This document shows, piece after piece, positions 1 through 64,000 of a stretch of DNA of 64,000 nucleotides. Both the position numbers and the translations under genes were made by a program. Position 1 is the first letter of the stretch. Every line of letters starts with the position of its first letter. Source of the DNA: Syntrophobacterales bacterium (GTDB taxonomy: Bacteria; Desulfobacterota; Syntrophobacteria; BM002); NCBI GenBank assembly GCA_050124835.1, contig JASFEM010000002.1, positions 794 through 64,793 of the forward strand, given 5' to 3'. The notes under the pieces are model-generated. The model saw only the letters and a list, made by a program, of their open reading frames with translations, made no database searches and was not told where the DNA came from.

Positions 1-529
1 CATCCTGTAAATCTCGAACCGGTAGGGCCCGGTAGTCTTTAGAGTGGCGCATCAGATCAGTGTAAGGATAGCCGCGCTGGAAGTTATAGACTTTGGCGCT
101 TATGGTTCTTCTCTTAATTTCCTTACCCTTCATCTCAAAGTCTATGGTCATGGGTTCTGATGCCCAAACCCAGCCACAACTCAACCTGATCTCAGGTACG
201 ACTTTAACCTTCCGGCCGCAATCAGTCTCATATCCTTTATAGCTCTTGTCGCGCACGAAAAGGCTAGCAAGCTCCTCAATAGTAGGCATCCTCCAGTTAT
301 CGTATCTGGTGGGAATAAGGTAGGGAAATGTCCACCTGCAATATTTTTCGGCTTGCCGCCAGTCAATGTTACCCTGATTGTCGTTCTTGGCCCACATGAC
401 TCCCAGCTGGTGGTCCGTTACCGTGCCATCTCCATTGTCGGTAAAGCGCTCCCCGGAGAAGGCCAATGAGCTGCTCAATACAAGAAAAACTGTGATCAAC
501 CCGAGGATCAAAGCTCGATATCTGTTCAT
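1..529 (-). CDS. DUF1566 (Lcl C-terminal domain)-like secreted protein, N-terminal part only (C-terminal end lies beyond window start)
   Basis: Not in the ORF track because it has no stop inside the window. Reverse-strand reading from ATG at 529-527, with an AAGGAG RBS just upstream, gives MNRYRALILGLITVFLVLSSSLAFS (signal peptide) followed by DNGDGTVTDHQLGVMWAKNDNQG...WRMPTIEELASLF. Confidence 0.6.
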   Translation of the reverse strand, partial: MNRYRALILGLITVFLVLSSSLAFSGERFTDNGDGTVTDHQLGVMWAKNDNQGNIDWRQAEKYCRWTFPYLIPTRYDNWRMPTIEELASLFVRDKSYKGYETDCGRKVKVVPEIRLSCGWVWASEPMTIDFEMKGKEIKRRTISAKVYNFQRGYPYTDLMRHSKDYRALPVRDLQD

Positions 530-570
530 CTTTTCTACTCCTTGTGACCCTTCCTCTAGCTACTCCTTAC

Positions 571-2643
571 TTATGCCGGGGCAGGAGCTGGAACCTGTGG
601 CCTCCTTGGCCTTTGCAGCAGGTAGATCAAACCATAAAGGGCAAGGCCTATGAGGTACATCCAGTAACGCTTCTCATGGGCAACTCCAAACAAACTGGCA
701 ATCGCATCTGGCCGCATCAAAATGAAGGTGACAGCCAACAGCAAGGGTAATTCGTAGAACCTGTTCTTTGCCACAAACCACCCCTGCGTGGCCGAGGCAA
801 AGGCAAAGTTTCCCAAACACGCCATGGCAAAAATTAACAAACCCGCTGGCCAGCTAGTAATATTGTGCAAAATCAGATCGGCGTTAAAGATGAACATGAA
901 AGGCAAAATGGCCGTGCGGATATCGTACATGAATCCCTGGATGCCCGTAGGGATGGGGTCCGACTTGGCAATGGCCGCGGCAGCGTAAGCAGCCAGACCC
1001 ACAGGCGGTGTGTCATCGGCCAAAATGCCGAAATAGAAGCAAAACAGGTGAGCAGCCATCAACGGAACGATGAAGTCGTACATAGCGCCAATCTCAACAA
1101 TAGCCGGCGCTGTGAGTGAGGCCATAACAATGTAGGTGGCGGTGGTGGGTAGACCCATGCCGATGATCAGGCTGGCAACCGCGGTGATGATCAGTAGCAG
1201 ATAGATGTTGCCACCGGAAAGGGTATCGATGATCTGGGTGATGAGCCCACCGAGGCCCATGGCCACCACTCCGACGATGATGCCGGCGGCGGCTGTAGCC
1301 AGGGCCACAGAAACCATATTCCTGCCACCCGCTGCCAGTGAGGAGAAGATGTCGACGATACTCTGTTTGAAGGCCGCACCGATGGGCTCTTTGTTGCGGA
1401 AAGCCTTCACCGGATTCTGAAATAACATAACCAGAGCCATGACCCAGATGGCATGAAAAGCGGCCAGCTCGGGTGAGTGTCGCACGACGATTAATTCATA
1501 GAGCAGCAGCAAGATTGGGATGAGGTAGTGAGCGCCACCGATCAGCGTTTTAAAAAATGGCGGCAATTCCGCCCGTGGTATACCCCTCAAACCCAGCTTG
1601 GAGGCCTCGATATGGGTGATGTAAAAGAGGGCCGCGTAGGAGGCAAAGGCCGGGACTGCTGCCGCCTTGATCACCGCGATGTAGGGAACGTTGACATACT
1701 CGGCAATAATAAAGGCCGCCGCACCCATGATGGGTGGGGCGAGCTGGCCGTCAGTACTGGCCGCCACCTCCACGGCAGCGGCTTTCTTGGCAGGATAGCC
1801 AACTTTCTTCATCAGAGGGATCGTGAAGGTGCCGGTGGTAACGATATTGGCGATGCTTGACCCGGATACCAGGCCGGTCAGGCCGCTGCCCACAATGGCA
1901 GCCTTGGCCGGTCCCCCTTTGAAGCCGCCCAGAAGACTCAAGGCAAGGTTGATAAAATACCTGCCAGCCCCTGCCTTGTCCAGCATAGCCCCGAAAAGAA
2001 CGAATAGAAAAACAATGGTGGCCGAAACATCCAGGGGGATACCGTAAATGCCTTCGGTGGACATGGTCATCTGGCCGATGAATCGATCCAGAGAAACGCC
2101 CTTGAAAGCGATGAGATCAGGCATATAGGGTCCCAGAAAGGAGTAGGCGATAAAGCCGGTGGCAATGGCGGGGAGGGCTGGACCAATCACGCGGCGCGAG
2201 GCCTCCAGTAACAGGATTGTCAGCGCCAGGCCGAAAACAAGATCACGGGTATTGGGGGCTCCGTAGCGCTCGATGATCCCGCCAAAGTCAACCATAATAT
2301 ATATGGCGGAAACGGCCGCGATAATGGCGATTACATAATCCAGGACAGGAATCTTGTCAGTGGCAGAGAGGAATTTAAGGCCAAAACGTGTCTTCTTGAA
2401 AAAAGGAAAGTTCAAAAAGACAATCAGCAGGGCAAAACCAAGGTGGATGGCCCGAATAAAAACGGTGTCGAGAATGAGCCAACTGGCGATGGACAACTGG
2501 AACAATGACCAGATTATCGCTACGGTGGGAATGACAAATCTGGCACCGCCCTTTGGTAATCGACCGACTCCTTCTTCTTCTTCGGCCAACTTCTTTGCCA
2601 GTTCAAGACCTTCTTCCTTTTCATGCTCTTCCACGTTATTCAT
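571..2643 (-). CDS. TRAP transporter fused permease (DctQ-like + DctM-like, TAXI-associated 4TM/12TM fusion)
   Basis: 690-aa polytopic membrane protein with a charged N-terminus followed by many TM helices. It lies directly downstream of a TAXI solute-binding-protein gene. Confidence 0.85.
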   Translation of the reverse strand: MNNVEEHEKEEGLELAKKLAEEEEGVGRLPKGGARFVIPTVAIIWSLFQLSIASWLILDTVFIRAIHLGFALLIVFLNFPFFKKTRFGLKFLSATDKIPVLDYVIAIIAAVSAIYIMVDFGGIIERYGAPNTRDLVFGLALTILLLEASRRVIGPALPAIATGFIAYSFLGPYMPDLIAFKGVSLDRFIGQMTMSTEGIYGIPLDVSATIVFLFVLFGAMLDKAGAGRYFINLALSLLGGFKGGPAKAAIVGSGLTGLVSGSSIANIVTTGTFTIPLMKKVGYPAKKAAAVEVAASTDGQLAPPIMGAAAFIIAEYVNVPYIAVIKAAAVPAFASYAALFYITHIEASKLGLRGIPRAELPPFFKTLIGGAHYLIPILLLLYELIVVRHSPELAAFHAIWVMALVMLFQNPVKAFRNKEPIGAAFKQSIVDIFSSLAAGGRNMVSVALATAAAGIIVGVVAMGLGGLITQIIDTLSGGNIYLLLIITAVASLIIGMGLPTTATYIVMASLTAPAIVEIGAMYDFIVPLMAAHLFCFYFGILADDTPPVGLAAYAAAAIAKSDPIPTGIQGFMYDIRTAILPFMFIFNADLILHNITSWPAGLLIFAMACLGNFAFASATQGWFVAKNRFYELPLLLAVTFILMRPDAIASLFGVAHEKRYWMYLIGLALYGLIYLLQRPRRPQVPAPAPA

Positions 2644-2705
2644 TTCATCACCCTAGATTTGAAAAGCTGTCGCGGCTAATTCTATTGATGGGTCTGATTC
2701 CACGT

Positions 2706-2800
2706 TCCCTGCAAGGAATGATGGAATAGTGGAACAGTGGAATATTGGGAGGAAGGGAACCTTTACAAAATATTCCACCCTTCCAATATTTCGCCATTCC
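2706..2800. repeat. TGGAATATTGG / CCAATATTCCA inverted-motif cluster in the TRAP intra-operon spacer
   Basis: ggaatagtggaacagtggaatattgg ... aatattccacccttccaatatttcgccattcc. The same CCAATATTCCA core recurs at 34952-34974. Confidence 0.5.
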
Positions 2801-2846
2801 AGACTTACAACCTAACCGAAGGCTGGAGAATTTGAAGATTGAAACG

Positions 2847-2875
2847 AAAGGCGGCGGAAATGTCCCGCCGCCTTT
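2847..2875 (-). terminator. Perfect GC-rich hairpin (aaaggcggcgg-N7-ccgccgccttt) between the SBP and permease genes; possible partial terminator or attenuator
   Basis: 11-bp perfect inverted repeat with a 7-nt loop. A moderately U-rich tract follows on the minus strand. Confidence 0.5.
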
Positions 2876-2891
2876 CTGAATAGTCACTAGT

Positions 2892-3872
2892 TTACATCAT
2901 GCCAGCCTCTTTATAGTACTTCATCGCACCCGGATGAATGGGTGCCGACATACCTTCAAGCATATTTTCCTTGGTCAGGACCTGGTAGGCCGGATGCAAC
3001 TTCTTGAAGTCCTCGAAGTTGTCGAAAACCTCTTTGGTGATGGCGTAAACCACCCGATCAGGCACCTTGGCTGAGGTGACAAAGGTGGCCTTCACACCAA
3101 AGGTCTGCACATCGCTCTTGTTGGTGGCTCCAGGGTATAGTTTGATTGGAATGAAGGCTTTAGCGTAGTAGGGGTACTTTTGCAGGAGCTTATCCACCCC
3201 GATGATGGGAACAAAGTGGACCTTTCTCCTGCCGGCGGTGGCCTCCTTGATGGCGCCGCTGGGATGACCCACCGTGTAGAAGAAGGCATCAATACGGCCG
3301 TCCTGCAGGAGTCCCGGGGCCTCAGCCGCCTTGACCCCCTCTGCATTCAGGTCTTTTTCATAGTCGATACCTGCATTTTCCAAACCGTCAATGGAATTCT
3401 GCCGCTGGCCGGAGCCCGGGTTTCCAATGTTCACCCGCTTTCCTTTGAGGTCCTGGATCGTTTTGATACCGGCATCATCTGCTGCCACCAGGGTTATGGA
3501 TTCCGGATGGATGGTGAATACGGCCCGAAGATCTTTCTGGGGACCTTTATCCTTCCATTCAGCCAGTCCGTTGATGGCCTGGAACTGGCGGTCGGACTGG
3601 ACCACACCAAATTCCAAGTCCCCGGCCATGACCGCATTGACGTTGAAGACCGAACCACCGGTCGATTCCACCGTGCAGCGGATATTGTAGACCTTTCTTT
3701 TCTTGTTGACGATTCTAGCAATGGCACCGCCAGTTGGATAATACACCCCTGTGATGCCGCCGGTTCCAATGGTAACAAAGGTGGTCTTCGCTACCACAGG
3801 AGCTGGACTAACCACAAGCCCAAGAGCCAAGCAAATGGTTGCGATTAAAGTTATCAATCCGATTCTCTTCAT
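2892..3872 (-). CDS. TAXI-family TRAP transporter solute-binding protein
   Basis: Signal peptide, then TFVTIGTGGITGVYYPTGGAIARIV, characteristic of the TAXI family (TIGR02122-like). Confidence 0.85.
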   Translation of the reverse strand: MKRIGLITLIATICLALGLVVSPAPVVAKTTFVTIGTGGITGVYYPTGGAIARIVNKKRKVYNIRCTVESTGGSVFNVNAVMAGDLEFGVVQSDRQFQAINGLAEWKDKGPQKDLRAVFTIHPESITLVAADDAGIKTIQDLKGKRVNIGNPGSGQRQNSIDGLENAGIDYEKDLNAEGVKAAEAPGLLQDGRIDAFFYTVGHPSGAIKEATAGRRKVHFVPIIGVDKLLQKYPYYAKAFIPIKLYPGATNKSDVQTFGVKATFVTSAKVPDRVVYAITKEVFDNFEDFKKLHPAYQVLTKENMLEGMSAPIHPGAMKYYKEAGMM

Positions 3873-4192
3873 ATGGTTTCTCCTATCTCTTGAGGTTGGA
3901 CGTGTTTAACACGAGGCGGCCATACAAATCGATATCTCACCTCCTTCCATCTGGGCCCTATTCGCTTAGATTTTTGGTTTGAGTTCGGCTTTTTATGATT
4001 GGGAACGCGTAGCGTACCCCAACGAGGAAGTTTATGTGTTATTGCTGCGTACTATCTTACCCGTGTAGATTTTGATGTCAAGTACAAAGGGGGGGATGAA
4101 TCTCTTGTTAGGCCGAGAAAAGTCGTTCTAATTGTTACGCATACTGATTTTATCTTCGTTTGCAGCGGCGATTTGGCAAGTGTCTCTGTCCC

Positions 4193-5050
4193 TTACTTGG
4201 GGGCGGGCACATACACGCCCTTTTCCTCCCACAGGGCCTCGCGTTCCCGTAAAATACGTAAAGTTTTCTTTGGATCCTGTATACTTATGGCAGTGAGAAG
4301 CGCGTTGACCAGGCTTGTGGCGGCAGTAAATGATTCAATAAAGGAGTCCAGCTCACAGTGGGCCGTGAGTACCCAGTGGGCATGGCGGGCCAGGGGAGAG
4401 AGAGGCGAATCGGTGATGGCTCCCACTCGGGCCCCTTGACGACGACCATGTTCTAGGATCTCCACGGTGAAGCGCGTGTAGCGGGGAAAGCTGATGCCGA
4501 TAATCAGATCGCTTTTTGCCAGCCCCTGGAGGATGTCCCACAATTCTCCGTGCCCTGGCACCAAAAGCTGCGTCTCCTTTCCCAGAAAGCGAAGATATGT
4601 GGCCAATGTCAGTGCCGGGGCGTGAGCTCCCCGCAATCCCACTACAAAAATCCGTCTGGCCGTCTGAATCTGCCCAACCGCCTGCTCGAAGAGTTCGACC
4701 GGCAAATCTCTCAAGGTCTGAGAGAGGTTGCGGATGTCCTCCTGGAGAACGTTCATCAGGACATTTCCCTGCTCTCGCACGTGGTCAACGGCATGCTCCA
4801 GTCGCGTCACCGTTGAAAGTCGGTCCCTCAATCCCTCCCTGAACTTTTTCTGCATACCCGGATAGCCATCAAACCCTAAGGCCTGGGCCATTCTCACCAC
4901 GGTGGCCTCGCTCACCTTCACCTTTTGGGCCAGCTGCGAGGCAGTGAGGAAGATTGCCTCCTCATAGTGATCCATGATATAGCGCATTATCCGCTGTTGG
5001 GACGGGGTCAGATGTATTCGCTTGTTGATTAGCAGTTCTTGAAAGGGCAT
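4193..5050 (-). CDS. RpiR/MurR-family transcriptional regulator (HTH_6 + SIS domain)
   Basis: N-terminal HTH followed by a SIS sugar-phosphate-binding domain. Divergent from the GS-like gene. Confidence 0.8.
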   Translation of the reverse strand: MPFQELLINKRIHLTPSQQRIMRYIMDHYEEAIFLTASQLAQKVKVSEATVVRMAQALGFDGYPGMQKKFREGLRDRLSTVTRLEHAVDHVREQGNVLMNVLQEDIRNLSQTLRDLPVELFEQAVGQIQTARRIFVVGLRGAHAPALTLATYLRFLGKETQLLVPGHGELWDILQGLAKSDLIIGISFPRYTRFTVEILEHGRRQGARVGAITDSPLSPLARHAHWVLTAHCELDSFIESFTAATSLVNALLTAISIQDPKKTLRILREREALWEEKGVYVPAPK

Positions 5051-5176
5051 GAAAAAAATCCTTCACAGAAAAAATTTATTGCATTTTTACTTAACAATTT
5101 ACTAGTATTCAAGTCAAACTAAAAATGGTACTGTCCGTGGTCAGTTCCGTTGCGGTGAAAGGAGACTTCAAGCACC

Positions 5177-6487
5177 ATGGTGAGTGTAAAGCAAATCAAA
5201 GAAAAGCTCAAACAGGTAGATTCTACCAAGATATTCTTCACCGATCTCAACGGTAGGAACCGGAGTCTGCCGGTCAACCCTGCAAACATGGATTCTATCA
5301 TCAAGAAAGGGGTCGGTTTCGACGGTAGCTCCATTGCCGGAATCGCCCCGATTGACGACAGTGACCGGCTCCTGTTGCCCATTCAAGACAGCTTCCGGAT
5401 TATAGAATTCAAAGATGAGAAACAGGGCTTTTTTATAGCCAAAATTCAAAATGCACAGGGTGGAAGATCAAAATCTGATTCCAGGGCCGTGCTGGAGCAT
5501 GTGGTTGATCAGGCTGAGTCAGAGTTCGGTTTTAGATTCTTTTTGGGGCCCGAACACGAGTTTTTTTTGCTCACCTGCGACTGTTTCACCGAGAATATCC
5601 ACTCTGACAATGCCGGTTATTTCCATTGCGATCCCCATGACAAAGGTGAGGTGGTCAGGAATAACATCATCAAGGTACTGGATAAGTGTGGCATAAAGTA
5701 TGAAAAAGCGCATCATGAGGTTACGGCGTCGCAGCACGAAATAAACCTGGAGTGTCTGGATCCCTTGGGGGCTGCCGACCGTACCGTGCTATTCAACTAT
5801 GTGACCCAGAAAGTAGCAGCGGAAAATGGCCTACACGCCACTTTCATGCCCAAGCCCTTTGATGGACAAAACAGAAATGCCTTCCATATTCACCTCTCCA
5901 TGCTGGACAAGAAGGGGAAGAATCTGTTCTTTCAGGCAAAGGCAGAATATAATCTGAGTAAGACCGCCAGGCAATTCATGGGAGGCATCATAAAATATGC
6001 CCGAGAGACCTCCATTGTGATGGCATCAACTTTCAATTCATATAAGGCCTACGTGGTCGAGAGGGAGGCTCCGGTGGTAAGGGGATGGGGGCTGAAAAAC
6101 AGAAGCTCCATGGTGAGGGTACCCTATGCGAGTAGCCCGGATAGTACGAGGATAGAGCTCAGAAACCCTGATCCCACCGGTAATCCTTACTTGCAGATGG
6201 CAACCCTCATCGGTATGGGTCTTCAAGGCATAAGAGAGGATCTTGATTGTGGCGAGCCAGACATGGGCAGCACTTACAAGGTCAGAAGGAAATATCGCGT
6301 CTGGGACAAAAGGTATCTTCCCAAGTCCATGTTCGAGGCCCTGGTGGAGGCCGAAAAGAGTAAATTTCTTAAAGGCTTATTGGGAGAGCGAATATACAAC
6401 AATTACATGGCCCTCAAGATTGCAGACTGGGAAGAGCACAGAACCCATGTTACGCCCAGAGAGCATGAGAAGTATTTGAGCATATAA
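5177..6487 (+). CDS. Glutamine synthetase-family enzyme (short GSI-alpha-like, 436 aa)
   Basis: GS motifs NGLHATFMPKPFDG, HHEVTASQHEINLE, ELRNPDPTGNPYL and an N-terminal beta-grasp domain. Confidence 0.85.
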   Translation: MVSVKQIKEKLKQVDSTKIFFTDLNGRNRSLPVNPANMDSIIKKGVGFDGSSIAGIAPIDDSDRLLLPIQDSFRIIEFKDEKQGFFIAKIQNAQGGRSKSDSRAVLEHVVDQAESEFGFRFFLGPEHEFFLLTCDCFTENIHSDNAGYFHCDPHDKGEVVRNNIIKVLDKCGIKYEKAHHEVTASQHEINLECLDPLGAADRTVLFNYVTQKVAAENGLHATFMPKPFDGQNRNAFHIHLSMLDKKGKNLFFQAKAEYNLSKTARQFMGGIIKYARETSIVMASTFNSYKAYVVEREAPVVRGWGLKNRSSMVRVPYASSPDSTRIELRNPDPTGNPYLQMATLIGMGLQGIREDLDCGEPDMGSTYKVRRKYRVWDKRYLPKSMFEALVEAEKSKFLKGLLGERIYNNYMALKIADWEEHRTHVTPREHEKYLSI

Positions 6488-6571
6488 AGCAGCTGGCAGC
6501 AGAAAGATTCTGATAGATGACCAATAACGCTATGCGCTTGGCGCTACGCGAGAATTAAGGAGAGAGATTTA

Positions 6572-7645
6572 ATGGAAAAATGGATCGAGCAACTACAACA
6601 TAGTGTAAATACCCTCGAAAAGCTCAGGGAGTACGTGGATGTCACTCCTGAGGAGGAGAAGGGTATCACCACACTCAACACCAAATGGGGCACGACACCC
6701 TACTTTGCTGCTCTGATGGATCGGAATGATCCCAACTGCCCAATCAGAAAGCAAGTCGTACCTTCTCTCAGGGAAAAAGAAAACCGTTACGGAATTCCAA
6801 ATTACCTGATCTGGAAAGAAAATCGCGACACCGACGAGGTCAGACCCGACAGCATTGCCAGGCAGTACCATGACCGCATTGCCTTTACCGTCACCGACAT
6901 GTGTGCCAACTATTGCCGGCACTGTTTCCGCAAAGAACTGGTTGTAGACCGTGACCTCAAACTTCGTATGGATGTGGAGGAGGGGTTGGCGTGGATTCAA
7001 GAACATAAAGAGATTCGCGATGTCCTCATCACCGGGGGTGACCCTTTTATCCTTTCAGACGAAAAAGTCGAATACCTTATACGAAAGCTGCGTGAAATCC
7101 AACATATCGAGATGATTCGCTTCGGTACCCGCACACCCATTGTGCTCCCGCATCGAATTACCGAAGGTCTTAAGAAGGTGCTGAGCGGTAATCACAAAGT
7201 ACCAATTTGGGTAAACACCCAGTGTAATCATCCCAATGAAATCACCGAAAAGACTGCCGAGGCAGTTTACGATCTGCTCTCTTGCGGTGTCAATGTGGGC
7301 AATCAGGCTGTTCTCCTAAAGGGTATTAACGACGATGTGGAAACCTTCAGAAAGTTGCACCAAAAACTTCTGGCGGTCAGGATTCGCCCCTATTACGTCT
7401 TTTACTGTGAACCGGCACCAGGAATAGATCATTTCCGCACCCCGGTTGAAAAGGGAGCTGAACTCATTCGAGATGCGCTTCGCGGTCACACGTCCGGTTT
7501 GGCCCAGCCCATGTATGTCATTGCCACCAATATTGGCAAGATTCCTCTTATGCCCGACTATTACATTGTTGACAAAAATGAGAAAGAATACACCCTGCGA
7601 AATTATAAAGGCGAAATAACCACACTGCCGAATATTCCCGAGTAA
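6572..7645 (+). CDS. KamA-family radical SAM 2,3-aminomutase-like protein
   Basis: CANYCRHC radical-SAM cluster motif. C-terminal region resembles lysine 2,3-aminomutase (HFRTP, LRGHTSG, LRNYKGEITT). 357 aa, shorter than canonical LAM. Confidence 0.85.
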   Translation: MEKWIEQLQHSVNTLEKLREYVDVTPEEEKGITTLNTKWGTTPYFAALMDRNDPNCPIRKQVVPSLREKENRYGIPNYLIWKENRDTDEVRPDSIARQYHDRIAFTVTDMCANYCRHCFRKELVVDRDLKLRMDVEEGLAWIQEHKEIRDVLITGGDPFILSDEKVEYLIRKLREIQHIEMIRFGTRTPIVLPHRITEGLKKVLSGNHKVPIWVNTQCNHPNEITEKTAEAVYDLLSCGVNVGNQAVLLKGINDDVETFRKLHQKLLAVRIRPYYVFYCEPAPGIDHFRTPVEKGAELIRDALRGHTSGLAQPMYVIATNIGKIPLMPDYYIVDKNEKEYTLRNYKGEITTLPNIPE

Positions 7646-7758
7646 CTTTTCAACTGGTTTGGCCGGCGGCGATGCATCCCGCCCCACAATTTTACTTGGT
7701 GTTCCAAACGACTGAAGGGGTGGAGTTAATAGCCGCCCGCCAAAATGGTGGTTCTTCA

Positions 7759-8496
7759 ATGACTCAAATCGTTGGCATTATTCCTGCCCGCTACGACGCC
7801 AAACGACTTCCAGGCAAACCATTGGCCATCATCCAAGACCGACCCATGATTCAACACGTTTACGAGCGTGCTGTTAAAGCGACCACCTTGCAGCGACTGG
7901 TAGTGGCCACGGATGATCCGAGAATTGAACGCGCAGTTGCTAAATTTGGTGGAGAAGTGCTTATGACCTCCCGTGACCACCCCAGTGGCACGGATCGGGT
8001 TGCCGAAGCCTCCCGCCAATTGATGCTCCAGGACGATGCCATCGTGGTCAACATTCAAGGTGACGAACCGCTGGTTCAAGCTGCGATGATTGACAGCCTA
8101 ACCCAGATCCTCCAAAAAAACAGTGATGTTCCCATGGCCACTCTCGCCTATCCGGACACAGACAGAAATGATCTTCTCGACCCTGACGTTGTCAAGGTTG
8201 TCCTAGACGCAAAGGGGCGAGCGCTGTATTTTTCTCGTTCTCCCATTCCCGCCGTCCGAGATGAGTCCTCCCCTCCACCCTACTACAAACACCTGGGGTT
8301 TTATGGTTACCGCAACGGCTTTTTGCAGGAGTTCACCAAGCTCTCCCCTGGAGTTTTGGAGCAACTGGAAAAACTGGAGCAACTTCGTGCTTTGGAACAC
8401 GGTTTTTCCATCTCGGTGGTCATCACGTCATCTGACTCCATCAGTGTGGACACCGCTGAAGATCTCGCCCGAGTCCGCAAAATCATGGCGCAATAG
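7759..8496 (+). CDS. kdsB: 3-deoxy-manno-octulosonate cytidylyltransferase (CMP-KDO synthetase)
   Basis: MTQIVGIIPARYDAKRLPGKPL... is a KdsB signature. The ORF-track start at 7672 is probably an N-terminal over-extension; the in-frame ATG at 7759 fits the family. Confidence 0.85.
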   Translation: MTQIVGIIPARYDAKRLPGKPLAIIQDRPMIQHVYERAVKATTLQRLVVATDDPRIERAVAKFGGEVLMTSRDHPSGTDRVAEASRQLMLQDDAIVVNIQGDEPLVQAAMIDSLTQILQKNSDVPMATLAYPDTDRNDLLDPDVVKVVLDAKGRALYFSRSPIPAVRDESSPPPYYKHLGFYGYRNGFLQEFTKLSPGVLEQLEKLEQLRALEHGFSISVVITSSDSISVDTAEDLARVRKIMAQ

Positions 8497-8664
8497 TACA
8501 GGATTTCTTCCAGTTTAACTGTCCATAAAACAGGTGATTTTAGCCTTACTTAAAAGGTTTTTTTGGCTAGCTAAAATGCTTGCCTTACTTCATTAAAACG
8601 ATTATGTTGATTGATTCGTGGACATCAGTTGTTGCCTGATTCATCAGGTAATGAGGTGACTTTA

Positions 8665-9822
8665 ATGAGATTTGACCAGCCCCGCGCTACCCTGGTCTTG
8701 GAAGACGGCACAGTATTCTATGGGCAGGCCTTCGCTGGCGAGGGCGAAACCCTCGGCGAAGTAGTCTTCAACACCGCCATGACGGGTTATCAGGAGGTGC
8801 TAACCGATCCATCTTATAAAGGTCAGATAGTGACCATGACCTATCCTCTCATCGGCAATTACGGGATTAACGACGAGGATATGGAATCACTAGCCATTCA
8901 GGTGGAGGGCTTTATTGTCCGTGAGTACCTACCTTATCCCAGCAACTGGCGAAGTGAGAGAACGCTTAAAGCCTTCTTGGAGGAAGCCAATATTATCGGC
9001 GTTGAGGGTATCGATACGCGCGCGCTCACCAAACACATTCGTACTGCCGGTGCCATGAAGGGCATCATTTCCACCGGGGATAAAGCACCCGAAGCGTTGC
9101 TCAAGAAGGTGCAGGCCTATCCTGGCCTGGTGGGTCGTGACCTGGTTGGAAAAGTCACAACCTCTTCTCCTTACTTATGGGATGGAAAACAAAAGCCGCT
9201 GCCGTGGAAACCTGGGATGACTGGCGCCGATGTCTGGCCTGATTCGAGCCATCCCTACAAGGTCGTGGCTTTCGACTATGGCATCAAGTACAACATCCTC
9301 CGCAATATGATCAGCCGCGGCTGTCATATTATTGTGCTTCCTGCCCAGGCGCAGCCAGCAGACATCCTGGCACTGGAACCAGATGGCCTCTTTCTCTCCA
9401 ACGGCCCGGGCGATCCGGCGGCGGTAACCTATGCCATTGACGCGGTTCGCTCTTTACTTCCCGAACTCCCGATCTTCGGCATCTGCCTCGGCCACCAACT
9501 CCTGGGGCTGGCCATGGGAGGCACCACCTTTAAGCTCAAGTTCGGCCACCGCGGTGGCAACCAGCCAGTCAAGGATCTTCTCACAGGCAAGGTTGAGATT
9601 ACTTCCCAAAACCACGGTTTCTGCGTTGATATTAAGTCACTTAAAGATAAGGATGTGGAACTCACCCATATTAATTTGAATGACCAGACCCTTGAAGGTA
9701 TGCGGCACAGGACGTTACCCATTTACTCGGTTCAATACCATCCGGAAGCCTCTCCCGGCCCCCACGATGCCAGTTACCTTTTTGATGACTTCCTCACCCT
9801 TATGCAGAGAAAGAGTTGGTAA
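8665..9822 (+). CDS. carA: Carbamoyl-phosphate synthase small (glutamine amidotransferase) subunit
   Basis: MRFDQPRATLVLEDGTVFYGQAFA..., a GATase domain with GICLGHQ. Start chosen at the internal ATG 8665. Confidence 0.9.
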   Translation: MRFDQPRATLVLEDGTVFYGQAFAGEGETLGEVVFNTAMTGYQEVLTDPSYKGQIVTMTYPLIGNYGINDEDMESLAIQVEGFIVREYLPYPSNWRSERTLKAFLEEANIIGVEGIDTRALTKHIRTAGAMKGIISTGDKAPEALLKKVQAYPGLVGRDLVGKVTTSSPYLWDGKQKPLPWKPGMTGADVWPDSSHPYKVVAFDYGIKYNILRNMISRGCHIIVLPAQAQPADILALEPDGLFLSNGPGDPAAVTYAIDAVRSLLPELPIFGICLGHQLLGLAMGGTTFKLKFGHRGGNQPVKDLLTGKVEITSQNHGFCVDIKSLKDKDVELTHINLNDQTLEGMRHRTLPIYSVQYHPEASPGPHDASYLFDDFLTLMQRKSW

Positions 9823-9909
9823 TGTGCAGCAATCCTGGCAGCGGAAACGCGGAGATTAAAGTGGCTGGCCTTATTCTTCAAAACAAACAACTCCAATTCA
9901 ACCCAATCC

Positions 9910-12900
9910 ATGCCTAAGCGAACAGACATAAAGAAAATCCTAATAATCGGTTCGGGTCCTATTATCATCAGTCAAGCATGTGAATTTGACTATTCCGGCA
10001 CCCAAGCCTGTAAGGCCCTGCGGGAGGAGGGTTTCGAGATTGTTCTTATCAACAGTAATCCCGCCACCATCATGACCGACCCAGAGATGGCTCACCGGAC
10101 CTATGTTGAACCCATCACCCCAGAATGCGTTGCCAAAGTTATCGAAAGAGAAAGGCCCCAGGCGCTGCTACCAACGTTGGGAGGCCAGACAGCCCTGAAC
10201 GTTGCGGTGGCAGTGGGTGAGATGGGAGTTCTGGATAGCTGTGGGGTGGAAGTCATTGGTGCCTCCCTGCCGGTGATCAAGAAAGGGGAGGATCGCGAGC
10301 TTTTCCGGAACGCCATGGAAAAGATAGGTCTAAGGGTGCCTGCCAGTAGGATTGCGCGATCTATGGCAGAGGTTCGTCAAGCGGGTGAAGAGATCGGCTT
10401 TCCTCTCATCATTCGCCCATCCTTCACACTGGGAGGCACTGGTGGCGGGGTCGTTTACAACCGAGAAGATTTGGAAAATATGGCCCGGGCGGGTTTGGAC
10501 GCCAGTATGATCGGCACAATCATGCTGGAAGAATCGGTCTTGGGGTGGAAGGAATTTGAATTGGAGGTTATGAGGGACCACATGGACAATGTGGTCATCA
10601 TCTGTTCCATCGAGAATTTTGACCCTATGGGTGTCCACACGGGTGACAGTATTACAGTAGCACCGGCCCAGACCCTCACCGACCGCGAATACCAGGCCAT
10701 GCGGGATGCGTCAATCGCCGTGATCCGAGAGATTGGCGTGGAGACGGGGGGCTCAAACATTCAGTTCGCCATCAACCCGGAAGACGGTGAAATGGTTGTC
10801 ATTGAAATGAACCCCCGGGTTTCACGCTCCTCCGCGCTTGCCTCCAAGGCCACCGGCTTCCCCATCGCCAAAATAGCCGCCAAACTGGCCGTTGGTTATA
10901 GCCTCGACGAGATTGCCAACGATATCACCCGAGAGACGCGAGCCTCTTTCGAACCCACCATTGACTATTGCGTCGTAAAAATTCCTCGCTGGACCTTCGA
11001 GAAATTTTCTCGCACGCCTGATTACCTCACCACAACCATGAAATCGGTGGGTGAGACCATGGCCATCGGGCGTACGTTCAAGGAAGCTTTACAAAAGGCG
11101 GTGCGCTCCCTGGAAATAGGTCGCTATTCCTTGGACAGTGTTTTGACTCCCGAGTCTCATGAAAAACAAGAATATTTAAGTCTCATCCGTCAAAAGCTGC
11201 GTGAGCCAAACTCGGAGCGGCTTTTTTACCTGAGCGCTGCAATGAAGGCGGGCATCGAGCTGGAAGAAATCTACCAACTCACCAAGATTGACCCCTGGTT
11301 CCTTTACAATATCAAGGATGTTTTGGACTTTGAAACGTACTTGACGCAACAGCCCTTCTCCGAAGATCTCTTGCGACTGTCGAAAACTTATGGCTTTTCC
11401 GATCGCCGCCTGGCGGAACTCAGCGGCACTGATCAGGACACCATCCGCCAACGCCGGCTGCAGACTGGTATCATTCCGGTCTACAAGCTGGTGGATACTT
11501 GCGCTGCGGAGTTCGAAGCGTATACACCCTATTATTACTCCACCTATGAATCGGAGGATGAATCACAACCGGCAGATGTCCGCAAAGTGATGATCCTTGG
11601 CGGAGGTCCCAACCGAATCGGCCAGGGTATTGAATTTGACTACTGCTGTGTCCATGCCTCCTTTGCCCTGCGTGAAGAGGGGGTGCAGTCCATCATGGTC
11701 AACTCCAATCCGGAGACTGTGAGCACCGACTATGATACCTCCGATAAACTTTACTTTGAGCCCCTCACCTTGGAAGACGTTCTCCACATTATCCAGCGCG
11801 AATCACCGGACGGTCTAATTGTTCAGTTTGGTGGCCAGACCCCGTTGAATCTTGCCGTACCTCTGGCCCAGGCTGGAGCGCCAATTATCGGCACCACCCC
11901 AGACAGCATCGACCAGGCTGAAGATCGAGAACGGTTCCAAGCCCTTCTCAAGAAACTTGGCCTGCGGCAGCCAAGAAATGCAATTGCAAGTAGCGCTTCG
12001 GAAGCCCTGGAAGCGGCTGCTCAAATTGGCTATCCTGTCCTGGTTCGGCCCTCTTACGTCCTGGGCGGTCGCGCCATGGAAATTGTTTACAGCCAAGAGC
12101 ATCTGAAGGCCTACGTTCACGAGGCGGTCCATGTTTCTCCAGGCCATCCAATCTTGGTGGACCAATTTCTCCAGGACGCCATCGAGATCGATGTGGACGC
12201 CATTTCCGACGGCAAGACCACGGTAATTGGCGGTATCATGGAGCACATCGAGGAGGCAGGAATCCATTCCGGTGACAGCGCCTGCGTACTTCCTCCCATC
12301 AGCATCTCCGACGAACTCATTCAGGAAATTAAGTCCCAGACCAGGGCGTTGGCAGAGGAACTCAGGGTGGTGGGGTTGATGAATATCCAGTACGCTGTCA
12401 AAGACAACATGCTCTATGTTCTCGAGGTAAACCCGCGGGCCTCCCGCACCGCACCTTTTGTCAGTAAGGCGATCGGCGTGCCCCTCGCCAAACTAGCTAC
12501 CAAGATCATGTTGGGAAAGACCTTGGCTGAACTCGGCTTTACTCGTGAGGTGGAGCCGGCTCATCTGGCTGTTAAAGAGTCGGTATTCCCTTTCATACGG
12601 TTCCCCGATGTTGACATCCTCCTCGGCCCTGAAATGAAATCCACCGGTGAGGTCATGGGAATTGATAAGACCTTTGGCATGGCCTTCGCCAAAGCCCAAT
12701 TGGCGGCAGGTTACTCCCTGCCGTTGGAAGGAAACGTATTTGTCAGCGTCCGCGACCAGGACAAGCCGGCCATCTTGCCAGTGGCTCGTGAATTCGCTCA
12801 AATCGGCTTCGGTATTTTTGCCACTCGTGGCACCTCGGCTTTCTTGTCAGAGCATGGTGTTCGAAACCGAATGGTAGCCAAACTGAAGGAGGGACGTCCT

Positions 12901-13137
12901 CACGTCATCGACCACATCAAAAACGAGGAGATTAACCTGGTCATCAATACCAGTACCGGCAGCAAGACTGCTTCCGACGCCTATTTGATTCGCCGGGCCA
13001 CCTTGGTTTATAATCTGCCATATGCCACAACCATTGCCGGCGCCAGAGCCTTGGCCCAGGCCATCGGAGCTTTGTCCAGTGGTGAACTACAGGTGACTTC
13101 GCTGCAGGAATACCATGGAGCCGATCTGAAGATTTAG
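9910..13137 (+). CDS. carB: Carbamoyl-phosphate synthase large subunit
   Basis: 1075 aa with duplicated ATP-grasp halves and a C-terminal MGS-like domain. Immediately follows carA. Confidence 0.95.
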
Positions 13138-13145
13138 AAAGTAAG

Positions 13146-13300
13146 GGATTGGAGATTGCAGATTTTAGATTGCGGATTGCAGATTGCGGATTGAAGGATT
13201 GGGGAATTAAAGAACGAGGGAATAGGATAGGATTAGGCAGAAATGCTACTTTAATCCCTGAATTCAGATATTTTAGACACTTTAGACATCTTAGACATTT
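13146..13300. repeat. Degenerate heptanucleotide tandem repeat array (GATTGCA/GATTGCG units, then TTAGACA units)
   Basis: agattgc agatttt agattgc ggattgc agattgc ggattga ... ; then tttagacac tttagacat cttagacat. Confidence 0.8.
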
Positions 13301-13314
13301 ACTAGGATCTCATC

Positions 13315-14754
13315 TTGCGGAACCATATAATAATCCCTGGCGTTAGACCAAAGGAAGAGTGCGGCATCTTCGCCATTTATGGACACGAAGACACTGCCCG
13401 CCTCGCTTACTTCGGTCTTTATGCCCTCCAGCACCGAGGCCAGGAAAGTGCTGGTATCAGCGTTGGCGATGGCCGATTGATGCGCCATCACAAGGGCATG
13501 GGACTTGTAAGTGAGATCTTCAGCGAGGATATCCTCGCCAGTCTGAAAGGGTATCTTGGTATTGGACACGTGCGCTATTCCACCACCGGCTCATCCGTGC
13601 TTGTCAATGCGCAACCCTTCTGCATCAGTCACTCCGGCTGTAGTCTCGCCCTTGCCCACAACGGCAACCTGGTGAATGCACATAACCTTCGATGCGAACT
13701 GGAAGAACGCGGCTCAATATTTCAAACAACCATGGACAGTGAGGTGATTGTACACCTCATTGCGCGGCAGCTTGTTCGTGGACTGGAAGAAGCACTCTTG
13801 ATTGCCTTGAGTGAGGTTAGAGGGGCTTTTTCGCTGGTAATCGCCACAGAAGACCAGATCATTGGCGCCCGCGACCCCATGGGCTTCCGGCCTATGTGCC
13901 TGGGAATTATTGACGACAGCGCCTACGTCATTGCTTCTGAAACCTGTGCGCTGGACTTGATAGGAGCACGTTACCTGCGGGATGTAGAGCCCGGCGAGGT
14001 TGTTTTTATCAATGAAAATGGGCTTAGATCCCGACGCTTGGCCGATACTGGCCGAAGCGCTTTCTGCATTTTTGAGTTTATCTACTTTGCCCGCCCCGAC
14101 AGCAATATTTTTGGACAGAATGTCTACATGGCCCGCAAACGACAGGGTTACGAGATGGCCCGAGAGTATCAGGTGGGTGCCGATATCGTTATGCCTTTTC
14201 CTGACTCAGGCAACTATGCAGCACTTGGCTTCGCCGAAGCCTCTGGCATACCATTGGAGATGGGCGTAATACGCAACCATTACGTTGGCCGCACCTTTAT
14301 CGAGCCCACCCAAGCCATGAGGGATTTTCATGTCAAAGTGAAACTGAATCCGGTACGGCCTTTGTTGAAAGACAAGCGACTTGTCATCGTGGAAGACTCC
14401 ATCGTTCGAGGAACCACCACTCGAAATCGTGTGAAGACCCTCAGGCAAGCAGGCGCCGAGGAAGTCCACATGACCGTTAGCTGTCCGCCGCACCGTTATC
14501 CATGCTTTTATGGCATTGACTTTCCGACCCGCAAGGAACTGATCGCATCCACCCACTCTGTTGAGGAAATCAAGAAGTTCTTGGGACTCGATAGTCTTCA
14601 CTATCTTAGCCTTGAGGGACTCTTGCGAGCTATCAATATGGAAAGTGCGGGCTTCTGTCTCGCCTGCTTCAACGGAGAGTATCCGGTCAGTTTCGCGGAG
14701 GACCTCCATAAGCACTGCCTGGAAGCGAACGCGATCTCGCTCCAAAAGGTCTAA
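13315..14754 (+). CDS. purF: Amidophosphoribosyltransferase with N-terminal propeptide
   Basis: Catalytic CGIFAIYGH follows a 15-aa leader; PRTase domain; C-terminal Cys ligands. Confidence 0.9.
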   Translation: MRNHIIIPGVRPKEECGIFAIYGHEDTARLAYFGLYALQHRGQESAGISVGDGRLMRHHKGMGLVSEIFSEDILASLKGYLGIGHVRYSTTGSSVLVNAQPFCISHSGCSLALAHNGNLVNAHNLRCELEERGSIFQTTMDSEVIVHLIARQLVRGLEEALLIALSEVRGAFSLVIATEDQIIGARDPMGFRPMCLGIIDDSAYVIASETCALDLIGARYLRDVEPGEVVFINENGLRSRRLADTGRSAFCIFEFIYFARPDSNIFGQNVYMARKRQGYEMAREYQVGADIVMPFPDSGNYAALGFAEASGIPLEMGVIRNHYVGRTFIEPTQAMRDFHVKVKLNPVRPLLKDKRLVIVEDSIVRGTTTRNRVKTLRQAGAEEVHMTVSCPPHRYPCFYGIDFPTRKELIASTHSVEEIKKFLGLDSLHYLSLEGLLRAINMESAGFCLACFNGEYPVSFAEDLHKHCLEANAISLQKV

Positions 14755-14800
14755 TCGAGGAATCTCCTATTTTATAACTTCTTCTAGAAGGTACGATCCG

Positions 14801-15814
14801 ATGGTAATGCCAAACAAGAAAAGTCTCCGCCGGGGTTCAGCTAAGATCATCAACGAAGCAAAGGATGTACTCCGAATCGAAGCGGAGGGCATATTTAATC
14901 TCATTGACCGAGTGGGACCTGAATTTGCCGAGGCAGTTCACTGGATTTACGAATCTCGCGGACGGGTAATCGTCACTGGCATTGGCAAGTCTGGAATAGT
15001 CGGCCGCAAGATCGTTGCCACCCTTAACAGCACTGGTACCAAATCACTGTTCCTGCATCCAGTGGAGGCCATGCACGGTGATCTCGGCATGGTCGGTTCT
15101 GACGACATTATCCTGCTCCTATCCAGTAGCGGTGAAACCGATGAGTTGAGAGCGATTCTCCCCACCTTGAAGGGCTTAGGCACCGGAATCATCTGCTTCA
15201 CCGGCAATCCCGACTCAACCCTGGGCCGCAGCAGTGATCTGACCATCTACGCCGGAGTGGAACGTGAGGCTTGCCCTTTAGGCCTGGCTCCCACTGCCAG
15301 CACCACTGCCATGCTGGCTTTGGGAGATGCTCTGGGGGTGGCGCTCATCAACAGGCGCAAATTTCGGCCCGAGGATTTTCGCCGCTGCCATCCAGGTGGT
15401 GCTTTGGGAGAGCGACTTCAGGTGCCCATCGAAACCATCATGCGTACTGGCTCCAATATTCCGCAGGTCTGGAACAACACCTTGGTGGCAGAGGCTCTCA
15501 AAGAGATGGATGCCAAGGGATTAGGAGCGACTTTGGTGACAAGAGACACCGCTCAATTGGAAGGCATAGTCACTGATGGCGACCTCCGCCGCGGATTATG
15601 CAAGTATGACCAACTACTAGAAAAGCCTGTGACCTCAATCATGACGCCAAACCCCAAAACCGTCTCGGTAAAGGGTTCGGTGGCAAACGCCTTAGAAATC
15701 ATGGAACAATACCAGATCACGGTATTGCCTGTTACCGGTGGGCAGGGCGAACTGTTGGGAATTATCCACCTCCACGACCTTCTCGGAAAAGGACGCATTA
15801 GGTTTACCCTGTGA
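14801..15814 (+). CDS. kdsD: Arabinose-5-phosphate isomerase (KpsF/GutQ family; SIS + tandem CBS)
   Basis: VIVTGIGKSG SIS motif and C-terminal CBS pair. Start set at ATG 14801; the ORF-track start at 14561 overlaps purF. Confidence 0.85.
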   Translation: MVMPNKKSLRRGSAKIINEAKDVLRIEAEGIFNLIDRVGPEFAEAVHWIYESRGRVIVTGIGKSGIVGRKIVATLNSTGTKSLFLHPVEAMHGDLGMVGSDDIILLLSSSGETDELRAILPTLKGLGTGIICFTGNPDSTLGRSSDLTIYAGVEREACPLGLAPTASTTAMLALGDALGVALINRRKFRPEDFRRCHPGGALGERLQVPIETIMRTGSNIPQVWNNTLVAEALKEMDAKGLGATLVTRDTAQLEGIVTDGDLRRGLCKYDQLLEKPVTSIMTPNPKTVSVKGSVANALEIMEQYQITVLPVTGGQGELLGIIHLHDLLGKGRIRFTL

Positions 15815-15816
15815 GG

Positions 15817-15988
15817 AAATTCGAAATCCGAAGCACGAAGCACGAAACAAATCCAAAAATTACGGAATTAGGGAATTGAAGAATTGAGAAATTAAAAGAT
15901 TAGGTGTCATTCTTTTTCCAATACCTGAATTCCTAAATCCGAAATTCCTGAATTTTTTGTATTTCGATATCCGGATTTCGGATTTTAA
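15817..15988. repeat. Heptamer-family repeat array (GAAATCC / GGAATT units)
   Basis: gaaattcgaaatccgaagcacgaagcacgaaac...ggaattagggaattgaagaattgag...ccgaaattcctgaatttt...ccggatttcggatttt. Shares the 18-mer cgaaatccgaagcacgaa with 50466-50483. Confidence 0.8.
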
Positions 15989-16048
15989 CGACCTCTAAGG
16001 TTTTAGGCGCTCGACAGTAAGACCAAAAATCCTATCAGGATTTGATCA

Positions 16049-16987
16049 ATGGACCAAAGCGTAACTCCCAGAGGTCTCATCTGCTCCTTGGCACTCGTGG
16101 AAAATCCGCGAAACCATGGCGCATATCAGGGACTCGAACAACTGATATCTCGCTTAAAACCCGCTGTTGCTGGGTTTCTACTGGATCCCATGTATTGGAG
16201 TCCAGACTCAAACTACTGCGGTCCGGTCTCAGCGTCCTTGTTGGAAGAGGTGATTGGGCTGATGCCACCAGGGTACCCCCTATGGGTTCGAATTACCGGG
16301 AGAACTGCTGAGCAGACCATACACATTTGCCGGCAGCTGGAAACAATCTGTCGCCGCCTTAAATACGAAGGTCCCCTCGCTTGGGTGGACACCCCACTTT
16401 ATTACCACAGCAATCGCGGCCTTCCCGAGCACTACCAGGCGCTACTCTCAGAAACGCAGTTCAGCCTAATTGCCGACAACGATCCGAAATTGATCCGCAA
16501 GATTGGTGGCAGGTCAAAGCGAAAAAACGTCCGCACAAGTATTCTTAAGGAGTTGAGCCAACAGGTTCGGCTGGTTGGACTTCTCCATAGAGGGGGTCTC
16601 CAGAGGTGCCTAAATTACCAGAGAGCCGTTCGAGGCCGTCCCGGTTTTCAAATTTACGACGCAGGCGAGCGAAGTTTCTTAGAGCGACCCAGCTCCAGTG
16701 GGGTCGTCTCTGTGGGCGCAAATCTTTTGCCTTACGAGTGGCGGACCATTACCCTCGCATCCCTCAACTTGGACGAAAACCACTCGGGCCATCCTGGTCG
16801 TTTTCGTCACCTCTGGGAAACCGGGTTGCGGGTCAGGACTCTGCAGAAATTTTATAGCCACGCACCCACCCGAATTATCCCCGCAGTATTGGCTGCCTGG
16901 GGGTTGATCCAGGAAAACGGGCACAGCTTGTCCCCCGAAGAAAAGAATGCGGTGAATCTGATCCTGGAACACGTTCCAGAACCCTGA
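16049..16987 (+). CDS. Hypothetical Arg-rich protein; weak resemblance to DapA/NAL-type TIM-barrel aldolases
   Basis: 312-aa ORF with no strong motif I can name. Faint GxTGE-like (ITGRTAEQ) and VGANLLPY segments. Confidence 0.4.
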   Translation: MDQSVTPRGLICSLALVENPRNHGAYQGLEQLISRLKPAVAGFLLDPMYWSPDSNYCGPVSASLLEEVIGLMPPGYPLWVRITGRTAEQTIHICRQLETICRRLKYEGPLAWVDTPLYYHSNRGLPEHYQALLSETQFSLIADNDPKLIRKIGGRSKRKNVRTSILKELSQQVRLVGLLHRGGLQRCLNYQRAVRGRPGFQIYDAGERSFLERPSSSGVVSVGANLLPYEWRTITLASLNLDENHSGHPGRFRHLWETGLRVRTLQKFYSHAPTRIIPAVLAAWGLIQENGHSLSPEEKNAVNLILEHVPEP

Positions 16988-17241
16988 AGTACTGCAAAGA
17001 TGAGACGGTATTGGTATTCTCTAATCCAATAGCCAGCCGAGTTTTATAAACGATGGATGCCCGTGGTCAGTTGCCGACGCCGAGGTATGTCTCCCCTTTT
17101 CAGACCGGCGGATTGGCCCGGTCGCTTGAAAATCTCTGCTTATCGCGTTAGCATGAGTTTTTATGCGGGTCACATCTGGATACCATAACTCATGCAAGCA
17201 TATACAACTGACTACTGAAAACGGACCACGGACATCACTTA

Positions 17242-19074
17242 ATGTATACAAACTTCATTTATTTCATAGTTGTCCTCCTTATCTTTTCCACCCAGCAACC
17301 TTCTTTAACACCGCGACTTTCACTACCTCTTACGATCTGCGCCAGCCTTTTTCTGCTTTGTCTGTTTGCCCTGATTAACCGTCGGGTTTTCAACAGGCTG
17401 GCGGCAAGAATGTCTGAAGTTGCGGTCAGTACTTATTTACCCGTTCTCTACCATCGAACCGTGAGCCGTCAATCGCTCCTGGCCCTTCTGTTTTTCTGTC
17501 TCCAGGTTTACCTGCTCGACATCAAATTTTATCTGACGAGTGTTGGCCTTTTCCGGGTCAGCTTTACCCTTCAGGGATTGGCTGCCCTAGGTTTATTCCT
17601 GTTCCACCTGACCATTATCTGGTTGTATAGCCATGAGTGCCACTGCCGCTTTTCCGGCAGCAGCTGCGCAAGATCCTCAATGGTTACTGCCAACCTTAAG
17701 TTCAATCTGGCCATTCTCTTGCCCTGGCTCCTCATTTCAGGCAGCTTTGACTTCATTCAACTCCTGCCGGTCGGCTCCATTCACGATCAACTTAACACCC
17801 CCCTCGGCCAGGTTCTCTTTTTTGCTTTCTTGCTGGTCCTTTTTATGGTTTTTGCGCCACCCCTTGTTATCCGTCTTTGGAGTTGCAAGCCGTTGCCACC
17901 CGGATCCAAAAGGTCTCTCATCGAAAAGTTTTGCCAAGAACAGAATTTTCAAGTGCGAGAGATCGTTCTGTGGCCAAGTTCAGGAGGTGTCTTTCTTACG
18001 GCAGGAGTAATGGGATTACTCCGTTATTTCCGCTATCTTCTGGTAACCGATGGCCTCCTTAATATCCTCAGCGACGATGAACTGCGTGCGGTACTGGCTC
18101 ACGAAATGGGCCACGTAAAAGAACGACACCTTTTCTTTTACCTCATCTTCTTGCTGGGCTATCTGATCCTTGCTTACCCTCTCTCAACTGTTTCATTTCT
18201 TTTGGTCCTAACCAGCGATCTGCCATTGATATTGCTGGGCAAAGGTGATCCTGAATACCTCACCTTTATATCCGTGCTCTCTACGCTGCCGCTTCTACTT
18301 CTGCTTGTTTTTTACTTTCGCTTCCTTTTTGGTTTTTTCATCCGCAACTTTGAACGTCAGGCTGATCTGTATGTCTTTGGTGTAATGGGCAGGCCGTTTC
18401 CGCTCATATCCGCCTTGGAAAAGGTAGCTTTATACAGTGGTAATATTCGGGATGTCCCCAGTTGGCATCACTTCAGTATCAAACAACGGGTTGACTTTCT
18501 GGCGGCTGCGGAAAGCAACCGTTCTTTGCTCAGACGTCACCGTCTCAAACTCAGGAGAGCTTTAGTAGGTTACCTGGCAGGAGTTGCAGCGGTGGGCGTT
18601 ATTGGCTACCTTTTTCACATCGGGGCTCTTGGCACCAATCTCAACGAACAGCTCAACATCAAAGTCCTAACCAGTCTGGTGCAGCTGGAACCAAAGAACC
18701 CTCAGGTGCGTCTGAGACTTGGAACCTTATACTATTCTCGAAACAACTTGACAGATGCCGTATTTCATTTGGAGCGTGGGCTGGAATTAGATCCTGACAA
18801 CCTCGAGATCATCAACAACCTGGCCTGGATCCTCGCCACTAGCAAAGAGAGAGCCTTTTTCCAGCCACAGCGTGCCCTCGCCCTGGCCCAAAAGGCGGCA
18901 GCCGGTTCTCAGGAAGCTTATATCCTCGACACCTTGGCAGAGGCTTATCATGTCAACGGCCAGACCGAGGAGGCGCTAGCTGCCGCTGAGCAAGCGCTGG
19001 CGGTAGCTTCTGAAAACCGTTCTTATTACATGAAACAGGTGGAACGATTCCGCGCCATAGTTCAAGAACGCTAA
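17242..19074 (+). CDS. M48-family (HtpX/Ste24-like) zinc metalloprotease with C-terminal TPR repeats
   Basis: Multiple TM helices, an HEMGH (HExxH) motif, and TPR-like repeats in the last ~150 aa. Confidence 0.8.
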   Translation: MYTNFIYFIVVLLIFSTQQPSLTPRLSLPLTICASLFLLCLFALINRRVFNRLAARMSEVAVSTYLPVLYHRTVSRQSLLALLFFCLQVYLLDIKFYLTSVGLFRVSFTLQGLAALGLFLFHLTIIWLYSHECHCRFSGSSCARSSMVTANLKFNLAILLPWLLISGSFDFIQLLPVGSIHDQLNTPLGQVLFFAFLLVLFMVFAPPLVIRLWSCKPLPPGSKRSLIEKFCQEQNFQVREIVLWPSSGGVFLTAGVMGLLRYFRYLLVTDGLLNILSDDELRAVLAHEMGHVKERHLFFYLIFLLGYLILAYPLSTVSFLLVLTSDLPLILLGKGDPEYLTFISVLSTLPLLLLLVFYFRFLFGFFIRNFERQADLYVFGVMGRPFPLISALEKVALYSGNIRDVPSWHHFSIKQRVDFLAAAESNRSLLRRHRLKLRRALVGYLAGVAAVGVIGYLFHIGALGTNLNEQLNIKVLTSLVQLEPKNPQVRLRLGTLYYSRNNLTDAVFHLERGLELDPDNLEIINNLAWILATSKERAFFQPQRALALAQKAAAGSQEAYILDTLAEAYHVNGQTEEALAAAEQALAVASENRSYYMKQVERFRAIVQER

Positions 19075-19138
19075 TCCGGAGAGAACCGTGAATTCGCAGT
19101 GCAATGAGAATTTTGAAGTAATGCGGGATTATGAGCTC

Positions 19139-20242
19139 TTAATATCTGAGCATCGTGCTCATATTGTGGAGTGCTGAGCTTATGGGGGCAGAAAGGTTGT
19201 AGCGATGGTTGGCGAGGATGTCATCAGCGTCACTATTGGTAATCAGCCATGGGCTGAATTCCGAAGCGCGTCCCAAGTCTTCCACGATCTTATCCATGAG
19301 GGCGACCGCATCAATGGTCTGTAATTGCACCACGAATCCCACCCGCACGGTTTTGAAAATTTCATACATGACATGGGCCACGCCCTGGCTGTAATAAAAA
19401 TAGTTGTCCGCCCGAAAGTGGCTAACCTTGGAGCCATCCGTTTCTTCATGTTTCACTAAATTCTCGTGACAGTTACCGAGAAGGTCTTTGTAAGAAGCTA
19501 CCAGAGAAAGCAGGTTGTCCGTGCGATAGTAGAATCGGCTTCTACCCTTTTTCAGGTTATTAAGAAATGCTCGTAGCTCCTCGAGGGCAGCTTTATATTG
19601 GCTTTCCGCTGATGGAAACCAGAATTGATCGGCTCTGTTCATCAGCAGGTTTACCGCCTCTACCAGATGAGGATCGTAGGCGTCGGCGTCTCCGAACCGC
19701 GTCAACGACTCCTTCAACTTTATCGCGGTGTAACGGCTCGCCTCCAGAACGCCGAGCTGAAACTCGTTGACGTTGTCAGTTAGTCTCCCAACTAACAGAT
19801 CATTTGGGCGCCAACCCCAGAAGCGACCATTGAGTTCATAATCCAACACCTCAATCAGCGTCTCGGTAAATGCCACCCCAGGTATCTCTTGCCTGGGTTT
19901 TTTCGGCGCTTCGACCGCCGGAGTTAGCCTGGGCTCCTCTTCTGCCTCCTGCTCAACGGCAGGAACTACCGCTGTCTTTTGCTCGGGGACAGACGTTTCC
20001 ACCTCTGCCATCTGCTCAACTGCAGGCTCCTCTTTGGGCTCTTCTACCTGCGTCTCAGGCTCGGCAACAACCTCTGGGCTTTCCTGCGGCGAAGGCTGCG
20101 GTGGAGTTTCCTTCTCACAGCCGGATAGCAGAAAACAAGCAAACAGGACTATTCCGACGTTGCAAAGGAACATGCCAAAGATGCGAACCGGCCACGCCCG
20201 AAAACTATTATTGGTTCGGGACAGTCCTCGCCTACGCTTCAT
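19139..20242 (-). CDS. Lipoprotein with Pro/Glu-rich linker, unknown function
   Basis: Lipobox LLSGC after a signal peptide, then an acidic PE-rich low-complexity region and a ~220-aa globular domain. Confidence 0.6.
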   Translation of the reverse strand: MKRRRGLSRTNNSFRAWPVRIFGMFLCNVGIVLFACFLLSGCEKETPPQPSPQESPEVVAEPETQVEEPKEEPAVEQMAEVETSVPEQKTAVVPAVEQEAEEEPRLTPAVEAPKKPRQEIPGVAFTETLIEVLDYELNGRFWGWRPNDLLVGRLTDNVNEFQLGVLEASRYTAIKLKESLTRFGDADAYDPHLVEAVNLLMNRADQFWFPSAESQYKAALEELRAFLNNLKKGRSRFYYRTDNLLSLVASYKDLLGNCHENLVKHEETDGSKVSHFRADNYFYYSQGVAHVMYEIFKTVRVGFVVQLQTIDAVALMDKIVEDLGRASEFSPWLITNSDADDILANHRYNLSAPISSALHNMSTMLRY

Positions 20243-20261
20243 GGAATTGAGCCCCCCGGCT

Positions 20262-20651
20262 CTAACTTACTGGTGCAGCGGATTCGCCCAGGTAGGTTGC
20301 GCAGGCATCCTGAGACTCCCAAGCGGTTACCCTGCTGACCCTTACCCGGTCATTATTTAGCTTATCCTGAAGCCGCTCGAAGATAAAACGGGCAATATTT
20401 TCTGATGACGGATTATGGCTTTTGAAAAAGGGCAATTCGTTGAGATAACAGTGATCAATTTCTGACATCACATCGCGGGTGGCTGCCTTAACTTCTGCAA
20501 AATCCAAAACTACACCACTATCGTCCAGCCCGGTGCCGCTTACAACCACCTCCACTTTCCAGTTGTGCCCATGAAGGGCTTCGCACTTGCCGCGAAAGTT
20601 ACGAAGATTATGTGCAGCAGAAAAATCTGTTACTATTTTCAGTTCGTACAT
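20262..20651 (-). CDS. queD: 6-carboxy-5,6,7,8-tetrahydropterin synthase
   Basis: 129 aa with the CEALHGHNW motif of the QueD/PTPS family. Confidence 0.85.
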   Translation of the reverse strand: MYELKIVTDFSAAHNLRNFRGKCEALHGHNWKVEVVVSGTGLDDSGVVLDFAEVKAATRDVMSEIDHCYLNELPFFKSHNPSSENIARFIFERLQDKLNNDRVRVSRVTAWESQDACATYLGESAAPVS

Positions 20652-20945
20652 CTACCCCTCCTCCGGCTCCCCGGTGTAGGGTTTGCCACACTCCTTGCAG
20701 AGACCATCCGGTCCGATCACTCCTATACAGATACCGTCGCTGCAAAGCTTCCTGCTGGCAAAATCAATGGAATCCAGATCGTCTTCCGATGCCCCCAGCT
20801 CATGCTCCTCTGAGTCTGCCAAACCACCGGCCAACTCTTCACCGCACCAGCAGCAGTACCGGCTCCCTTCGGGCAGCGAGCGCTGGCAAGCCGGACATGT
20901 TTTTTCTCCGAGCTCCTCTCCGCAGTGGGGGCATTCCAAGGTCAT
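20652..20945 (-). CDS. Cys-rich zinc-ribbon protein, translationally coupled to queD
   Basis: Motifs CPHCG...CPACQ...CCWCG and CSDGIC...CKECG. Its stop abuts the queD start. Confidence 0.6.
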   Translation of the reverse strand: MTLECPHCGEELGEKTCPACQRSLPEGSRYCCWCGEELAGGLADSEEHELGASEDDLDSIDFASRKLCSDGICIGVIGPDGLCKECGKPYTGEPEEG

Positions 20946-20987
20946 ATTGTCCTCTTAGTTTCAAGAACTGATACAGACACTCAGTAT

Positions 20988-21019
20988 AAAAAAAGCGACC
21001 TGAAGGGTCGACCTTTTTT
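20988..21019 (-). terminator. A7-hairpin-T6 bidirectional terminator-like element in the leader of the zinc-ribbon/queD operon
   Basis: aaaaaaa gcgacc tgaag ggtcg acc tttttt. Confidence 0.6.
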
Positions 21020-21069
21020 AACTCAATCTCCAGTGTTTGTCAACGTAACAGGGACGCCGAAACCGCACA

Positions 21070-21123
21070 GTTACTGGTCATTGGTCAATTGTCCGTTGGC
21101 TTTTATCCGTTGTCCGTTGTGTA
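21070..21123. repeat. Heptamer-family repeat (GGTCATT / TGTCCGT units)
   Basis: ggtcatt ggtcaat tgtccgt tggcttt tatccgt tgtccgt. Confidence 0.6.
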
Positions 21124-21251
21124 TAAAGGATAGGCGAGGCGCGCTGAGGAAGCCGGTTAGTGGTCCCATCCGGCCCATTGTGGACCTTCTGTTCCATGAG
21201 ATTTTTCAGTTGACAACTGTGCCGCTGTTGAGTATGAAACCTCTACGTTCT

Positions 21252-21328
21252 GGCGGTGTAGCTCAGTCGGTCAGAGCATGCGGCTCATATCCGCAGTGTC
21301 CGGGGTTCAAGTCCCTGCACCGCCACCA
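21252..21328 (+). tRNA. tRNA with CAT anticodon, elongator type: tRNA-Met or lysidine-modified tRNA-Ile2
   Basis: 77-nt cloverleaf: acceptor ggcggtg/caccgcc with a G1-C72 pair, D stem gctc/gagc, anticodon stem tgcgg/ccgca with loop cuCAUau, T arm cgggg-ttcaagt-ccctg, encoded CCA. Confidence 0.85.
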
Positions 21329-21365
21329 AATCTGTTTAACCGCTCAGCATTTAGGCTGATTTTAA

Positions 21366-21408
21366 GGGAACACCTCTGAACCGTTTGGTTTGTGTGTTCC
21401 CTTTATCA
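21366..21408 (+). terminator. Hairpin gggaacac...gtgttccc followed by TTTAT downstream of the tRNA
   Basis: 8-bp inverted repeat with a T-rich tail. Confidence 0.45.
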
Positions 21409-21633
21409 TTTCGCAGTGATTGGAGTTGTAACTAATCGTAATTACTGTTTTTAATAATATTTTCTCAATGAAAATCAAATGTGCCCCAGAACCCTCTTAT
21501 CCTTCCTTCAGGACTATTTCTTTGGATGCAATGAGATTTTTTTCTTGAATTATTTAGAATTATCCTGTATTTACTAATTTAGTTCAGCTACAGATGGTAT
21601 TCGCTTCAGGAATTTGAGCAGGGGGAGTCATCC

Positions 21634-21918
21634 ATGACGTTAACGAAAGCGCATATTGTTGAGAATCTGTTTGCCAAGAATATCTTCACTAAAAGCGAGT
21701 GCGCAGAGATTGTCGAAACCCTCTTTGAGCTCATCAAGAAGACGTTGGAGGACGGCGAAGACGTCCTCATCAGCGGTTTCGGCAAATTCAGTGTGAAGGA
21801 GAAGAATCAAAGGCGCGGTCGTAACCCCCAAACCGGCGACCCTATCATGCTCTCACCGCGCAAGGTAGTCACGTTTAAGTGTTCTGGCGTGCTACGATCA
21901 AAAATCAACAGCCGCTAA
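21634..21918 (+). CDS. Integration host factor / HU-family DNA-binding protein
   Basis: GFGKF...RRGRNPQTG arm motif; 94 aa. Confidence 0.85.
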   Translation: MTLTKAHIVENLFAKNIFTKSECAEIVETLFELIKKTLEDGEDVLISGFGKFSVKEKNQRRGRNPQTGDPIMLSPRKVVTFKCSGVLRSKINSR

Positions 21919-22025
21919 CACTGCTGCCTCCAAATGCTGGCGTGAGAATAGCCAACTACTGAGTTCTTCACACCTGCTCGCTGATCTCTGCTCTAGTGGA
22001 TTACCAGCCGCTGGTCGACTACAGG

Positions 22026-22526
22026 TCAGGACCGCAAGGTGGCCAGCAGGCGGTCAGGATTAAGTAGCAGGTCTAAAGCCTCCTCAGCGCTTCGTACCAG
22101 AACATCACTCGCCAGTAGTGCTCGCGAGGAAATACCCTCCCCTTGCATGACACATATGCCAAGGCAGGCACCACGTAGCATCAGAGCGTCATTTGCACCA
22201 TTGCCCAGAGCAACTGTATGCGAAGCTCCCAGCCTCTCAAGAAGAGCACGTTTTTGCCAAGCCTCGTCTCCAGACTGAATCCGAGCAATTTCAAGGTCAG
22301 CAAAATCCCGCATCAGATCAGCAGCTGTACCATGGGTATCAGCAGTAATCACATAAACCTCAAGTATATTCTGCAACCGGTGCAATCGTTCCTGGACGGT
22401 TTCGGGCAAAATTCCGTCTAAACATAGAGTACCATTGAGATCAAATAACCCCTGCCGCAGTTGAAGCAGCCCCCATCCAGGTATCTCAAGGTTTAAACCT
22501 CTTTTCTTCATCCTGGCCAACTTCAC
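22026..22526 (-). CDS. HAD-superfamily hydrolase (small soluble P-type-ATPase-like / COG4087-like)
   Basis: Motif I FDLNGTL and motif III GNGANDALML. Overlaps the ppsR stop. Confidence 0.65.
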   Translation of the reverse strand: MKLARMKKRGLNLEIPGWGLLQLRQGLFDLNGTLCLDGILPETVQERLHRLQNILEVYVITADTHGTAADLMRDFADLEIARIQSGDEAWQKRALLERLGASHTVALGNGANDALMLRGACLGICVMQGEGISSRALLASDVLVRSAEEALDLLLNPDRLLATLRS

Positions 22527-23395
22527 TCTCCCCGCCGGCTTCTCTGGCCCGCTCGCTGCAAGGCAGCTCTCTCCCGAGCCTCGAGCCGGGCCTGGTGAAG
22601 TTGCATGATCTTGGCGGCAGTCTCCTCAATCGCTTTACCGGAGACGTCAACAACCGGCCACTGTGGGTGCTTGCGGTAGAAAGCTCGGCACCACTTAATC
22701 TCACGTTCAATCTTGTCGCGATCAGCGTATTTGGCGTGATCCGGTAACCCAAGGTATTTGAGACGTTCCCTTCGTACTCGGACCAAGGCCTCCGGTTCGA
22801 TGATGAGTCCGTAAATCTTTACTTGGTCAACCGTAAAAATCTCACCGGGCGGAGTTATATCGGGAAACAGAGGGACATTGGCTACTTTCCAACCCATCTG
22901 GGCCATGTAGGAAGAAAGTGGTGTTTTGCTGGTGCGAGATAGACCCACTAGCACTAGATCTGCTTTATTCATTGTGTGAGGCGCTTGGCCGTCATCATGT
23001 TTTACCGTAAACTCGATGGCCTCGATTCGCCGATAATAACTCGCATCCGCCTGGTGTTGCTTGCCGGGAATGCCCAGCGGTTTCTGTTCCAGAAACAGGG
23101 CTAACTTGATAATAAAACTCCCCATAACATCGATAACTTCTACTCCCCGTTTGGCAGCCTCCCGCTCTAGAAAATCTCGGTTTTGAGCATCGACTATGGT
23201 GTAGGCGATTATCGCCTTCTCTCTCCGGGCCCCGCTGAGAATAGAAAGAATCCGAGCGGTGTCTTCCACCATGGTGAAGAGACGTACCTGGGTACTATTG
23301 GGAGTGAACTGGGACAGAGCAGCATTGGCCAGCTTGGTCACGGTCTCCCCTGTACCCTCACCCACCAAATATATGATCTTTTTCTTATCGGTCAT
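22523..23395 (-). CDS. ppsR: Phosphoenolpyruvate synthase regulatory protein (PSRP kinase/pyrophosphorylase, DUF299)
   Basis: P-loop GLSRTSKTP and family-typical N-terminus IIYLVGEGTGETV. Confidence 0.85.
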   Translation of the reverse strand: MTDKKKIIYLVGEGTGETVTKLANAALSQFTPNSTQVRLFTMVEDTARILSILSGARREKAIIAYTIVDAQNRDFLEREAAKRGVEVIDVMGSFIIKLALFLEQKPLGIPGKQHQADASYYRRIEAIEFTVKHDDGQAPHTMNKADLVLVGLSRTSKTPLSSYMAQMGWKVANVPLFPDITPPGEIFTVDQVKIYGLIIEPEALVRVRRERLKYLGLPDHAKYADRDKIEREIKWCRAFYRKHPQWPVVDVSGKAIEETAAKIMQLHQARLEARERAALQRAGQRSRRGE

Positions 23396-23624
23396 CTAAT
23401 TCGAGGTCCATTCTGACGTGCAGGCCGACACGATTCCGGCCTCTCAGTGTCCCCCATCAATCGCTACTGGAGATCACTTCTAAACGGGAAATTGTCTAAA
23501 GCTGGAAAATTTAGACTGTTGGCATATTTATTTTAGACTGTTGGAGATGAAGATTGCAAGGAATTCGAACATTGCAAGCGGCTAAAGTGAACCGCACTAT
23601 GGAGACTGACAACAATGATGGCGA

Positions 23625-24026
23625 TTAGGGAAGATTAGATGGTTGATAAGACGGTTTTTTTGTGGATCGAAATAGATAGAAAAAGCTGCCGGCTCTGTTT
23701 ATCAGCAGCCCATCAACTGGCTCGGCAGCAAGAGGTTTGATGATAAGGTCTTTTGCCAGGTGCTCTGCCAGTCTTTTAAGTGATGGAACCATTTCAAGGG
23801 GAGGACGCACCGAGTAGATAGCCTCGGCATCCCGATATAAATCCAAATTCGGAACTCGAACATCATCGAGCACTACGGGGATATCCACGGTTCTGCGTTG
23901 TATGTCGGTGGCTACCACACTGAGGCCACGCTCCTGCAAAGCCATCGCTATCTTTGCGTAGCTCCCAATCCCTATCTCCACCACGTTCTTATAATTAGAG
24001 CTAAGATATTCAATAAGCCCTTGCAA
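23625..24026 (-). CDS. UPF0146-family protein (archaeal-type small Rossmann-like protein, COG1255)
   Basis: VVEIGIGSY...VVATDI...AIYSVRPP...IIKPL closely matches the UPF0146 family pattern. Confidence 0.7.
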   Translation of the reverse strand: MQGLIEYLSSNYKNVVEIGIGSYAKIAMALQERGLSVVATDIQRRTVDIPVVLDDVRVPNLDLYRDAEAIYSVRPPLEMVPSLKRLAEHLAKDLIIKPLAAEPVDGLLINRAGSFFYLFRSTKKPSYQPSNLP

Positions 24027-24084
24027 CTATTCTACCTCTCTGACCTTATAGCTGTAGTTGGCGCTCTAACGCGAAGCCCATGTC

Positions 24085-24145
24085 AGCCTAGGGTCATTAC
24101 GCTTCGCTGTCATTGGGTCATCAGGTCATTAGGTCGTTAGGATAA
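24085..24145. repeat. Heptamer-family repeat (GGTCATT units)
   Basis: gggtcatt acgcttc gctgtcatt gggtcat caggtcatt aggtcgtt. Confidence 0.6.
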
Positions 24146-24228
24146 TTAGCGATCCACACTTCCTTTTTTTCCTCGTCTCGCCCGACCTCCCGTCTCGCTT
24201 TTCTCGCAAGCGCAAAGCGCTCTGCGCT

Positions 24229-26619
24229 TTACTCCTCAACCTTGCGCCAGAAAAAGATCTCGTCCATGGGGAACTTGGCCACCCGGGGACGAAGTTCTCC
24301 ACCCACCGCTTGCTCCATCAGAATCTTACGTTCCAGGGCGGCAACCATTTTACGGGCTGACACCACACTGTCCGGAAGGACAGAAATGGATGTGGAGCCG
24401 CACCGCAAGAGAAATTCCAGATAGTCAGGATAAACGCTGGGAGCCTGGCCACAAATGGAGGTGGTTACGCCATGTTTCCGGCAGACGGTGATACAATATG
24501 CCAGGGCACGCAGAACCGCCAAATCTCGCTCGTCATAAAGCTCTTGCACCTTGGCATCGTTTCTATCAACACCCAGGATGAGCATGGTCAAATCATTGGT
24601 TCCGAAGCTAATGCCTTCGATCCCTTCCCGGCAGAATTCTTCGATAAGTAAAACACTACTGGGCACTTCCACCATTATCCAAAGTTGAAAATCCTTATCC
24701 GCCCGGTTATCCAGCCCTTCCTCGCGCATAATCCGCACCGCTTCGCGGAATACCCACAGGGTGCGGACAAAAGGCAGCATCACCCAGATATTTATGAGTC
24801 CGTAATCCTCTCGCACTCGACGGATGGCCTGAAGTTCCAAGCGGAAGATGTCGTCTTCCTTCATATACCGGTGCTGGCCCCGATAGCCGATCATCGGATT
24901 TGGCCCCACATTGTCTCGTTCATACTCCTCCCCGCCGGGCATTTCCAGAAACTCATCCGGCTTAAAATCGAGGAACCTGTAGACCACAGGACGTGGGTAG
25001 AATGCTTCGGCCACAGTCTTGATTCCATCGGTGAACTTCTCCACCATGATTTCGGCTCCTCCCTCCTCGACGAGGAGCCTGGGGTGTTTACCAACGCTTA
25101 GCATCATATGCTCTGCCCTAAGCAGCCCTACCCCGTCTGCCTGAGTCTCAGCTGCCACTTTATGGGCAATTTCTGGAATGGATATGTTCACATAAACTTT
25201 GGTGGCTGTGGGTTCTGGCGCGGCCATCCCCACTGCCAGCTGAACCGCTTCCTCTTCTCTTTTGGCAATGATCCCCCGATAAATCACCCCGGTGGCTCCA
25301 TCAACGCTCGCTTCAGGAACGTCAGCCAGCAAGTCGGTTGCGTTATTGGTCCCGACCACACAGGGTATACCCAGTTCCCGACTAACTATAGCTGCGTGGC
25401 AAGTCTTCCCCCCGGAGTTGGTGACAATAGCTGCGGAAATCTTCATGACCGGCACCCAATCTGGTGTGGTCATCTCGGTGACCAGAATATCACCCTTCTT
25501 CACTTGATCCATGTTGCGAACGTCCAGAACCACATTAACTGGCCCACTAGCCAAGCCAGGACTCACTCCTAATCCCTTCAAAATGATTTCTTTACCTTCG
25601 GCCTCTGGCGCTGCAACTGTTTCCATAGGGGCCTCCTGACTGTGCACCGTTTCTGGTCTCGCCTGCAATATAAAGAGCTCACCATCATCGTCGATGGCCC
25701 ACTCTATGTCTTGCGGGACGCCGTAGTGAGCTTCGATGTTCTTTGCTTCCTCGGTCAGACGTATGACTTCCTCGTCTGTTAGCGCCGGCACTCCCTGCAA
25801 GTCTTCAGGTACGTCAACATAATCGGTATCACCTTCCGGACGCCTGACGCATTTTTCTTTTTTCACCGCTACATGCCGCTCTATGATTTCCAGGCTGTCC
25901 TTGGCGATTACGTACTCATCAGGGGTTACTCGCCCGCTCACCACCGCCTCGCCGAGCCCCCAAGCTGCATTGATTATTACCTTGTTGGTCTCTCCGGAAA
26001 CCGGCTCTATGGTGAACGTAACGCCGGATGACCTCGCTTGCACCATCTCCATCACCGCCACACTGATGAGCACATCCTCGTGTTGAAAACCCTTTTCCTG
26101 ACGGTAAGAGATGGCCCGAGAGGTGAAAAGGGAACTCCAGCAGGCTCTGACACGCTCGGCCAAGTCCTCCGGTCCCACGTTGAGGAAGGTGTCTTGTTGG
26201 CCGGCAAAGCTAGCATCCGGTAAGTCTTCGGCTGTAGCCGAAGAACGGACTGCAACCAGCACGTCAGGTTTGCCGCACCGTTTGGCCAACTTTTCATATG
26301 CTTCAAGAATCTGGGAGGAGACGGACTCAGGAATGGGCGTCGCTTCGATTGTCTCGCGTATTTTCTCTGAGGCCTTCAGCAAGGCACTCAGATTGCTTGT
26401 GTCTAAGTCCTTGAGAACCTCATCGACCTGCTCACCCAGGCCGGCCTCCTCCATGAATTCACGATACATCTTTGCGGTAATGGCAAAACCGGGGGGCACA
26501 GGTGCACCGATTTCTCCCAGGAGTTCCCCCAAGTTGGCATTCTTGCCCCCAACTAAAGGAATATCCCCCTTGCGTAAGTCCTCCAGCCAGATGATTCCCG
26601 CTTCCGATTTTTTTGACAT
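24229..26619 (-). CDS. ppsA: Phosphoenolpyruvate synthase (pyruvate, water dikinase)
   Basis: 796 aa, N-terminus GIIWLEDLRKGDIPLVGGKNANLGEL, PEP-utilizing and mobile His domains. Confidence 0.95.
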   Translation of the reverse strand: MSKKSEAGIIWLEDLRKGDIPLVGGKNANLGELLGEIGAPVPPGFAITAKMYREFMEEAGLGEQVDEVLKDLDTSNLSALLKASEKIRETIEATPIPESVSSQILEAYEKLAKRCGKPDVLVAVRSSATAEDLPDASFAGQQDTFLNVGPEDLAERVRACWSSLFTSRAISYRQEKGFQHEDVLISVAVMEMVQARSSGVTFTIEPVSGETNKVIINAAWGLGEAVVSGRVTPDEYVIAKDSLEIIERHVAVKKEKCVRRPEGDTDYVDVPEDLQGVPALTDEEVIRLTEEAKNIEAHYGVPQDIEWAIDDDGELFILQARPETVHSQEAPMETVAAPEAEGKEIILKGLGVSPGLASGPVNVVLDVRNMDQVKKGDILVTEMTTPDWVPVMKISAAIVTNSGGKTCHAAIVSRELGIPCVVGTNNATDLLADVPEASVDGATGVIYRGIIAKREEEAVQLAVGMAAPEPTATKVYVNISIPEIAHKVAAETQADGVGLLRAEHMMLSVGKHPRLLVEEGGAEIMVEKFTDGIKTVAEAFYPRPVVYRFLDFKPDEFLEMPGGEEYERDNVGPNPMIGYRGQHRYMKEDDIFRLELQAIRRVREDYGLINIWVMLPFVRTLWVFREAVRIMREEGLDNRADKDFQLWIMVEVPSSVLLIEEFCREGIEGISFGTNDLTMLILGVDRNDAKVQELYDERDLAVLRALAYCITVCRKHGVTTSICGQAPSVYPDYLEFLLRCGSTSISVLPDSVVSARKMVAALERKILMEQAVGGELRPRVAKFPMDEIFFWRKVEE

Positions 26620-27069
26620 CTTTGGTCCTCCCTTAAATCAATCCTCAGGTCACAAACCGATAACGCTATTCAGTTCCCTCTGGTTGAGACCAAATGGAAT
26701 AGCATGGAGAAAACTCCGTCACCGACCAGTGTCCCTCGTCTCTGGAATCTCTTGCTGACTATTAGATGGTAAGTGTTCTAGAAAGAGAGATTTTTTAACA
26801 ATTACTGACTGCAGGATCCATTAGTGAACTGAGCAATTAATATGCCATAGCCAATGCTGCCTGTCAACGAATGTCTAGCTGGAGAGGGAAGAGCTATGCA
26901 GTGGGCAACGAGCCCTCTGGAAGCGGTTTATCCGACCATAACCCGTCTTTCAATTTAGTACCGCATCATACCGAAAGAGTTACTCAAAATGCCCTACTTT
27001 GGTACTTATGTTCCAACGCTTGCTTGCCTGGCATAGGAAAACGGAGTAGACTGAATATCTGAAACAAAT

Positions 27070-27205
27070 TTAAGAATTCAGGAATTTTGGGGATTGAGGA
27101 ATTCAACTAACAGATTCCTTTCGCAGAGGCGATTCCAGTATAGAATCCTAATTTTTTAATTCCCTAACTTGTTTCGTGCTCAGGACTTCCGATTTTAAAT
27201 CTCCT
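27070..27205. repeat. Heptamer-family repeat (GGAATT / GGGATTGAG units)
   Basis: aagaattcaggaattttggggattgaggaattcaac...atagaatcctaattttttaattccctaac...cgattttaaatctcc. Confidence 0.7.
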
Positions 27206-27226
27206 GAGGCGGTTGGGAGTCGAATA

Positions 27227-28093
27227 TCAATGGAATTAATTGAGTATCTATCCGAGCCTTCGCTCCGCGAACCATCTCTGGTGGCTGGTTTTGGCGGTTG
27301 GGGTAATGCCGCTGAGGTTGCCACCGGCACCATTAATTATCTGGTTGAGCACCTAGAGGCAAAGAAACTGGCCACGCTAGACTCTGAGCATTTCTATCTC
27401 TTCTCCCTAAATCGTCCCTTTGTAACCATCGCCAACGGGCATCTGAAGAGTGTGGATTTACCGCGCAGCCGTTTTTATTATTGGAACAATCCTCAGGGTT
27501 CAGATCTGATTCTTTTTTTCGGCCCAGAACCCCAGGTTTCTTGGCACCAGTACGTCGAGGTCTTTATGCAAATTTGCCAGCGCTTTCAGGTCAAGAAGCT
27601 TGTAACCCTCGGAGGACTGCATGACGAGGTCCTTCACAATGAGGAAAAAATCTCCGCAGCTGGCGCTTCCATGGAAGATGTCCAAAAACTTCGGAGTCTA
27701 ACCGAACCTGTGGAGCTTATAAATTATGCCGGACCAAGTGCCGTGCACTCCTTGTTTCTCGCCAAAGCTATAGATTACAACATTTCGTGCCTCAGTTTCT
27801 GGGCCCACGCTGCCTCCTACCTGCAAGGGACCAATTACAACCTTTGCGCCGCCATTATAAAGCGATTGAACCTTCTTCTTGATCTGCAAGTGGACACTTC
27901 CGAACTGGAGTTTTCCTGGAAGCTTTTGGAAGAGCAGATTGAAAGCCTGATTTCCAAAAACGAGCAGCTTAAGCGACATGTGGAAGACTTGAAAAAGAGA
28001 GAGCAGCGAGGGGTTTTCGCTCCACAACCTTCCTCACCGGCAAAGATCATCCGCCTGGATGAGTTCACCAGACAGAGTAAGCCGGAAGATTAA
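27227..28093 (+). CDS. PAC2 (proteasome assembly chaperone 2-like) family protein with C-terminal coiled coil
   Basis: LVAGFGGWGNAAEVATGTINYL N-terminal motif. The ORF-track start at 27176 lies inside the repeat array; ATG 27227 has a GGGAG RBS. Confidence 0.7.
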   Translation, partial: SMELIEYLSEPSLREPSLVAGFGGWGNAAEVATGTINYLVEHLEAKKLATLDSEHFYLFSLNRPFVTIANGHLKSVDLPRSRFYYWNNPQGSDLILFFGPEPQVSWHQYVEVFMQICQRFQVKKLVTLGGLHDEVLHNEEKISAAGASMEDVQKLRSLTEPVELINYAGPSAVHSLFLAKAIDYNISCLSFWAHAASYLQGTNYNLCAAIIKRLNLLLDLQVDTSELEFSWKLLEEQIESLISKNEQLKRHVEDLKKREQRGVFAPQPSSPAKIIRLDEFTRQSKPED

Positions 28094-28155
28094 GAATTGG
28101 AGAATTCGGGGATTGAGTTTCTCGATGTGTCATCTCTAAATTTCTAAATTTGTGA
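28094..28155. repeat. Heptamer-family repeat
   Basis: taagaattggagaattcggggattgagtttctc...tctaaatttctaaatttgtg. Confidence 0.6.
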
Positions 28156-28275
28156 CTTTCCTGTCTCTCATATAACTGCTTGATTCCATAAATCTTATTG
28201 TGTTATAAGCGATCAATTATTTTGGCCCGAACAGCCCAAGCGGGTATCTTTAACTGACTAATAGAAAATGAGCTG

Positions 28276-29586
28276 ATGATCCCACGCTACACCCGTCCAC
28301 AGATGGGCAGCATCTGGGAACAAGAAAACCGCTATCGCCAGTGGCTCAAAGTAGAACTGGCTGTAGTGGAAGCCATGGCCCAGATAGGACAGATACCTGC
28401 CCAAGCAGCCCAAGAGATCCTTGACAAGGCAGATTTTGATGTTGACCGCATCGACGAAATCGAGCGTGAGACACATCACGATGTCATTGCCTTTCTCACT
28501 TGTGTGTCCGAGCACGTTGGTGAGTCTGCCCGTTATATTCATCTCGGCTTGACTTCCTCGGACATTCTGGACACCAGTCTCGCCCTTCTACTGAAACAAG
28601 CCGCGGACGTCCTTTTGGATGACCTCAGCGGACTTCTCCAAGTTCTCAAACGACGCGCTCAAGAACACCGTGATACAGTGATGATGGGTCGCTCCCACGG
28701 CATCCATGCCGAACCGATAACCTTCGGCCTAAAACTGGCACTCTGGTATGCGGAGATGGCCCGTAATGAAGACCGCCTCCGGAGGGCCCGGGAGACCATT
28801 AGTGTTGGCAAGATTTCAGGATCGGTGGGAACTTATGCCAATGTGGATCCCAGAGTAGAACAACTCACCTGCGCCCAATTGGGCTTGAAACCGGCGCCGA
28901 TCTCAACGCAAATCATCCAGCGCGATCGTCACGCTGAGTATTTCTCCACTTTAGCTATAATTGCCAGCAGTATCGAAAAGATTGCGACAGAAATCCGCCA
29001 TCTGCAGCGCACCGAGGTCCTCGAGGTGGAAGAATACTTCGCCGAGGGCCAAAAAGGTTCTTCCTCCATGCCCCACAAACGCAATCCCATCGGCAGCGAA
29101 AACCTGTCCGGTCTGGCCAGATTGGTGCGGGCCAATGCAGTGGCTGCTATGGAGAACATTGCGCTCTGGCACGAGCGTGACATCAGCCACTCCTCGGTTG
29201 AGCGGATCATTGCGCCAGATAGCACCATATTGCTTGACTTTATGCTTCATCGGCTGACCAACATGTTGGACAGGCTGGTGGTCTACAGCGACAGGATGAA
29301 GGCTAATTTGGACAGCAGTGGTGGCTTGTTCTTTTCTCAGCGTGTCCTGCTGGCGTTAACAGAGAGTGGGCTGGAGCGGGATAATGCTTACCGTTTGATC
29401 CAACGAAATGCCATGGCTGTGTGGAATGACGGGGGCACTTTCAAGGATCGCCTTCGAGCAGATCCTGAGGTCATGGCGCATCTCTCCGAAAATGATCTGG
29501 AGAACCTTTTTGACATGGGCTACTACTTAAAACATGTTAATACCATCTTCTCCCAGGTCTTTGATGAGGGTAAACCGGCAAGTTGA
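28276..29586 (+). CDS. purB: Adenylosuccinate lyase
   Basis: MIPRYTRPQMGSIWEQENRYRQWL... and the fumarate-lyase signature region. Confidence 0.95.
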   Translation: MIPRYTRPQMGSIWEQENRYRQWLKVELAVVEAMAQIGQIPAQAAQEILDKADFDVDRIDEIERETHHDVIAFLTCVSEHVGESARYIHLGLTSSDILDTSLALLLKQAADVLLDDLSGLLQVLKRRAQEHRDTVMMGRSHGIHAEPITFGLKLALWYAEMARNEDRLRRARETISVGKISGSVGTYANVDPRVEQLTCAQLGLKPAPISTQIIQRDRHAEYFSTLAIIASSIEKIATEIRHLQRTEVLEVEEYFAEGQKGSSSMPHKRNPIGSENLSGLARLVRANAVAAMENIALWHERDISHSSVERIIAPDSTILLDFMLHRLTNMLDRLVVYSDRMKANLDSSGGLFFSQRVLLALTESGLERDNAYRLIQRNAMAVWNDGGTFKDRLRADPEVMAHLSENDLENLFDMGYYLKHVNTIFSQVFDEGKPAS

Positions 29587-29729
29587 CAGCAGGATCCCTT
29601 AACCGAATATCACTGGTTTGCCCGAAAATTGCATACAGAGTAAGAACATACTGGTGGACTTAGGCGGTGGAGTTTTACGGTAATCCTGGATCTCAAAATT
29701 ACGAATTTCAAAACTGGTTGTGATTTAAT

Positions 29730-31049
29730 ATGCGAGACCCGATTTTAGCGAGAGTTGAAAAGCTCATCTTGATAACAATGGCGCTGCTGCTCATTGGCAG
29801 CCCTTTAAGCGCCACTGCGTCAAAATTACCAGCCAATCTGCTCACGTCTCCCGAGGCAAGTCCACACTACGTAATTTTGGTGGAGAAGGCTTCCCAGCGA
29901 CTCTTTGTTTATCAATTTGATGGGGACTATTGGCTTGCTGCCACCTATCCGTGCGCCACAGGTGAGAATCCAGGTGACAAACAGATCAGCGGCGATAGAA
30001 AAACTCCTGAAGGCATATACTTTTTCACCAAGGCTGTAGGCGAGAAATATCTCAGCACTACTTATGGTTCCCGGGCTTTCCCGATGAACTACCCGAATCT
30101 CATGGACCGGAGAAGACAAAAAGAGGGTAATGGCATTTGGGTGCATGGTACCAACGAAGAACTCGAGCAGCGCAGTTCCAACGGTTGCATCGTCCTAGCC
30201 AATGGAGATGTTGTTCAACTCGATGCATACATCAGCCTCTGGGACACGCCCATAATCATAGAAGAGAGACTAATGTATGACGAGCGCGAAAACTTACGTC
30301 GCGAGAGCGGTCTGCTTCTTGAACGCATCGAAGACTGGAGCCGGGCCTGGTCCGAGAAGGATCTGGATCGCTATCTTTCATACTATGCCGGGGACTTTCG
30401 TTGGAAAAATCTGGATCTTCAGGGATGGCGGCAAAGGAAGGCCTGGTTAAACCAACGCTACAAGAAGATATCTGTTCAATTAAATGACATCCGGGTCTTT
30501 CGTCAGGGAGGACTGGTGCTGGCAACAGCAGCGGAAACCTACCGTTCAGATAAATTTGCCTCCAGTGGCTTCAAACATCTCTACCTGGTACAGAATTCAA
30601 AAGAGTGGCGCATTCTTGGAGAGGAATGGCGCAAATCGGGTCGCCCGGCACCACCGCTCCTACAAGTGGCCACCAAACCGCCAACAGAAGAAAAAGAATC
30701 TGAGGAGTCTGTGCGACGTTTTGTCGAAAAATGGCGGCTTGCCTGGAAAGAAGGCGACCTGTCTTCATATATGGCTTGTTATCATCCCAGATTTAACAAC
30801 CGGGGCATGGATCTAAACGGTTGGAGGCGCTATAAGAAGTGGCTCTTTAAGCGTTCCCCTGAACGGAATATTCAGTTGACTGACATTACCGCGGAGCTGA
30901 ATGGCGCAGACGCGGTCGTTGTCTCCAAACAAGAATATAAGTCGGAAACACACCAAGACTTCGGCCTGAAAACCCTCCATCTTCGTTGGCATCGCGACCA
31001 CTGGACCATCTTCAGAGAATCCTGGCAGCCATTGGCGGGGCAAGAATAG
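29730..31049 (+). CDS. L,D-transpeptidase (YkuD domain) followed by two NTF2/SnoaL-like repeats
   Basis: Signal peptide; catalytic HGTNEE...SNGCIVL; duplicated WSRAWSEKDLDRYLSYY / WRLAWKEGDLSSYMACY modules. Confidence 0.8.
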   Translation: MRDPILARVEKLILITMALLLIGSPLSATASKLPANLLTSPEASPHYVILVEKASQRLFVYQFDGDYWLAATYPCATGENPGDKQISGDRKTPEGIYFFTKAVGEKYLSTTYGSRAFPMNYPNLMDRRRQKEGNGIWVHGTNEELEQRSSNGCIVLANGDVVQLDAYISLWDTPIIIEERLMYDERENLRRESGLLLERIEDWSRAWSEKDLDRYLSYYAGDFRWKNLDLQGWRQRKAWLNQRYKKISVQLNDIRVFRQGGLVLATAAETYRSDKFASSGFKHLYLVQNSKEWRILGEEWRKSGRPAPPLLQVATKPPTEEKESEESVRRFVEKWRLAWKEGDLSSYMACYHPRFNNRGMDLNGWRRYKKWLFKRSPERNIQLTDITAELNGADAVVVSKQEYKSETHQDFGLKTLHLRWHRDHWTIFRESWQPLAGQE

Positions 31050-31074
31050 ATCCCCAGTAGCTTTTAAGCACAGG

Positions 31075-31140
31075 ATACATTTCTGATTTCGCATTTCTCA
31101 TTGAGTATTTCTCATCACATACTGAGGAATAAGCGTCATA
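31075..31140. repeat. Heptamer-family repeat (CATTTCT units)
   Basis: catttct gatttcg catttct cattgag tatttct catcaca. Confidence 0.6.
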
Positions 31141-31183
31141 AACCCATGACAAACGAAAAATGTGAAATGACCCATAATGAGGA

Positions 31184-31912
31184 ATGGTTGTGATTCTAGA
31201 ACAGATCACCATGGATGATTTTACTGCGGGTCTAGATAAGACCAGGACCGTGATCATCCCCTTTGGCTCGGTGGAAGAACACGGACCTCACCTGCCTCTA
31301 GGTACAGACACAATCCACGTCTACGAGCTTTGCAAGGAAGTATCGAACCTTATCCCGGTATTTGTCGCGCCACCCATCTCTTATGGTGTATGCCGCAGCA
31401 CTCGAAATCATCCCGGTACCGTTGGCATTAGCCCAGCCTCACTTCGGGCACTGACCGCTGATCTAGTTTCTGATCTTTACCGTCAGGGGCTCAGACATTT
31501 TCTCATCATTTCCGGACATGCCAGCGGTTTACAGCTGTCCTGTCTTACTGAGGTTGGTGAGGAACTCCTCCTGAAGTATACTGACATTCGGGTGGCGGTT
31601 CTCTCCATTTTGGATTTGGCCATGGATGGTTGGCAGGATGTGATTGTCACTAGAGACGACTCCCACGCCGGGGAGGTTGAGACCTCGGTGATGCTCCACT
31701 TGCGGCCGCAGTGGGTTGGCGAGGCCCGCCCGCAGGAGCGGCCTCAGTTTCCCAAGCACCTTTTGGTTCGAGACAAATTGCGCTATTGGCCGGGAGGGGT
31801 TTGGGGAGATGCAAGCCAGGCTTCCAAAGAAAAAGGAGTTAAGCTGTTTGACCTCTCAGTGAACGCACTCGTCCACCTCATCCAGGACCTTGACGGTGAC
31901 AGCGATCGATAA
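31184..31912 (+). CDS. Creatininase-family amidohydrolase
   Basis: IPFGSVEEHGPHLPLGTD metal-binding motif typical of the creatinine amidohydrolase fold. Confidence 0.8.
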   Translation: MVVILEQITMDDFTAGLDKTRTVIIPFGSVEEHGPHLPLGTDTIHVYELCKEVSNLIPVFVAPPISYGVCRSTRNHPGTVGISPASLRALTADLVSDLYRQGLRHFLIISGHASGLQLSCLTEVGEELLLKYTDIRVAVLSILDLAMDGWQDVIVTRDDSHAGEVETSVMLHLRPQWVGEARPQERPQFPKHLLVRDKLRYWPGGVWGDASQASKEKGVKLFDLSVNALVHLIQDLDGDSDR

Positions 31913-33990
31913 TGGACCTTGGGCAACATCGCAACCAACCGGAGCTGCTGGCTCCGGCCGGAAACATAGAGAGCTTCTTCGCTGCTCTAGATAATGGCGC
32001 TGACGCCGTTTATGTGGGCTATCGCCATCACAATGCCAGGGCCCTGGCCGCCAACTTTACCCTGGAAGAAATCGCCCGACTGAACGAATACGCCCACCAA
32101 CAAAACGCCAGGCTCTATGTGGCCTTAAATGCCTTGGCTCGTGAAGAAGAACTAGAAGAACTGGTCAGTATTCTCGCCGGTCTTGCCCAGATCGAGCCAG
32201 ATGGCTTGATCATCCAGGATGGTGCTGTTGCCCGTCTTTGCCTGGGTCACTTTCCGAACTTAAACCTCCACGCCAGCACCCTAATGACCGTACACAACTG
32301 CGCAGGCGTCGAACAATTGGCAACCATGGGCTTCCAACGGGCCGTACTGGCACGAGAACTCTCCCTCGACGAAGTTTCCCATATCGCTGCCAACACCCAC
32401 TTACAACTTGAGACCTTCGTTCATGGCGCTTTGTGCTTATCCTATTCAGGACTGTGTCTAGCCAGTTCCTACTTTGGCGGTCGCAGTAGCTTGCGGGGTA
32501 GATGTGCACAGCCCTGCAGACGTCTGTATCGTTCGGGTCGCCAACAGGGCTACTTCCTTTCCACCAACGATCTTTCTGCCATCGATCTCATCCCCAAATT
32601 AAGAAAACTTGGTCTTGCGGCACTCAAAATCGAGGGCAGGATGAAGCCGGCGTCCTATGTCGCAGCTGCGGTCCGCGCCTACCGCAATGTATTGGACGCC
32701 CCAGAGGGCAAAGAGAAAGAAGCTATTTCCGCTGGTCGCCAAATTCTCAGGGAGGCGTATGGGCGCAAACCCACCCTCGGGTTCTATGTTACCGATCAAC
32801 ACAAGGAAATCATTACACCGCATCGCAGCGGTGCCAGCGGTCGTCTGGCCGGGAATGTCGAGTGGGTGCGGGGAAAACGCATGGCGCTGCGATTGCGGCT
32901 GCCACTAAATGACGGTGACCGCCTTCGTCTCGACTCGAATGAAGCGGTAGAAAAAAGCGGTTTCACCATCAGAAATATGATTTCCAACGGTCGCAGTGTT
33001 AAAAAAGCCTCGGCCGGAAATCTGGTCACTGTCGGCCGCATTGCCCAGGCACGCCGAGGTGATCGTATTTTTAAAACGGGCTCTAAAGGAGAGGCAAGAA
33101 CTTCAGCGGCCAAATGTCTCAAGGTTCTACGACAGAAAACTTCCACACCTCCAAAGCTTGGCTCATCTCCAGGTTTGACCGAGAGAATTCTAAGCAAGTC
33201 CAGGGCGACAAAAGCTGACAAACAGCCAAATGATTTCTACCTCCGGCTGTCCGACTTGAAACTCCTTAACGCTGCTTTAGATAGCGGTGCCCGCTGGGTC
33301 ATCATTCAGGCATCCCGGGCCAACTTACACAACATGAGACGGCGTAAGTTGCCACCAGTCAAAAGAAACCGGCTTTTCTGGGCCCTTCCGGCAATTATCC
33401 CTGACAGCGAATTGTCTTTTTATCAGGATGAAGTCCACCGGCTCCAACAAATAGGAAACAGCCGCTGGCTGGTGGCCAACTGGGCTCACTTCCGGATTTT
33501 TAGTGAGCCACCTGAAATGCTAATGGCCGATTACACCTTCAATGTTCTTAACTCACAAGCTTCGTCCCTGCTCAAAGACTTGGGCTGCCAGCTACTCATT
33601 CTTTCCCTCGAAAGCGACCGGCAGAATCTGCAAAAGCTGGTGCCAGCAATTCGCGGCATCACTCCTCTGGTGACAGTACATGGTTGGCCGCCGCTTTTCA
33701 TGAGCCGTCTTAAGCTAAGGGTTCGGGTGGACTCAACCCTGCACGGGCCAACTAGAGAAAGATTCCAGTATCGACGGCATGGCGGCCTGACAGAGATTCA
33801 TTCTGATCGCCCCCTCTGCCTTCTTGAGCATCTCAACGATCTTGCTAAAGTTGGTGTGAAGGGTTTCGTCGTGGACCTGCGAGGCCAAAAGCTGCGTCCC
33901 AATGAACTCCACGCTATTATGAAAACCGTGCAGCGCCAGAGTTGTCCCCAGCCGCATAGCACGTTTAACTATCTTGGCAAGTTGGTCTGA
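31912..33990 (+). CDS. Peptidase-U32-family protein (long form with C-terminal extension)
   Basis: U32 core with the Cys cluster CLSYSGLCLASSYFGGRSSLRGRCAQPCRR. Its start overlaps the creatininase stop (TAATG). Confidence 0.85.
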   Translation: MDLGQHRNQPELLAPAGNIESFFAALDNGADAVYVGYRHHNARALAANFTLEEIARLNEYAHQQNARLYVALNALAREEELEELVSILAGLAQIEPDGLIIQDGAVARLCLGHFPNLNLHASTLMTVHNCAGVEQLATMGFQRAVLARELSLDEVSHIAANTHLQLETFVHGALCLSYSGLCLASSYFGGRSSLRGRCAQPCRRLYRSGRQQGYFLSTNDLSAIDLIPKLRKLGLAALKIEGRMKPASYVAAAVRAYRNVLDAPEGKEKEAISAGRQILREAYGRKPTLGFYVTDQHKEIITPHRSGASGRLAGNVEWVRGKRMALRLRLPLNDGDRLRLDSNEAVEKSGFTIRNMISNGRSVKKASAGNLVTVGRIAQARRGDRIFKTGSKGEARTSAAKCLKVLRQKTSTPPKLGSSPGLTERILSKSRATKADKQPNDFYLRLSDLKLLNAALDSGARWVIIQASRANLHNMRRRKLPPVKRNRLFWALPAIIPDSELSFYQDEVHRLQQIGNSRWLVANWAHFRIFSEPPEMLMADYTFNVLNSQASSLLKDLGCQLLILSLESDRQNLQKLVPAIRGITPLVTVHGWPPLFMSRLKLRVRVDSTLHGPTRERFQYRRHGGLTEIHSDRPLCLLEHLNDLAKVGVKGFVVDLRGQKLRPNELHAIMKTVQRQSCPQPHSTFNYLGKLV

Positions 33991-34089
33991 GAGGAAAAAC
34001 TAGGCACCAATTACTATTCCTTAAAAATAGTGTTTTGGTCATTTGAAACTGGGGACCCGCCCGAAGGGTGGGGAGTCCGTAGGACCAAT

Positions 34090-34150
34090 TTTGAAATTCG
34101 GATTTGTTTCGGATTTCGGATTTCGGATTTCTGATTTAGGATTTTATAGC
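34090..34150. repeat. Heptamer-family repeat (GGATTTC units)
   Basis: gaaattc ggatttg tttc ggatttc ggatttc ggatttc tgattta ggatttt. Confidence 0.8.
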
Positions 34151-34160
34151 ATCGTGATGA

Positions 34161-34937
34161 ATGAGAGAGGTGGAGATGTCTGTTGACAAGAGATCTGAAT
34201 GCTTTGCTCTAATGGCTGCTCTTCCCAGTGAAGGAAATCTTCTTCTCTCTGACCTACGGGTTACTCAAACCACTATCTATGGTGATCTGGAAATAATTCG
34301 GGGGACGCTCCATGATAAGGAGGTGCTCGTTGTCTTTAGCGGTCTGGGAAAAATCAACGCTGCTGCCGGGGCAGCCACTGTTTTGGCGCAATTTTCCGTA
34401 TCCAGCTTCTGGATATGGGGGTCTGCTGGAGCATATCTTCATTCAGGGCTGAGACTCAGCGATGTCGCTCTTGCCAGTGAGGAAATCCTGGGAGACGAGG
34501 GAGTCTTGACTTCAAGCAGTTGGAAGCCTTTGGATGCCATCGGCATTCCCCTGGCAAAGAATAAGGACCACCCGGTTTTCAACCGCATACCGGTTGATAA
34601 ATTTCAGTTGAAGCGAGCACGGCTGTTGCTCAATGACTGGCGGGCGGCTTCTTCTGGACCCCGAGTGCACGTGGGTCCGTTCGTCACCGTTTCCGGGGTG
34701 AGTGGTAGTCCTGCTCGAGCTCGCCTCTTGGGTGACCGTTTCGGGGCCCTGTGCGAAAATATGGAAGGCGGGGCAGCCGCGCTGGTGTGTTTGCGCTACC
34801 AAGTGCCCTTTCTGGAAATCCGCGGCTTGAGCAACTGGGCTGGCGATCGCAACAAAAAGAGATGGCACCTGGCAGAAGCCCTCGATAATTGTCAGCGAGC
34901 CGTGCTTCATTTGCTTGAATCATGGGACCAATTGTAA
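34161..34937 (+). CDS. mqnB: Futalosine hydrolase-like nucleosidase (PNP/MTA-nucleosidase fold)
   Basis: LGKINAAAGAATVL and ENMEGGAAALVC motifs of the MTAN/futalosine-hydrolase family. Confidence 0.6.
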   Translation: MREVEMSVDKRSECFALMAALPSEGNLLLSDLRVTQTTIYGDLEIIRGTLHDKEVLVVFSGLGKINAAAGAATVLAQFSVSSFWIWGSAGAYLHSGLRLSDVALASEEILGDEGVLTSSSWKPLDAIGIPLAKNKDHPVFNRIPVDKFQLKRARLLLNDWRAASSGPRVHVGPFVTVSGVSGSPARARLLGDRFGALCENMEGGAAALVCLRYQVPFLEIRGLSNWAGDRNKKRWHLAEALDNCQRAVLHLLESWDQL

Positions 34938-35278
34938 GTTTTCCGATTACACCCAATATTCCAACATTCCAAGGTGTTTTTCACCGCTAAAGCCACTGAT
35001 CTTTCACCGGACCCCATAATTCGATAAAATTCTGTATTTCGGCAAGATATATGCAATGACGCATATAAAAATCTACCCTAATATTTTATGTCAACTTTTC
35101 GGGAGTTGATGCTGCAAATATAGGGGCTTAATGTAGACTTTTTCACTGTTCTGATATAGATTTACAAAATCGATCGTATGAAGTTTTCGCTGTTTTGTGA
35201 AGAAGTTATACGATCCAATGGAGAGTAAGCAAGGGTCAAGAGCACACCTGACCCCATTTATGTAAACCTGGTCTGAAG

Positions 35279-36562
35279 TTGACACTCATGGAAAAGCCCA
35301 TAAACGAAACACAAAACGAGCAAGTTGATTCTAGAGCTAAGACACTAACATCTCTCAAGGGGAGGCGCTTCCTTAACCTTATTCTCTCGCTCGTGGTTAT
35401 TGCCGCTGGCCTCATCGGTGCGACCTATATTACCCGGCAAGCCCCCAAGGCCCAGAAGCGGGCGCCAGCGAGGATAATACCCGTGGTCGAAGTACAGGTC
35501 GTTCACCCGGGGGATCACCGCGTAACGGTTCCGGCTATGGGCACGGTAGTTCCAGCCCGACAGGTCGTGCTCAGATCTCAGGTGTCGGGAAAAGTAGTGT
35601 CAATACATCCCGAGTTCATCGAAGGTGGCTACATAACAGAAGGCCTCAAGGTCTTGCAAATCGACCCGATGGATTATCAATTGGCCGTCACATTGGCGGA
35701 AGCCAAGGTTAAAGACGCAGAAAGCGCTCTTGAGCTCGCCGAAGAAGAGGCCGCGGCAGCGAAAGAAGAGTGGCGTCTACTCTATGACGATGATTCAACT
35801 GCAAACGACAAACCGCCGCCGCTGGTTGCCAAAGAACCGCAATTGACTGCAGCGCAAGCGAGATTGAAGGCGGATAAGGCAGAACTAAGTCAGGCGGAGC
35901 TGGACCTCAAACGGACCTCCATCCTGGCTCCCTTTAATGCCATAGTCCGCACCAAGAGTGCCGAGATCGGATCTTTGGTTACGCCGCAGGACCCTCTGGC
36001 TGAACTGTTGGGAGTGGATGAATACTGGCTGCAGATTTCAGTGCCAGTGGACTACCTGAGATGGATCACTCTTTCCAGCGGCAAAAGGAGGAACGGCTCA
36101 AAGGTGAAGGTGATTCATCGAAGTGGTTACCAGCGAACCGCGGAAGTCATAAAGCTTCTCGGGGACCTGGAGACCGAGGGGCGCATGGCACGCATTCTGG
36201 CCGCCGTCAAAGATCCGTTGGGATTGAAAGACACCGATAAAACGACTCGACCTTTGCTCATCGGCGAGTACGTTCGTGTTGAAATCGAAGGCCCACCGCT
36301 GACGCAAGTGTTTCGTATCCCACGGGTCGCCCTCAGAGACAATAATACCATCTGGGTCGTGGGAGACGACTCAACCCTTGATATCCGATCGGTGAAAACC
36401 ATCTGGCGGGATAATCAAGCGGTCTTTCTCAAGGAGGGCTTGAGCCCGGGAGATCAATTAGTCCTATCAGATCTAGCCGCTCCGGTGGCCGGCATGAAGA
36501 TTCAAGTGCAAGGCGCGGACACAATGAAACCCGCCCGGGCAACTGAGGCGGGGAGTGGCTGA
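35279..36562 (+). CDS. RND efflux periplasmic adaptor (membrane fusion protein)
   Basis: N-terminal TM anchor, coiled-coil hairpin, beta-barrel and MP domains (HlyD-like). Confidence 0.85.
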   Translation: MTLMEKPINETQNEQVDSRAKTLTSLKGRRFLNLILSLVVIAAGLIGATYITRQAPKAQKRAPARIIPVVEVQVVHPGDHRVTVPAMGTVVPARQVVLRSQVSGKVVSIHPEFIEGGYITEGLKVLQIDPMDYQLAVTLAEAKVKDAESALELAEEEAAAAKEEWRLLYDDDSTANDKPPPLVAKEPQLTAAQARLKADKAELSQAELDLKRTSILAPFNAIVRTKSAEIGSLVTPQDPLAELLGVDEYWLQISVPVDYLRWITLSSGKRRNGSKVKVIHRSGYQRTAEVIKLLGDLETEGRMARILAAVKDPLGLKDTDKTTRPLLIGEYVRVEIEGPPLTQVFRIPRVALRDNNTIWVVGDDSTLDIRSVKTIWRDNQAVFLKEGLSPGDQLVLSDLAAPVAGMKIQVQGADTMKPARATEAGSG

Positions 36563-36630
36563 GGACGAATCACCTTTAGCTGCTGTATATATGCGCCGGG
36601 GTACAATTCGCCCTCATAAAAAAACAGACC

Positions 36631-39600
36631 ATGAAAACAGCTGAGACAGAAGAACGATTGCGTGGTTCCATCGCCTGGATGGCCGGGCACTCGGTCACTG
36701 CCAACTTACTGATGGTGGTGCTCCTGGTGGGTGGGATCATCTTTAGCCTTAAGATTAAGAAAGAAGTTTTTCCCGATTTCGAGCTCGACAGGGTAAACAT
36801 TACCGTCCCCTATCCCGGAGCAAGTCCTGAGGAGATAGAGAAGGGTATTCTGCTTGCAATCGAAGAATCCACCGTCGACCTAGAAGGGGTCAAGAAAGTC
36901 ATCGCATCGGCTGAAGAGGGTTTCGCTCGAGTGACCGTGGAAATCCATGAAGGAGAGGATGTTCAAGCGATCGCTCAGGAGATTAAGAATGAGGTGGACC
37001 GGATAACTTCGTTTCCGGAAGAGGCGGAAGAGCCTCAGGTAGTGATCGCTAAACGTAAACGCTTTGTGGTTTCTCTCGCCCTTTACGGAAATCAAACTGA
37101 GCGGGTGCTCCGGGAGTTGGCCGAAGTTGTACGGGATAGCCTCCTGCAAGATCCAGAAATCACCCAGGTGGAACTGGTCGGCGTCCGCCCCCTGGAAATC
37201 AGCATCGAAATTCCACAGGACAACCTTCGCACCTACAACTTGACCCTCGGCGAGGTTGCGCAACGGATCAGGCAAGCATCCGTAGAACTTCCTGGGGGAG
37301 CCATAAAAAGCGAAAGCGGCGATATTCTGGTCCGCATCAAGGAGCGGCGGGACTATGGACGGGAGTTCGCTCACGTGCCAATTGTTACAACCCGTGAAGG
37401 GACCAGGGTCCTGCTGGAAGATATCGCAATCATTCGGGACGGGTTCGAAGAAACCGACAATTTCGCCACCTACAACGGCAAGCCAGCGGTATTGATTGAA
37501 GTCTACCGGGTAGGGGATCAAACCCCGACGTCCGTTTCCGAGGCGGTGAAACGGCAACTCGAGACCATTAACCGCCAGGTTCTGCCGAAGGGCGTTGCGA
37601 TTGAAAGCCGCTACGATCGATCCGAAATCTACCAACAGCGCATGGATTTGCTGCTGCGCAACGGCTTCCTGGGCCTGGGTCTGGTGTTCATTCTTCTGGC
37701 GATTTTTCTCGAGGCTCGGCTGGCCTTCTGGGTGAGCCTGGGCATCCCCATATCGTTTCTCGGCTCCATGTTGATACTGCCGGCCTTCGGGGTCAGCATC
37801 AACTTGGTGTCCATGTTTGCCTTTATAGTCACGCTAGGAATAGTGGTGGATGATGCCATCGTGGTGGGAGAGAACGTCTATCACCATCATCAGAGGGGGG
37901 TCCCCTGGTTTGAAGCGGCGGTGAGTGGCGCACGGGAAATCGCCATGCCCATCACCTTCAGCGTGCTCACCAACATGGTGGCGTTCATGCCGATACTCTT
38001 CGTTCCAGGTTTCATGGGCAAGGTCTTCAAACAGATACCGATTGTGGTGATCAGCGTGTTCGCCATCTCCCTTATTGAAAGTCTGTTCATCCTTCCAGCT
38101 CACATTGGCCATCATAAAGTACGCAACCGCACTGGGTTTTTCGGATGGCTTCATTCCTGTCAACAGCGCTTCAGCCACTTCTTCATCCGAATGGTCCATA
38201 CCCGCTACGGCCCCTTCCTCGATCTGGCCCTTCGGTATCGCTACGTGACCCTTTCCATCGGTTTTGCTGTGCTTTTTATTACTGCAGGATACGTCAAAAG
38301 CGGCAGAATGGGATTTGAACTCTTTCCCAAGGTGGAGTCCGATTACGCAAAGGTAACGGCAGTTCTTCCCTTCGGCACAGCATTTCAAAAAACCGAGAAG
38401 GTTCAGCAAAGATTGGTGACAGCTGCCCAGAAAGTCATATCCCAAAACGGTGGCGACAGATTGGCTGAGGGCATATTTGCCTTAATCGACGGCAATCGAA
38501 CAGAATTGCGTTTGTATCTGACCCCGCCGGGAGAGCGCCCGATTTCCACAGCGAAGTTGACGGAACTCTGGCGCACGGAGGTGGGAATCATTCCCGGGCT
38601 CGAATCAGTCAAGTTTGAATCCGACGCCGGAGGCCCTGGCAGGGGGGCAGCGCTTTCTGTGGAGCTGAGTCACCGAGATGTCCGTGTCCTTGAGAAAGCC
38701 AGCTCTGATCTGGCGGAGGCCCTGGCATTTTATCCGGAGGTAGAGGACATCGACGACGGCTTTTCTCCAGGAAAGCAACAACTCGATTTTCGCATCACCC
38801 CGGAAGGTCGAAGCCTCGGGCTCACATCTCAGGAAGTCGCTCGTCAGGTCCGTCATGCCTACTACGGCGCCGAAGCCCTCCGCCAGCAACGGGGGCGGAA
38901 CGAGATCAAGGTGATGGCTCGCCTGCCTCGAGCGGAACGGATTTCAGAGTACAACCTGGAAGAGATGATCCTTCGCACTCCTGTGGGATCCGAAATACCG
39001 TTGCGCGAAGCCGTGATTATTAGTCGTGGTAGGGCTTACACCACCATCGATCGCCGGGACGGTCGCCGTATCGTAACAGCGGCGGCCGACGTTCGTCCCA
39101 GGAGCAAAGCCGGCCTGATCCTCCAGTCACTGAAAGCGGAAATTCTTCCCGACCTCCAGAGGAAATACCCCGGCTTGACCTTCAGCTTTGAAGGACGGCA
39201 GGCAGATCGGCGTGAAAGCACGCAAAGCCTCATCAGGGGCCTGATGATGGCGCTGATTGTCATCTACGCCATGCTGGCCGTGCCCTTTAACAGCTATATT
39301 CAGCCGATCATCATCATGATTGCCATCCCTTTTGGGATCGTTGGAGCGGTGGTGGGCCACCTAATCATGGGATACAGCCTGAGTGTGATGAGCATGTTTG
39401 GCGTTGTCGCCCTTGCCGGGGTGGTTGTCAATGACTCCCTGGTGCTGATCGATTTTGCCAACAGGAAGCAGCGGGCCGGTCTGGCAAAACATCAAGCAAT
39501 TCGTGAGGCAGGAATTCACCGATTTCGACCGATTCTGTTGACCAGCCTCACCACCTTTGGAGGGCTCGCTCCGATGATTTTCGAAACCTCCCGCCAGGCA

Positions 39601-39753
39601 AGGTTCTTGATCCCCATGGCCATCTCATTGGGATTCGGAATCATCTTCGCCACCCTCATTATCCTGGTGCTGGTTCCGAGCCTTTATCTGGTCACAGAAG
39701 ACATCAAAAAATTGTGGGGAGCGGGCCGGCTTTCGGATCAACCGGCTGCCTGA
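36631..39753 (+). CDS. RND efflux transporter permease (AcrB/CzcA family)
   Basis: 1040 aa with 12 TM helices and two large periplasmic loops. Confidence 0.9.
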   Translation: MKTAETEERLRGSIAWMAGHSVTANLLMVVLLVGGIIFSLKIKKEVFPDFELDRVNITVPYPGASPEEIEKGILLAIEESTVDLEGVKKVIASAEEGFARVTVEIHEGEDVQAIAQEIKNEVDRITSFPEEAEEPQVVIAKRKRFVVSLALYGNQTERVLRELAEVVRDSLLQDPEITQVELVGVRPLEISIEIPQDNLRTYNLTLGEVAQRIRQASVELPGGAIKSESGDILVRIKERRDYGREFAHVPIVTTREGTRVLLEDIAIIRDGFEETDNFATYNGKPAVLIEVYRVGDQTPTSVSEAVKRQLETINRQVLPKGVAIESRYDRSEIYQQRMDLLLRNGFLGLGLVFILLAIFLEARLAFWVSLGIPISFLGSMLILPAFGVSINLVSMFAFIVTLGIVVDDAIVVGENVYHHHQRGVPWFEAAVSGAREIAMPITFSVLTNMVAFMPILFVPGFMGKVFKQIPIVVISVFAISLIESLFILPAHIGHHKVRNRTGFFGWLHSCQQRFSHFFIRMVHTRYGPFLDLALRYRYVTLSIGFAVLFITAGYVKSGRMGFELFPKVESDYAKVTAVLPFGTAFQKTEKVQQRLVTAAQKVISQNGGDRLAEGIFALIDGNRTELRLYLTPPGERPISTAKLTELWRTEVGIIPGLESVKFESDAGGPGRGAALSVELSHRDVRVLEKASSDLAEALAFYPEVEDIDDGFSPGKQQLDFRITPEGRSLGLTSQEVARQVRHAYYGAEALRQQRGRNEIKVMARLPRAERISEYNLEEMILRTPVGSEIPLREAVIISRGRAYTTIDRRDGRRIVTAAADVRPRSKAGLILQSLKAEILPDLQRKYPGLTFSFEGRQADRRESTQSLIRGLMMALIVIYAMLAVPFNSYIQPIIIMIAIPFGIVGAVVGHLIMGYSLSVMSMFGVVALAGVVVNDSLVLIDFANRKQRAGLAKHQAIREAGIHRFRPILLTSLTTFGGLAPMIFETSRQARFLIPMAISLGFGIIFATLIILVLVPSLYLVTEDIKKLWGAGRLSDQPAA

Positions 39754-39892
39754 TGCTGTCTCGAGCTTTTTCCCCTGGCATCTTCTAAATAAAATATATT
39801 GTCTTGCGCCGCGTCTACGTGTCCCTGTGTCTCCGCGTCGCTTTGTTTAAACTATAGGCTTCGTTTTAGCTGGTGAGAAAGGTTGAAGTTCA

Positions 39893-40729
39893 ATGACTAC
39901 TCTCAGGCTCGGCTTCTCCCCTTGCCCAAACGACACGTTTATCTTCGGAGCACTCGCCACCGGCAGGCTAAATGTTCCCAATTGGACGCTGAAGGTAACC
40001 CTCGAAGATGTCGAAACGCTAAATAACCTCGCGAAGAAAGGCGGCCTCGAGCTGACAAAGATCTCGGTTCACGCTTTCGCACTGGTGACAGAGCAGTATG
40101 GCTTGCTGCGTTCCGGCGCCGCTCTGGGCAGAGGTTGCGGCCCATTGGTGGTGGCTCCAGAACCCAAGAATATGGACAGCCTGCGTGGCGAGGTAATTGC
40201 CATTCCAGGTGAACTGACCACCGCCAATCTGCTCCTTCAGCTCTATGGGGAAGGTTTTTCCCGAGTAATCCCTATGGGCTACGAAACGATCATGCCTCGC
40301 TTGCAGCGAAACGAATTTGCTGCCGGTGTAATCATTCATGAAGGTCGTTTCACCTATCAAGACTACGGATTGCACCTGGTGCTGGACCTTGGTGGTTGGT
40401 GGGAAGAGACCCAAAATCTTCCCCTTCCTCTCGGCGCAATTCTTATCCGCCGTGACCTCGGCCCAGATGTTGCCCAGATTATAGAAGATGCTATCCGTCG
40501 CAGCATGCTTTTTGCTCGCCGGCAGCCGGATGAGGTGTGGTCCTACGTCAAGATGCACGCCCAGGAGATGGACGATTCGGTAATTCGCCAACACATAGAC
40601 CTTTATGTCAATGACTATTCTTTAGACTTGGGCGAGGACGGCACTCGCGCCATTGTTAAGCTATTGGGTCTCGCCCACGAACATGAACTGGTGCCTCCCC
40701 TATCCGCACGTCTTTTTCTCGACGAGTAA
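39893..40729 (+). CDS. mqnD: 1,4-dihydroxy-6-naphthoate synthase family (MqnD/MqnA, PF02621-type)
   Basis: N-terminus LRLGFSPCPNDTFIFGAL is characteristic of MqnD. Confidence 0.7.
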   Translation: MTTLRLGFSPCPNDTFIFGALATGRLNVPNWTLKVTLEDVETLNNLAKKGGLELTKISVHAFALVTEQYGLLRSGAALGRGCGPLVVAPEPKNMDSLRGEVIAIPGELTTANLLLQLYGEGFSRVIPMGYETIMPRLQRNEFAAGVIIHEGRFTYQDYGLHLVLDLGGWWEETQNLPLPLGAILIRRDLGPDVAQIIEDAIRRSMLFARRQPDEVWSYVKMHAQEMDDSVIRQHIDLYVNDYSLDLGEDGTRAIVKLLGLAHEHELVPPLSARLFLDE

Positions 40730-40740
40730 CCGGAGCCATT

Positions 40741-40780
40741 TATTGTTTCACATTTGCCATTTCTCATTTATCATTGTCCA
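40741..40780. repeat. Heptamer-family repeat (CATTTnn units)
   Basis: ttgtttc acatttg ccatttc tcattta tcattgt. Confidence 0.5.
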
Positions 40781-41964
40781 ATGGTGAGGCTGGCATAAAA
40801 GGAAAAACCATGGGAAAACAGATTGCCGATTTGACCGTCACTTATTTACCTTTTACGTTTTTGGAGGAACAGGATCTAAAGCAGCTGGTTCTCTACTTTC
40901 ACAATATTCGTCTACTCCAAGTGCTTCCCGATTTCGATCCGGGGCTACCACATATACTGCGGGCCTCCTCACTGGTTCAATCGTTTTGCCCTATATCCAC
41001 TTCCCTTCTTGAAACCGTAAAGAGAGCGCACCAAGCCTATCATCAATTGGGCAGCGTTCACCAAGACGGGGGGTTGGTTCAATTACTTCGATCCTACGCT
41101 CTCCAAGAGGATTTCGAGGACTCCCGGACGGGTCTGGTTGCTCACATAAGGAAGGGATCCCCGAGCCTTGCCCGTGAGGAAGTTGAGTTGGTGAACGATG
41201 CACTCTTCCTGCTCTTCGCCCATGAATTAGATCGTGAGCATTCAGAGCTGGACTCTCAGATAGACCGTATTCGTGGACTGGAAACCAAGCTTCATGAAGA
41301 GGTGGGAATAGGCAGCGAAGAAGAAAGGGAAACCTTGGCCATGGAATTGCCCGCATTGGCCGAATCTGACCACCCGAGAACCCGGTATCCTTTTCAGCGT
41401 CTCAGGGCCTGGACCCGCCTGTACCGTAGCCACCAAGACCCTGGTCCCTTCCTGCCTCTCACCACCAGCGAAGAAGTCTTGGAGGAGATATCTGAACGAC
41501 TGCCTTCACAGCTGGCTGATCTCACCGACCGACCTCAGGCGACCCCACTGGAGCAGCGGAATTTATCTGTTGTGCCTGATCCCCGAACGCTTTCTTTGGA
41601 AGAAATTTTGGAATTAAGAGAAACCCTGAGCCATGAAGGTATCCTAGATAACTGGTGGGAGGCAGTTGGAGCTGCTGTTAACCAGGTACTGCAGGAAACA
41701 CTCTCACACGAGCAGTGGATCGATCTTCAGCATGGCCTCCAGAAAATTGCCGCTGTGTTTCAACAACACTGGCCGATCTCAAAAAAACCCGCCCATTACC
41801 TCCGGCTGGAGATCATGCGCTACCCCTCTGTGCCGCCAGACCTTGCCTTTTGCCTCGCAACTGGTTTGCAACCCCATGAACCCGGACCGCATATTACCGA
41901 GGGAGTAAATGGTATCACCTTGCTACTCTCCCCATCAGCACCTCCGCCAGATGACATACGGTGA
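40774..41964 (+). CDS. Hypothetical protein, acidic, no recognisable motif
   Basis: 396-aa ORF with coding-like composition. The start may be the ATG at 40810 (MGKQ). Confidence 0.5.
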   Translation: MSNGEAGIKGKTMGKQIADLTVTYLPFTFLEEQDLKQLVLYFHNIRLLQVLPDFDPGLPHILRASSLVQSFCPISTSLLETVKRAHQAYHQLGSVHQDGGLVQLLRSYALQEDFEDSRTGLVAHIRKGSPSLAREEVELVNDALFLLFAHELDREHSELDSQIDRIRGLETKLHEEVGIGSEEERETLAMELPALAESDHPRTRYPFQRLRAWTRLYRSHQDPGPFLPLTTSEEVLEEISERLPSQLADLTDRPQATPLEQRNLSVVPDPRTLSLEEILELRETLSHEGILDNWWEAVGAAVNQVLQETLSHEQWIDLQHGLQKIAAVFQQHWPISKKPAHYLRLEIMRYPSVPPDLAFCLATGLQPHEPGPHITEGVNGITLLLSPSAPPPDDIR

Positions 41965-43213
41965 GTCCCAGGCCATGACGCCAGTTGCCCTCCTGGAGTT
42001 GTAAGAGACAGCCCATGCAACCAGTGGCTAAAACCTCCGGTCCGACTTTTTCCACCTGTGCCATCCTCCTGGCATTTATCTGGTTAGACAACCGATAGTT
42101 GCTTACATTGAAGAGCCCGCCGTGACCGCAACACTGTTGGGTATCCGACAGCTCTGCCACATGAATCTCGCTTAGCAGGGACAGCAATTGGCGGGGTTCC
42201 CGAAAGATTCCTTGGTGGTAGCGCAAGTGGCAAGGGTCGTGGTAACTGAGTTTTAACGAACCCGGTGATTTCACCATCTGACCAAGCTTTTCAGGTCCCA
42301 GCTGTCGGGTAAGAAAGGCCATCAAGTCCATCGATTTTTGGGAAAGGAACCGGGCCTCATTGGGAGCCGTTTGTTCCAGCAGTTCGGGCATACGGACACT
42401 TAGCTGAGTGGTACAGGTACCGCAAGCGCTCACAATCCACTGACAGCCGGATTTCAGAAATACTTCGCTATTATGCTGGGCCAGAACCGAGGCTGTGGCC
42501 ACATCTCCCGAAGCCCAGGCCGCCATACCGCAACATCGCTGCTCGGCAGGAATGACCACCTGAAAGCCGCCACGGCGAAGCAACTCTACGGTGGCTTCGC
42601 TAACCTCGGTTGCAATGTAGTTGCCTACACACCCTACAAAAAGTCCTACCCGAGGACCTGAGCCAAGTCTGTTCACTGGCAATTGTGCCAGGAAGGGTGA
42701 AGCACTCAATTTGGGCACATAGCGCCGCTGGCTCAACACCGCTAAAGAAAACCGCAGTTGCAACCCGCTTTCAGCAGGAATCTTCTTGCAGAAAAGGGCC
42801 TGGGCTAAAGAGCCTGCCTGACTCACCAGCATAGGCCATTTGCCGACAGCTTCAAGGGTGCTGGCCGCCAGGCTGGCAGTCCAGCCTGCCTTCCCATCTC
42901 GTCTCAGCCTGCTGCGCTGCCACTGTATGATCTTGTCTACCCTGACGGAGTTGGCGCATTGGTGGACACAACCGCTACAAAGCAGACAGGCTTCCATTAG
43001 CTCTTGGAACTTACGTGACTGGTGGAGCTCTCCGCGCTGATTAGCCTCAATCAAGCTGAGTTTTCCACGAGCCACCATACCCTCTTCACCTGTCTCCCGG
43101 TAAACCGGACACACAGCCATACAGCTGCCGCAGCGGCTGCACCGTTCCAGTTCTTGGCTGATTTCGAATTGTTTGAGCATAACGGCAAGCTCGGTTGTGA
43201 GACGAACGGTCAA
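41915..43213 (-). CDS. Fe-S oxidoreductase subunit (GlcF/GlpC-like; two 4Fe-4S motifs + two CCG domains)
   Basis: CSRCGSCMAVCP and CLLCSGCVHQC motifs, then CCG-type cysteine clusters. Confidence 0.8.
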   Translation of the reverse strand: MTVRLTTELAVMLKQFEISQELERCSRCGSCMAVCPVYRETGEEGMVARGKLSLIEANQRGELHQSRKFQELMEACLLCSGCVHQCANSVRVDKIIQWQRSRLRRDGKAGWTASLAASTLEAVGKWPMLVSQAGSLAQALFCKKIPAESGLQLRFSLAVLSQRRYVPKLSASPFLAQLPVNRLGSGPRVGLFVGCVGNYIATEVSEATVELLRRGGFQVVIPAEQRCCGMAAWASGDVATASVLAQHNSEVFLKSGCQWIVSACGTCTTQLSVRMPELLEQTAPNEARFLSQKSMDLMAFLTRQLGPEKLGQMVKSPGSLKLSYHDPCHLRYHQGIFREPRQLLSLLSEIHVAELSDTQQCCGHGGLFNVSNYRLSNQINARRMAQVEKVGPEVLATGCMGCLLQLQEGNWRHGLGLTVCHLAEVLMGRVAR

Positions 43214-44595
43214 TCAGAATCTAGAAATATTTTGCCTGGATTGAGAATACCCCGTGGATCGAAAGCTTTTTTGATTCGACGCATCGCCTCCAAACCCAGC
43301 TTGTCGATCTCCATACCCAAGTAGGGTATCTTGGTGATACCAATACCGTGCTCTCCGGATAGGGTTCCTCCCAGAGCTAAGGTCGCCTGAAAAATCTCGT
43401 TGACCGCCTGTTCTGTCCGGGCTACCTCATCTGCATCATTCCTGTTGAGCATAATGTTCACATGGACATTACCGTCACCTGCATGGCCAAAGCAAAGAAT
43501 GATGAGTCGGAATCGCTCACCAATTTCCTCCAGCTTGGCGACTATATCCGGAATGCGACTTCGGGGCACGGCGATATCTTCGCTCACCTTGTGCGGATTA
43601 AGCTTGAAGAGTGCAGGAGATACGGCACGGCGTGCCTGCCACAGTGTCTCTGCCTCCTCCTCATTGGCCGCCACATCCACTTGCCTAGCCCCTTGCCCCA
43701 AACAGAGAGTACGGATTTCCTCTGCGTGGCGGACTACCCCCTCACGAACCCCATCTACCTCGATAAGGAGAAGTGCCCCTGCATCTCTAGGAAGCCCAAT
43801 TTGCAGGTATTCTTCCACACATTGGATGGACCGCTGATCCATAAATTCCAGAGCACTGGGGAGAAGACCCGCTTTAATGATCTTTGTTACCGTCTCAACG
43901 GCCTCACTCAGTCGGTTAAAAACTGCCATCAACGTCCTGCGGCTCTCAGGTTGGGGAAGTAGCTTGAGCACCACCTTGGTAATGATGGCAAGGGTCCCTT
44001 CCGAGCCCACAAGTAATTTGGTAAGATCGTAGCCCACAACCCCCTTAGCGGTCTGGACCCCCGTCTTAACCAACTCACCTGAAGCCAGTACAGCTTCTAA
44101 GCCGATGACATAATCCTTGGTGACCCCGTATTTCAGAGCTCGAGCCCCACCCGCACATTCAGCCACATTTCCACCAATGGTGCAAAAGGCCAAGCTGGCC
44201 GGATCCGGTGGATAGAACAATCCCTGCTCTGCCAGCTTATCCTGTAGGTGTCCTGTCACCACTCCTGGTTCAACCACCGCAACCATATTCTCCGGATCTA
44301 TGGACAGAATCCGATTCATTCGAGATAGTCCCAGGACAACACCCCCCCGAACCGGAAGGGAACCACCGCTCATACCACTTCCCGCCCCCCGGGGAATGAG
44401 GTAAAAGGGGATTTCATTGGCCAACCGCACAATCCCAACAATTTCCTGAACATCAGCCGGAAAAACTACAGCCTCAGGGTTGTAGCGAAGATCTGTGGCA
44501 TCATACCCATAACAGATAAGATCTTCAGGGTCGGTTCGACAGTGACGCCGTCCGACGATTTTCGAAAGCTCGCGGATCGTCTCTCTGCTGAGCAT
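43210..44595 (-). CDS. FAD-linked oxidase (GlcD / D-lactate dehydrogenase family)
   Basis: FAD-binding PCMH domain (PRGAGSGMSGG) and C-terminal FAD-oxidase domain. Stop/start overlap with the Fe-S subunit. Confidence 0.85.
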   Translation of the reverse strand: MLSRETIRELSKIVGRRHCRTDPEDLICYGYDATDLRYNPEAVVFPADVQEIVGIVRLANEIPFYLIPRGAGSGMSGGSLPVRGGVVLGLSRMNRILSIDPENMVAVVEPGVVTGHLQDKLAEQGLFYPPDPASLAFCTIGGNVAECAGGARALKYGVTKDYVIGLEAVLASGELVKTGVQTAKGVVGYDLTKLLVGSEGTLAIITKVVLKLLPQPESRRTLMAVFNRLSEAVETVTKIIKAGLLPSALEFMDQRSIQCVEEYLQIGLPRDAGALLLIEVDGVREGVVRHAEEIRTLCLGQGARQVDVAANEEEAETLWQARRAVSPALFKLNPHKVSEDIAVPRSRIPDIVAKLEEIGERFRLIILCFGHAGDGNVHVNIMLNRNDADEVARTEQAVNEIFQATLALGGTLSGEHGIGITKIPYLGMEIDKLGLEAMRRIKKAFDPRGILNPGKIFLDSD

Positions 44596-44599
44596 AGAA

Positions 44600-44727
44600 A
44601 TCCCTAACCTTGCCCCTAGTGCTAGTGCCTAGTCCTTGGTCCCTAGTGCTTAGTCCCTAGTCCTTAGTCCCTAGTCCTTAGTCCCTAGTGCTTAGTCCCT
44701 AGTGCTTAGTCCCTAGTGCCTAGTGCT
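44600..44727. repeat. Heptamer tandem repeat array (TAGTCCC / TAGTGCT units, ~17 units)
   Basis: cctagtgc tagtgcc tagtcct tggtccc tagtgct tagtccc tagtcct tagtccc ... Confidence 0.9.
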
Positions 44728-44889
44728 TTTCGACCTGCGCCTATTCTAGCCAGGGGGGAGCGGAAAAACAACCAGAGGCAGCAAAACCATCTGCAAGCTT
44801 GCCCGGACAACACTTTAAGACAAACAAACTCGGTGAGGCGGTGATTTCTCAGCTCTCCGGAGTGCGCAAGCCGCCAATGATGGCAGGTG

Positions 44890-46260
44890 CTATAGTTTGT
44901 GAGGATCGAGAACGGAAGTGATGGATGAGGGATTCTCCATTTGGTGACCCAGAAACTCCACCTGATTTCGGACACCACTCTTTTCTTGAATTTGTCGGGT
45001 GATGTTATCTACAGCGTGAATTACGGTAGCGTGGGAGCGATTGAACGCTTGACCGATTGACTCTAGAGTCTCATCGGTATATTTACGGCAGAAATACATG
45101 CCGAGATTACGCGGGTAGACCACCCCTTTCTTGCGCGAATTAGACTTTAGGGCTTCAACAGACACTTTGAAATACTGGCAGATAATCTGTTGAACCCGTT
45201 CTATACTGATAGCCTCGCGGCTGTCACAGACCGACTCCAGAACCTCGTGCGCCAATCTGAGATCTATGGGTTTGTCGAGGAGCGACGACTTGGCGACGAT
45301 ACCTATTATGGAGCTTTCCAACTGCCGTACATCCCTGGTTATGTGAGTAGCCAAAAGTTCTGCCACCTCCGCCGGCAGTTGGACTCCCTCGTTGGCCGCT
45401 TTTTTCTCCAGAATTTTGAGCCTGGTCTGGAAATCGGGCGGTTCAATGTGGGTAACCATCCCAGCGGTTAACCGTGATTGCAATTTGCTTTCTAGCTTGG
45501 GAATGTCTCTAGGAAAGTGGGTTCCGGTAAATATGACTCGCTTACCGTACCGACCTAAGGCGTCAAGGGTGTAGGACAACTCCGACTGTGTCTTCTCCTT
45601 GCCGCTGAGAAATTGTACCTCCTCCAAAAGAAGTACATCGCACTTGCTGCGGTACTTATCTTTGAATCCATCCATGCGCCGCTGTTTGATGGCAACAACC
45701 ATCTCGTTGGTAAACTCCTCAGCTGTCAGGTAGTGAACCCGGGTGCTGTGATTCAGGTTGAGGATGTGATTACCGATGGCATGAGAAAGGTGACTTTTCC
45801 CGAGACCAGTATCAGCCAACAAATATAGGGAGCTGCACGGGCTGTGGTCACCGTTGGCAATGGCAAAGGCTGCAGAGAAAGCAAAACTATTGCCCGTGCC
45901 GACAACGAATTGGTCGAAGGTGAACCGCCGATTGAGACGGTACAGATGTCCATTGTCATCCACAGGCAAAGGAAGCTCTAATTGGCTGGAATTTTTCGGC
46001 TCTTTTTTAGACCTTCGAGGCGGGGTCGCCAAACGGAGCTGGAGGTCCCGAGGGGTACCACCATGCCGTTCCCAACTTTTCCTTATATCAGCTAGATAGT
46101 TCTCCCGAACCCAGTTGAGAAAGAATCGGTTCGGGCATGCCAGGGAAATCTCACCCTCCTTCGAGGTTACCAGCTCCAGAGGTTCGATCCACATCTTAAA
46201 ACAATTGTTGGAGACCTTACTTTGCAGATCTTCCTTAGTATGTTTCCAGATTTCCTCCAT
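44890..46260 (-). CDS. dnaA: Chromosomal replication initiator protein DnaA
   Basis: AAA+ Walker A GLGKSHL, sensor motifs, and C-terminal DNA-binding domain VYPRNLGMYFCRKYTDETLESIGQAFNRSHATVIHA. Confidence 0.95.
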   Translation of the reverse strand: MEEIWKHTKEDLQSKVSNNCFKMWIEPLELVTSKEGEISLACPNRFFLNWVRENYLADIRKSWERHGGTPRDLQLRLATPPRRSKKEPKNSSQLELPLPVDDNGHLYRLNRRFTFDQFVVGTGNSFAFSAAFAIANGDHSPCSSLYLLADTGLGKSHLSHAIGNHILNLNHSTRVHYLTAEEFTNEMVVAIKQRRMDGFKDKYRSKCDVLLLEEVQFLSGKEKTQSELSYTLDALGRYGKRVIFTGTHFPRDIPKLESKLQSRLTAGMVTHIEPPDFQTRLKILEKKAANEGVQLPAEVAELLATHITRDVRQLESSIIGIVAKSSLLDKPIDLRLAHEVLESVCDSREAISIERVQQIICQYFKVSVEALKSNSRKKGVVYPRNLGMYFCRKYTDETLESIGQAFNRSHATVIHAVDNITRQIQEKSGVRNQVEFLGHQMENPSSITSVLDPHKL

Positions 46261-47084
46261 GAAAATCCTCTAAGACGGGCTATTGCGGCGGATCCGTATT
46301 TGGCTTAAGTCACATGTTGCATAGAAGCTTGGCTGATAGTCAAGAGGAATAATAACAGATGCGAAAATAGTAACCCATGCGCGCTTAAACCGCAATTTGT
46401 TTCTGGTCGGTTATACCTCTGTTTGCCGTATTAGATCCCGCCCGGATGGTTTCTCTTGGAGCGGGATACCAGAGAAATGCTCAGGCTTACTTGCAGTTAA
46501 ATCTCTGGAGCTATGTAAATATCAGTCTTGGTTGATTGCCGACAGACGGTCACATCATTTCCGCGCTATCCTGGCCAAGGCAATGGAGACGCAACACCAC
46601 ATGAAGCCGTTTTGTAATTCATCCGGATTCTGATGTCAAACTCCGTATTACAGTATTTTAGCGTAATAGGGCCTGAGTTGTTAACAACGAAATTTCACCC
46701 AGATTTCCAAACCTTGTCAAAATATACATTGATAAGGGTGCGACAACAGGCATTTTTTAACATTATCTCAATATACAACTGAAATTCAAGGGCTTACGTT
46801 GGCACTTTTTTAGCCTTTCCCGTTATCAACATTCAAGATCTTCTCATTCCTCCCATTTCCTCCTTTTTTTCGATTTGGCACTTTTTTATCACATGGGTTG
46901 AACTTGGTCGTTGAATTCAAAATCAGATTTTGCCAATATACTTAAGACATTTCATTCCACCATCCTCATTGACGAAATATTAACAGCATTGGCGGTCAGC
47001 CTAAAGACTGCCTGTCTTATCAAGGCATTATTGCATGAACCATCCTCTGACGCCAGGCCGCCTTGCAAGAACAGGAGAGCAACC
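46261..47084. other. Putative oriC: AT-rich non-coding region upstream of dnaA with DnaA-box-like 9-mers and direct repeats
   Basis: Candidate boxes: ttgataagg (46729), ttatctcaa (46763), ttatcaaca (46823), ttatcacat (46886), ttatcaagg (47014). A 14-bp direct repeat TTGGCACTTTTTTA occurs at 46799 and 46875. Confidence 0.6.
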
Positions 47085-48017
47085 ATGGATAAACTGACTG
47101 TGGCACTGCTCAGTGGCGGGCGCTCCGCCGAGCGCGAAGTGTCGCTAAAAAGCGGCGAGCAGGTCTACAAAGCCTTGGACAAGGAGAAGTACAGGATACT
47201 CCGCTACGACCCCAGAGACGATCTGGCTCGGCTAATGGAAGACGGGCCAAATATTGATGTAGCTTTAATCATACTCCACGGCCGCTACGGAGAAGACGGG
47301 ACCATCCAAGGGCTTCTTGAGTTGTTGGATATCCCCTTCCACGGTAGCGGTGTCCTGGGCAGTGCAGTAGGCATAAACAAAATCCTATCCAAACGGCTCT
47401 ACGAGCACGCCGGTCTGCCGGTATCGCCCTACCTGGTGTTGGATCGCACTGACCCCGAAGCCCAAGTCAAAATTCAGGATGGACTAGGCCTTCCGGTAGT
47501 GGTCAAGCCTGAGCACGAAGGTTCAAGCATTGGCCTCAGTATTGTTCGGGATACCAGCGAGCTTCGGCCAGCTTTGGAACTGGCCGGCCAGTACGACCGG
47601 CTTGTTCTTGTAGAGAAATTCATCGCTGGCATCGAGATCACTGGAGCTGTGCTCGGCAACCTGAATCCTGAGCCTCTTCCCCTGGTGGAGATTATTCCTG
47701 GTGACCAATATGGTTTCTTCAACTATGAGGCCAAGTACAAGCCAGGAGCCACAGAGGAAATCTGTCCGGCACGAATCAGCGCATCCCTGACCCGGAAGGC
47801 CCAGGAGTATGCGGTGCGAGCACATCAGGCTTTGAAATGCCGAGGCTACAGCCGTACAGATATGATAGTCAGCGATAATGAGGTATATATTTTAGAGACT
47901 AATACCATACCAGGGATGACCGCAACGAGTCTATACCCCCAAGCTGCGGCAGCTGCCGGAATAAGTTTCTCCGAGCTACTTGATCGACTAATAGAGCTCG
48001 CTTTGGAGAAAGATTAA
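47085..48017 (+). CDS. ddl: D-alanine--D-alanine ligase
   Basis: MDKLTVALLSGGRSAEREVSLKSG... and an ATP-grasp domain. Start ATG 47085 has an AGGAGAG RBS; the ORF-track start at 46911 is an upstream over-extension. Confidence 0.9.
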   Translation: MDKLTVALLSGGRSAEREVSLKSGEQVYKALDKEKYRILRYDPRDDLARLMEDGPNIDVALIILHGRYGEDGTIQGLLELLDIPFHGSGVLGSAVGINKILSKRLYEHAGLPVSPYLVLDRTDPEAQVKIQDGLGLPVVVKPEHEGSSIGLSIVRDTSELRPALELAGQYDRLVLVEKFIAGIEITGAVLGNLNPEPLPLVEIIPGDQYGFFNYEAKYKPGATEEICPARISASLTRKAQEYAVRAHQALKCRGYSRTDMIVSDNEVYILETNTIPGMTATSLYPQAAAAAGISFSELLDRLIELALEKD

Positions 48018-48187
48018 CCAAAGGAATACGGAAGCAAAATCTAAACTCCGATATGGAATGTGGGATAGATCATTAAGCAAACAGATCAAGCAGACCTCTC
48101 ACATCCCACATCTCATATCACACATCTCAAATCCATCGGCCACCCACTTAGAGTGGGTGTAGCTCTCAGACACCCAAACTCATCCAT

Positions 48188-49198
48188 CTAGCATATTCTC
48201 GGTAACTGCTCCCCACTAAGCATATCCACGATCCGGCTACCCCCGATTTCCGTTTTGAGAATTACCCTGCCAGGATGTTCAGAGACTACCTCACCTATGA
48301 TACAGCTCTCCCGGCCGAGGGGATGTTGACGCATTGCATCCAGAACTAACTCAGCCGCCTCTGGTGCCACCAAAGCAAGTAACTTTCCCTCGTTGGCTAC
48401 GTACAAAGGATCCAAGCCCAGCAGTTCGCAAGCAGCGCTCACCCCTGGCCGTGTAGGCAGACTGACCTCATGTAACTGAATACCTATCCCTGACTGAAGT
48501 GCAACCTCGTTAAGCGCAGTGGCTACCCCGCCGCGGGTCGGATCTCGCAGCACATGGATCTTTTGGCTCGCCTTCAGCATCTCACTCACGAGGCCGTTCA
48601 GTGGAGCCGAATCACTTCTTATTTCCGTCTGGAAAGAAAGCCCTTCGCGTTTGGAAAGTACCGCTACGCCGTGGTCTCCCATGGGACCGTTTATCAATAC
48701 GATATCGCCAGCTCTGCCGTTTTGACCGGCAATCTTCACGCCTGGCGGTATGGCCCCCACACCGGCCGTATTGATGAAGATTCGATCCGCCTTTCCTCTC
48801 TCCACCACTTTCGTGTCCGCAGCCACGACCTGAACCCCTGCATCCCAGGCTGCCGAGGCCATCGACTTCACCAGTCGCTCCAGATCAGCCAATTCAAGTC
48901 CTTCCTCTAAAATAAAGCCAACGCTGAGGTAGAGGGGCTGAGCTCCGCGCATGGCCAGATCATTGACAGTACCGTGTACTGCAAGACTGCCAATATCTCC
49001 ACCCGGGAAAAAAATGGGATCGACCACGTAGGAGTCCGTGCTCATGGCCAGGCTCATACCCTGGATCTCCAAAAAGGCGCTGTCATTTAATTCTGAAAGA
49101 ATGGGATTTTCCAAGGCGGGCATAAAAGTCCGGGCTACGAGTTCCTGCGAAGCCCTGCCACCTGCACCGTGGTCCATCTGAATTCTGTCAGTCTTCAT
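48188..49198 (-). CDS. hypE: [NiFe]-hydrogenase maturation factor HypE
   Basis: AIR-synthase-related fold, DHGAGG N-terminal motif, C-terminal PRIC. Confidence 0.9.
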   Translation of the reverse strand: MKTDRIQMDHGAGGRASQELVARTFMPALENPILSELNDSAFLEIQGMSLAMSTDSYVVDPIFFPGGDIGSLAVHGTVNDLAMRGAQPLYLSVGFILEEGLELADLERLVKSMASAAWDAGVQVVAADTKVVERGKADRIFINTAGVGAIPPGVKIAGQNGRAGDIVLINGPMGDHGVAVLSKREGLSFQTEIRSDSAPLNGLVSEMLKASQKIHVLRDPTRGGVATALNEVALQSGIGIQLHEVSLPTRPGVSAACELLGLDPLYVANEGKLLALVAPEAAELVLDAMRQHPLGRESCIIGEVVSEHPGRVILKTEIGGSRIVDMLSGEQLPRIC

Positions 49199-49247
49199 GG
49201 GGTCTTTCCTCAGGGTAAAGGTAGTGAGTCAGAGTCAGCAACCACTT

Positions 49248-49315
49248 TCAAATCCGAAATCCGAATATCGAAATACTAAACAAATTCAAATTTCCAAAAT
49301 CCAAATGACCAAAAC
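49248..49315. repeat. Heptamer-family repeat in the hypD-hypE spacer
   Basis: caaatcc gaaatcc gaatatc gaaatac taaacaaattcaaatttccaaaatccaaatgacc. Confidence 0.8.
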
Positions 49316-49341
49316 AGCGAAGCCATGAAATGGTCGGCGCA

Positions 49342-50427
49342 TCAATCTCGATGATATTTGTAATAGGCCGCACAGGTACCTTCACTTGAAACCATACAGG
49401 GTCCGTACGGATTTGTCGGGGTGCAACTCTTACGAAAGAGGCCGCATTCCAGAGGCGTGCACACCCCTCGAAGTACTTCGCCGCAGCGGCATCCGGGCAA
49501 CTCACGGGCCGGCGGAACGGTTAGGTCGAAGTGACTCTCCGCGGCGTGAGCCGTATATTTTTTCCTGAGTCTCAGACCACTTTGGGAGATGTGGCCAAGG
49601 CCGCGCCAGAGGGTGTCGGCGGGCTCAAACACTTCTTCCATGAGTTGCCGAGCTCGAGGATTACCCTTTGCGTCAACGGCGCGACTGTATTGAATCTCAA
49701 CTTCGCATCGCCCCTCTTCAATTTGGCAAACCAACATATAGATGCTCTGCAAAATGTCCACCGGCTCAAATCCACTTACTGTGCAGGACTTACCATGCCG
49801 ATCCACCACGTTCTGGTAGGGCTCGGTTCCGATGATGGTGGTCACGTGGCCCGGGCAGAGGAACCCATCAATGTTCACCTCGTCAGCGGCAAGGAGCGTC
49901 TCCAGTGCCGGAGGCAACAACTTGTGTGCTGATAGCACCATAAAATTGTCCAGACGTTCTTGATGGGCCTGGTGAACAGCGGCTGCGATCGTGGGCACTG
50001 TTGTCTCGAAACCAATACCCAGCATGACCACTCTCCGATCTCGATGCTGGCGAGCCAATTCCAAAGCATCGAAGCTTGCATAGACCATCCTCACATCCGC
50101 CCCGCGGGCCTTCTCCTGTTGCAGCGAAGACTCGGAACCGGGCACCCGCATTAGATCACCAAAGGTGGCAACTGTTACATCGCGCTCTTGGCAAAGCATG
50201 ATTGCTTTATCGATGTCCTGAGTTGCTGTTACACACACCGGACATCCGGGGCCGGAAATTAGAGTGATGGTCTCGGGGAGAAGCTCCTTCAGTCCCGAGC
50301 GAAAAATTGCCACCGTATGCGTACCGCACACTTCCATAAAACGAACAGGGGTGTGGGACTTCTTCCGAATAGCCTCGACAATGCTCCCGGCTAGTTTTGG
50401 ATCTCGGTATTCATCCTGGTATTTCAT
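49342..50427 (-). CDS. hypD: [NiFe]-hydrogenase maturation factor HypD
   Basis: MKYQDEYRD..., motifs CGTH and GPGCPVC. Confidence 0.9.
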   Translation of the reverse strand: MKYQDEYRDPKLAGSIVEAIRKKSHTPVRFMEVCGTHTVAIFRSGLKELLPETITLISGPGCPVCVTATQDIDKAIMLCQERDVTVATFGDLMRVPGSESSLQQEKARGADVRMVYASFDALELARQHRDRRVVMLGIGFETTVPTIAAAVHQAHQERLDNFMVLSAHKLLPPALETLLAADEVNIDGFLCPGHVTTIIGTEPYQNVVDRHGKSCTVSGFEPVDILQSIYMLVCQIEEGRCEVEIQYSRAVDAKGNPRARQLMEEVFEPADTLWRGLGHISQSGLRLRKKYTAHAAESHFDLTVPPARELPGCRCGEVLRGVCTPLECGLFRKSCTPTNPYGPCMVSSEGTCAAYYKYHRD

Positions 50428-50454
50428 ATGAGAAAGTCTCCCTCCTTCTCAGCT

Positions 50455-50630
50455 AAAGCTGAAAATCCGAAATCCGAAGCACGAAATTCGAAACAATTTT
50501 CAAATTTTCTAAATCCAAAATTCAAAACGAATCGGAATTATCAGGCGCTTAAGAATTGGGTTTTGGTAATTTGAATTTTGAATTTCGGATTTGTTTCGTA
50601 TTTCGATATTCGATATTCGAATTTATAGCT
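50455..50630. repeat. Heptamer-family repeat array in the hypF-hypD spacer
   Basis: gaaaatccgaaatccgaagcacgaaattcgaaac...ttgaattttgaatttcggatttgtttcgtatttcgatattcgatattcgaattt. Confidence 0.85.
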
Positions 50631-50674
50631 ATCGCAAACTGGCTAATAAGATCACGACCCGCCCACCACAGTGG

Positions 50675-52948
50675 CTACTGTTCTTCTAGGCGCATGGCTC
50701 CAACCACAGCCTGCCCTAAAGAAATACAGGCGTCGTTGGCTGGAATTAGCTGAGGTGTATACACATCCAATCCTGATTTTCTCAGTCTGGCTTCCAAGTT
50801 CTCCAGCAGAAAGACATTCTGGAACACACCCCCGGAGCAGACAACCTTGTCGAGGCCATGAAGTTGACAGAGATACAAGGACACCTCGGCAAACATCTCC
50901 ACCAAGGTTAAATGAAACTTGCCGCTAATCAGTTCTGGCGCCACTCCTGAGACTACATCTTCATAAACCTGCCTGAAAATGGCTGTTGGGCTCAAAAGTA
51001 ATTTCTCTTCATCCTCTTTATATTCGTACTGGTATTTTTCTGTTGTTGGTTCTAGGCACTGTTCCAATTCGATGGCCGCCTGCCCCTCATAGGCAATGCG
51101 GTCCTTCAGTCCTGCAATTGCTGTCACACCATCAAAGAGTCTTCCGCAACTTGAGGTGAGGGGGCTATTCACCCCCCGCTGCATCATTTGGAGCAAGACC
51201 CCTATTTGGTGCCGGTCCCATCTTTCAAGTAACTGAACTTCATCCTGGAAGATGTCTTCGCCAAAAGTGGCCCACAAATAGGCCACCGCCATTCGCCACG
51301 GCTCTTTTATGGCTTTGGCCCCACCGGGCATGGGCACATATTCAAAATGGGCCACTCTTTCGTAACTGCTCTCATCCGATACCAAGATTTCTCCGCCCCA
51401 GACGGTGCCATCCGCGCCAAAACCGGTTCCATCCAGGGCTAGTCCCAATACTTTGTCCCTTAGCCCGTGTTCTGCCATGCAACTAACCACATGGGCGTGA
51501 TGGTGCTGCACTGCCAGGGTGGGAAGCTCGTCCTGGGCCTCGGCCACTTGGGTTGTCAGATAGTCTGGGTGGAGATCATGAACTAATAGGCGGGGACTCA
51601 CCTCAAGGATCCTCCGTAGGTGATCCACTGTCTGCTCGAGAAACTGCAATGTCTCCAGATTTTCGAGGTCGCCGATATGCTGCCCAACAAATGCCCGATT
51701 TTCTTTGGTCAGACAAATAGTACCTTTCAATTCGCCTCCCAAAGCCAGGACTTGAGGAACAGGTTTTCTTAGAAAAATCGGCACTGGTACGTATCCTCTT
51801 GATCTCCGTATTTGTCTCGGTCGGCCTTCCGCTATTCTGAGCACCGAATCATCACTGCGCAGTAGGATATCTCGGTTGTGCAAAAGAAAGTAGTCAGCTA
51901 TATTTCCTAGCCGCTCTAAGGCCTCGTGGTTGTCTATTGCGATGGGCTCCTCGCTGATGTTGCCGCTGGTCATCACCAGGGCTAGAAAGGGATGAGAGAG
52001 AAGCAAGTGGTGAAGAGGCGTGTAAGGCAGCATCACACCGAAGTAACGATTTCTTGGAGCCACTTCAGGGGCAATGAGACTTCTCAGTCGCTTTGGGACG
52101 ATAACGATGGGACGCTGTGGGGAAGTGAGCAGTTGCCGCTCCTCTTCTCCTATCAGCGCATAACGTTCAATCTGTTCCAAACTGGATGACATGAGGGCCA
52201 AAGGCTTCTCTTCCCTGCCCTTTCTCCAGCGGAGTCTCTCGACCGCCTCGTTATGGGTAGCATCAACCGCAAGGTGAAATCCACCCAATCCCTTTAATGC
52301 AATGATTGCCCCCTGGTTGAGCAAACTGGCTGTCTCGGATATAGCATCTTCGCTGCCCAGGTCTTTACCACCACTATCGGCCAAGTAGACCTGCGGGCCA
52401 CAGACCCAACAAGCATTGGGTTGGGCATGAAAGCGCCGATCGAGCGGATTGTGGTATTCACGCTCACAGTCATCACACATGGTAAAGACAGCCATGGAGG
52501 TCTTTGACCTGTCATAAGGTATATCGTTAATTATGGTGTACCGCGGACCACAATTGGTGCAGTTGATAAAGGGGTATAGGTACCGCCTGTCCTGCGGGTC
52601 AAAGAGCTCCCGGAGGCAATCGGTGCAGGTTGTTGTGTCGGGAGATATGAGGGCTGCTCGCTCCTCACCTTGTTCGCTGGATTTTATTTCGAAACGATTG
52701 TAGTCAGCTGCGGGCAGTTCCTCGGTGTCTATCTGGGTAATAATTGCCAGTGGCGGGGTTAATTCCGGGAGTTCTTTTAGAAAATGCTGGAGAGCTTTAC
52801 GGTCACCTTCTACCTCTATTTCCACACCCTTTGGTGTGTTAGCTACGTAACCGTTTAACCGATGGTGGTGAGCCAGTTGGTAAATGAACGGACGAAAACC
52901 TACACCCTGGACAATTCCTTGGATGTGAACCCTAAGTCTTAGCGCCAT
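50675..52948 (-). CDS. hypF: [NiFe]-hydrogenase maturation carbamoyltransferase HypF
   Basis: Acylphosphatase domain (VQGVGFRPF), two Zn-finger CxxC pairs, YrdC and Kae1-like domains. Confidence 0.95.
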   Translation of the reverse strand: MALRLRVHIQGIVQGVGFRPFIYQLAHHHRLNGYVANTPKGVEIEVEGDRKALQHFLKELPELTPPLAIITQIDTEELPAADYNRFEIKSSEQGEERAALISPDTTTCTDCLRELFDPQDRRYLYPFINCTNCGPRYTIINDIPYDRSKTSMAVFTMCDDCEREYHNPLDRRFHAQPNACWVCGPQVYLADSGGKDLGSEDAISETASLLNQGAIIALKGLGGFHLAVDATHNEAVERLRWRKGREEKPLALMSSSLEQIERYALIGEEERQLLTSPQRPIVIVPKRLRSLIAPEVAPRNRYFGVMLPYTPLHHLLLSHPFLALVMTSGNISEEPIAIDNHEALERLGNIADYFLLHNRDILLRSDDSVLRIAEGRPRQIRRSRGYVPVPIFLRKPVPQVLALGGELKGTICLTKENRAFVGQHIGDLENLETLQFLEQTVDHLRRILEVSPRLLVHDLHPDYLTTQVAEAQDELPTLAVQHHHAHVVSCMAEHGLRDKVLGLALDGTGFGADGTVWGGEILVSDESSYERVAHFEYVPMPGGAKAIKEPWRMAVAYLWATFGEDIFQDEVQLLERWDRHQIGVLLQMMQRGVNSPLTSSCGRLFDGVTAIAGLKDRIAYEGQAAIELEQCLEPTTEKYQYEYKEDEEKLLLSPTAIFRQVYEDVVSGVAPELISGKFHLTLVEMFAEVSLYLCQLHGLDKVVCSGGVFQNVFLLENLEARLRKSGLDVYTPQLIPANDACISLGQAVVGAMRLEEQ

Positions 52949-53615
52949 CTAATTCAGCTTTGCGGTCGCTCACCCGCTCTCTGAGCCAGTCGGCCCAGGA
53001 ATCCAATCCTTCACCTGTACGGCAGGAAACCTCGAAGATCTCCAGATCGGCATTTAGCTGCAAGGCCCGCTCTCTCATTTTCCCCACATCACATTCAACG
53101 TAAGGGAGTAAGTCAATCTTGTTTATGAGTAGCACCCTGGATTCTTGAAACATTAAGGGATATTTTAGGGGTTTATCATCTCCCTCAGCAACACTGAGGA
53201 TCATAGCCTTCATGTCCTCACCCAGGTTGAATTCAGCCGGGCACACCAAATTCCCTACGTTTTCAACCATCAGTAGATCAAGATTTCCCAGATCCAAAGC
53301 GTCTAAACTGGATTTGATCATGTTGCCATCCAGATGGCAAGATCCACCGGTGTTGAGTTGCACCACCTGAACCCCCTTCTGCCCAATTCGCTCCGCATCG
53401 TAGGATGATTGAATATCTCCCTCGATTACGCCCATGCGAATCTCTTGGCGGAGGGCATCGATGGTCCTTTCCAATAGTGACGTTTTACCCGCTCCAGGTC
53501 CACTCATCAGGTTGATGACGAATAAGCCGGCTTGACGAAAAATTCTTCGATTGTCCTCGGCCAGCCGTTCATTGGCTGCCAAAATGTCACGGACTACTGG
53601 TATTTTCAGGGTCAT
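52932..53615 (-). CDS. hypB: Hydrogenase nickel-incorporation GTPase HypB
   Basis: P-loop SGPGAGKTSLL and CH motif region. Confidence 0.9.
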   Translation of the reverse strand: MTLKIPVVRDILAANERLAEDNRRIFRQAGLFVINLMSGPGAGKTSLLERTIDALRQEIRMGVIEGDIQSSYDAERIGQKGVQVVQLNTGGSCHLDGNMIKSSLDALDLGNLDLLMVENVGNLVCPAEFNLGEDMKAMILSVAEGDDKPLKYPLMFQESRVLLINKIDLLPYVECDVGKMRERALQLNADLEIFEVSCRTGEGLDSWADWLRERVSDRKAELDGAKT

Positions 53616-53680
53616 TTATCATTACTCATTTGGCATTTGGCATTTGTTTCAGCATTTTTCGCTATGCTCTATGCGCTATG
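53616..53680. repeat. Heptamer-family repeat in the hypA-hypB spacer
   Basis: tcattta tcattac tcatttg gcatttg gcatttg tttcagc atttttcg ctatgct ctatgcg. Confidence 0.7.
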
Positions 53681-53681
53681 C

Positions 53682-54023
53682 TTATTCTGCCTCAAAACTC
53701 TCAACGCTCAACTCCCGTCCACTCAACATGTCTATCTTAGGGCTATTGCATGAAGGACAAGTGAACACCAACTCTTGTACGCTAAACTTTGAACCACATT
53801 CCTGGCATTGGCAAGTCACTTGAACTCGCTCAATATCCAGTTTAGCTCCCTCTACCAAAGTGCCCTTGCTAAGCAGTTCAAAACAAAATCGAAGTGATTC
53901 GGACTGTACAGCGCTCAACTCTCCCAATTTGAGTGAAACGGAGAGCACCCGACTGACTTTGTGATTCTGACTCTCTTGAAAAATGATATCCAATATGGAC
54001 TGTGCAATCGACATCTCATGCAT
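53682..54023 (-). CDS. hypA: Hydrogenase nickel-insertion protein HypA
   Basis: MHEMSIAQSIL... and the zinc site CxxC...CxxC (CQECG...CPSCN). Confidence 0.9.
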   Translation of the reverse strand: MHEMSIAQSILDIIFQESQNHKVSRVLSVSLKLGELSAVQSESLRFCFELLSKGTLVEGAKLDIERVQVTCQCQECGSKFSVQELVFTCPSCNSPKIDMLSGRELSVESFEAE

Positions 54024-54195
54024 GGGTCACGGCGCAACGTATAAACGGCTTTTTTGGCCTTCTTATATTTGTCCTCAACTACGCTCTCTGGGGTACTGAA
54101 GCCACTCGATTGTGGTATTCCAACTCACTTTTACGTAAGCATTTCTTATTTTCAATCCAAAATCTACAACCTGAAATCTGCAATCCATTGCCTTC

Positions 54196-54606
54196 CTATT
54201 TCTTGCGGCTGGATGCTTTACTAGCTCCGACTTTCTCCACCACCTTCTCATAGTACCTTTGCTGCTCTTCCCACTGCACTGAGCCGTTGCGCATCGTGTT
54301 GAGCTTCATTATCAGGTAATTAAGCTTTTTGATCTGCCGGTATTTTTCGCCCTCATCCGTCAGCTTTCCCAACAACTCCTCTGCGCTTCTAATCTCCTTT
54401 TTCAACTCCAATTCTGGCGGCAGACAGTTAGCGTTCTTGAGGACCTTGTAGGCCAGACGAAGGTCTTCAGGGATGTGCTGGTCATCTTCAAGCTTCAGCG
54501 GCTTTCCCCGTCCTGGAAGATTTTCAAACTCGCCACGCTGTATCGCCTCGCGGATTCGCTCCTCGGCAATACGCTCTAGGGCGGCAAAAATATTACGTTT
54601 TGACAT
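54196..54606 (-). CDS. DUF1992 (DnaJC28-like) domain protein
   Basis: AEERIREAIQRGEFENLPGRGKPL N-terminal signature. Confidence 0.75.
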   Translation of the reverse strand: MSKRNIFAALERIAEERIREAIQRGEFENLPGRGKPLKLEDDQHIPEDLRLAYKVLKNANCLPPELELKKEIRSAEELLGKLTDEGEKYRQIKKLNYLIMKLNTMRNGSVQWEEQQRYYEKVVEKVGASKASSRKK

Positions 54607-54869
54607 TCTGAATACGCCTATAGAGTGAGCTAAAATGAACTAAAATGTCTAAAGTGCCTAAAATTATAAACCTTCGAAAGAATTTTGCCCACCCCGTATC
54701 ACCAACCACTGGGCAGATTTAAGATTCCATATTTTCCATTTCTTCGCACTCGCTGGCTCCGCTCAGTCCCGCAAGCGAGTTACCAGTTCCGCATTCCGCA
54801 TTAGTAACTGAAACTCAAGCTTTGAATAGCAAGTCACCCAAGTGCCTAATGATAAATGGGAAATGCGCA

Positions 54870-54915
54870 AAGACAAATGACCTAGTGCCTAGTCCCTAGT
54901 GCTTAGTGCCTGGTT
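54870..54915. repeat. TAGTCCC/TAGTGCT heptamer repeat, short copy
   Basis: cctagtgc ctagtccc tagtgct tagtgcc. Same units as the array at 44600-44727. Confidence 0.7.
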
Positions 54916-54919
54916 CTCC

Positions 54920-56422
54920 TTACGTGACACCTTCATACAGCTTCTTGCTCACGAATAACCCCACTAGATCGGGATCCAGTTTCTTCGCTTCGGCTTCTTG
55001 GATTAGGTGTTGCAAAGCCTCTTGCGCTGGCATCGCCCCACGGTATGGGCGGTCGGTGGCGGTAAGTGCATCATAGACATCCGCAATGCCCAAAATGCGT
55101 GCCTGGATCATAATGTCGGGAGCCGTTAGGCCGAGGGGGTAACCTGAACCGTCCAACTTTTCGTGATGCGCCGCGGCGATTACTGGAATGCGCTCCAGGT
55201 CCTTGGTGAAGGGAATTTTATTGATAATGTTCAGCGTCTGCAAGACGTGGCCTTGAACTTCCTGAAACTCCTGACCGGTAAGGTTGCCAGTGGGCAGGCT
55301 TAAGTTGTGGGCCTCTTCCTCGCTGAGATAGGCTCTGATCTCGCCGCGAGCATTGCGGAAGTTTTTTCGCTGGATTTCCCGCACTCGCCTGATGTCCTTT
55401 GAGCCAATCTGCTTGGCTCGATTCATACTCCTGATGAACTGCAGTTCCTCATCGACTTTCCGAAGTCTCCGCTCAAGTTCACCGCTGTCGGAACTTTTGG
55501 GATTTTCAGCCTCAGCGCGCTGCCGCTCAAAGTCGCGAGCAACAGCCAGTTTGATTGCCTCAAACCGGGTCGAGATCAGCTCCATTTTCGCTGGAGAAAG
55601 TCGGTCGACTCTTTCCAGAAGTTCTTCACGCACGCCGATCTTGCCGATGTCGTGGAGCCAGGCAGCGTAGTTCAGCTCCTCCAGCTCCTTGTTAGTAAAG
55701 GAGACATGCGCCAGAGGTCCCTCGGTCTGGTCATTTATCGCCCGGGCCAACCGCATGGCATAAGTGGCAACCCGGCGCGAGTGGCCGGCAGTATGAGGAC
55801 TTCTGGCATCGATGGCAGAAGCAGAATACCGCACCAATGCAGCGAAAACCTCGTGGACGGCATTAATCAGACGTGCATTTTGTATAGCCGTAGCCGCCTG
55901 CGAAGCCAGCGATGCCACCAGCTCCTCCTGAGCGGTTTCGAAGACGGTGACGCTGCCCTGATCATCGAGAGAGTTGATTAGCTGGAGCACCCCAATAATC
56001 TCATTCTCATGGTCGCGCATTGGAACCACAAGCATGGAGCGAGTACGGTAGCGGTTGCGCTCATCAAATGCTGGGTTGAAACGATACTCCTCATTTCCTG
56101 AGAGTTCGTAGACATCAGAAATATTGAGTGTCTTTCCGGTGGTTGCAACGTAACCTGCTATGCTCGTTTTGTCTAAGGGCATGGGAAAAGGTCGAAACGC
56201 TTCGGAAACCTTGTCTTTGCGGGCTGTAAGAGTGTCATTTTGAGCCACCTCAAAGCGCAGTTGACCTCTATCCACGCTGTAAAGACTGCCGGCGTCCGCC
56301 CTGGTAAACTGGCGGCTTTCGCGGACGATAAGTTCCAGCAATGTTGGCAGGTGAGTCTCGCTGGTAAGGGCAATACCTATCTGATTGAGCCTCTTGATTT
56401 GCTCTTTAAGCCTGTTAGGCAA
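54920..56422 (-). CDS. GAF-domain HD-GYP phosphodiesterase
   Basis: N-terminal GAF; HD motif WLHDIGKIGV; HHEKLDGSGYP (GYP) motif. Confidence 0.85.
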   Translation of the reverse strand: MPNRLKEQIKRLNQIGIALTSETHLPTLLELIVRESRQFTRADAGSLYSVDRGQLRFEVAQNDTLTARKDKVSEAFRPFPMPLDKTSIAGYVATTGKTLNISDVYELSGNEEYRFNPAFDERNRYRTRSMLVVPMRDHENEIIGVLQLINSLDDQGSVTVFETAQEELVASLASQAATAIQNARLINAVHEVFAALVRYSASAIDARSPHTAGHSRRVATYAMRLARAINDQTEGPLAHVSFTNKELEELNYAAWLHDIGKIGVREELLERVDRLSPAKMELISTRFEAIKLAVARDFERQRAEAENPKSSDSGELERRLRKVDEELQFIRSMNRAKQIGSKDIRRVREIQRKNFRNARGEIRAYLSEEEAHNLSLPTGNLTGQEFQEVQGHVLQTLNIINKIPFTKDLERIPVIAAAHHEKLDGSGYPLGLTAPDIMIQARILGIADVYDALTATDRPYRGAMPAQEALQHLIQEAEAKKLDPDLVGLFVSKKLYEGVT

Positions 56423-56454
56423 AGCTGCACCCCTCCATTTGCTTCTTGATTCGA

Positions 56455-58410
56455 TTAGCCCAGATTCTCCGCCTCACTCACCCAGGAACCAACGATGCGG
56501 CCGGTATCCCGTACATCATAGCCGCCCAGTGCCATCACCTGGTCCTTGAAACCCTGGGTGGCAATAACCTGTAGCAATTTTTGCACCAGAGGATTTCTGA
56601 AATGCTCAGCAGGAATCACAAGATCATATCGTTCGGTAGTCACCGGAATGAAATCGAGGCTTAAGGCTTGTGCCGCTGCGAGAATGCCCATACCAGCGTC
56701 GGCAGTGGAGCTCAACACGGCAACGGCAACTGCCATGTGGGTGTATTCCTCCCGCTGGTAACCGCTGATACTCGCAGGATCTAACCCTTCCTGTGCCAAC
56801 CGCCAATCCAGCAGAATACGGGTTCCTGATCCGGCCTGCCGATTAACAAAGCTCAACTCAGAGCGACAAAGATCCGCCAGGCCGTTTATACCTTTTGGAT
56901 TACCAGGCGCAACGATCAATCCCTGTTCGCGATGAACCAGATTTACCAAATAAACCTCCACATCAGGCAAGTAGCGTTGAATATAGGAACTATTATATTC
57001 TCCGGTTTCGGTGTCAAGCAAATGAGAGCCAGCCAGATGAGCTGAGCCTTTCCTCAAAGCCAACAGGCCGCCTAGGCTGCCCACATTGCTGGAGGCCAGG
57101 CTAATCTGCGGATCACATTTTTTGAGAAGATTGGCAATAAGATCCAGAGTCATGTCATGGCTGCCCACCGCCACCAAGGTACGCTCGATTCCCTGCCTAT
57201 TGGCAAGCAAGCTGACAGGGTGAGGTTCGGTCTCTGTAATCCCCTCAACTGTTTCCGGGATTCTCAGGAAGCCGGTGGCCTGGCTCAAGGAGGTAATGGA
57301 GCCTGCCCCCCGCGGCAGTGGTGTCGCCACCAACCGATCCCCCACCCTGCCGAGATTCACCCTGAGAAATTCTTCAACCCCAAGCTTGGAGGGCAACTTC
57401 TGGGAAGGATAAGCATCTACCTGCTCAGATTCCGGCTCGTCAAGACCTTGCATACGATATAAGAGAGGACGAACAAATTGTTCCATACTGATGACTGCGG
57501 ATACCGGATAGCCCGGATTGCCAACCACCGGTTTGCCTTGGATCTCCCCGAGGACCGTTGGTTTACCCGGCATAATTGCCACTCCGTGTACCAGCACCTT
57601 GCCCAATTCAGCTATCAGGTTGGTCGTGTGATCTTCCGAACCAGCCGAAGATCCGGCATTGATTATTATCAGGTCGTAGTTCCCGGCCAGCCCCTCCAAC
57701 AGTACTTGGCGGAGACGATCAGGGTCGTCTGGTATTGTTGGATGGCGATCACATAAGCCGCCCCACTGGCGAATCATATTGAGCAGCACCCAGGAGTTGA
57801 ACTCCACAATCTTACCCACCGGCACCAGGTCAGCGTCCCTCAGACTTTCTGCCTCTAGCAGTTCTCCACCAGTGGGAATGATCATCGCTCGAGGCCGCCG
57901 TTTCACCTCCAATTCCAGAATTCCGGCCGCAAGAAGGGCTCCAATGTCGTAGGCAGTGATCGAATGATTTTGGGGTAACAGGAGCTCAGTGGCCACAATA
58001 TCCTCTCCCACCTTGCGCACGTGCTGCCACGGAAAGGCAGCGGCCTGAATCTCCACCCGTTGGTCATCTATTTGATGGATATTCTCCACCATGATCACCG
58101 CATCGGTGCCTGGAGGCATGGGCTGCCCTGTGTTGATCCAATGGACCTCGCTTTCCAACTCCAGCTGCATGGGACTATCCAGCGTGGCGCCAAAAGTGCG
58201 CTCCGCCCTGACGGCAATGCCATCCATGGCAGCAGAATGAAAAGTTGGCGTCGAAAAGCGGGCAAACACCGGAGCCGCTGTCACCCTTCCCGCAGCCTCA
58301 ACTGATGGGACGGTCTCCCCGGAAAGGAAGGTTTCCAGTTCCCAATGGTCCAGAAATATCTTTCGAGCCTCCTCCAGGGACTTCATTTTCAGGTAAATTC
58401 GTCGAGCCAT
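56455..58410 (-). CDS. moeA: Molybdopterin molybdotransferase MoeA fused to a C-terminal periplasmic-binding-protein-like domain
   Basis: MoeA N and MoCF-biosynthesis domains (IIPTGGEL) followed by ~250 aa of a PBP-like fold. Confidence 0.8.
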   Translation of the reverse strand: MARRIYLKMKSLEEARKIFLDHWELETFLSGETVPSVEAAGRVTAAPVFARFSTPTFHSAAMDGIAVRAERTFGATLDSPMQLELESEVHWINTGQPMPPGTDAVIMVENIHQIDDQRVEIQAAAFPWQHVRKVGEDIVATELLLPQNHSITAYDIGALLAAGILELEVKRRPRAMIIPTGGELLEAESLRDADLVPVGKIVEFNSWVLLNMIRQWGGLCDRHPTIPDDPDRLRQVLLEGLAGNYDLIIINAGSSAGSEDHTTNLIAELGKVLVHGVAIMPGKPTVLGEIQGKPVVGNPGYPVSAVISMEQFVRPLLYRMQGLDEPESEQVDAYPSQKLPSKLGVEEFLRVNLGRVGDRLVATPLPRGAGSITSLSQATGFLRIPETVEGITETEPHPVSLLANRQGIERTLVAVGSHDMTLDLIANLLKKCDPQISLASSNVGSLGGLLALRKGSAHLAGSHLLDTETGEYNSSYIQRYLPDVEVYLVNLVHREQGLIVAPGNPKGINGLADLCRSELSFVNRQAGSGTRILLDWRLAQEGLDPASISGYQREEYTHMAVAVAVLSSTADAGMGILAAAQALSLDFIPVTTERYDLVIPAEHFRNPLVQKLLQVIATQGFKDQVMALGGYDVRDTGRIVGSWVSEAENLG

Positions 58411-58444
58411 ATAGCAAATGCCTCAGTTGAGCTAAGCTGAAAAA

Positions 58445-58528
58445 ATTCGAATCTTAATTCATTAATCCCCTAATCCTGCAATCCCTTAATCCCAAATCTG
58501 CAATCTTAAATCTTAAATCTCAAATCCC
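58445..58528. repeat. Heptamer-family repeat (reverse-orientation AATCC / AATCTGC units)
   Basis: taatccc ctaatcc tgcaatccc ttaatccc aaatctgc aatctta aatctta aatctca aatccc. Confidence 0.85.
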
Positions 58529-59752
58529 TATTACTTCAACAACCTCTCCTGCATAAAGTCCCTCGGCATGACGATGAATACGGACGAGACCGTCGGCGTG
58601 CACCAGAGTGGAAATCAGCGCGGATTCTCCGAAAATGGGATCGGCCTCGAGATTTCCGTCCTTTTCTCGCAACTTCACCCGGATGAAATCTTCCCTTCCC
58701 TGCTTGGAGGCTACATTCCGACTTAGTCGGGCCTGGACCGGCCTACCCTCTCCAAGTGACAGTGTAGTCCCACTGAGATGGGACATGAAGGGGCGCACCA
58801 GCACCTGGAAAACAACCATTGCCGAGGCCACATGCCCGGGAAGCCCCCAGAAAGCTTTTTCACTGGTCTGTACCAGGAGGGTGGGCTTGCCTGGGCTTAT
58901 TGCGACACCGTGAACCAGAACTGCACTATCGTCGAATGAACCGAGGACTTCCAAAGTAAGATCCCGGGTGCCCACCGAGGATCCGCCTGAGATAAGGCAG
59001 ATATCAGCTTGATTCAGCGCCTCCTGACACTTCTCTTTCATCGCTTGGAATTGATCAGGAGCCAAACCCAGCTGCACCGGCTCTCCTCCCCAATTTACAA
59101 CCATGGCAGCCAGGCTGTGGGAATTGATATCACGCAGTTCGCCAGGCCGGGGCTCTTGTTCCATGGGAACAATTTCATCACCGGTGCTGATGATTGCCAC
59201 CTTTGGCTTCTGCCTTACTCTGATACTCTGCTGACCGAGCCCGGCAAGCAGTCCGATTTCCTGTGCCCGCAGTCGTTTTCCTGCTTGCAATACCTCCTGA
59301 CCGGCTCGAAAGTCGTCGCCCGGTCGGACCACGTTTTCCAGCGGGGCTACACTGCGGCTGACGGCCACGCTTCTCTGGTCCAACTCTTCGGTGTATTCCA
59401 CCATCACCACACTGTCCGCTCCCGCAGGAATCATACCCCCAGTGGGAATCCTGGCCGCCTTCCCATTTCTCAGTTCAAAGGCAGGGGTCTCCCCCATTCC
59501 CACCTCTCCGGTAATCTCTAAAAGGGAAGGCAAACTCTCTGATGCGCCGAAGGTATCTTTGGCCCGGACAGCGTAACCATCAACGGTAGACCGGGTGAAA
59601 GCCGGGAGGTCCTCATTGGCAACAATTGGCTCTGCCAGCACTCGGCTCAATGCCTGACGAATGTGAATTTCCTCAGAAGGAAGGAGGGGGAAACGTTGAA
59701 ATTCGTCCCACACTTCTTCACGCGTTTTTACCTTGAAAAAACCGGTTTTCAC
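58520..59752 (-). CDS. moeA: Molybdopterin molybdotransferase MoeA (second paralog, canonical length)
   Basis: TVDGYAVRAKDT...RIPTGGMIP motifs. Confidence 0.9.
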   Translation of the reverse strand: MKTGFFKVKTREEVWDEFQRFPLLPSEEIHIRQALSRVLAEPIVANEDLPAFTRSTVDGYAVRAKDTFGASESLPSLLEITGEVGMGETPAFELRNGKAARIPTGGMIPAGADSVVMVEYTEELDQRSVAVSRSVAPLENVVRPGDDFRAGQEVLQAGKRLRAQEIGLLAGLGQQSIRVRQKPKVAIISTGDEIVPMEQEPRPGELRDINSHSLAAMVVNWGGEPVQLGLAPDQFQAMKEKCQEALNQADICLISGGSSVGTRDLTLEVLGSFDDSAVLVHGVAISPGKPTLLVQTSEKAFWGLPGHVASAMVVFQVLVRPFMSHLSGTTLSLGEGRPVQARLSRNVASKQGREDFIRVKLREKDGNLEADPIFGESALISTLVHADGLVRIHRHAEGLYAGEVVEVIGI

Positions 59753-59993
59753 GGCACTCTTCGTATTTCTTTAGGCGATTTGTATAAGAAAATTTCTTAT
59801 ACCATGGAGAGATCTGGGTAACAACAGTTTTTGGGGACAGGTAGAATGTGGTCAAAATGGGCATAAAAAACAGTGAAAAAACAGGGGACGTCCATGAAAT
59901 TGTGCCTTTCTTTTGGGTCTTTTAAATCGGCCCAATATATTGTCGTAAGAAAGTCAAAATTTTATGGACGTCCCCTGATGGTGTAAAATATCT

Positions 59994-60140
59994 TTAGTCG
60001 GTGCACTCGACGCACAAACCTTCCTCATTAAGGCATCCATCACAATGCATACGGCGGCAAACTCTACACTCTTGGTTCGCTAAGATGTCATCCTTGTCAT
60101 GTACTTCACCACACGCTACACAAGCGAAATCCTCAGCCAT
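59994..60140 (-). CDS. Small Cys-rich protein (48 aa, four CxxC pairs)
   Basis: Not in the ORF track (<60 aa). MAEDFACVACGEVHDKDDILANQECRVCRRMHCDGCLNEEGLCVECTD. The + strand ORF 60001-60189 is its antisense shadow. Confidence 0.45.
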   Translation of the reverse strand: MAEDFACVACGEVHDKDDILANQECRVCRRMHCDGCLNEEGLCVECTD

Positions 60141-60392
60141 GATTTCACCCCCTTCCATTTATTTACTTAGAAAAATAGGTATGAATTAGGTTGCTGTCAA
60201 TAGCAGCAGTTGAATGAACAACTGTGGCTAAGCGAGGGGGCAAGTCTGCTTTTAGATTTGAAATTACAGATTGACTTTATAGTTTTTTCGAACTTGCGCA
60301 AACGTAAAATAGTTTTATATTATAATTGCTTGTCAATACTGAAAAACTTGATACGACCATGGATGGCCACTTTTTTCGAATAGGAAGGTGAT

Positions 60393-62036
60393 ATGAATAT
60401 TCCACAAGATCCACATTCCCGCTCACAGAGTCCTATCCCACAAGAGGTTCAACATCAGCTGAGACTGGTGTTGGATCAATTGCCAAACACCGTACCCCTT
60501 TATCTCTTTACCAAAGAAGGCGTAAATAATATTTACAATCAGGCCGCAAAAGAAGTGGTTCAAGCCTTTGCCCAACTCGGCGACAAAATCCAATTGCGAG
60601 AATTGACTCTCGATGATGAACTCGCCACGAAATGGGAAGTTGATGTCTCCCCCACCATCCTTTTCGACCCCGAGCATTATGCGATCCGTTTTCTCGGCGC
60701 CCCAATGGGTGAAGAAGGGAGGACCCTTCTGGAAGCCGTCGTCCTTATCGGACTTCGGAAAAGCAACCTCAGTGAACAGTCACTCAAGGTAATAGAAAAC
60801 ATCAACTCGCCACGTAAGGTGAAAATTTTCTCCAGTCCCACCTGCCCTTACTGCCCACAACAGGCGGTCAATGGTCTAAAGGCGGCAATTGCCAAACCCG
60901 AATTCATTTCTCTAGAGATTATTGACATTCAAGCAAATCCCCATCTTGCCGAACTTTATTCTGCCCACAGTGTTCCCCAGACCTTCGCCAACGATATTCT
61001 GATTGCCCAAGGAGCTCAGCCCGAGGAGCTTTTTATTCTTTCTCTGGAAAAAATGCAGGAACAAGCCGTATTCATTCCAGATATTGACGCGGAAGTCGTG
61101 GAGAACGATCTGGTGATCGTGGGTGGAGGACCGGCAGGACTTACTGCCGGCATCTATGCGGTGCGCAGCGGTCTTCAGACAGCGGTGGTGGAAAGGGACA
61201 CACTTGGGGGGCAATTGGCAACAACTCCTCTAGTAGAAAACTATCCCGGTTTCACCCAGGTGGGAGGGAAGGCGCTGGTTGACTTGCTCGTGAGTCATGC
61301 GCTGGAATATGTGACTATTTTCCAGGGAGAGGAAGTAATGGAGGTTCAGCCCGAAGAGGGGCTTACCGTCATTACCAGCAGACGCCGTTTCAAGACCAAG
61401 GCAGTTCTTCTGGCTACAGGAGCAACTCACAAACACCTGGGAGTCCCTGGCGAGTCCCGGCTCTCAGGCCGCGGTGTCACCTACTGTAGCACGTGTGACG
61501 GGCCATTATTTCAAAATAAAAAGGTTATCATGGTGGGGGGTGGCAACAGTGCCGTCACTGAAGCGCTTTATCTACATAATATTGGTGCGCACGTCACGGT
61601 GGTACATCGGCGCGACACCTTTAGGGCTCAGGAGCATTTGACCCAATATCTCTTCTCTGCAAACATACCCGTTCTCTGGAATACAGAGGTTAAAGAGATC
61701 ATGGGTGAGGACAAGGTGAGGGAGGTTCTCCTCTACAACAACGCTACTGAGGAGACCCGAACGATGCCCGTAGACGGGGTTTTTATTGCTATTGGCTATC
61801 TGCCCGCGGTGGAGTTGGCGAAAAGACTGGAGGTAAAACTCACAGAAGATGGCTTCATCAAGCGTGATGAACATCACCGGACCAATGTTCCCGGCATTTA
61901 TTCCGCCGGGGACGTGGAGGGTGGCTACAAGCAGATAGTGACCGCAGTGGGTCAGGGTGCCGAGGCCGCCCTGAGCATATACGAAGACCTGATGAATCCT
62001 TACTGGCTGAAAAAGCGATCTGTTAAAACCGGTTGA
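60393..62036 (+). CDS. AhpF-like NAD(P)H disulfide reductase: N-terminal thioredoxin-fold domains (CPYC) fused to a thioredoxin-reductase-type flavoprotein
   Basis: SSPTCPYCPQ; GGGPAG FAD motif; redox-active CSTCDG; second Rossmann GGGNSA. Confidence 0.8.
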   Translation: MNIPQDPHSRSQSPIPQEVQHQLRLVLDQLPNTVPLYLFTKEGVNNIYNQAAKEVVQAFAQLGDKIQLRELTLDDELATKWEVDVSPTILFDPEHYAIRFLGAPMGEEGRTLLEAVVLIGLRKSNLSEQSLKVIENINSPRKVKIFSSPTCPYCPQQAVNGLKAAIAKPEFISLEIIDIQANPHLAELYSAHSVPQTFANDILIAQGAQPEELFILSLEKMQEQAVFIPDIDAEVVENDLVIVGGGPAGLTAGIYAVRSGLQTAVVERDTLGGQLATTPLVENYPGFTQVGGKALVDLLVSHALEYVTIFQGEEVMEVQPEEGLTVITSRRRFKTKAVLLATGATHKHLGVPGESRLSGRGVTYCSTCDGPLFQNKKVIMVGGGNSAVTEALYLHNIGAHVTVVHRRDTFRAQEHLTQYLFSANIPVLWNTEVKEIMGEDKVREVLLYNNATEETRTMPVDGVFIAIGYLPAVELAKRLEVKLTEDGFIKRDEHHRTNVPGIYSAGDVEGGYKQIVTAVGQGAEAALSIYEDLMNPYWLKKRSVKTG

Positions 62037-62101
62037 AGTTTAACCACCGAAATCAGAGCTGCCTTTAGAACCATTGAGGTGCAATGTGATATGTGAGTGC
62101 C

Positions 62102-62392
62102 CTAGTCTTTCTCTCTTGGTGGCAAGTGCACCGGGATTCCTGCGGCGACCTTGGCCGCCTCCATTATGACTTCCGAAAGGATGGGATGAGGGTGGGTAGT
62201 CACCAGGAGGTCTTCGAGTGTGGCGCCCATCTCCAGAGCCAGAGTGGACTCGGCAATCATTTCAGATGCCTGCGGTCCTACCATCCCCACCCCCAGAATC
62301 AGACCGGATTCAGGCTCAGAGAGGATTTTCACTAGGCGATCAGCCGCCCCAGAGTCCGCGCTCGCCATAAAGCTTCCCCAACCAACGGCCAA
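62102..62392 (-). pseudogene. Remnant of a dihydrolipoamide-dehydrogenase-type gene: only the C-terminal dimerisation domain is present
   Basis: GVGMVGPQASEMIAE...LEMGATLEDL...THPHPILSEVIMEAA matches the Pyr_redox_dim domain. No FAD/NAD domains lie upstream; a DsrC-like gene begins 4 bp away. Confidence 0.5.
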
Positions 62393-62396
62393 GGAT

Positions 62397-62744
62397 CTAC
62401 TCTATCTCATGCCGAATACGGGCAATCGCATCAGGAGTCGGCTTTGGAAGACCGGCAATCTTCCAAGCCTGGAGGGGATCTATAAACTCCTCGTATAGAC
62501 ACTGATCGGCCTGATGGACATTCTTACAAACGTATCGAACAATGGGAAAGGATTGGAAACGGTTATAGTAGTCTCTCATGAACTTTAAGATCTCCATCCT
62601 ATCCGTGGTGAGATCGCAATCGTCCACACCCTCCACCGTCTGAGTCAAAGCACAAGCAACCTTCTCGTTCCAGTCATCAGTGTTGAGTAGGTAACCTTCG
62701 TCATCTACTTCGATGGTTAGATCATCATATTGAATCGTACGCAT
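62397..62744 (-). CDS. TusE/DsrC-family protein with non-canonical C-terminus (no conserved Cys pair)
   Basis: DsrC fold signature ...RDYYNRFQSFPIVRYVCKN...KIAGLPKPT, but it ends PDAIARIRHEIE instead of GCV / KCI. Confidence 0.7.
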   Translation of the reverse strand: MRTIQYDDLTIEVDDEGYLLNTDDWNEKVACALTQTVEGVDDCDLTTDRMEILKFMRDYYNRFQSFPIVRYVCKNVHQADQCLYEEFIDPLQAWKIAGLPKPTPDAIARIRHEIE

Positions 62745-62965
62745 TTTGTTCCTCCTTTATTAGCAGATTTGTTGATCTCTTCAGTTAACCCCGCTGAGCA
62801 TTTCACAAGAAAAAGTTGGCCCAATTCTAATTTATTTTCTCTGCCCACTTGTAGCTGTAAATAAAACTACGGATAATAATAATCATAATAATTCCTATTG
62901 CCATGGTCGACTATTAGAAAAATTTATTACTGGAGAAAGAGCTGACTCAAAGAGATCACCCCAGA

Positions 62966-63047
62966 GGATTTCAGATTTGAGATTGCAGATCGCGGATTGC
63001 AGATTTAGGGATTGAGGGATTTTGGATTTGGGATTGCAAATTGCCGA
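62966..63047. repeat. Heptamer-family repeat (GATTGCA / GGATTTG units)
   Basis: cagattt gagattg cagatcg cggattg cagattt agggattg agggattt tggattt gggattg caaattg ccgatta. Confidence 0.85.
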
Positions 63048-64000
63048 TTATTCCTTGACCAGTGTTTCCTCAAGGAAGAGGCAAGCAAGGAAGGCAACGA
63101 GGCCGCACAGAAAAAGGACAAAGAAGGCCTGCTGGTAACCAGCCAGGGTAAATTTCCCCTCAATGCGTCCGCCCCGTTCTAGAAGATACCCCAGCAAGGG
63201 TTGAAAAACTGCCCCTCCCGCAAAAGGGAAAAGGTTGACCAGCCCTGTCGATGTTCCGGCCATCTGCACAGGAAAAAGCTCCTTGGTGGTGGTAAAGCCG
63301 ACGACCACAATGGCACTGGAGAAGATGCCGAGACCCAGGCAAATAAGGTAAAGGGTCACATGAGAGAGATCTTCCGTGTAGAAAGCCAAAAGGGCAGTGA
63401 TACAGAGCACGAGGAAGCTGGAGAGCACCAGTACCGGTTTTCTCCCTTGGAATATTCGGTTGGAGAGGAAGCTCACCAGGGGGCTTCCCACGATCATGCC
63501 GATGGCTAGCATGGAGAGGATCTGGCCCGCCTGGGCCTTTGTCAACCCATAAATTTGCATAAGGTAGGGGCCACCCCAAAGCCCGCCAAAGGAGAAGAAA
63601 ATCGCGCAATCGAAAAAGAACCAGATCGCCACTGGCCAGAATCGGGGGTAGGTGAATACTTTTTTCATCCCCTCCAGGAGTCCAATTGACTCCTGACTGA
63701 CTCCAATAGACTCTGATGGTGAGGGCCAGCCGAGATCTGCGGGGCGGTCTCTCACAAAAGACCAGACCAGTAGGGCCATAACCAAAGTAAAGATTCCCAC
63801 GATCACAAAAGAAAAACGCCAACCAATCCATGTGCTCAGCAGGGCTAGTGGAGTGGCAGCAGTGAGCACGCCTAAACCTCCCATGGCCATGAGAATGCCG
63901 GTCATGGTAGCAAACTCTCTGATGCGGAACCATTCTGCCAGCACCTTCATGGTCGGCACAAAGAGCATGGAGACACCCAATCCGACCAGTGTCCTTCCCA
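63048..64000 (-). CDS. MFS transporter, C-terminal part (gene continues beyond window end)
   Basis: Hydrophobic, multi-TM, MFS-like loop motifs. Only ~310 aa are in the window, so the N-terminal half is probably off-window. Confidence 0.7.
   Translation of the reverse strand, partial: GRTLVGLGVSMLFVPTMKVLAEWFRIREFATMTGILMAMGGLGVLTAATPLALLSTWIGWRFSFVIVGIFTLVMALLVWSFVRDRPADLGWPSPSESIGVSQESIGLLEGMKKVFTYPRFWPVAIWFFFDCAIFFSFGGLWGGPYLMQIYGLTKAQAGQILSMLAIGMIVGSPLVSFLSNRIFQGRKPVLVLSSFLVLCITALLAFYTEDLSHVTLYLICLGLGIFSSAIVVVGFTTTKELFPVQMAGTSTGLVNLFPFAGGAVFQPLLGYLLERGGRIEGKFTLAGYQQAFFVLFLCGLVAFLACLFLEETLVKE

Follow-up and report, generated by a model that had tools for sequence, protein, structure and literature searches.

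A conserved gene pair for a glutamine synthetase-like enzyme and a KamA-type aminomutase in Desulfobacterota, with a possible role in beta-glutamine metabolism

In a 64-kb stretch of DNA from a Syntrophobacterales bacterium (64,000 nucleotides, called the window below), a gene of the glutamine synthetase (GS) family is followed by one for a KamA-family radical-SAM/PLP protein, which raises the question of whether the two enzymes act together and, if so, on which amino acid. An earlier interpretation, made from the letters alone (the sequence-only reading), had proposed a beta-amino-acid module in which glutamate passes through beta-glutamate to beta-glutamine, with a divergent RpiR regulator and an adjacent TAXI-TRAP uptake system. 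Beta-glutamate and beta-glutamine have long been known as compatible solutes. Here we follow the gene pair through related genomes, compare the residues of both enzymes with those of characterised relatives and weigh the possible substrates.

The gene pair and its neighbours

All open reading frames of the locus were found as previously described, with one small correction: the gap between the GS-like and KamA genes is 84 bp and not 85. Every domain assignment is backed by both Pfam and NCBIfam. The features are as follows, in window positions.

571-2643, minus strand: fused TRAP permease (DctM plus DUF3394), membrane partner of the TAXI binding protein; TIGR02123, 634 bits against a cut-off of 321
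2892-3872, minus strand: TAXI-family TRAP solute-binding protein; TIGR02122, 344 bits against a cut-off of 84
4193-5050, minus strand: RpiR/MurR-type regulator with HTH_6 and SIS domains (Pfam, NCBIfam), divergent from the GS/KamA pair
5051-5176, no strand: AT-rich divergent intergenic region from the RpiR gene to the GS-like gene, presumed promoter/operator; the start codon of the GS-like gene is preceded by the ribosome-binding site AGGAG
5177-6487, plus strand: GS-family gene, 436 aa, motifs NGLHATFMPKP, HHEV..QHEIN and RNPDPTGNPYL
6572-7645, plus strand: KamA-family radical-SAM/PLP gene, 357 aa, motifs CANYCRHC, HFRTP and LRGHTSG

The surroundings of the pair in the window are housekeeping genes (kdsB, carAB, purF, kdsD and purB), and no second GS gene is present in the 64 kb. 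Of the 71 loci, from different species, that could be evaluated, 56 (79%) have the GS-like gene immediately upstream of KamA and on the same strand; the median gap is about 58 bp, and about 20% of loci have no GS-like gene beside KamA. When the look-up was reversed and begun from three GS-like proteins, KamA was found downstream in all three. Flanking genes vary between loci while the pairing stays, and the pairing is far beyond chance. Conservation of the two genes as neighbours, which the sequence-only reading had put forward as a check, holds across the Desulfobacterota, where the core is an uncharacterised two-gene operon. It is often met in marine-sediment sulfate reducers and symbionts of gutless worms, and a literature search on the gene pair, on beta-glutamine genes and on glutamate aminomutase found no account of the module.

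The TAXI binding protein of the window shares about 58% identity with V. cholerae VcGluP, which is specific for glutamate (8S4J; E 9e-95), and has 10 of the 13 VcGluP ligand-contact residues, including the critical Tyr45 and Gln93, with differences at S40G, D157Q and M201T; its ligand is probably glutamate or a close analogue. A VcGluP-like binding protein adjoins the pair in loci L001, L009, L049 and L092, in three different arrangements. The likeness to VcGluP agrees with the glutamate link that had been suggested, but since few of the loci have a TAXI system, it does not belong to the module's core. A binding protein at the level of GlnH (E 1e-79 to E. coli GlnBP) lies near the pair in at least eight loci, and in the cultured Desulfofustis limnaeus (AP025516.1; KamA at 6230-7345 of locus L089) a GlnHPQ-type transporter sits between the KamA and GS-like genes; most loci are without a glutamate/glutamine-type transporter. 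Besides GlnHPQ, genes that recur near the pair are those for an asparaginase, GOGAT-like proteins and a CPG2-like M20 peptidase. At some loci there are, in addition, an M20 hydrolase, a second aminomutase and an ATP-grasp ligase. A census covered 126 not-yet-annotated proteins encoded no more than two genes away from the pair, and acetyltransferases such as AblB were absent from its most frequently matched families.

Substrate pockets of the two enzymes

The GS-like protein has the Gln-synt_N and Gln-synt_C domains (Pfam), its closest solved structures are GSI-alpha enzymes of 442-449 aa (E about 1e-81), and NCBI annotates its orthologues as 'glutamine synthetase family protein'. Metal ligands, ATP/phosphate arginines and the flap residue Glu327 are invariant in 44 orthologues, as is the ammonium site Asp50/Ser53/Tyr179. 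Equally invariant in these 44 are two replacements, G265R and R321A in E. coli numbering. The positions correspond to Gly246 and Arg303 of the M. thermolithotrophicus GS, which are counted among the glutamate-binding residues with perfect conservation across bacterial and archaeal GS (PMC10799026); that both are invariantly replaced speaks against normal binding of L-glutamate. In the protein's own numbering, with E. coli equivalents in brackets, the altered pocket residues are R233 (G265), A291 (R321), E192 (R224) and E295/R296 (G325/Y326). The earlier doubt that this is a canonical glnA stands, since the protein falls below the cut-off of the GlnA model TIGR00653 (353.2 bits against 429.15) and two conserved glutamate-binding residues are replaced; its supposed shortness carries no weight, 436 aa being usual for a GSI-alpha enzyme. 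These features point to a predicted ammonium-dependent amide synthetase that is derived from GSI-alpha and has a remodelled acid-substrate pocket.

GS paralogues that serve in a side pathway and are annotated only as 'glutamine synthetase family protein' are also found among enzymes of the PuuA, GmaS and GlnA3 types. Those enzymes retain the glutamate site and alter the amine site, whereas the GS-like protein does the opposite, with its ammonium site retained and its acid site altered. Against the PuuA model the protein scores 217 bits (cut-off 650), and it matches the GmaS structure at E 8e-42.

The KamA protein passes only the generic KamA model TIGR00238 (284.3 bits, cut-off 199.2). It stays below the models for the lysine enzyme (TIGR03820; 343.9 bits, cut-off 525.4), the glutamate enzyme Eam (TIGR04368; 344.6 bits, cut-off 650) and the arginine enzyme (TIGR04468; 359.8 bits, cut-off 600), the last being marginally its best NCBIfam match. 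The EpmB model (TIGR03821; 194.7 bits, cut-off 369.3) scores lowest of the aminomutase models, and the view that this protein is not EpmB (195 bits against 369) is upheld. No efp or epmA gene was found among the open reading frames flanking the pair in the window (RpiR, TAXI-TRAP, kdsB, carAB); in E. coli, epmB adjoins efp.

When the KamA protein is aligned to 2A5H (E 1e-93), its core residues are those of LAM: C111, C115 and C118 match C125, C129 and C132, K323 matches the PLP lysine K337, and R120 matches R134, the arginine for the substrate carboxylate. In the substrate pocket, R97 stands at LAM H111, E280 at D293 and A318 at D330, the two aspartates being those that bind the epsilon-amino group in LAM; the zinc site and the C-terminal domain are absent. 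This signature is invariant in 74 orthologues. The clade is isolated, with members at least 80% identical to one another, one full-length representative at 50% and other relatives at 46% or less. A neighbour-joining tree groups it with non-lysine aminomutases. As a side observation, its sister representative carries the code Asp/Ala and lies on a 1.4-kb contig that reveals nothing about a GS partner.

Among 137 diverse representatives of the family, Glu/Ala at LAM positions 293/330 is found only in the KamA clade, while lysine enzymes have Asp/Asp, glutamate enzymes Lys/Asn (7 of 7 representatives) and arginine enzymes Asp/Thr. The lysine at position 293 of glutamate aminomutases pairs with the glutamate carboxylate. 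Arginine at LAM 111 occurs in the KamA clade, in all seven Lys/Asn (glutamate-type) representatives and in 7 of 128 others, and is in this comparison an empirical correlate of the glutamate type and not an established defining residue. Phe290 is also common to the KamA protein and Eam-type enzymes. On these alignments and scores the KamA protein is a new, isolated subfamily of predicted 2,3-aminomutases, and neither it nor the GS-like protein fits a characterised family.

Among the closest known systems are the following two. Eam of the Clostridioides difficile type (TIGR04368) shares with KamA the radical-SAM/PLP fold, the CxxxCxxC motif, the PLP lysine, Arg134 and the arginine at LAM 111; it differs in having Lys/Asn and an N-terminal extension where KamA has Glu/Ala and no extension, and identity is about 42% or less. 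KamA's most similar sequences overall are of the LAM/AblA type (46% identity), and the AblA-AblB operon, with which methanogens make the osmolyte N-epsilon-acetyl-beta-lysine, resembles the pair in joining an aminomutase to an enzyme that neutralises the charge of the beta-amino acid. Unlike AblA, however, KamA has neither Asp293/Asp330 nor the zinc site and C-terminal domain, and its partner is a GS-family amide synthetase instead of an acetyltransferase. One locus, L053, has a further KamA-like gene, KamA2, just upstream of the GS-like gene; it encodes a long paralogue with residues like those of Eam. A link from KamA2 to the methanogen glutamate aminomutase was looked for, and the best 120 relatives are all bacterial.

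A possible beta-glutamine pathway and its alternatives

Gene order, conservation, intact catalytic machinery, altered specificity residues and recurring transporters can be read directly from these loci. As to substrates, products and physiological direction, we infer that the pair probably interconverts glutamine/glutamate with beta-glutamine/beta-glutamate. In the form that we prefer, at a probability of roughly 0.4, the KamA protein would be a glutamine/beta-glutamine aminomutase and the GS-like enzyme would amidate beta-glutamate. As a glutamine 2,3-aminomutase (L-Gln to beta-Gln and back), KamA would keep in its pocket the Arg111 of glutamate aminomutases, and the Glu that stands in place of their Lys would accept hydrogen bonds from the carboxamide NH2. 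The GS-like enzyme, with canonical L-glutamate binding lost, would use ATP and ammonium to turn beta-glutamate into beta-glutamine. If beta-glutamine were the product of both enzymes, one of them would seem superfluous, and beta-glutamate would then have to come from elsewhere. The pair may build beta-glutamine as a non-metabolised compatible solute, or it may be a salvage line in which beta-glutamate, NH4+ and ATP give beta-glutamine and then L-glutamine; importers of the glutamate/glutamine type, TAXI-TRAP or GlnHPQ, would feed the module.

To our knowledge, amidation of beta-glutamate by a GSI-alpha-type enzyme is the only known route to beta-glutamine, and we know of no dedicated genes for the step. 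The precedent is Methanohalophilus, whose canonical GS converts beta-glutamate to beta-glutamine (PMC1224877). The GS of Methanohalophilus portucalensis is of the GSI-alpha type, of which the GS-like protein is a derivative with an intact ammonium site; there an ordinary GS does the job, whereas here it would fall to a separate paralogue family that has lost Gly265 and Arg321 and is tied to an aminomutase.

Several considerations weigh against the preferred model. The specificities are deduced from two to four aligned positions; a cationic side chain (ornithine, lysine) could be an equally good partner for Glu280, or this residue could simply form a salt bridge to Arg97; and the distal carboxylate of beta-glutamate could still reach the position of Arg321, the loss of which the model does not specifically predict. 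The apparent redundancy of the two enzymes, the loci that have no GS-like gene beside KamA and the small share of loci with transporters count against it too.

If the preferred model is true, the pathway makes the compatible solute beta-glutamine or turns environmental beta-glutamate into L-glutamine, a channel that costs no extra ATP compared with normal ammonium assimilation. We suggest only tentatively that the pair comprises the first glutamine 2,3-aminomutase and the first dedicated beta-glutamate:ammonia ligase (beta-glutamine synthetase) and would be a new bacterial pathway. With ammonium chemistry retained and the acid pocket rebuilt, a GS paralogue would represent a new type of divergence in the GS family; the known substrates of 2,3-aminomutases are lysine, glutamate and arginine, a short list to which an aminomutase with a new specificity code would add. 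The module is frequent among sulfate reducers of marine sediments and symbionts of gutless worms and could therefore matter for osmoadaptation or nitrogen scavenging there, and Desulfofustis limnaeus, a cultured and fully sequenced carrier, makes the hypothesis directly testable.

The linear osmolyte route of the sequence-only reading, in which KamA makes beta-glutamate from glutamate and the GS-like enzyme then makes beta-glutamine, is only partly supported. The remodelled GS-like pocket could suit beta-glutamate. The Arg111 and Phe290 that KamA has in common with Eam-type enzymes, the glutamate-type TAXI importer nearby and the Eam-like paralogue upstream of the GS-like gene at L053 are also in its favour. 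The first step is not supported: the carboxylate-pairing Lys of Eam is an invariant Glu in KamA, a reversal of charge, its Asn is Ala, and the Eam model gives 345 bits against a cut-off of 650; in the one neighbourhood that was looked up, moreover, a bona fide Eam-type gene has no GS neighbour. We consider the route as a whole unlikely.

Similarly improbable is a KamA whose substrate is one of the cationic amino acids ornithine, lysine and arginine, with the GS-like enzyme amidating or ligating the beta-product, or an unrelated acid, to give an unknown metabolite. An acidic residue at LAM 293 is what lysine and arginine enzymes use, and the GS-like pocket gains the acidic E192 and E295. The arginine model is marginally KamA's best match, at 360 bits, but its cut-off is 600. 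BlsG-type arginine 2,3-aminomutases (TIGR04468) are KamA's neighbours in the neighbour-joining tree, are of about 350-380 aa and have the same pre-PLP-lysine loop two residues shorter (TTR--IGK, against ATN--IGK in the true arginine aminomutase), yet they carry Asp/Thr and lie in nucleoside-antibiotic clusters, while KamA has Glu/Ala and no antibiotic-type cluster around it; P0249, a true arginine member with Asp/Thr and a place in a blasticidin-like cluster, reaches 630 bits. The ATP-grasp ligase, second aminomutase and M20 hydrolase of some loci would suit a cationic product, but the ablB-kind acetyltransferase was not found in the neighbour census, the recurring transporters are of the glutamate/glutamine and not the cationic amino-acid type, and Arg111 is common to the glutamate enzymes.

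Slightly less likely is a GS-like enzyme that is a dedicated, regulation-insensitive L-glutamine synthetase feeding a glutamine 2,3-aminomutase (glutamate to glutamine to beta-glutamine). Such a simple line matches the gene order, GS and then KamA; the ammonium and ATP sites are intact, importers of glutamate and glutamine would supply the same line, and a second GS is reported to serve osmolyte glutamine in Halobacillus (PMC2412884). Set against this, Arg321 and Gly265, perfectly conserved in genuine GS, are invariantly replaced. A housekeeping glnA lying by chance beside an EF-P-modifying, EpmB-type lysine aminomutase is very improbable, for although both genes stand within a housekeeping region (kdsB, carAB, purF, kdsD, purB), the GlnA cut-off is missed and glutamate-binding residues are replaced, EpmB is the worst-scoring aminomutase model (195 bits against 369), efp and epmA are not adjacent as in E. 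coli, and the pairing is seen in 79% of loci though the flanking genes change.

The regulator and the upstream region

A divergent RpiR gene does stand beside the pair, as the sequence-only reading had it, but it is not a feature of the module at large: such adjacency is limited to the nearest relatives (L001, L003, L004, L006, L007, L083 and L093). The regulator passes no equivalog model of NCBIfam. Rfam gave no riboswitch or other RNA element above noise near the pair, scans for sigma-70 promoters and terminators returned counts no higher than the shuffled expectation, and an alignment with six relatives revealed no conserved operator upstream of the GS-like gene, the ribosome-binding site being the only element kept. 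A sigma-54-like match, its spacing off by one base, lies in the intergenic region at 5051-5176.

Genomic setting and conservation of the gene pair

An ORF check bore out the open reading frames that the sequence-only reading had placed at this locus, and Pfam and NCBIfam back every domain assignment.

571-2643, - strand: fused TRAP permease, beyond the RpiR/MurR regulator
2892-3872, - strand: TAXI solute-binding protein, beyond the same regulator
4193-5050, - strand: RpiR/MurR regulator, divergent from the pair
5177-6487, + strand: GS-family (GS-like) gene, 436 aa
6572-7645, + strand: KamA-family gene, 357 aa, 84 bp past the GS-family gene

The source is a Desulfobacterota (Syntrophobacterales-like) metagenome-assembled genome whose nearest complete genome is CP070735.1 (97% identity). 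The pair is followed in the window by kdsB, carA, carB, purF, kdsD, ppsA and purB, and is therefore located in the core chromosome; Rfam elements were found neither within nor close to the locus. With a full-length dnaA ~37 kb from the pair (44890-46260, - strand), the window probably lies near the chromosomal origin of replication. The kdsB frame (7646-7755 region) has possible starts at 7672 and 7756, the first of which is chosen by gene callers on identical contigs and lies 26 bp past the KamA stop, so that kdsB may be co-transcribed with the pair in this lineage.

We scanned one genome per species for KamA and analysed the closest 80 of 334 confirmed matches, which come, with few exceptions, from Desulfobacterota. 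The GS-like gene is directly upstream of KamA on the same strand in 56 of the 71 loci with sufficient upstream sequence (median gap ~58 bp), and reverse look-up of three GS-like proteins on long contigs found KamA immediately downstream in all three, which establishes the pairing as real and conserved across relatives. Clustering of all neighbouring ORFs revealed no other neighbour conserved to a comparable degree. Identity among orthologues is 80–97% for KamA and 59–96% for the GS-like protein. The pair is also present in a bin labelled 'Promethearchaeota archaeon' (L056; JAIWHJ010000121.1), where KamA is 83% identical to a Desulfobacterota gene; the archaeal label is most likely a binning error, and similar doubt attaches to two further bins, labelled Nitrospinaceae (L015) and Myxococcota (L059). 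The literature searched contains no description of either subfamily, and the databases call them nothing more specific than 'glutamine synthetase family protein' and 'KamA family radical SAM protein'.

Substrate-binding residues of the two enzymes

The GS-like protein is a GSI-alpha derivative. It had been described as short, but its closest solved structures, the Methanosarcina and Bacillus enzymes (E ~1e-81), are 442–449 aa long and the term therefore does not apply. Its score against the curated GlnA model, 353 bits, falls short of the 429-bit cut-off. Aligned to E. coli GlnA (whose numbering is used here) with 44 orthologues, it shows invariant metal ligands (E129, E131, E212, E220, H269, E357), ATP/phosphate residues (R339, R344, R355, R359, H271), ammonium site (D50, S53, Y179) and flap residue E327. 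The pocket for the alpha-amino-acid end of glutamate, in contrast, has been rebuilt, with G265R, S266N, G267A, R321A, L322Y, R224E and G325E/D invariant and M268F and Y326R/K present in nearly all orthologues. The equivalents of Gly265 and Arg321 in the M. thermolithotrophicus enzyme, Gly246 and Arg303, belong to the glutamate-binding residues described as 'perfectly conserved' across bacterial and archaeal GS (PMC10799026). We infer from these residues that the protein is an active amide synthetase that uses ammonium but would not take canonically bound L-glutamate as its acid substrate.

KamA passes only the generic KamA model and fails all four function-specific ones, the first three with nearly equal scores (bits/cut-off: arginine 360/600, glutamate 345/650, lysine 344/525, EpmB 195/369). 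Among 1.84 billion cluster representatives searched, its whole clade amounts to a single full-length representative (79% identity), with relatives beyond the clade at 46% identity or less. Alignment to the solved lysine 2,3-aminomutase (LAM) 2A5H (E 1e-93) shows that the cluster cysteines, the carboxylate-binding Arg134 and the PLP Lys337 are retained, while Asp293 and Asp330, which hold the lysine side-chain amine, are replaced by Glu and Ala, a signature essentially invariant across 74 orthologues. Ruzicka and Frey reportedly described in 2007 a C. difficile glutamate enzyme with Lys and Asn at these positions.

Residue codes at LAM positions 293/330 in 137 diverse family representatives
Asp/Asp: lysine type, 98 sequences
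Lys/Asn: glutamate type, 7 sequences
Gln/Asp: 3 sequences
Asp/Thr: sole sequence passing the arginine model, its gene within a blasticidin-like cluster
Glu/Ala: confined to the query clade

Arg at LAM 111 is common to the KamA clade and 7/7 glutamate-type representatives, against 7/128 others, and a neighbour-joining tree (no support values) groups the clade with non-lysine enzymes. The pocket would thus suit a five-carbon, oxygen-bearing, glutamate-like side chain, with a hydrogen-bond acceptor in place of the cationic partner, as would be expected for glutamine; a cationic substrate (ornithine, lysine or arginine) appears unlikely.

Transporters, neighbouring genes and the proposed chemistry

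The window's TAXI binding protein is ~58% identical (E 9e-95) to V. cholerae VcGluP, which binds L-glutamate (65 nM) and L-glutamine (11 uM; PMC11574862), and matches it at 10 of the 13 ligand contacts, both critical ones among them. Four other loci also have this TAXI type next to the pair, with three gene arrangements between them, and in at least eight loci the pair lies beside an orthologue-level match to the E. coli glutamine-binding protein (E 1e-79), with permease and ATPase. The module is directly testable in the cultured Desulfofustis limnaeus (L089, 6230-11308 of the AP025516.1 locus), where the genes of a GlnH-like ABC transporter separate KamA from the GS-like gene, all on a single strand. 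The GlnH-like protein of this organism, like those of L042 and L066, is an 'FD' variant in which Phe replaces His156 of E. coli GlnBP; GlnH-like proteins adjoining asparaginase genes retain His-Asp.

Other recurrent neighbours are a type I asparaginase-like amidohydrolase, a CPG2-like M20 hydrolase (immediately 3' of KamA in 13 loci) and glutamate-synthase-like genes, stand-alone or multi-subunit. The RpiR regulator adjoins the pair in the closest relatives only, the ORFs on either side of the pair in the window include no efp, and an ablB-type acetyltransferase was not among the families most often matched in a census of 126 further neighbour proteins. In a close relative (L093), multi-subunit glutamate-synthase-like genes border the pair together with a GAF-ANTAR regulator and a stand-alone Glu_synthase-domain protein of 529 aa (1-3755 and 9116-11675), a setting that suggests nitrogen-regulated expression; several of the closest relatives (L002-L005) have such a stand-alone Glu_synthase-domain gene oriented convergently to KamA.

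Both specificity signatures fit an assignment, held tentatively at a probability of roughly 0.4, in which KamA would convert L-glutamine to beta-glutamine and back and the GS-like enzyme would amidate beta-glutamate. The beta-amino-acid module tied to glutamate/glutamine in the sequence-only reading survives in outline, but its linear route, in which KamA makes beta-glutamate from glutamate and GS then makes beta-glutamine, runs counter to the reversed charge in the pocket of KamA and is improbable. Somewhat less probable still is a dedicated L-glutamine synthetase supplying a glutamine aminomutase, and a chance pairing of housekeeping genes hardly merits consideration. Under the combined glutamine/beta-glutamine assignment, the pair may serve compatible-solute synthesis; beta-glutamine is an osmolyte in Methanohalophilus, where ordinary GS produces it (PMC1224877). 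It may instead serve salvage (beta-Glu + NH4+ + ATP -> beta-Gln -> L-Gln), which would account for the tight link to importers and for the gene order.

Related aminomutase clusters in relatives

A five-gene cluster holding the pair (L019, 2560-9261; also L022, L011, L044, L052 and L067) adds an ATP-grasp ligase-like protein (~467 aa) and a second, long KamA paralogue, and ends with the CPG2-like M20 hydrolase. The paralogue (~530–540 aa, N-terminal extension ~190 aa) carries 'CSYRNPQF' at the specificity position, its top, sub-threshold match is the glutamate aminomutase model, and its uncharacterised family is widespread in Desulfobacterota and Deferribacter. At L053 alone (3506-5329), a 607-aa KamA-like protein with a long N-terminal extension and glutamate-aminomutase-like Arg111, Gln133 and Lys at position 293 is encoded directly 5' of the pair. 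Another pairing of aminomutase with amidase occurs at L097 (5552-7797) and L098, where the gene for a Gln/Asp-code aminomutase of uncharacterised type (representative P0248) precedes one for an Ntn-type amidohydrolase (Asparaginase_2).

Follow-up and report, generated by a model that had tools for sequence, protein, structure and literature searches.

Which process fills the gaps between the genes of a sediment bacterium with tandem repeats of seven nucleotides, and do these repeats act on the DNA, on the transcript or not at all? The question is raised by the stretch of 64,000 nt analysed here (the window), across which an earlier note, made from the letters alone, saw a single family of degenerate heptamers with a GATT/AATC core in the intergenic spacers. 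Intergenic heptamer repeats (STRRs, heptanucleotide LSSRs and TAACTGA repeats) have been known for more than 30 years without a function. The arrays of the window are a variant of this known, functionally unexplained STRR-like class in a new host lineage within the uncultured sediment Desulfobacterota; the analogy with STRRs drawn in the earlier note was apt. An unrelated and environmentally abundant lineage is thereby found to carry heptamer repeats at very high density, and quantitative rules are added (preference for co-directional spacers, anchoring at stop codons, a purine-rich sense strand and co-varying foldback arms of nine heptads) which make it testable whether a role lies at the RNA or the DNA level and whether a mobile element or slippage is at work. 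The reading favoured here, which we hold to be probable on balance, is that these are STRR-type arrays in slippage-variable solitary and dispersed foldback forms, the persistence of which is shaped on the transcript, where they would be putative intercistronic or 3'-UTR RNA elements.

Array census and controls

Arrays were detected with TRF and with a self-similarity scan that required 15 or more matches out of 21 at lag p, and both procedures recovered the arrays. In the window the scan counted 17, 12 and nine arrays at lags of 7, 14 and 21, and 0–8 at each of the other lags from 2 to 22. The 17 arrays of period 7 lie in 37 spacers (8,440 nt), for which 200 dinucleotide-preserving shuffles gave 0.1 ± 0.3 (maximum 2); six arrays of period 8 were found in the same spacers (0.1 in shuffles), and the coding sequence of the window (54,989 nt) held no array of period 7. 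By shuffles and TRF alike the arrays exceed the expectation from composition, as long simple sequence repeats with units of 5–11 nt do, and they place tandem heptanucleotide units in many intergenic regions of one genome, which is the mark of STRRs. An array usually has 3–8 units, and about 14 heptamers are reached only at 44614–44728. The repeats are pervasive, strictly non-coding and present in both orientations, as the earlier note had described. Its list of spacers (17 entries, where its text speaks of at least 18) stands for 13 of period 7 and fails for four that are really repeats of 8–10 nt (24085–24145, period 8; 27070–27205 and 28094–28155, degenerate octamers; 54610–54660, period 9–10); the arrays at 17204–17234, 48091–48134 and 54787–54802 had been overlooked, as had the mirror-image pairs forming long hairpins, which make up a quarter to a third of the arrays.

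The idea of one family with a GATT/AATC core had to be given up. CATTTCT, CTATGCT, CACATCC and CCTAGTG lack the core, and the window and the related HypD loci combined hold 81 distinct types of exactly repeated heptamer, many of them unrelated. The feature shared by the arrays is the 7-nt period; the unit sequence varies widely. Individual stretches are nevertheless shared as had been claimed: the 18-mer CGAAATCCGAAGCACGAA is exact at 15822 and 50468 (previously given as 15824 and 50466), where chance would lead one to expect none, and the TAGTCCC/TAGTGCT units are seen again at 54881–54909 with 93–96% identity. The features are collected in Table 1.

With Rfam at gathering thresholds the window yielded a tRNA and nothing else; a scan of 48–55 kb at permissive settings gave only sub-threshold matches to microRNA precursors, which reflect a long hairpin, and consensus scans for promoters and intrinsic terminators remained at chance level without coinciding with arrays. 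The adjacent oriC assumed in the earlier note is not evident: one DnaA-box-like site lies in the dnaA–ddl spacer, the window shows neither a cluster nor an excess of such boxes, and the GC skew does not turn at dnaA.

Table 1. Repeat arrays and related elements of the window (positions in the window; strand as recorded).
Position	Strand	Feature	Details
13146–13265	+	carB–purF spacer, family B type; about 8 GATTGCR heptamers from 9 nt after the carB stop	TRF 13146–13205, period 7/14/21; grades into GGAATTNN octamers; short inverted partner AATCCCTGAATT at 13249–13264; architecture repeated downstream of hypD in L083/L084/L089/L090
13272–13301	+	8–9-mer module upstream of purF; about 3.5 copies of TTTAGACA(C)	TRF; related modules at 54626–54664 and upstream of hypE in L083
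15816–15985	+	Composite foldback element that follows the kpsF-like stop by 2 nt; family-A arms (AAATCCG GAAGCAC ... CGGATTT) on the outside, octamer arms (AATTAGGG ... CCTGAATT) within	nhmmer and arm HMM; inverted arms of 31, 23 and 25 nt; alignable with 50445–50645; RNA fold of 15812–15995, MFE −49.2 kcal/mol, z −3.45, as stable in 0/200 shuffles
17204–17234	+	CAACTGA CTACTGA AAACGGA CCACGGA; the array stops 8 nt short of the M48-TPR gene	Self-similarity scan; no obvious Shine-Dalgarno for the downstream gene; matches L136/L140 at 90.6%
21070–21123	.	GGTCATT/TTGTCCG heptamers upstream of the tRNA gene, TTGGTCA included	TRF 21089–21120; scan
24085–24145	-	GTCATTAG octamers (about 4), lying between the stop of the PEP synthase gene and the start of UPF0146	TRF period 8
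27058–27199	.	Degenerate octamer foldback (GAATTCAG GAATTTTG ... AATTCCCT) in the divergent ppsA/PAC2 spacer	nhmmer; inverted arms of 26 nt, 73% complementary
28094–28155	+	Immediately after the PAC2 stop, GAATTGGA-type octamers followed by about 2 copies of TCTAAATT	TRF 28135–28151
31075–31169	+	Mirrored CATTTCT heptamers and complement (GAAATG); hairpin between the YkuD and creatininase genes	TRF; inverted arms of 24 nt; fold of 31060–31183, z −2.69
34022–34148	+	Solo family-A arm in T-rich orientation; about 5.4 CGGATTT units at its end	TRF 34107–34144, 90% matches; arm HMM; split by a 46-nt GC-rich hairpin module (34046–34092) that recurs in L082 and L164
40737–40780	+	About 5 CATTTNN heptamers filling the spacer between the MqnA-like gene and the next ORF	TRF period 7/14
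44614–44728	-	Largest array; about 8 copies of the 14-mer CCCTAGTGCTTAGT (14 heptamers), downstream of dnaA, ending 19 nt upstream of the glcD-like start codon	TRF score 173; copy number polymorphic; fold not strong (z −1.4)
48091–48134	.	CACATCY heptamers in the convergent ddl/hypE spacer	TRF; L164 has a wholly different spacer of 526 nt
49250–49315	-	Solo family-A arm in the hypD–hypE spacer	Arm HMM E 1e-10; 94% identity over 68 nt to a non-orthologous site of L087/L088
50452–50635	-	Full family-A foldback element in the hypF–hypD spacer; inverted arms of 55 nt	Sense RNA of 50445–50645, MFE −50.6 kcal/mol, z −3.83; diverged allele with GC-hairpin insertion in L082 (99%-identical strain)
53616–53681	-	About 3 CATTTGG and about 3 CTATGCK; the entire 66-nt hypA–hypB spacer	TRF; mirrored CCTAGTG-type arrays instead in L082
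54626–54664	-	CTAAAATGN 9–10-mers just upstream of the DJC28-like gene start	TRF period 9/10; identical in L082
54787–54802	-	About 2.3 TTCCGCA units	TRF; 16-nt inverted partner at 54855–54870
54872–54917	-	About 4.4 CCTAGTG heptamers abutting the GAF-HD gene stop	TRF; unit family of the 44614 array (93–96% match)
58462–58528	-	AATCCCY/AAATCTT heptamers (sense GGGATTA/AAGATTT) abutting the moeA stop	TRF period 7/8/14/16/22
62966–63047	-	GATTKCR/GGATTTG heptamers abutting the MFS gene stop	TRF period 7/14; sense strand C-rich, against the orientation rule

Host lineage and occurrence in relatives

The closest matches of the window's PurF (66–67%) are in Thermodesulfobacteriota/deltaproteobacterial MAGs, and among the genes of the window are a DsrC-like one, one for menaquinone synthesis by the futalosine pathway, and hyp genes. 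Period-7 arrays were found in about 70 of 80 HypD-related metagenome loci at 1–15 per 10 kb, periods 6, 8 and 9 usually being much lower, and in eight of the nine closest PurF loci; comparable arrays also occur in GTDB genomes. All ten closest PurF loci (L001–L010) have carB next to purF. The spacer between the two genes carries clear heptamer arrays in seven of them and weaker traces in two more, with units that differ from locus to locus, and the window likewise has its array there. A literature search found no description of such repeats in Desulfobacterales.

Foldback elements, copying and strain turnover

The arrays occur in two linked forms, solitary direct arrays and mirror-image foldback elements; a reverse-complement partner was present in the same spacer for 56 of 226 arrays and for three in the control. 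Family A has inverted arms of about 66 nt within a total length of 130–230 nt. Its arms consist of nine heptads that align without gaps, keep AA (AA/TT) invariant every 7 nt and share the landmarks AAGCAC, AAACAAAT and AATGACCAAAAC, and the loop is variable; one subfamily (C-type arms) contains AATCACA AATCACA. With nhmmer and an arm HMM the family was located in the related contigs at 39 sites in 23 loci, mostly in non-orthologous spacers, so that the spread by copying suspected in the earlier note is borne out for part of the arrays. Each copy folds to a single hairpin (−36 to −66 kcal/mol), and over about 2 Mb of loci the arm pairs are always 0–250 nt apart. The arms pair in 87.6% of cells compared with 80.5% in shuffles, and two-sided changes affect 37 cells compared with 19, values as high being reached by none of 500 shuffles in either case. 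CG-to-GC swaps recur every seven columns, and shifting the register lowers the pairing to 18–63%.

By its distribution, family A has been copied into non-orthologous spacers and nested, and has passed between strains and from one genus to another: stretches of 36–68 nt with 94–100% identity occur at different loci in contigs whose HypD or PurF is only 59–84% identical to that of the window, and the element is also found in two contigs of a viral collection. It has the terminal inverted repeats, small size, lack of coding sequence and non-orthologous multicopy occurrence of a MITE, and it resembles a REPIN in being an inverted doublet of a short repeat that forms a hairpin and is extragenic only. 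In its behaviour family A resembles a dispersed, non-autonomous element of REPIN/MITE type, with a putative mobilising enzyme. Because neither a transposase nor a RAYT with matching ends came to light (the scanned ORFs of the window gave no transposase-family match), we infer its mobility, and with it that enzyme, from the distribution only. No direct repeat is common to the flanks of the 16 copies compared, and these flanks are otherwise inconsistent; no clean empty site was found. A TA target-site duplication looked suggestive in three copies but was inconsistent over the 16, and the T...A is indistinguishable from an extension of the palindrome.

In strains with flanks 99.1–99.85% identical, the 44614 array is 28 nt shorter in L162 and 14 nt shorter in L163, both otherwise free of indels at 99.7–99.85% identity, and has another arrangement in L164/L165; L083 and L084 differ by one GGATTGC heptad. 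Array length varies between strains, a possibility raised in the earlier note, in the whole-unit steps (14/28 nt) that slippage produces, these copy-number differences resting on short-read assemblies, which can collapse tandem repeats. Three whole spacers are replaced between strains, with flanks 98.4–99.85% identical. In genomes that are otherwise 99% identical, nothing changes faster than these spacers, which makes them useful as strain markers.

One alternative is that the arrays are a mutational by-product, slippage microsatellites (LSSRs) that arise independently and de novo in each spacer, units of seven nucleotides being the ones that slip most readily, with neither copying between loci nor function. 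As an account of the whole we regard it as improbable. In most genomes rich in 5–11-nt repeats, heptanucleotide LSSRs outnumber every other class, and they have been attributed to a property of the DNA polymerase (Mrazek, 2007, as summarized in PMC4679880); the period is kept and the sequence of the units is not, near-identical strains differ in length by 14, 28 or 7 nt, and the arrays are confined to places where frameshifts are harmless. Against it stand family-A arms of fixed heptad number and order with non-repeat landmarks at non-orthologous sites across genera, the co-variation of these arms, and the mirroring of a quarter to a third of the arrays; slippage by itself does not predict anchoring at stop codons or the bias in strand and spacer class, and the replacement of whole spacers goes beyond changes in length. 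For the foldback families a slippage-only origin is already contradicted. In the favoured reading slippage keeps a part: solitary direct arrays would grow and shrink by slipped-strand or unequal exchange, while family-A foldbacks would be dispersed as non-autonomous REPIN/MITE-type elements.

Position and strand relative to genes

The position of arrays relative to genes was analysed over 840 kb of HypD-linked related contigs, which are centred on hyp operons and in which ORFs were called crudely as the longest ones; by these calls ORFs make up 82% of the DNA, and 277 of 318 arrays fall outside them. Arrays are carried by 42% of the co-directional spacers (2.5 per kb), 17% of the convergent spacers (1.0 per kb) and 8% of the divergent, promoter-bearing spacers (0.3 per kb), which makes them about eightfold rarer per kb in the last class than in the first. 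The start of the array lies within 10 nt of the upstream stop codon in 60 of 228 cases (16.5 expected; p ~1e-18), whereas adjacency to the start codon was not significant among the same 228 arrays and the next start lies at a median distance of 121 nt; of the earlier statement that the arrays abut start or stop codons, only the part on stops therefore stands.

The arrays also follow the direction of transcription in composition. Per kb of sense strand, AGG occurs 30.8 times and CCT 6.6 times, GGA 25.0 and TCC 6.3, and GG 82.9 and CC 25.8, against a ratio of about 1:1 in non-array spacer; GGA, AGG, GAGG and AGGA exceed their complements 4–8 fold, and 104 non-redundant arrays are purine-rich and 41 pyrimidine-rich on the sense strand (p 1.7e-7). 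The CTGAACC arrays in the carB–purF spacers of L001 and L007 are C-rich and form exceptions to this rule. In array-bearing spacers the sense RNA folds better than the antisense RNA in 87 cases and worse in 44 (mean −4.8 kcal/mol, p 1e-6); the difference in array-free spacers is −1.2 kcal/mol (p 0.14). The G-richness, which adds G–U pairs, accounts for part of this folding asymmetry.

These biases in position and strand point to constraint or action on the transcript rather than to nucleoid-protein binding on DNA, and it is because of them that a role at the RNA level is proposed. The arrays lie mainly between co-directional genes and therefore would be co-transcribed with their neighbours; transcription and any effect on the mRNA are what we infer from this arrangement and from the strand bias. 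Selection on the transcript may then shape where and how arrays persist, as tracts that begin at the upstream stop and are purine-rich and C-poor in the sense strand or form a long hairpin instead. The most likely mode of action would be that of an intercistronic or 3'-UTR RNA element in which the hairpin or the C-poor tract buffers an untranslated gap, and candidate actions are a barrier to 3'-exonucleases, the avoidance of Rho loading, and the coupling or decoupling of neighbouring cistrons. The bias could also reflect tolerance rather than function, for example if C-rich arrays in operons were purged as sites of Rho loading.

More speculatively, and with little expectation that it will hold, the arrays may be the cis half of a lineage-wide post-transcriptional system of 'operon punctuation'. 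A factor that measures RNA in steps of 7 nt (candidates are a cold-shock-domain, S1-like or CsrA-like protein or a scanning 30S subunit) would load at the stop codon, would then either cover or move along the purine-rich track or else recognise the hairpin of a foldback, and so would set the output of the downstream cistron. If this were true, unit number and spacer replacement would be fast-evolving, gene-by-gene settings of expression in strains, and cyanobacterial STRRs and the TAACTGA repeats of Beggiatoaceae would be accounted for as well.

A related explanation, also unlikely in our judgement, treats the arrays as mRNA binding tracks for a translational regulator or the ribosome that tune (re-)initiation at the next cistron, with copy number as a rheostat of expression. 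CsrA (through GGA motifs), a cold-shock-domain protein (one per 6–7 nt), S1 and the 30S anti-Shine-Dalgarno have been considered as readers, and heptamer repeats are bound by CspB, one molecule to each heptamer (PMC4679880). The excess of GGA- and AGG-type motifs on the sense strand and the course of the arrays from the stop toward the next start agree with such tracks, as do the array at 17204–17234, which stands in for a recognisable Shine-Dalgarno in the way described for TAACTGA repeats, and the nearness of the polymorphic 44614 array to a start codon. Only about one heptad in five, however, contains AGG or GGA and about one in seven a 4-nt Shine-Dalgarno core, many arrays (CATTTNN, CTATGCT, CACATCC) are free of such motifs altogether, and mirrored arrays would be base-paired and hence inaccessible to single-strand binders; the long distance to the next start and the spacing of known CsrA sites, which are more than 7 nt apart, do not fit either. 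A CsrA sponge or tandem Shine-Dalgarno sequences were accordingly rejected as a general explanation: the strand bias is real, but the motif is present in a minority of heptads.

Comparison with known repeats

To our knowledge, foldbacks of fixed architecture, anchoring at stop codons and a purine bias of the sense strand have not been reported for STRRs. The dominant units of the window are GATTGCR, CGGATTT, CCTAGTG and CATTTNN; those of the STRRs, reportedly CCCCAGT (STRR1), TTGGTCA (STRR2) and CAACAGT (STRR3) as named by Mazel in 1990, are not dominant here, TTGGTCA occurring once, at 21080, and CCCTAGT being merely similar to the STRR1 unit. The host is also of the Desulfobacterota type and not a heterocystous cyanobacterium. 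In cyanobacteria, 7-bp STRRs form hairpins between hupS and hupL, for which transcript stabilization or translational coupling has been suggested (PMC2670836). The likeness lies in tandem 7-bp units over many spacers, several unit types per genome and hairpins between co-transcribed genes (here at 15812–15995, 50445–50645 and 31060–31183, and in the mirrored arrays generally), and the filled spacers of the window's hyp operon parallel the hydrogenase case.

TAACTGA repeats occur in marine Beggiatoaceae and in some Cyanobacteria and Bacteroidetes, and a post-transcriptional role has been proposed for them (MacGregor, 2015, PMC4679880). They resemble the present arrays as abundant, gene-oriented intergenic direct heptamers with mixed units, 7-nt indels between strains and a scattered distribution over the phylogeny. 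The orange Guaymas 'Maribeggiatoa' (BOGUAY), in contrast, has one dominant unit in 2–6 copies just upstream of start codons, where the present arrays have many units, anchoring at the upstream stop codon and frequent mirroring. The nearest approach in the window is a single array, in which CAACTGA and CTACTGA (17204–17217) are each one mismatch from TAACTGA.

The earlier note was aware of no deltaproteobacterial equivalent, but a precedent exists in Geobacter metallireducens, with multicopy families of 3–5 tandem repeats of 7–9 nt, mostly as inverted pairs at variable distance, one family comprising 49 copies of four GGGACCG-type heptamers (Aklujkar, 2009, PMC2700814). These sites too are intergenic or intercistronic, lying between operon genes such as proB and proA. 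Their consensus units differ (GGACCGG, MTYCTGA, GTTGCTYN), some copies are inside genes, and the authors, reporting no analysis of strand, position or strains, read them without a test as DNA sites for IHF/HU or a global regulator.

The arms of eukaryotic foldback transposons consist of short tandem repeats. Among bacterial elements of the REPIN/MITE kind (REP doublets, BOX, Correia; REPIN concept in PMC3116915), family A shares short non-coding inverted arms, the hairpin, an extragenic, multicopy and nested occurrence and polymorphism between strains. It differs in that neither a RAYT or transposase nor a target-site duplication has been identified for it, and in the 7-nt periodicity of its arms, which REPs and typical MITE terminal inverted repeats do not have.

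The comparison with plasmid pSM19035 bears on a further explanation, that a dimeric protein, for example a ribbon-helix-helix (RHH) protein like omega, coats the 7-bp units, direct or inverted, as an operator, insulator or chromosome-organising site on the DNA; we consider it very doubtful. The omega (ParB) protein binds 7–10 contiguous 7-bp WATCACW heptads in direct or inverted orientation, one dimer per heptad (PMC9499535). The AATCACA AATCACA of the C-type family-A arms fits this motif, and AA/TT is invariant every 7 bp. IHF/HU is the other candidate, named by the earlier note and by the Geobacter authors for their paired heptanucleotide sites (PMC2700814), and a gene of the HU/IHF family lies at 21634–21918. 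Omega sites, however, overlap promoters beside the plasmid omega gene, whereas the present arrays avoid promoter spacers (0.3 versus 2.5 per kb), follow transcription, number dozens per 64 kb of chromosome and have no RHH gene beside them in the window. More than 80 unit types would call for many specificities or a very relaxed reader, and DNA binding predicts neither an orientation that tracks transcription nor anchoring at stop codons. The curved-DNA, nucleoid-protein and insulator functions entertained in the earlier note fit poorly for the same reasons. Action on the transcript, as favoured above, agrees with these placements.

The arrays are not an assembly or binning artefact limited to this contig, an explanation whose probability is practically nil: the short-read assembly of tandem repeats is error-prone and array length differs between assemblies, but the same arrays, together with their flanks, recur when five samples are assembled independently (L081, L082, L162–L166; JGI, ENA and Logan), and the wide occurrence in related contigs and GTDB genomes, like the excess over shuffles, also disposes of a local or compositional effect. 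The arrays are themselves a likely source of contig breaks and collapsed repeats in metagenome assemblies.

Heptamer arrays and their genomic setting

With Tandem Repeats Finder (TRF), ~25 distinct arrays having a period of 7 (or its multiples 14 and 21) were listed in the window, at the positions proposed in the earlier note. In a self-similarity scan at lag p (threshold of at least 15/21 matches), 17, 12 and nine arrays were recorded at lags 7, 14 and 21, respectively, against 0–8 at every other lag within 2–22. The 37 spacers (8,440 nt) contained 17 period-7 arrays, compared with 0.1 ± 0.3 in 200 dinucleotide-preserving shuffles of these spacers, and six of period 8 (0.1 in shuffles); none of period 7 was present in the 54,989 nt of window coding sequence. 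The arrays announced by the earlier note are thus real, although four of its 17 spacers (24085, 27070, 28094 and 54610) hold 8–10-mers, and the GATT core that it assigned to them is not a general feature. An 18-mer was correctly noted as common to two spacers, its positions now being corrected to 15822 and 50468. Most arrays have 3–8 units, and those at 17204, 48091 and 54787 had been overlooked. An assembly artefact was ruled out, as arrays with the same flanks occur in contigs from other samples (L081, L082 and L162–L166); L081 and the window are 99.885% identical over 16,555 nt with no indel.

Solitary direct arrays occur, for example, at 13146, 34107, 40737, 44614, 53616, 54872, 58462 and 62966; that at 44614 shows no marked fold (z −1.4). 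Several spacers contain an array and then its own reverse complement, which makes each such spacer as a whole a long imperfect palindrome. In the related loci 56/226 arrays have a reverse-complement partner within their own spacer, compared with three for a reversed-only control.

By gene content the window is ordinary chromosome (glnA, carAB, purF, purB, ppsA, an RND efflux pair, a futalosine-pathway gene, glcD-like, CCG Fe–S genes, ddl, hypABFDE, moeA genes, a DsrC-like gene and one tRNA). The best PurF matches among species-representative genomes reach only 66–67% and are to Thermodesulfobacteriota/deltaproteobacterial MAGs, which points to an uncultured Desulfobacterota lineage as host. 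Related contigs came from other metagenome samples, including the JGI records WOR8 and SMTZ1. An adjacent oriC, as assumed earlier, is not evident, because the gene next after dnaA is glcD-like and not dnaN (44596–46910), the 650-nt dnaA–ddl spacer has one DnaA-box-like site (46823) with no excess in the window, and the cumulative GC skew shows no turn at 44596–46910.

A previously unlisted 97-aa Cys-rich zinc-ribbon-like ORF (MTLECPHCGEELGEKTCPACQ...) fills much of the apparent 600-nt PTPS–tRNA 'spacer', which places the 21070–21123 array in a divergent spacer of lesser length. A 96-aa ORF adjoining the DsrC-like gene matches the C-terminal dimerisation domain of pyridine nucleotide-disulphide oxidoreductase only and is possibly a gene fragment or split gene.

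Coordinates of features in the window
Feature	Position	Strand	Details
GATTGCA array	13146-13205		TRF
TTTCGGA array	34107-34144		TRF, 90% matches
CCCTAGTGCTTAGT array	44614-44728		TRF score 173, 8 copies
Mirrored array	15812-15995		RNA MFE -49.2 kcal/mol, z -3.45
Mirrored array	50445-50645		RNA MFE -50.6 kcal/mol, z -3.83
Mirrored array	31060-31183		z -2.69
Mirrored array	27061-27175		26-nt arms, 73% complementary
Family A sites	15817, 27058, 34022, 49250, 50463		49250 is a solo arm
Family B	13146-13265		
Family B	15855-15957		nested within family-A element
46-nt hairpin module	34046-34092		interrupts family-A arms
8-10-mer module	13272-13301, 54626-54664		
dnaA	44890-46260	minus	
97-aa ORF	20652-20945	minus	
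96-aa ORF	62102-62392	minus	

Foldback families and embedded modules

The elements at 15816–15985 and 50452–50635 are alignable in both arms. Iterated nhmmer searches located 39 sites of this foldback element (family A) in 23 loci. From 14 full copies the consensus left arm reads (T)AAATCCG AAATCCG AAGCACG AAATTCG AAACAAA TCCGAAA ... AATGACCAAAAC, followed after a variable loop by GTTTTGGTCATT ... ATTTGTTT ... CGGATTT CGGATTT(A). Every 7 nt, AA is invariant in the left arm and TT in the right. Over nine heptads the arms can be aligned gap-free, so that the unit number is fixed, unlike that of a free microsatellite. A single hairpin (−36 to −66 kcal/mol) is predicted for each copy. In the consensus structure 87.6% of cells are paired (80.5% in shuffles) and 37 cells are changed on both sides (19 in shuffles), with 0/500 shuffles as high in either case; CG-to-GC swaps at columns 12, 19, 26 and 33 separate CCG/CGG from CAC/GTG lineages, and pairing falls to 18–63% when the register is slid. 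Some conserved heptads are non-complementary between the arms (e.g. GAAGCAC opposite GATATTC), from which it follows that the arms are inherited in this form, without selection for perfect pairing.

Family B, whose structure is (GGATTGN)n (GGAATTNN)n – loop – (NNAATTCC)n, was also found 3′ of hypD in L083/L084/L089/L090. A 46-nt GC-rich hairpin module (AAACTGGGGACCCGCCCGMAGGGTGGGGAGTCCGKAGGACCAATTT) recurs within family-A arms in the L082 hypF–hypD spacer allele and the L164 ddl/hypE spacer, which with the window site makes three different loci, and behaves like a tiny dispersed element targeting heptamer arrays. Small dispersed repeats (SDR) embedded in cyanobacterial heptamer arrays were reportedly described by Elhai in 2008; the module, embedded in heptamer arms, is reminiscent of them. 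An 8–10-mer module (TTTAGACAC / TTTAGGCAC / TTTAGTTCA), also present 3′ of hypD in L083, lies 20–40 nt 5′ of the start codons of unrelated genes (purF, the DJC28-like gene and, in L083, hypE) and might be a shared 5′-UTR or promoter-proximal element. A different dispersed repeat of intergenic DNA (CCTTCGACTTKGCTCAGGRYSGTGAGYC), in both tandem and inverted form, was seen within or next to heptamer arms 5′ of hypD in L083/L084 and 3′ of hypD in L087; it appears to be a further small intergenic element family of the clade.

Placement and strand bias

Placement was analysed in the window and in non-redundant HypD loci totalling 840 kb, using crude ORF calls. Arrays lay outside ORFs in 277/318 cases, although ORFs make up 82% of the DNA. 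An array was present in 42% of co-directional spacers (2.5 arrays per kb), 17% of convergent spacers (1.0 per kb) and 8% of divergent spacers (0.3 per kb). Sixty of 228 arrays began ≤10 nt from the upstream stop codon (16.5 expected, p ~1e-18), and adjacency to start codons was not significant (23 against 16.5).

Purines are enriched and C is depleted on the sense strand of the arrays (A 0.32, G 0.275, T 0.22, C 0.19). Counts per kb were 30.8 for AGG versus 6.6 for CCT, 25.0 for GGA versus 6.3 for TCC, 10.8 for GAGG versus 1.4 for CCTC and 82.9 for GG versus 25.8 for CC; motif and complement were ~1:1 in non-array spacer sequence. After removal of redundant arrays, 104 were purine-rich and 41 pyrimidine-rich (p 1.7e-7). 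Among the window spacers read by eye, seven arrays carried sense-strand GGA or AGG and one (62966) the complement; three were mirrored and three had neither. Sense RNA was more stable than antisense in 87 versus 44 array-bearing spacers (mean −4.8 kcal/mol, p 1e-6); in array-free spacers the difference was −1.2 kcal/mol (p 0.14).

From the spacer-class bias, stop-codon anchoring, strand asymmetry and sense-specific folding we infer that the transcript matters rather than the duplex. The arrays would then be transcribed and might act in mRNA, or persist only where, and in the orientation in which, the operon transcript tolerates them. Hairpins could form a barrier against 3′ exonucleases, C-poor tracts could deny Rho a loading site in the untranslated gap, and cistrons could be coupled and decoupled; the same kinds of action have long been proposed for the cyanobacterial STRR (short tandemly repeated repetitive sequence) hairpins between hupS and hupL (PMC2670836).

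Tracks for a translational regulator (CsrA, Csp, S1 or a Shine–Dalgarno-like standby site; PMC4679880) would fit the sense-strand GGA/AGG bias and the array that replaces the Shine–Dalgarno sequence at 17204–17234, but the motif occurs in only ~1/5 of heptads and mirrored arrays would be base-paired. Binding at the DNA level has a real precedent in the ribbon–helix–helix protein ω, which coats 7–10 contiguous 7-bp heptads, direct and inverted (PMC9499535), and one family-A subfamily carries AATCACA units; such binding would nevertheless not account for the scarcity of arrays in promoter spacers or for an asymmetry tied to transcription. That the arrays form an operon-punctuation code read by a protein is considered improbable.

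Dispersal and turnover

Family-A stretches with 94–100% identity over 36–68 nt are shared between the window and L101, L089, L087/88, L020 and L053 (Desulfatibacillum sp.), at non-orthologous positions in loci whose HypD/PurF are only 59–84% identical to those of the window. The element also occurs in two contigs of a viral collection; in one, L167 (3400–3460), a GGGACCA/GGGAATA array directly adjoins it, extending the association of solitary array and foldback to contigs classed as viral. Neither a target-site duplication at the copies examined nor a cognate transposase in the loci examined was found, and mobility is accordingly suggested by distribution alone. Fixed nine-heptad arms, conserved landmarks, arm covariation and non-orthologous recurrence are characteristic of palindromic elements that are dispersed but non-autonomous, as in the REPIN/MITE type (PMC3116915).

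Between near-identical strains the arrays change in length. In contigs with identical DnaA the only difference from the window is the 44614 array, which is 28 nt shorter in L162 (rest 99.74% identical) and 14 nt shorter in L163 (rest 99.85%), with no other indel, and differently arranged in L164 and L165; a single GGATTGC unit distinguishes L083 from L084. Whole spacers are replaced between strains whose flanking genes are 98.4–99.6% identical (hypD–hypF and hypB–hypA in L082, ddl/hypE in L164), and other array-bearing spacers are 100% identical. Beside the replaced convergent spacer of L164 the ddl 3′ end differs from the window (47990–48020) in strains otherwise 99% identical, so replacement can reach into a gene end.

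The heptamer period, unit diversity (81 distinct exactly repeated heptamers in all) and length changes by whole units point to growth of the slippage type, and heptamer arrays were the most abundant among long simple sequence repeats according to the summary of Mrazek et al. in PMC4679880. Slippage as the sole origin of all arrays is contradicted by the foldback families, whose fixed arms, conserved landmarks, covariation and non-orthologous recurrence it does not explain.

Comparison with known repeats

The arrays are STRR-like in their tandem heptamers, intergenic dispersal and hairpins, but do not match STRRs in canonical units or host. A resemblance also exists to the TAACTGA repeats of Beggiatoaceae, Cyanobacteria and Bacteroidetes, from which the arrays differ in their many unit types and in being anchored at stop codons. 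No deltaproteobacterial equivalent was known to the earlier note; one exists in the G. metallireducens genome, where multicopy tandem hepta- and octanucleotide repeats, mostly in inverted pairs at variable distance and one of them between proB and proA, were read without test as IHF/HU sites (PMC2700814). The present arrays are therefore a variant form of a known repeat class in a new host lineage. No description of the fixed-arm foldback family, stop anchoring, sense-strand purine bias or between-strain spacer replacement was found in the literature searched.

Occurrence in the clade

Period-7 arrays occur in ~70/80 metagenome contigs encoding HypD relatives (55–99% identity), at 1–15 per 10 kb, with periods 6, 8 and 9 usually much lower. 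Among GTDB genomes, eight of the nine closest PurF loci have arrays, as do ~1/3 of the other 71; the density in L009 (Ca. Desulfacyla euxinica) is 5.6 per 10 kb. In all ten closest PurF loci (L001–L010) carB lies beside purF, and the spacer between them, as in the window, holds clear arrays in seven, with weaker traces in two more. The units are GATTGNN in the window, L005 and L009, CTGAACC or GAACCGT in L001 and L007, GGTCAGT in L004 and CCAGTAT in L008; array presence is kept while unit sequence turns over. The L009 contig has two carB-like 3′ ends (9740–9960 and 20340–20735), each followed by the same ordered suite (GATTGAT..., CCTGCATC..., GAATAAC...), which was duplicated along with the gene end or copied to both.

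What the first reader, a model, noticed from the sequence alone, without database searches (positions are those of the whole stretch)
62397..62744. DsrC/TusE-family protein whose C-terminal arm lacks both conserved cysteines
Seen in sequence: the protein has the DsrC/TusE core up to …KIAGLPKPT. In place of the strictly conserved terminal GCV (DsrC) or xCI (TusE) it ends …PDAIARIRHEIE. The second cysteine normally found about 10 residues upstream is also absent. Established knowledge: the penultimate Cys is the persulfide or trisulfide carrier in both DsrC and TusE. Variants without the cysteines cannot relay sulfur and have been proposed to act in regulation; DsrC has an HTH-like fold. Its position next to an AhpF-like disulfide reductase and a broken lpd-type gene hints at a thiol-redox context.
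Basis: partly seen in the sequence, partly recalled or inferred. Interest (0 to 1): 0.55.

Follow-up and report, generated by a model that had tools for sequence, protein, structure and literature searches.

The report
DsrC-like protein without arm cysteines
This is an intact, well-conserved small protein descended from the sulfur-carrier DsrC that has swapped its cysteine-bearing tail for a short helix; it belongs to a widespread, uncharacterised family that sits beside oxidative-stress and acetyl-CoA-forming enzyme genes, so it is real but not unique.

Summary
ORF 62397-62744 (-) encodes a 115-aa DsrC/TusE-family protein. Similarity to DsrC stops at …GLPKPT; the tail is PDAIARIRHEIE, and the CysB position is a Trp.

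It is not a frameshift or pseudogene. All of the 120 best database relatives that are complete at the C-terminus, and all 80 genome loci, lack the GCV end. Close orthologues (76-83% identity) keep the same tail, and dN/dS is 0.07-0.10.

The protein belongs to a large 'AWKIAGLP' clade in Desulfobacterota, Nitrospirota and a few Actinomycetota. The clade has an invariant internal C-x8-C pair (C73/C82) and clade-specific tails. [quoted passage not shown] In the closest genome the gene lies inside a pyruvate-dehydrogenase-type operon (E1α-E1β-X-E2-E3). The window has lost E2 and about 80% of E3.

Elsewhere the family sits immediately next to SOD, Tpx, DJ-1, rubrerythrin and DUF255-thioredoxin genes, 2-oxoacid:ferredoxin oxidoreductase or CODH/ACS. 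Cys-less DsrC-like domains also occur fused to rubrerythrin and to DJ-1.

Most likely it is a thiol-based accessory protein of stress defence, not a DsrAB sulfur carrier. This function is inferred, not shown. It is a new member of a known kind, of moderate interest.

The parts
62397..62744 (-). DsrC-like gene (115 aa plus stop). It has the DsrC fold and no arm cysteines.
   Evidence: ORF list. PF04358 and TIGR03342 hits. AF2 model with pLDDT 86.7 whose Foldseek hits with E<=0.01 are all DsrC/TusE chains. dN/dS is 0.065-0.097 against orthologues.
62400..62438 (-). C-terminal tail, residues 103-115 (TPDAIARIRHEIE). It replaces the …TGCV arm and is predicted to be a helix (H104-114).
   Evidence: Translation. 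The tail is conserved in orthologues. For the tail, pN is 0.06-0.10 against pS 0.5-0.7. DSSP on the AF2 model.
62463..62465 (-). Trp94 codon, at the position of DsrC CysB.
   Evidence: Alignments to DsrC structures. Trp is present in 114/114 family members.
62499..62528 (-). C73-KNVHQADQ-C82: a C-x8-C loop specific to the Cys-less clades. The two Cys are near-invariant, and H77 and Q78 are mostly conserved.
   Evidence: Translation. C73 196/196, C82 195/196, H77 148/196, Q78 181/196. The model places the two Cys around a hairpin (E71-74, E83-86) with lower confidence.
62751..62756 (-). Shine-Dalgarno sequence AGGAGG, 6 nt before the ATG.
   Evidence: Sequence. GGAGG is the only conserved element in the upstream alignment of orthologues.
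62105..62400 (-). Relic of a dihydrolipoyl dehydrogenase (E3/lpd) gene. About the last 100 codons remain, with one frameshift.
   Evidence: blastn and tblastn against the L001 E3 gene: residues 391-472, 75.6% aa identity. The three-frame reading shows 'ALWRARTLGR' in one frame and 'GAADRLVKIL…' in another; pN/pS is 0.20. PF02852 and TIGR01350 hits.
60393..62036 (+). Convergent neighbour. It is a thioredoxin-reductase-type flavoprotein with an N-terminal PDO/AhpF-like double thioredoxin fold (CPYC and CSTC motifs).
   Evidence: TIGR01292 scores 347.5 bits (cut-off 343.45). The AhpF equivalog scores only 325 against a cut-off of 503. Pfam domains. Orthologues lie beside the DsrC-like gene in L002 and near it in L006.

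Best explanation
Shown: the gene is an intact, expressed-looking paralogue of DsrC under strong purifying selection. Its flexible Cys-bearing C-terminal arm (…PTGCV) is replaced by a short conserved helix, and CysB is replaced by an invariant Trp. It therefore cannot act as the DsrAB/DsrK trisulfide carrier or as TusE. It belongs to a large clade (core motif AWKIAGLP, near-invariant C73-x8-C82) found in Desulfobacterota, Nitrospirota and some Actinomycetota. In its closest relatives the gene sits between E1β and E2 of a pyruvate-dehydrogenase-type operon. In the window that operon has decayed, leaving only a frameshifted 3' lpd fragment, while this gene stayed intact. The gene's function is therefore not strictly tied to that complex.

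Inferred: the protein is a small acidic accessory or adaptor protein working through protein-protein contacts. The internal C-x8-C loop would be its reactive site (dithiol/disulfide or persulfide chemistry). It would serve the oxidative and thiol-stress defence of anaerobes and the protection or servicing of oxygen-sensitive, CoA-dependent enzymes (PDH, 2-oxoacid:ferredoxin oxidoreductase, CODH/ACS).
For: Family and fold.

The tail is conserved and under selection. Every one of the 120 best relatives that is complete at the C-terminus, and all 80 genome loci, lack GCV. dN/dS is 0.065-0.097, and the tail has pN 0.06-0.10 against pS 0.5-0.7.

Conserved residues: C73 196/196, C82 195/196, W94 114/114.

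The gene co-exists with a canonical DsrC in L039, so it is a paralogue and not a replacement.

PDH operon context is seen in L001, L007, L008, L021 and L040. The deletion in the window was mapped by blastn, and the relic carries a frameshift.

Neighbours immediately adjacent on the same strand: SOD at 0-28 bp in 8 loci, DJ-1, DUF255-thioredoxin, and OFOR αβ. Independent gene calls in L086 give Tpx-SOD-[gene]-…-DJ-1-rhodanese-DUF255 on one strand. The gene lies in a CODH/ACS cluster in Actinomycetota.

Of 83 loci, 44 carry at least one of these contexts. Their density falls steeply with distance; SOD drops from 8.3 to 0.6 per 100 kb.

Fusions exist: rubrerythrin + Cys-less DsrC-like (P0214) and DJ-1 + Cys-less DsrC-like (P0238).

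An AhpF-like reductase is a neighbour in the window, in L002 and in L006. The protein is acidic: pI 4.46, family median 4.9.
Against: There is no experimental datum for any member, and nothing in the searchable literature describes this clade.

Thirty-nine of 83 loci show none of the listed contexts, and the contexts are lineage-structured, so the counts are not independent.

In A. fulgidus DsrC, cysteines at about the same positions (Cys77/Cys85) are called 'structural' and were mutated to Ala for activity assays (PMC10861901). C73/C82 may likewise be merely structural.

SOD needs no thiol partner, so that linkage may reflect co-regulation only.

The loop is the least confident part of the model, with block pLDDT of 69-79.

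In the window the gene is monocistronic, and its neighbours are a relic and a convergent gene.
Confidence: 0.4

Rival explanations
1. It is a transcriptional regulator (the 'RspA' idea). The HTH-like part of the DsrC fold would bind DNA and control neighbouring stress or catabolic genes, perhaps sensing redox state through C73/C82.
For: Cys-less members are classed apart as RspA (PMC8477390). DsrC has an HTH-like motif, and A. vinosum DsrC was reported to bind dsr promoter DNA (my own knowledge; the papers are not held). Neighbourhoods vary widely, and the gene often has long upstream intergenic regions. Sigma-54 activators are adjacent in several loci, including L014, L015, L018, L069 and L070. 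The DJ-1 + DsrC-like fusion resembles DJ-1 + HTH one-component regulators (my own knowledge).
Against: The net charge is -11 and the pI 4.46; the family median is 4.9. The gene start lies 0-28 bp after the sod stop in 8 loci and 1 bp after it in L086. That implies production on the scale of an abundant enzyme. Upstream regions of orthologues share no motif except the ribosome-binding site. AF2 models the segment that is helical in DsrC (residues 71-86) as a hairpin.
Confidence: 0.2
2. It is a non-catalytic binding or assembly factor for acyl-CoA-forming enzyme complexes (PDH, OFOR, CODH/ACS). C73/C82 would be purely structural, and the stress-gene linkage would be co-regulation only.
For: The gene lies between E1β and E2 in PDH-type operons, directly after OFOR β (L078) or before OFOR α (L067), and inside CODH/ACS clusters. 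LipA is adjacent in L010 and L013. The equivalent cysteines in A. fulgidus DsrC are described as structural.
Against: The window keeps the gene after losing the PDH genes. Many loci have none of these enzymes. The three enzyme systems share no common subunit for it to bind. The near-absolute invariance of both Cys together with H77 and Q78 in the loop is more than is usual for structural residues.
Confidence: 0.15
3. It is a metal- or Fe-S-binding protein, using C31, C43, C73 and C82 (with or without H77), possibly as a redox or iron sensor.
For: Four cysteines are conserved in the query's subclade (113 of 196 members). Eight Desulfobulbia members lack C31 and C43 but end in -CC, which restores four Cys. 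Four other members carry an extra tail Cys. H77 is conserved in 148/196. The C-x8-C loop is the least confident part of the apo model.
Against: Twenty-four members have only C73 and C82, and 43 have three Cys. A four-ligand site is therefore not universal unless it forms across a dimer. No sequence match to any known cluster-binding motif was found.
Confidence: 0.12
4. It is a pseudogene, a recent frameshift, or a sequencing error of a canonical dsrC or tusE.
For: Nothing beyond the unusual tail. The adjacent lpd gene is truly broken.
Against: Orthologues at 66-83% identity have the same length, and those at 76-83% identity keep the same tail in the same frame. dN/dS is at most 0.1. Neither alternative frame encodes GCV. 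CysB is replaced by an invariant Trp, which a frameshift cannot explain.
Confidence: 0.01

Closest known systems
DsrC (gamma subunit / co-substrate of dissimilatory sulfite reductase; PDB 2v4j_C, 2xsj_C, 1sau, 1yx3)
   Same: Same Pfam family and overall fold: N-terminal hairpin, helical core and the …AGLPKP motif. Identity is 32-36% over residues 1-103. The family profile matches A. fulgidus DsrC best (E=4.8e-20), and that protein also has two extra Cys near the C73/C82 positions.
   Different: There is no C-terminal …TGCV arm, so no CysA. CysB is Trp. A 12-residue helical tail takes the arm's place. Residues 71-86 are modelled as a hairpin rather than helices (TM 0.53-0.62, rmsd 4-7 Å). No dsr genes were noted beside it in the loci examined (dsrAB/dsrMK were not specifically searched), apart from a canonical dsrC about 5 kb away in L039.
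TusE (YccK), sulfur relay protein for tRNA 2-thiouridine synthesis (PDB 7syb)
   Same: Same superfamily. Automated annotation names relatives 'TusE/DsrC/DsvC family sulfur relay protein' or 'tRNA 2-thiouridine synthesizing protein E'.
   Different: The TusE equivalog model scores 46 bits against a cut-off of 191. The relay cysteine (…xCI) is absent. No tusBCD genes were seen among its neighbours.
[quoted passage not shown] 2014, as cited in PMC8477390)
   Same: It is a DsrC-family protein lacking the conserved C-terminal cysteines and the AGLPKPTG-CA motif. A regulatory role has been proposed, and the function is unknown.
   Different: The primary paper is not held, so I could not verify that the published RspA set contains this AWKIAGLP clade. 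A second Cys-less clade, AWR[IV]AGLPNPGEEAKAYM, exists and may be the one originally described. I found no report of the conserved C-x8-C/Trp signature or of the PDH, OFOR, CODH and stress-gene neighbourhoods.
Rubrerythrin-DsrC-like and DJ-1/PfpI-DsrC-like fusion proteins (P0214, P0238; found here)
   Same: The C-terminal domain is a Cys-less DsrC-like module with a similar tail (…PRPSDDQLAHIK…, …PNPGEELKAYL). The fusion partners are the same families that flank the free-standing genes.
   Different: These are single polypeptides. P0214 keeps only the first Cys of the pair and has Ile instead of Trp. They are cluster representatives from metagenomes, and their contigs were not inspected.

Membership tests
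DsrC sensu stricto | DsrC/TusE fold and family-model match (PF04358, TIGR03342) | tested here: met
   PF04358 E=3e-19. TIGR03342 scores 70.1 bits against a cut-off of 53.5. All Foldseek hits to solved structures with E<=0.01 are DsrC/TusE chains.
DsrC sensu stricto | Penultimate CysA in a flexible C-terminal arm (…AGLPKPTGCV) | tested here: not met
   The tail is TPDAIARIRHEIE with no Cys after residue 82. Alignments to DsrC end at residue 103.
DsrC sensu stricto | CysB about 10 residues upstream of CysA | tested here: not met
   The aligned position is Trp94, which is invariant in 114/114 family members.
DsrC sensu stricto | Genomic or functional link to dsrAB / dsrMK(JOP) | not tested
   No second DsrC-family gene lies in the 64-kb window. 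dsrAB and dsrMK were not specifically searched in the window or the loci. The rest of the genome is unavailable.
TusE | Score above the TusE equivalog cut-off (NF008562) | tested here: not met
   46.1 bits against a cut-off of 191.
TusE | Conserved C-terminal relay cysteine (…xCI) | tested here: not met
   There is no Cys in the tail.
[quoted passage not shown] | DsrC-family protein lacking the conserved C-terminal cysteine(s) and the AGLPKPTG-CA motif | tested here: met
   The definition is as given in PMC8477390. For the sequence.
[quoted passage not shown] | Clusters with the published RspA reference sequences | not testable with these tools
   Venceslau et al. 2014 is not held, and the DiSCo supplements are not held. 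In my own tree the query clade is sister to another Cys-less clade and separate from DsrC and TusE.
[quoted passage not shown] | Regulatory (DNA-binding) function | not testable with these tools
   Only indirect indications are available: an acidic pI and no conserved upstream motif.

The most novel reading that the evidence does not exclude
The AWKIAGLP clade is an unrecognised functional class derived from DsrC. The redox-active cysteine pair has moved from the flexible arm to an internal C-x8-C loop. The protein would act as a thiol or persulfide adaptor linking disulfide reductases (AhpF/TrxR-like, lipoamide/E3, DUF255-thioredoxin, rhodanese) to the protection or repair of oxygen-sensitive acetyl-CoA-forming enzymes (PDH, OFOR, CODH/ACS) and to ROS defence in anaerobes.
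Probability: 0.25. Interest if true: 0.65.

Novelty: new member of a known kind. Interest (0 to 1): 0.4.

Why it matters
Genome annotation labels hundreds of these proteins 'TusE/DsrC/DsvC sulfur relay protein' or 'tRNA 2-thiouridine synthesizing protein E', although they lack the relay cysteines. This can inflate inferences about sulfur metabolism from metagenomes.

The comparative evidence gathered here turns a 'function unknown / maybe regulator' family into one with a testable hypothesis. That evidence comprises the invariant C-x8-C pair, the fixed Trp at the CysB site, gene starts 0-28 bp after sod, the neighbourhoods with DJ-1, DUF255, OFOR, PDH and CODH/ACS genes, and the rubrerythrin and DJ-1 fusions. 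The hypothesis is a thiol-based accessory protein of oxidative-stress defence in sulfate reducers and Nitrospirota.

For this window specifically, it also explains the broken lpd gene as the remnant of a decayed PDH-type operon.

Tried and rejected
Frameshift or pseudogene: rejected. Orthologue tails, dN/dS and the alternative reading frames all argue against it.

TusE: rejected. The equivalog score is far below the cut-off and the relay Cys is absent.

Second or canonical dsrC in the window: none was found by tblastn. The rest of the genome cannot be examined.

Conserved promoter or operator upstream of orthologues: only the SD sequence is conserved. The sigma-70-like matches are at the noise level, and no terminator was found.

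Known RNA element in the 300-bp leader: only sub-threshold plant-miRNA chance hits.

E1α, E1β or E2 remnants in the window: none.

Literature on this clade: eight searches found only the RspA naming and the 'structural' Cys77/Cys85 of A. fulgidus DsrC. Venceslau 2014 is not held.

A universal four-Cys metal site: weakened, because 24 members have only two Cys.

The figure of 564 'relatives' in the genome scan is not used as a family size. One of the two search patterns also matches canonical DsrC, and only the 80 loci kept were checked.

Full report
**1. The observation**

The minus-strand ORF 62397..62744 encodes 115 aa. AGGAGG lies 6 nt before its ATG. The protein matches Pfam DsrC (PF04358, E=3e-19, residues 7-103) and the NCBIfam subfamily model TIGR03342 (70.1 bits, cut-off 53.5). 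It fails the TusE equivalog (46.1 bits against 191).

phmmer and a family profile against all PDB chains hit only DsrC/TusE structures. Every alignment ends at residue 103, …AGLPKPT. The remaining residues are PDAIARIRHEIE. The residue aligned with DsrC CysB is Trp94.

**2. Not a damaged gene**

A search of 5.8 billion protein clusters returned 335 relatives. Nearly all of the best 120 are 110-117 aa. None of those complete at the C-terminus ends in GCV, and the closest (76-83% identity) carry the same tail, …KPTPDAIARIRHEL[DE].

Against the orthologues in L001, L006 and L007, synonymous sites are near saturation while the protein is conserved. dN/dS is 0.065 (L001) and 0.097 (L007). In the 13-residue tail pN is 0.06-0.10 against pS of 0.5-0.7.

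In L039 a canonical DsrC (…ACKFAGLPKPTGCV) lies about 5 kb from a member of this family. The family is therefore a paralogue of DsrC, not a replacement for it.

**3. What the family looks like**

- In 196 non-identical members, C73 is present in 196, C82 in 195, C31 in 161 and C43 in 121. In the loop between C73 and C82, H77 is present in 148 and Q78 in 181.
- W25, F66-P67 and A93-W94-K-I-A-G-L-P are invariant or nearly so.
- After GLP(K)P the tail differs between subclades but never carries the DsrC arm:
  - TP[DE]A/V-I/L/F-A-x-I-[KR]-H… in Desulfobacterota, which is the query's type.
  - …SEQVISYLKGEGGVV, …NPGDEVxMFKSWEPLGF, …ESGDKEHKIFRMLVPD, …AYGELxDxxKKLS and …DVVLTYLNYGQVPT, mostly in Nitrospirota.
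  - …GVHFVSVDGKxYxLEECC in Desulfobulbia.
- In a distance tree of 72 superfamily representatives, the AWKIAGLP clade groups next to a second Cys-less clade. That clade is AWR[IV]AGLPNPGEEAKAYM, also has Trp and mostly C-x8-C. Both are apart from canonical DsrC and TusE.
- An AlphaFold2 model built on 42 family sequences has pLDDT 86.7 and pTM 0.78. The tail is a helix (residues 104-114). Residues 71-74 and 83-86 form a hairpin bracketing the C-x8-C loop, which is the least confident region.
- All Foldseek hits with E<=0.01 are DsrC/TusE chains, at TM 0.53-0.62 and rmsd 4-7 Å. The fold is thus retained but remodelled in the C-terminal third.
- A. fulgidus DsrC is the best PDB match of the family profile. 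It has two additional cysteines at about these positions, which experimenters call 'structural' and mutate to Ala (PMC10861901).
- The protein is strongly acidic: pI 4.46, net charge -11, family median pI 4.9.

**4. The local context in the window**

In the closest complete genome (L001, CP070692.1, 83% identity) the gene lies between E1β and E2 of an E1α-E1β-X-E2-E3 operon. That operon scores as pyruvate-dehydrogenase type: TIGR03181 at 456 bits (cut-off 411) and TIGR01350 lpd at 490 bits.

L007 and L008 have the same order, and L021 and L040 have the operon adjacent.

blastn maps window 62756-62406 to the L001 gene and window 62361-62139 to the last 224 bp of the L001 lpd gene. Relative to L001, the window therefore lacks about 2.9 kb, comprising E2 and about 80% of E3. 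The remnant covers roughly E3 residues 372-472, contains one frameshift and shows relaxed constraint (pN/pS 0.20). No E1 or E2 remnant is present.

The 'broken lpd' is thus the scar of a decayed PDH-type operon in which only the DsrC-like gene was kept.

The convergent 'AhpF-like' gene is a TrxR-type flavoprotein with an N-terminal double thioredoxin fold. It passes the TrxR model (347.5 against 343.45) but not the AhpF equivalog (325 against 503). Its orthologues lie directly upstream on the same strand in L002, and 2.4 kb upstream in L006, which also shares the MoeA genes and a small Cys-rich ORF. This neighbourhood therefore recurs in the lineage despite rearrangement.

**5. Context across the family**

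I called ORFs in 83 non-redundant loci, clustered the neighbours within 4 kb and identified the recurrent clusters with Pfam and NCBIfam.

| Neighbour | Loci |
|---|---|
| Fe/Mn SOD | 11 |
| 2-oxoacid:ferredoxin oxidoreductase α/β | 9 |
| DJ-1/PfpI | 8 |
| Tpx | 7 |
| Rubrerythrins | 7, 5 and 4 (three separate clusters) |
| DUF255 thioredoxin | 7 |
| CODH/ACS Wood-Ljungdahl genes | 7 |
| PDH-type complex | 5 |
| LipA | 4 |

- In 8 of the SOD loci the gap is 28 bp or less and the strand is the same.
- DJ-1/PfpI lies directly downstream in L016, L025 and L030.
- The DUF255 thioredoxin lies directly downstream in L011 and L020.
- The oxidoreductase genes lie directly before or after the gene in L078 and L067.
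- The CODH/ACS genes are seen in the Thermoleophilia/Actinomycetes members and in L010 and L013.

Forty-four of 83 loci carry at least one of these contexts. As an internal control, their density collapses with distance from the gene. SOD falls from 8.3 per 100 kb within 1 kb to 0.6 at 4-7 kb. DJ-1 falls from 3.8 to 0, and DUF255 and Tpx from 3.2 to 0.

Independent database gene calls for L086 show, on one strand, Tpx-SOD-[gene, starting 1 bp after sod]-84 aa-YgaP-like-DJ-1-rhodanese-DUF255.

Two cluster representatives are fusions: rubrerythrin + Cys-less DsrC-like (P0214) and DJ-1/PfpI + Cys-less DsrC-like (P0238).

Caveats apply. The contexts are lineage-structured, 39 loci show none of them, and my ORF boundaries use the longest ORF.

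**6. Mechanism**

Three points are shown. The canonical sulfur-carrier mechanism is impossible, because there is no CysA, CysB or arm. The protein is under selection. It is retained when the flanking PDH genes are lost.

The rest is inferred. The family most likely acts through protein-protein contacts as a thiol-based accessory or adaptor, with the invariant C73-x8-C82 loop as its reactive site. It would work in the oxidative and thiol-stress defence of anaerobes and around oxygen-sensitive CoA-dependent enzymes. I put this at about 0.4.

The rivals are:
- a redox-responsive transcription factor, as proposed for RspA (0.2);
- a non-catalytic partner of the acyl-CoA-forming complexes, with merely structural cysteines (0.15);
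- a metal or Fe-S protein (0.12);
- a pseudogene or sequencing error (0.01).

The metal idea is suggested by the four Cys in this subclade and by the -CC tails that compensate for the loss of C31 and C43 in Desulfobulbia. It is weakened by 24 two-Cys members.

The regulator idea has three things against it: the acidity, gene starts within 0-28 bp of the end of an abundant enzyme gene, and the lack of any conserved upstream motif.

**7. Comparison and novelty**

[quoted passage not shown] Relatives of this gene are routinely annotated, misleadingly, as sulfur relay proteins. The window gene is therefore a new member of a known kind.

I did not find the following described anywhere in eight literature searches:
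- the clade signature: Trp at the CysB site, the C-x8-C pair and clade-specific tails;
- its embedding in PDH, OFOR and CODH/ACS clusters;
- its tight linkage and fusion to ROS-defence proteins.

The primary RspA paper could not be read, so I do not claim these points as new with confidence. Interest: 0.4.

Noticed in passing
window 62967-63035; also 13147-13191, 54176-54185, 58496-58505: Degenerate 7-bp tandem repeats (GATTGCA/GATTTGG/GATTGAG, core GATTGCAGAT) lie in intergenic DNA. There are 14 matches with up to one mismatch, against 5.5 expected. Similar repeats lie upstream of the orthologous gene in L002 and L007. This is possibly a lineage-specific intergenic repeat element.
   Followed up: partly
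window 59994-60158 (-): A 54-aa Cys-rich ORF (…CVACGEVH…CRVCRRMHCDGC…CVEC…) lies between MoeA and the AhpF-like gene. It has no Pfam or NCBIfam hit but is conserved at 74% identity in the same position in L006. It is probably a small zinc-ribbon-like protein.
   Followed up: partly
window 56455-58410 (-) and 58520-59752 (-): Two adjacent MoeA paralogues. The first is fused to a C-terminal periplasmic-binding-protein-like (PBP_like, PF12727) domain.
   Followed up: no
window 41915-44595 (-): An FAD-linked oxidase (461 aa) is followed by an HdrD-like protein with two CCG domains and a 4Fe-4S dicluster domain (432 aa). This looks like a lactate/glycolate-type dehydrogenase pair, of the kind proposed in the literature to reduce DsrC.
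   Followed up: no
window 44890-46260 (-); 48188-53615 (-): A DnaA gene is present, so the replication origin may lie nearby. A block of hydrogenase-maturation genes is also present: HypE-like, HypD, HypF and HypB.
   Followed up: no
L066, L071, L073, L075, L076, L077, L081, L084 (gene at about 7001-7357 in most): The Desulfobulbia subclade of the family lacks C31 and C43 and has a longer tail, …GVHFVSVDGKxYxLEECC, ending in two cysteines. It is often found after OFOR αβ. This could be a re-invented C-terminal thiol arm.
   Followed up: partly
P0214 (280 aa), P0238 (292 aa): Single polypeptides joining rubrerythrin or DJ-1/PfpI to a Cys-less DsrC-like domain. Their contigs were not inspected.
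   Followed up: partly
L086 3652-9408: A Nitrospirota same-strand array: Tpx, SOD, DsrC-like, 84-aa ORF, YgaP-like TM peptide, DJ-1/PfpI, rhodanese, DUF255 thioredoxin. It looks like an oxidative-stress or reactive-sulfur operon.
   Followed up: partly
P0121 (541 aa): A protein with five tandem DsrC-like domains, ending …AGLPRIVGTI with no arm cysteine.
   Followed up: no
L055, L058, L060, L082, L083: In the Thermoleophilia/Actinomycetes members the gene sits inside a Wood-Ljungdahl cluster (AcsB, CODH, CdhD, FolD, RACo). In L058, L060 and L083 it is preceded by a conserved ORF of about 100 aa with no Pfam match.
   Followed up: partly
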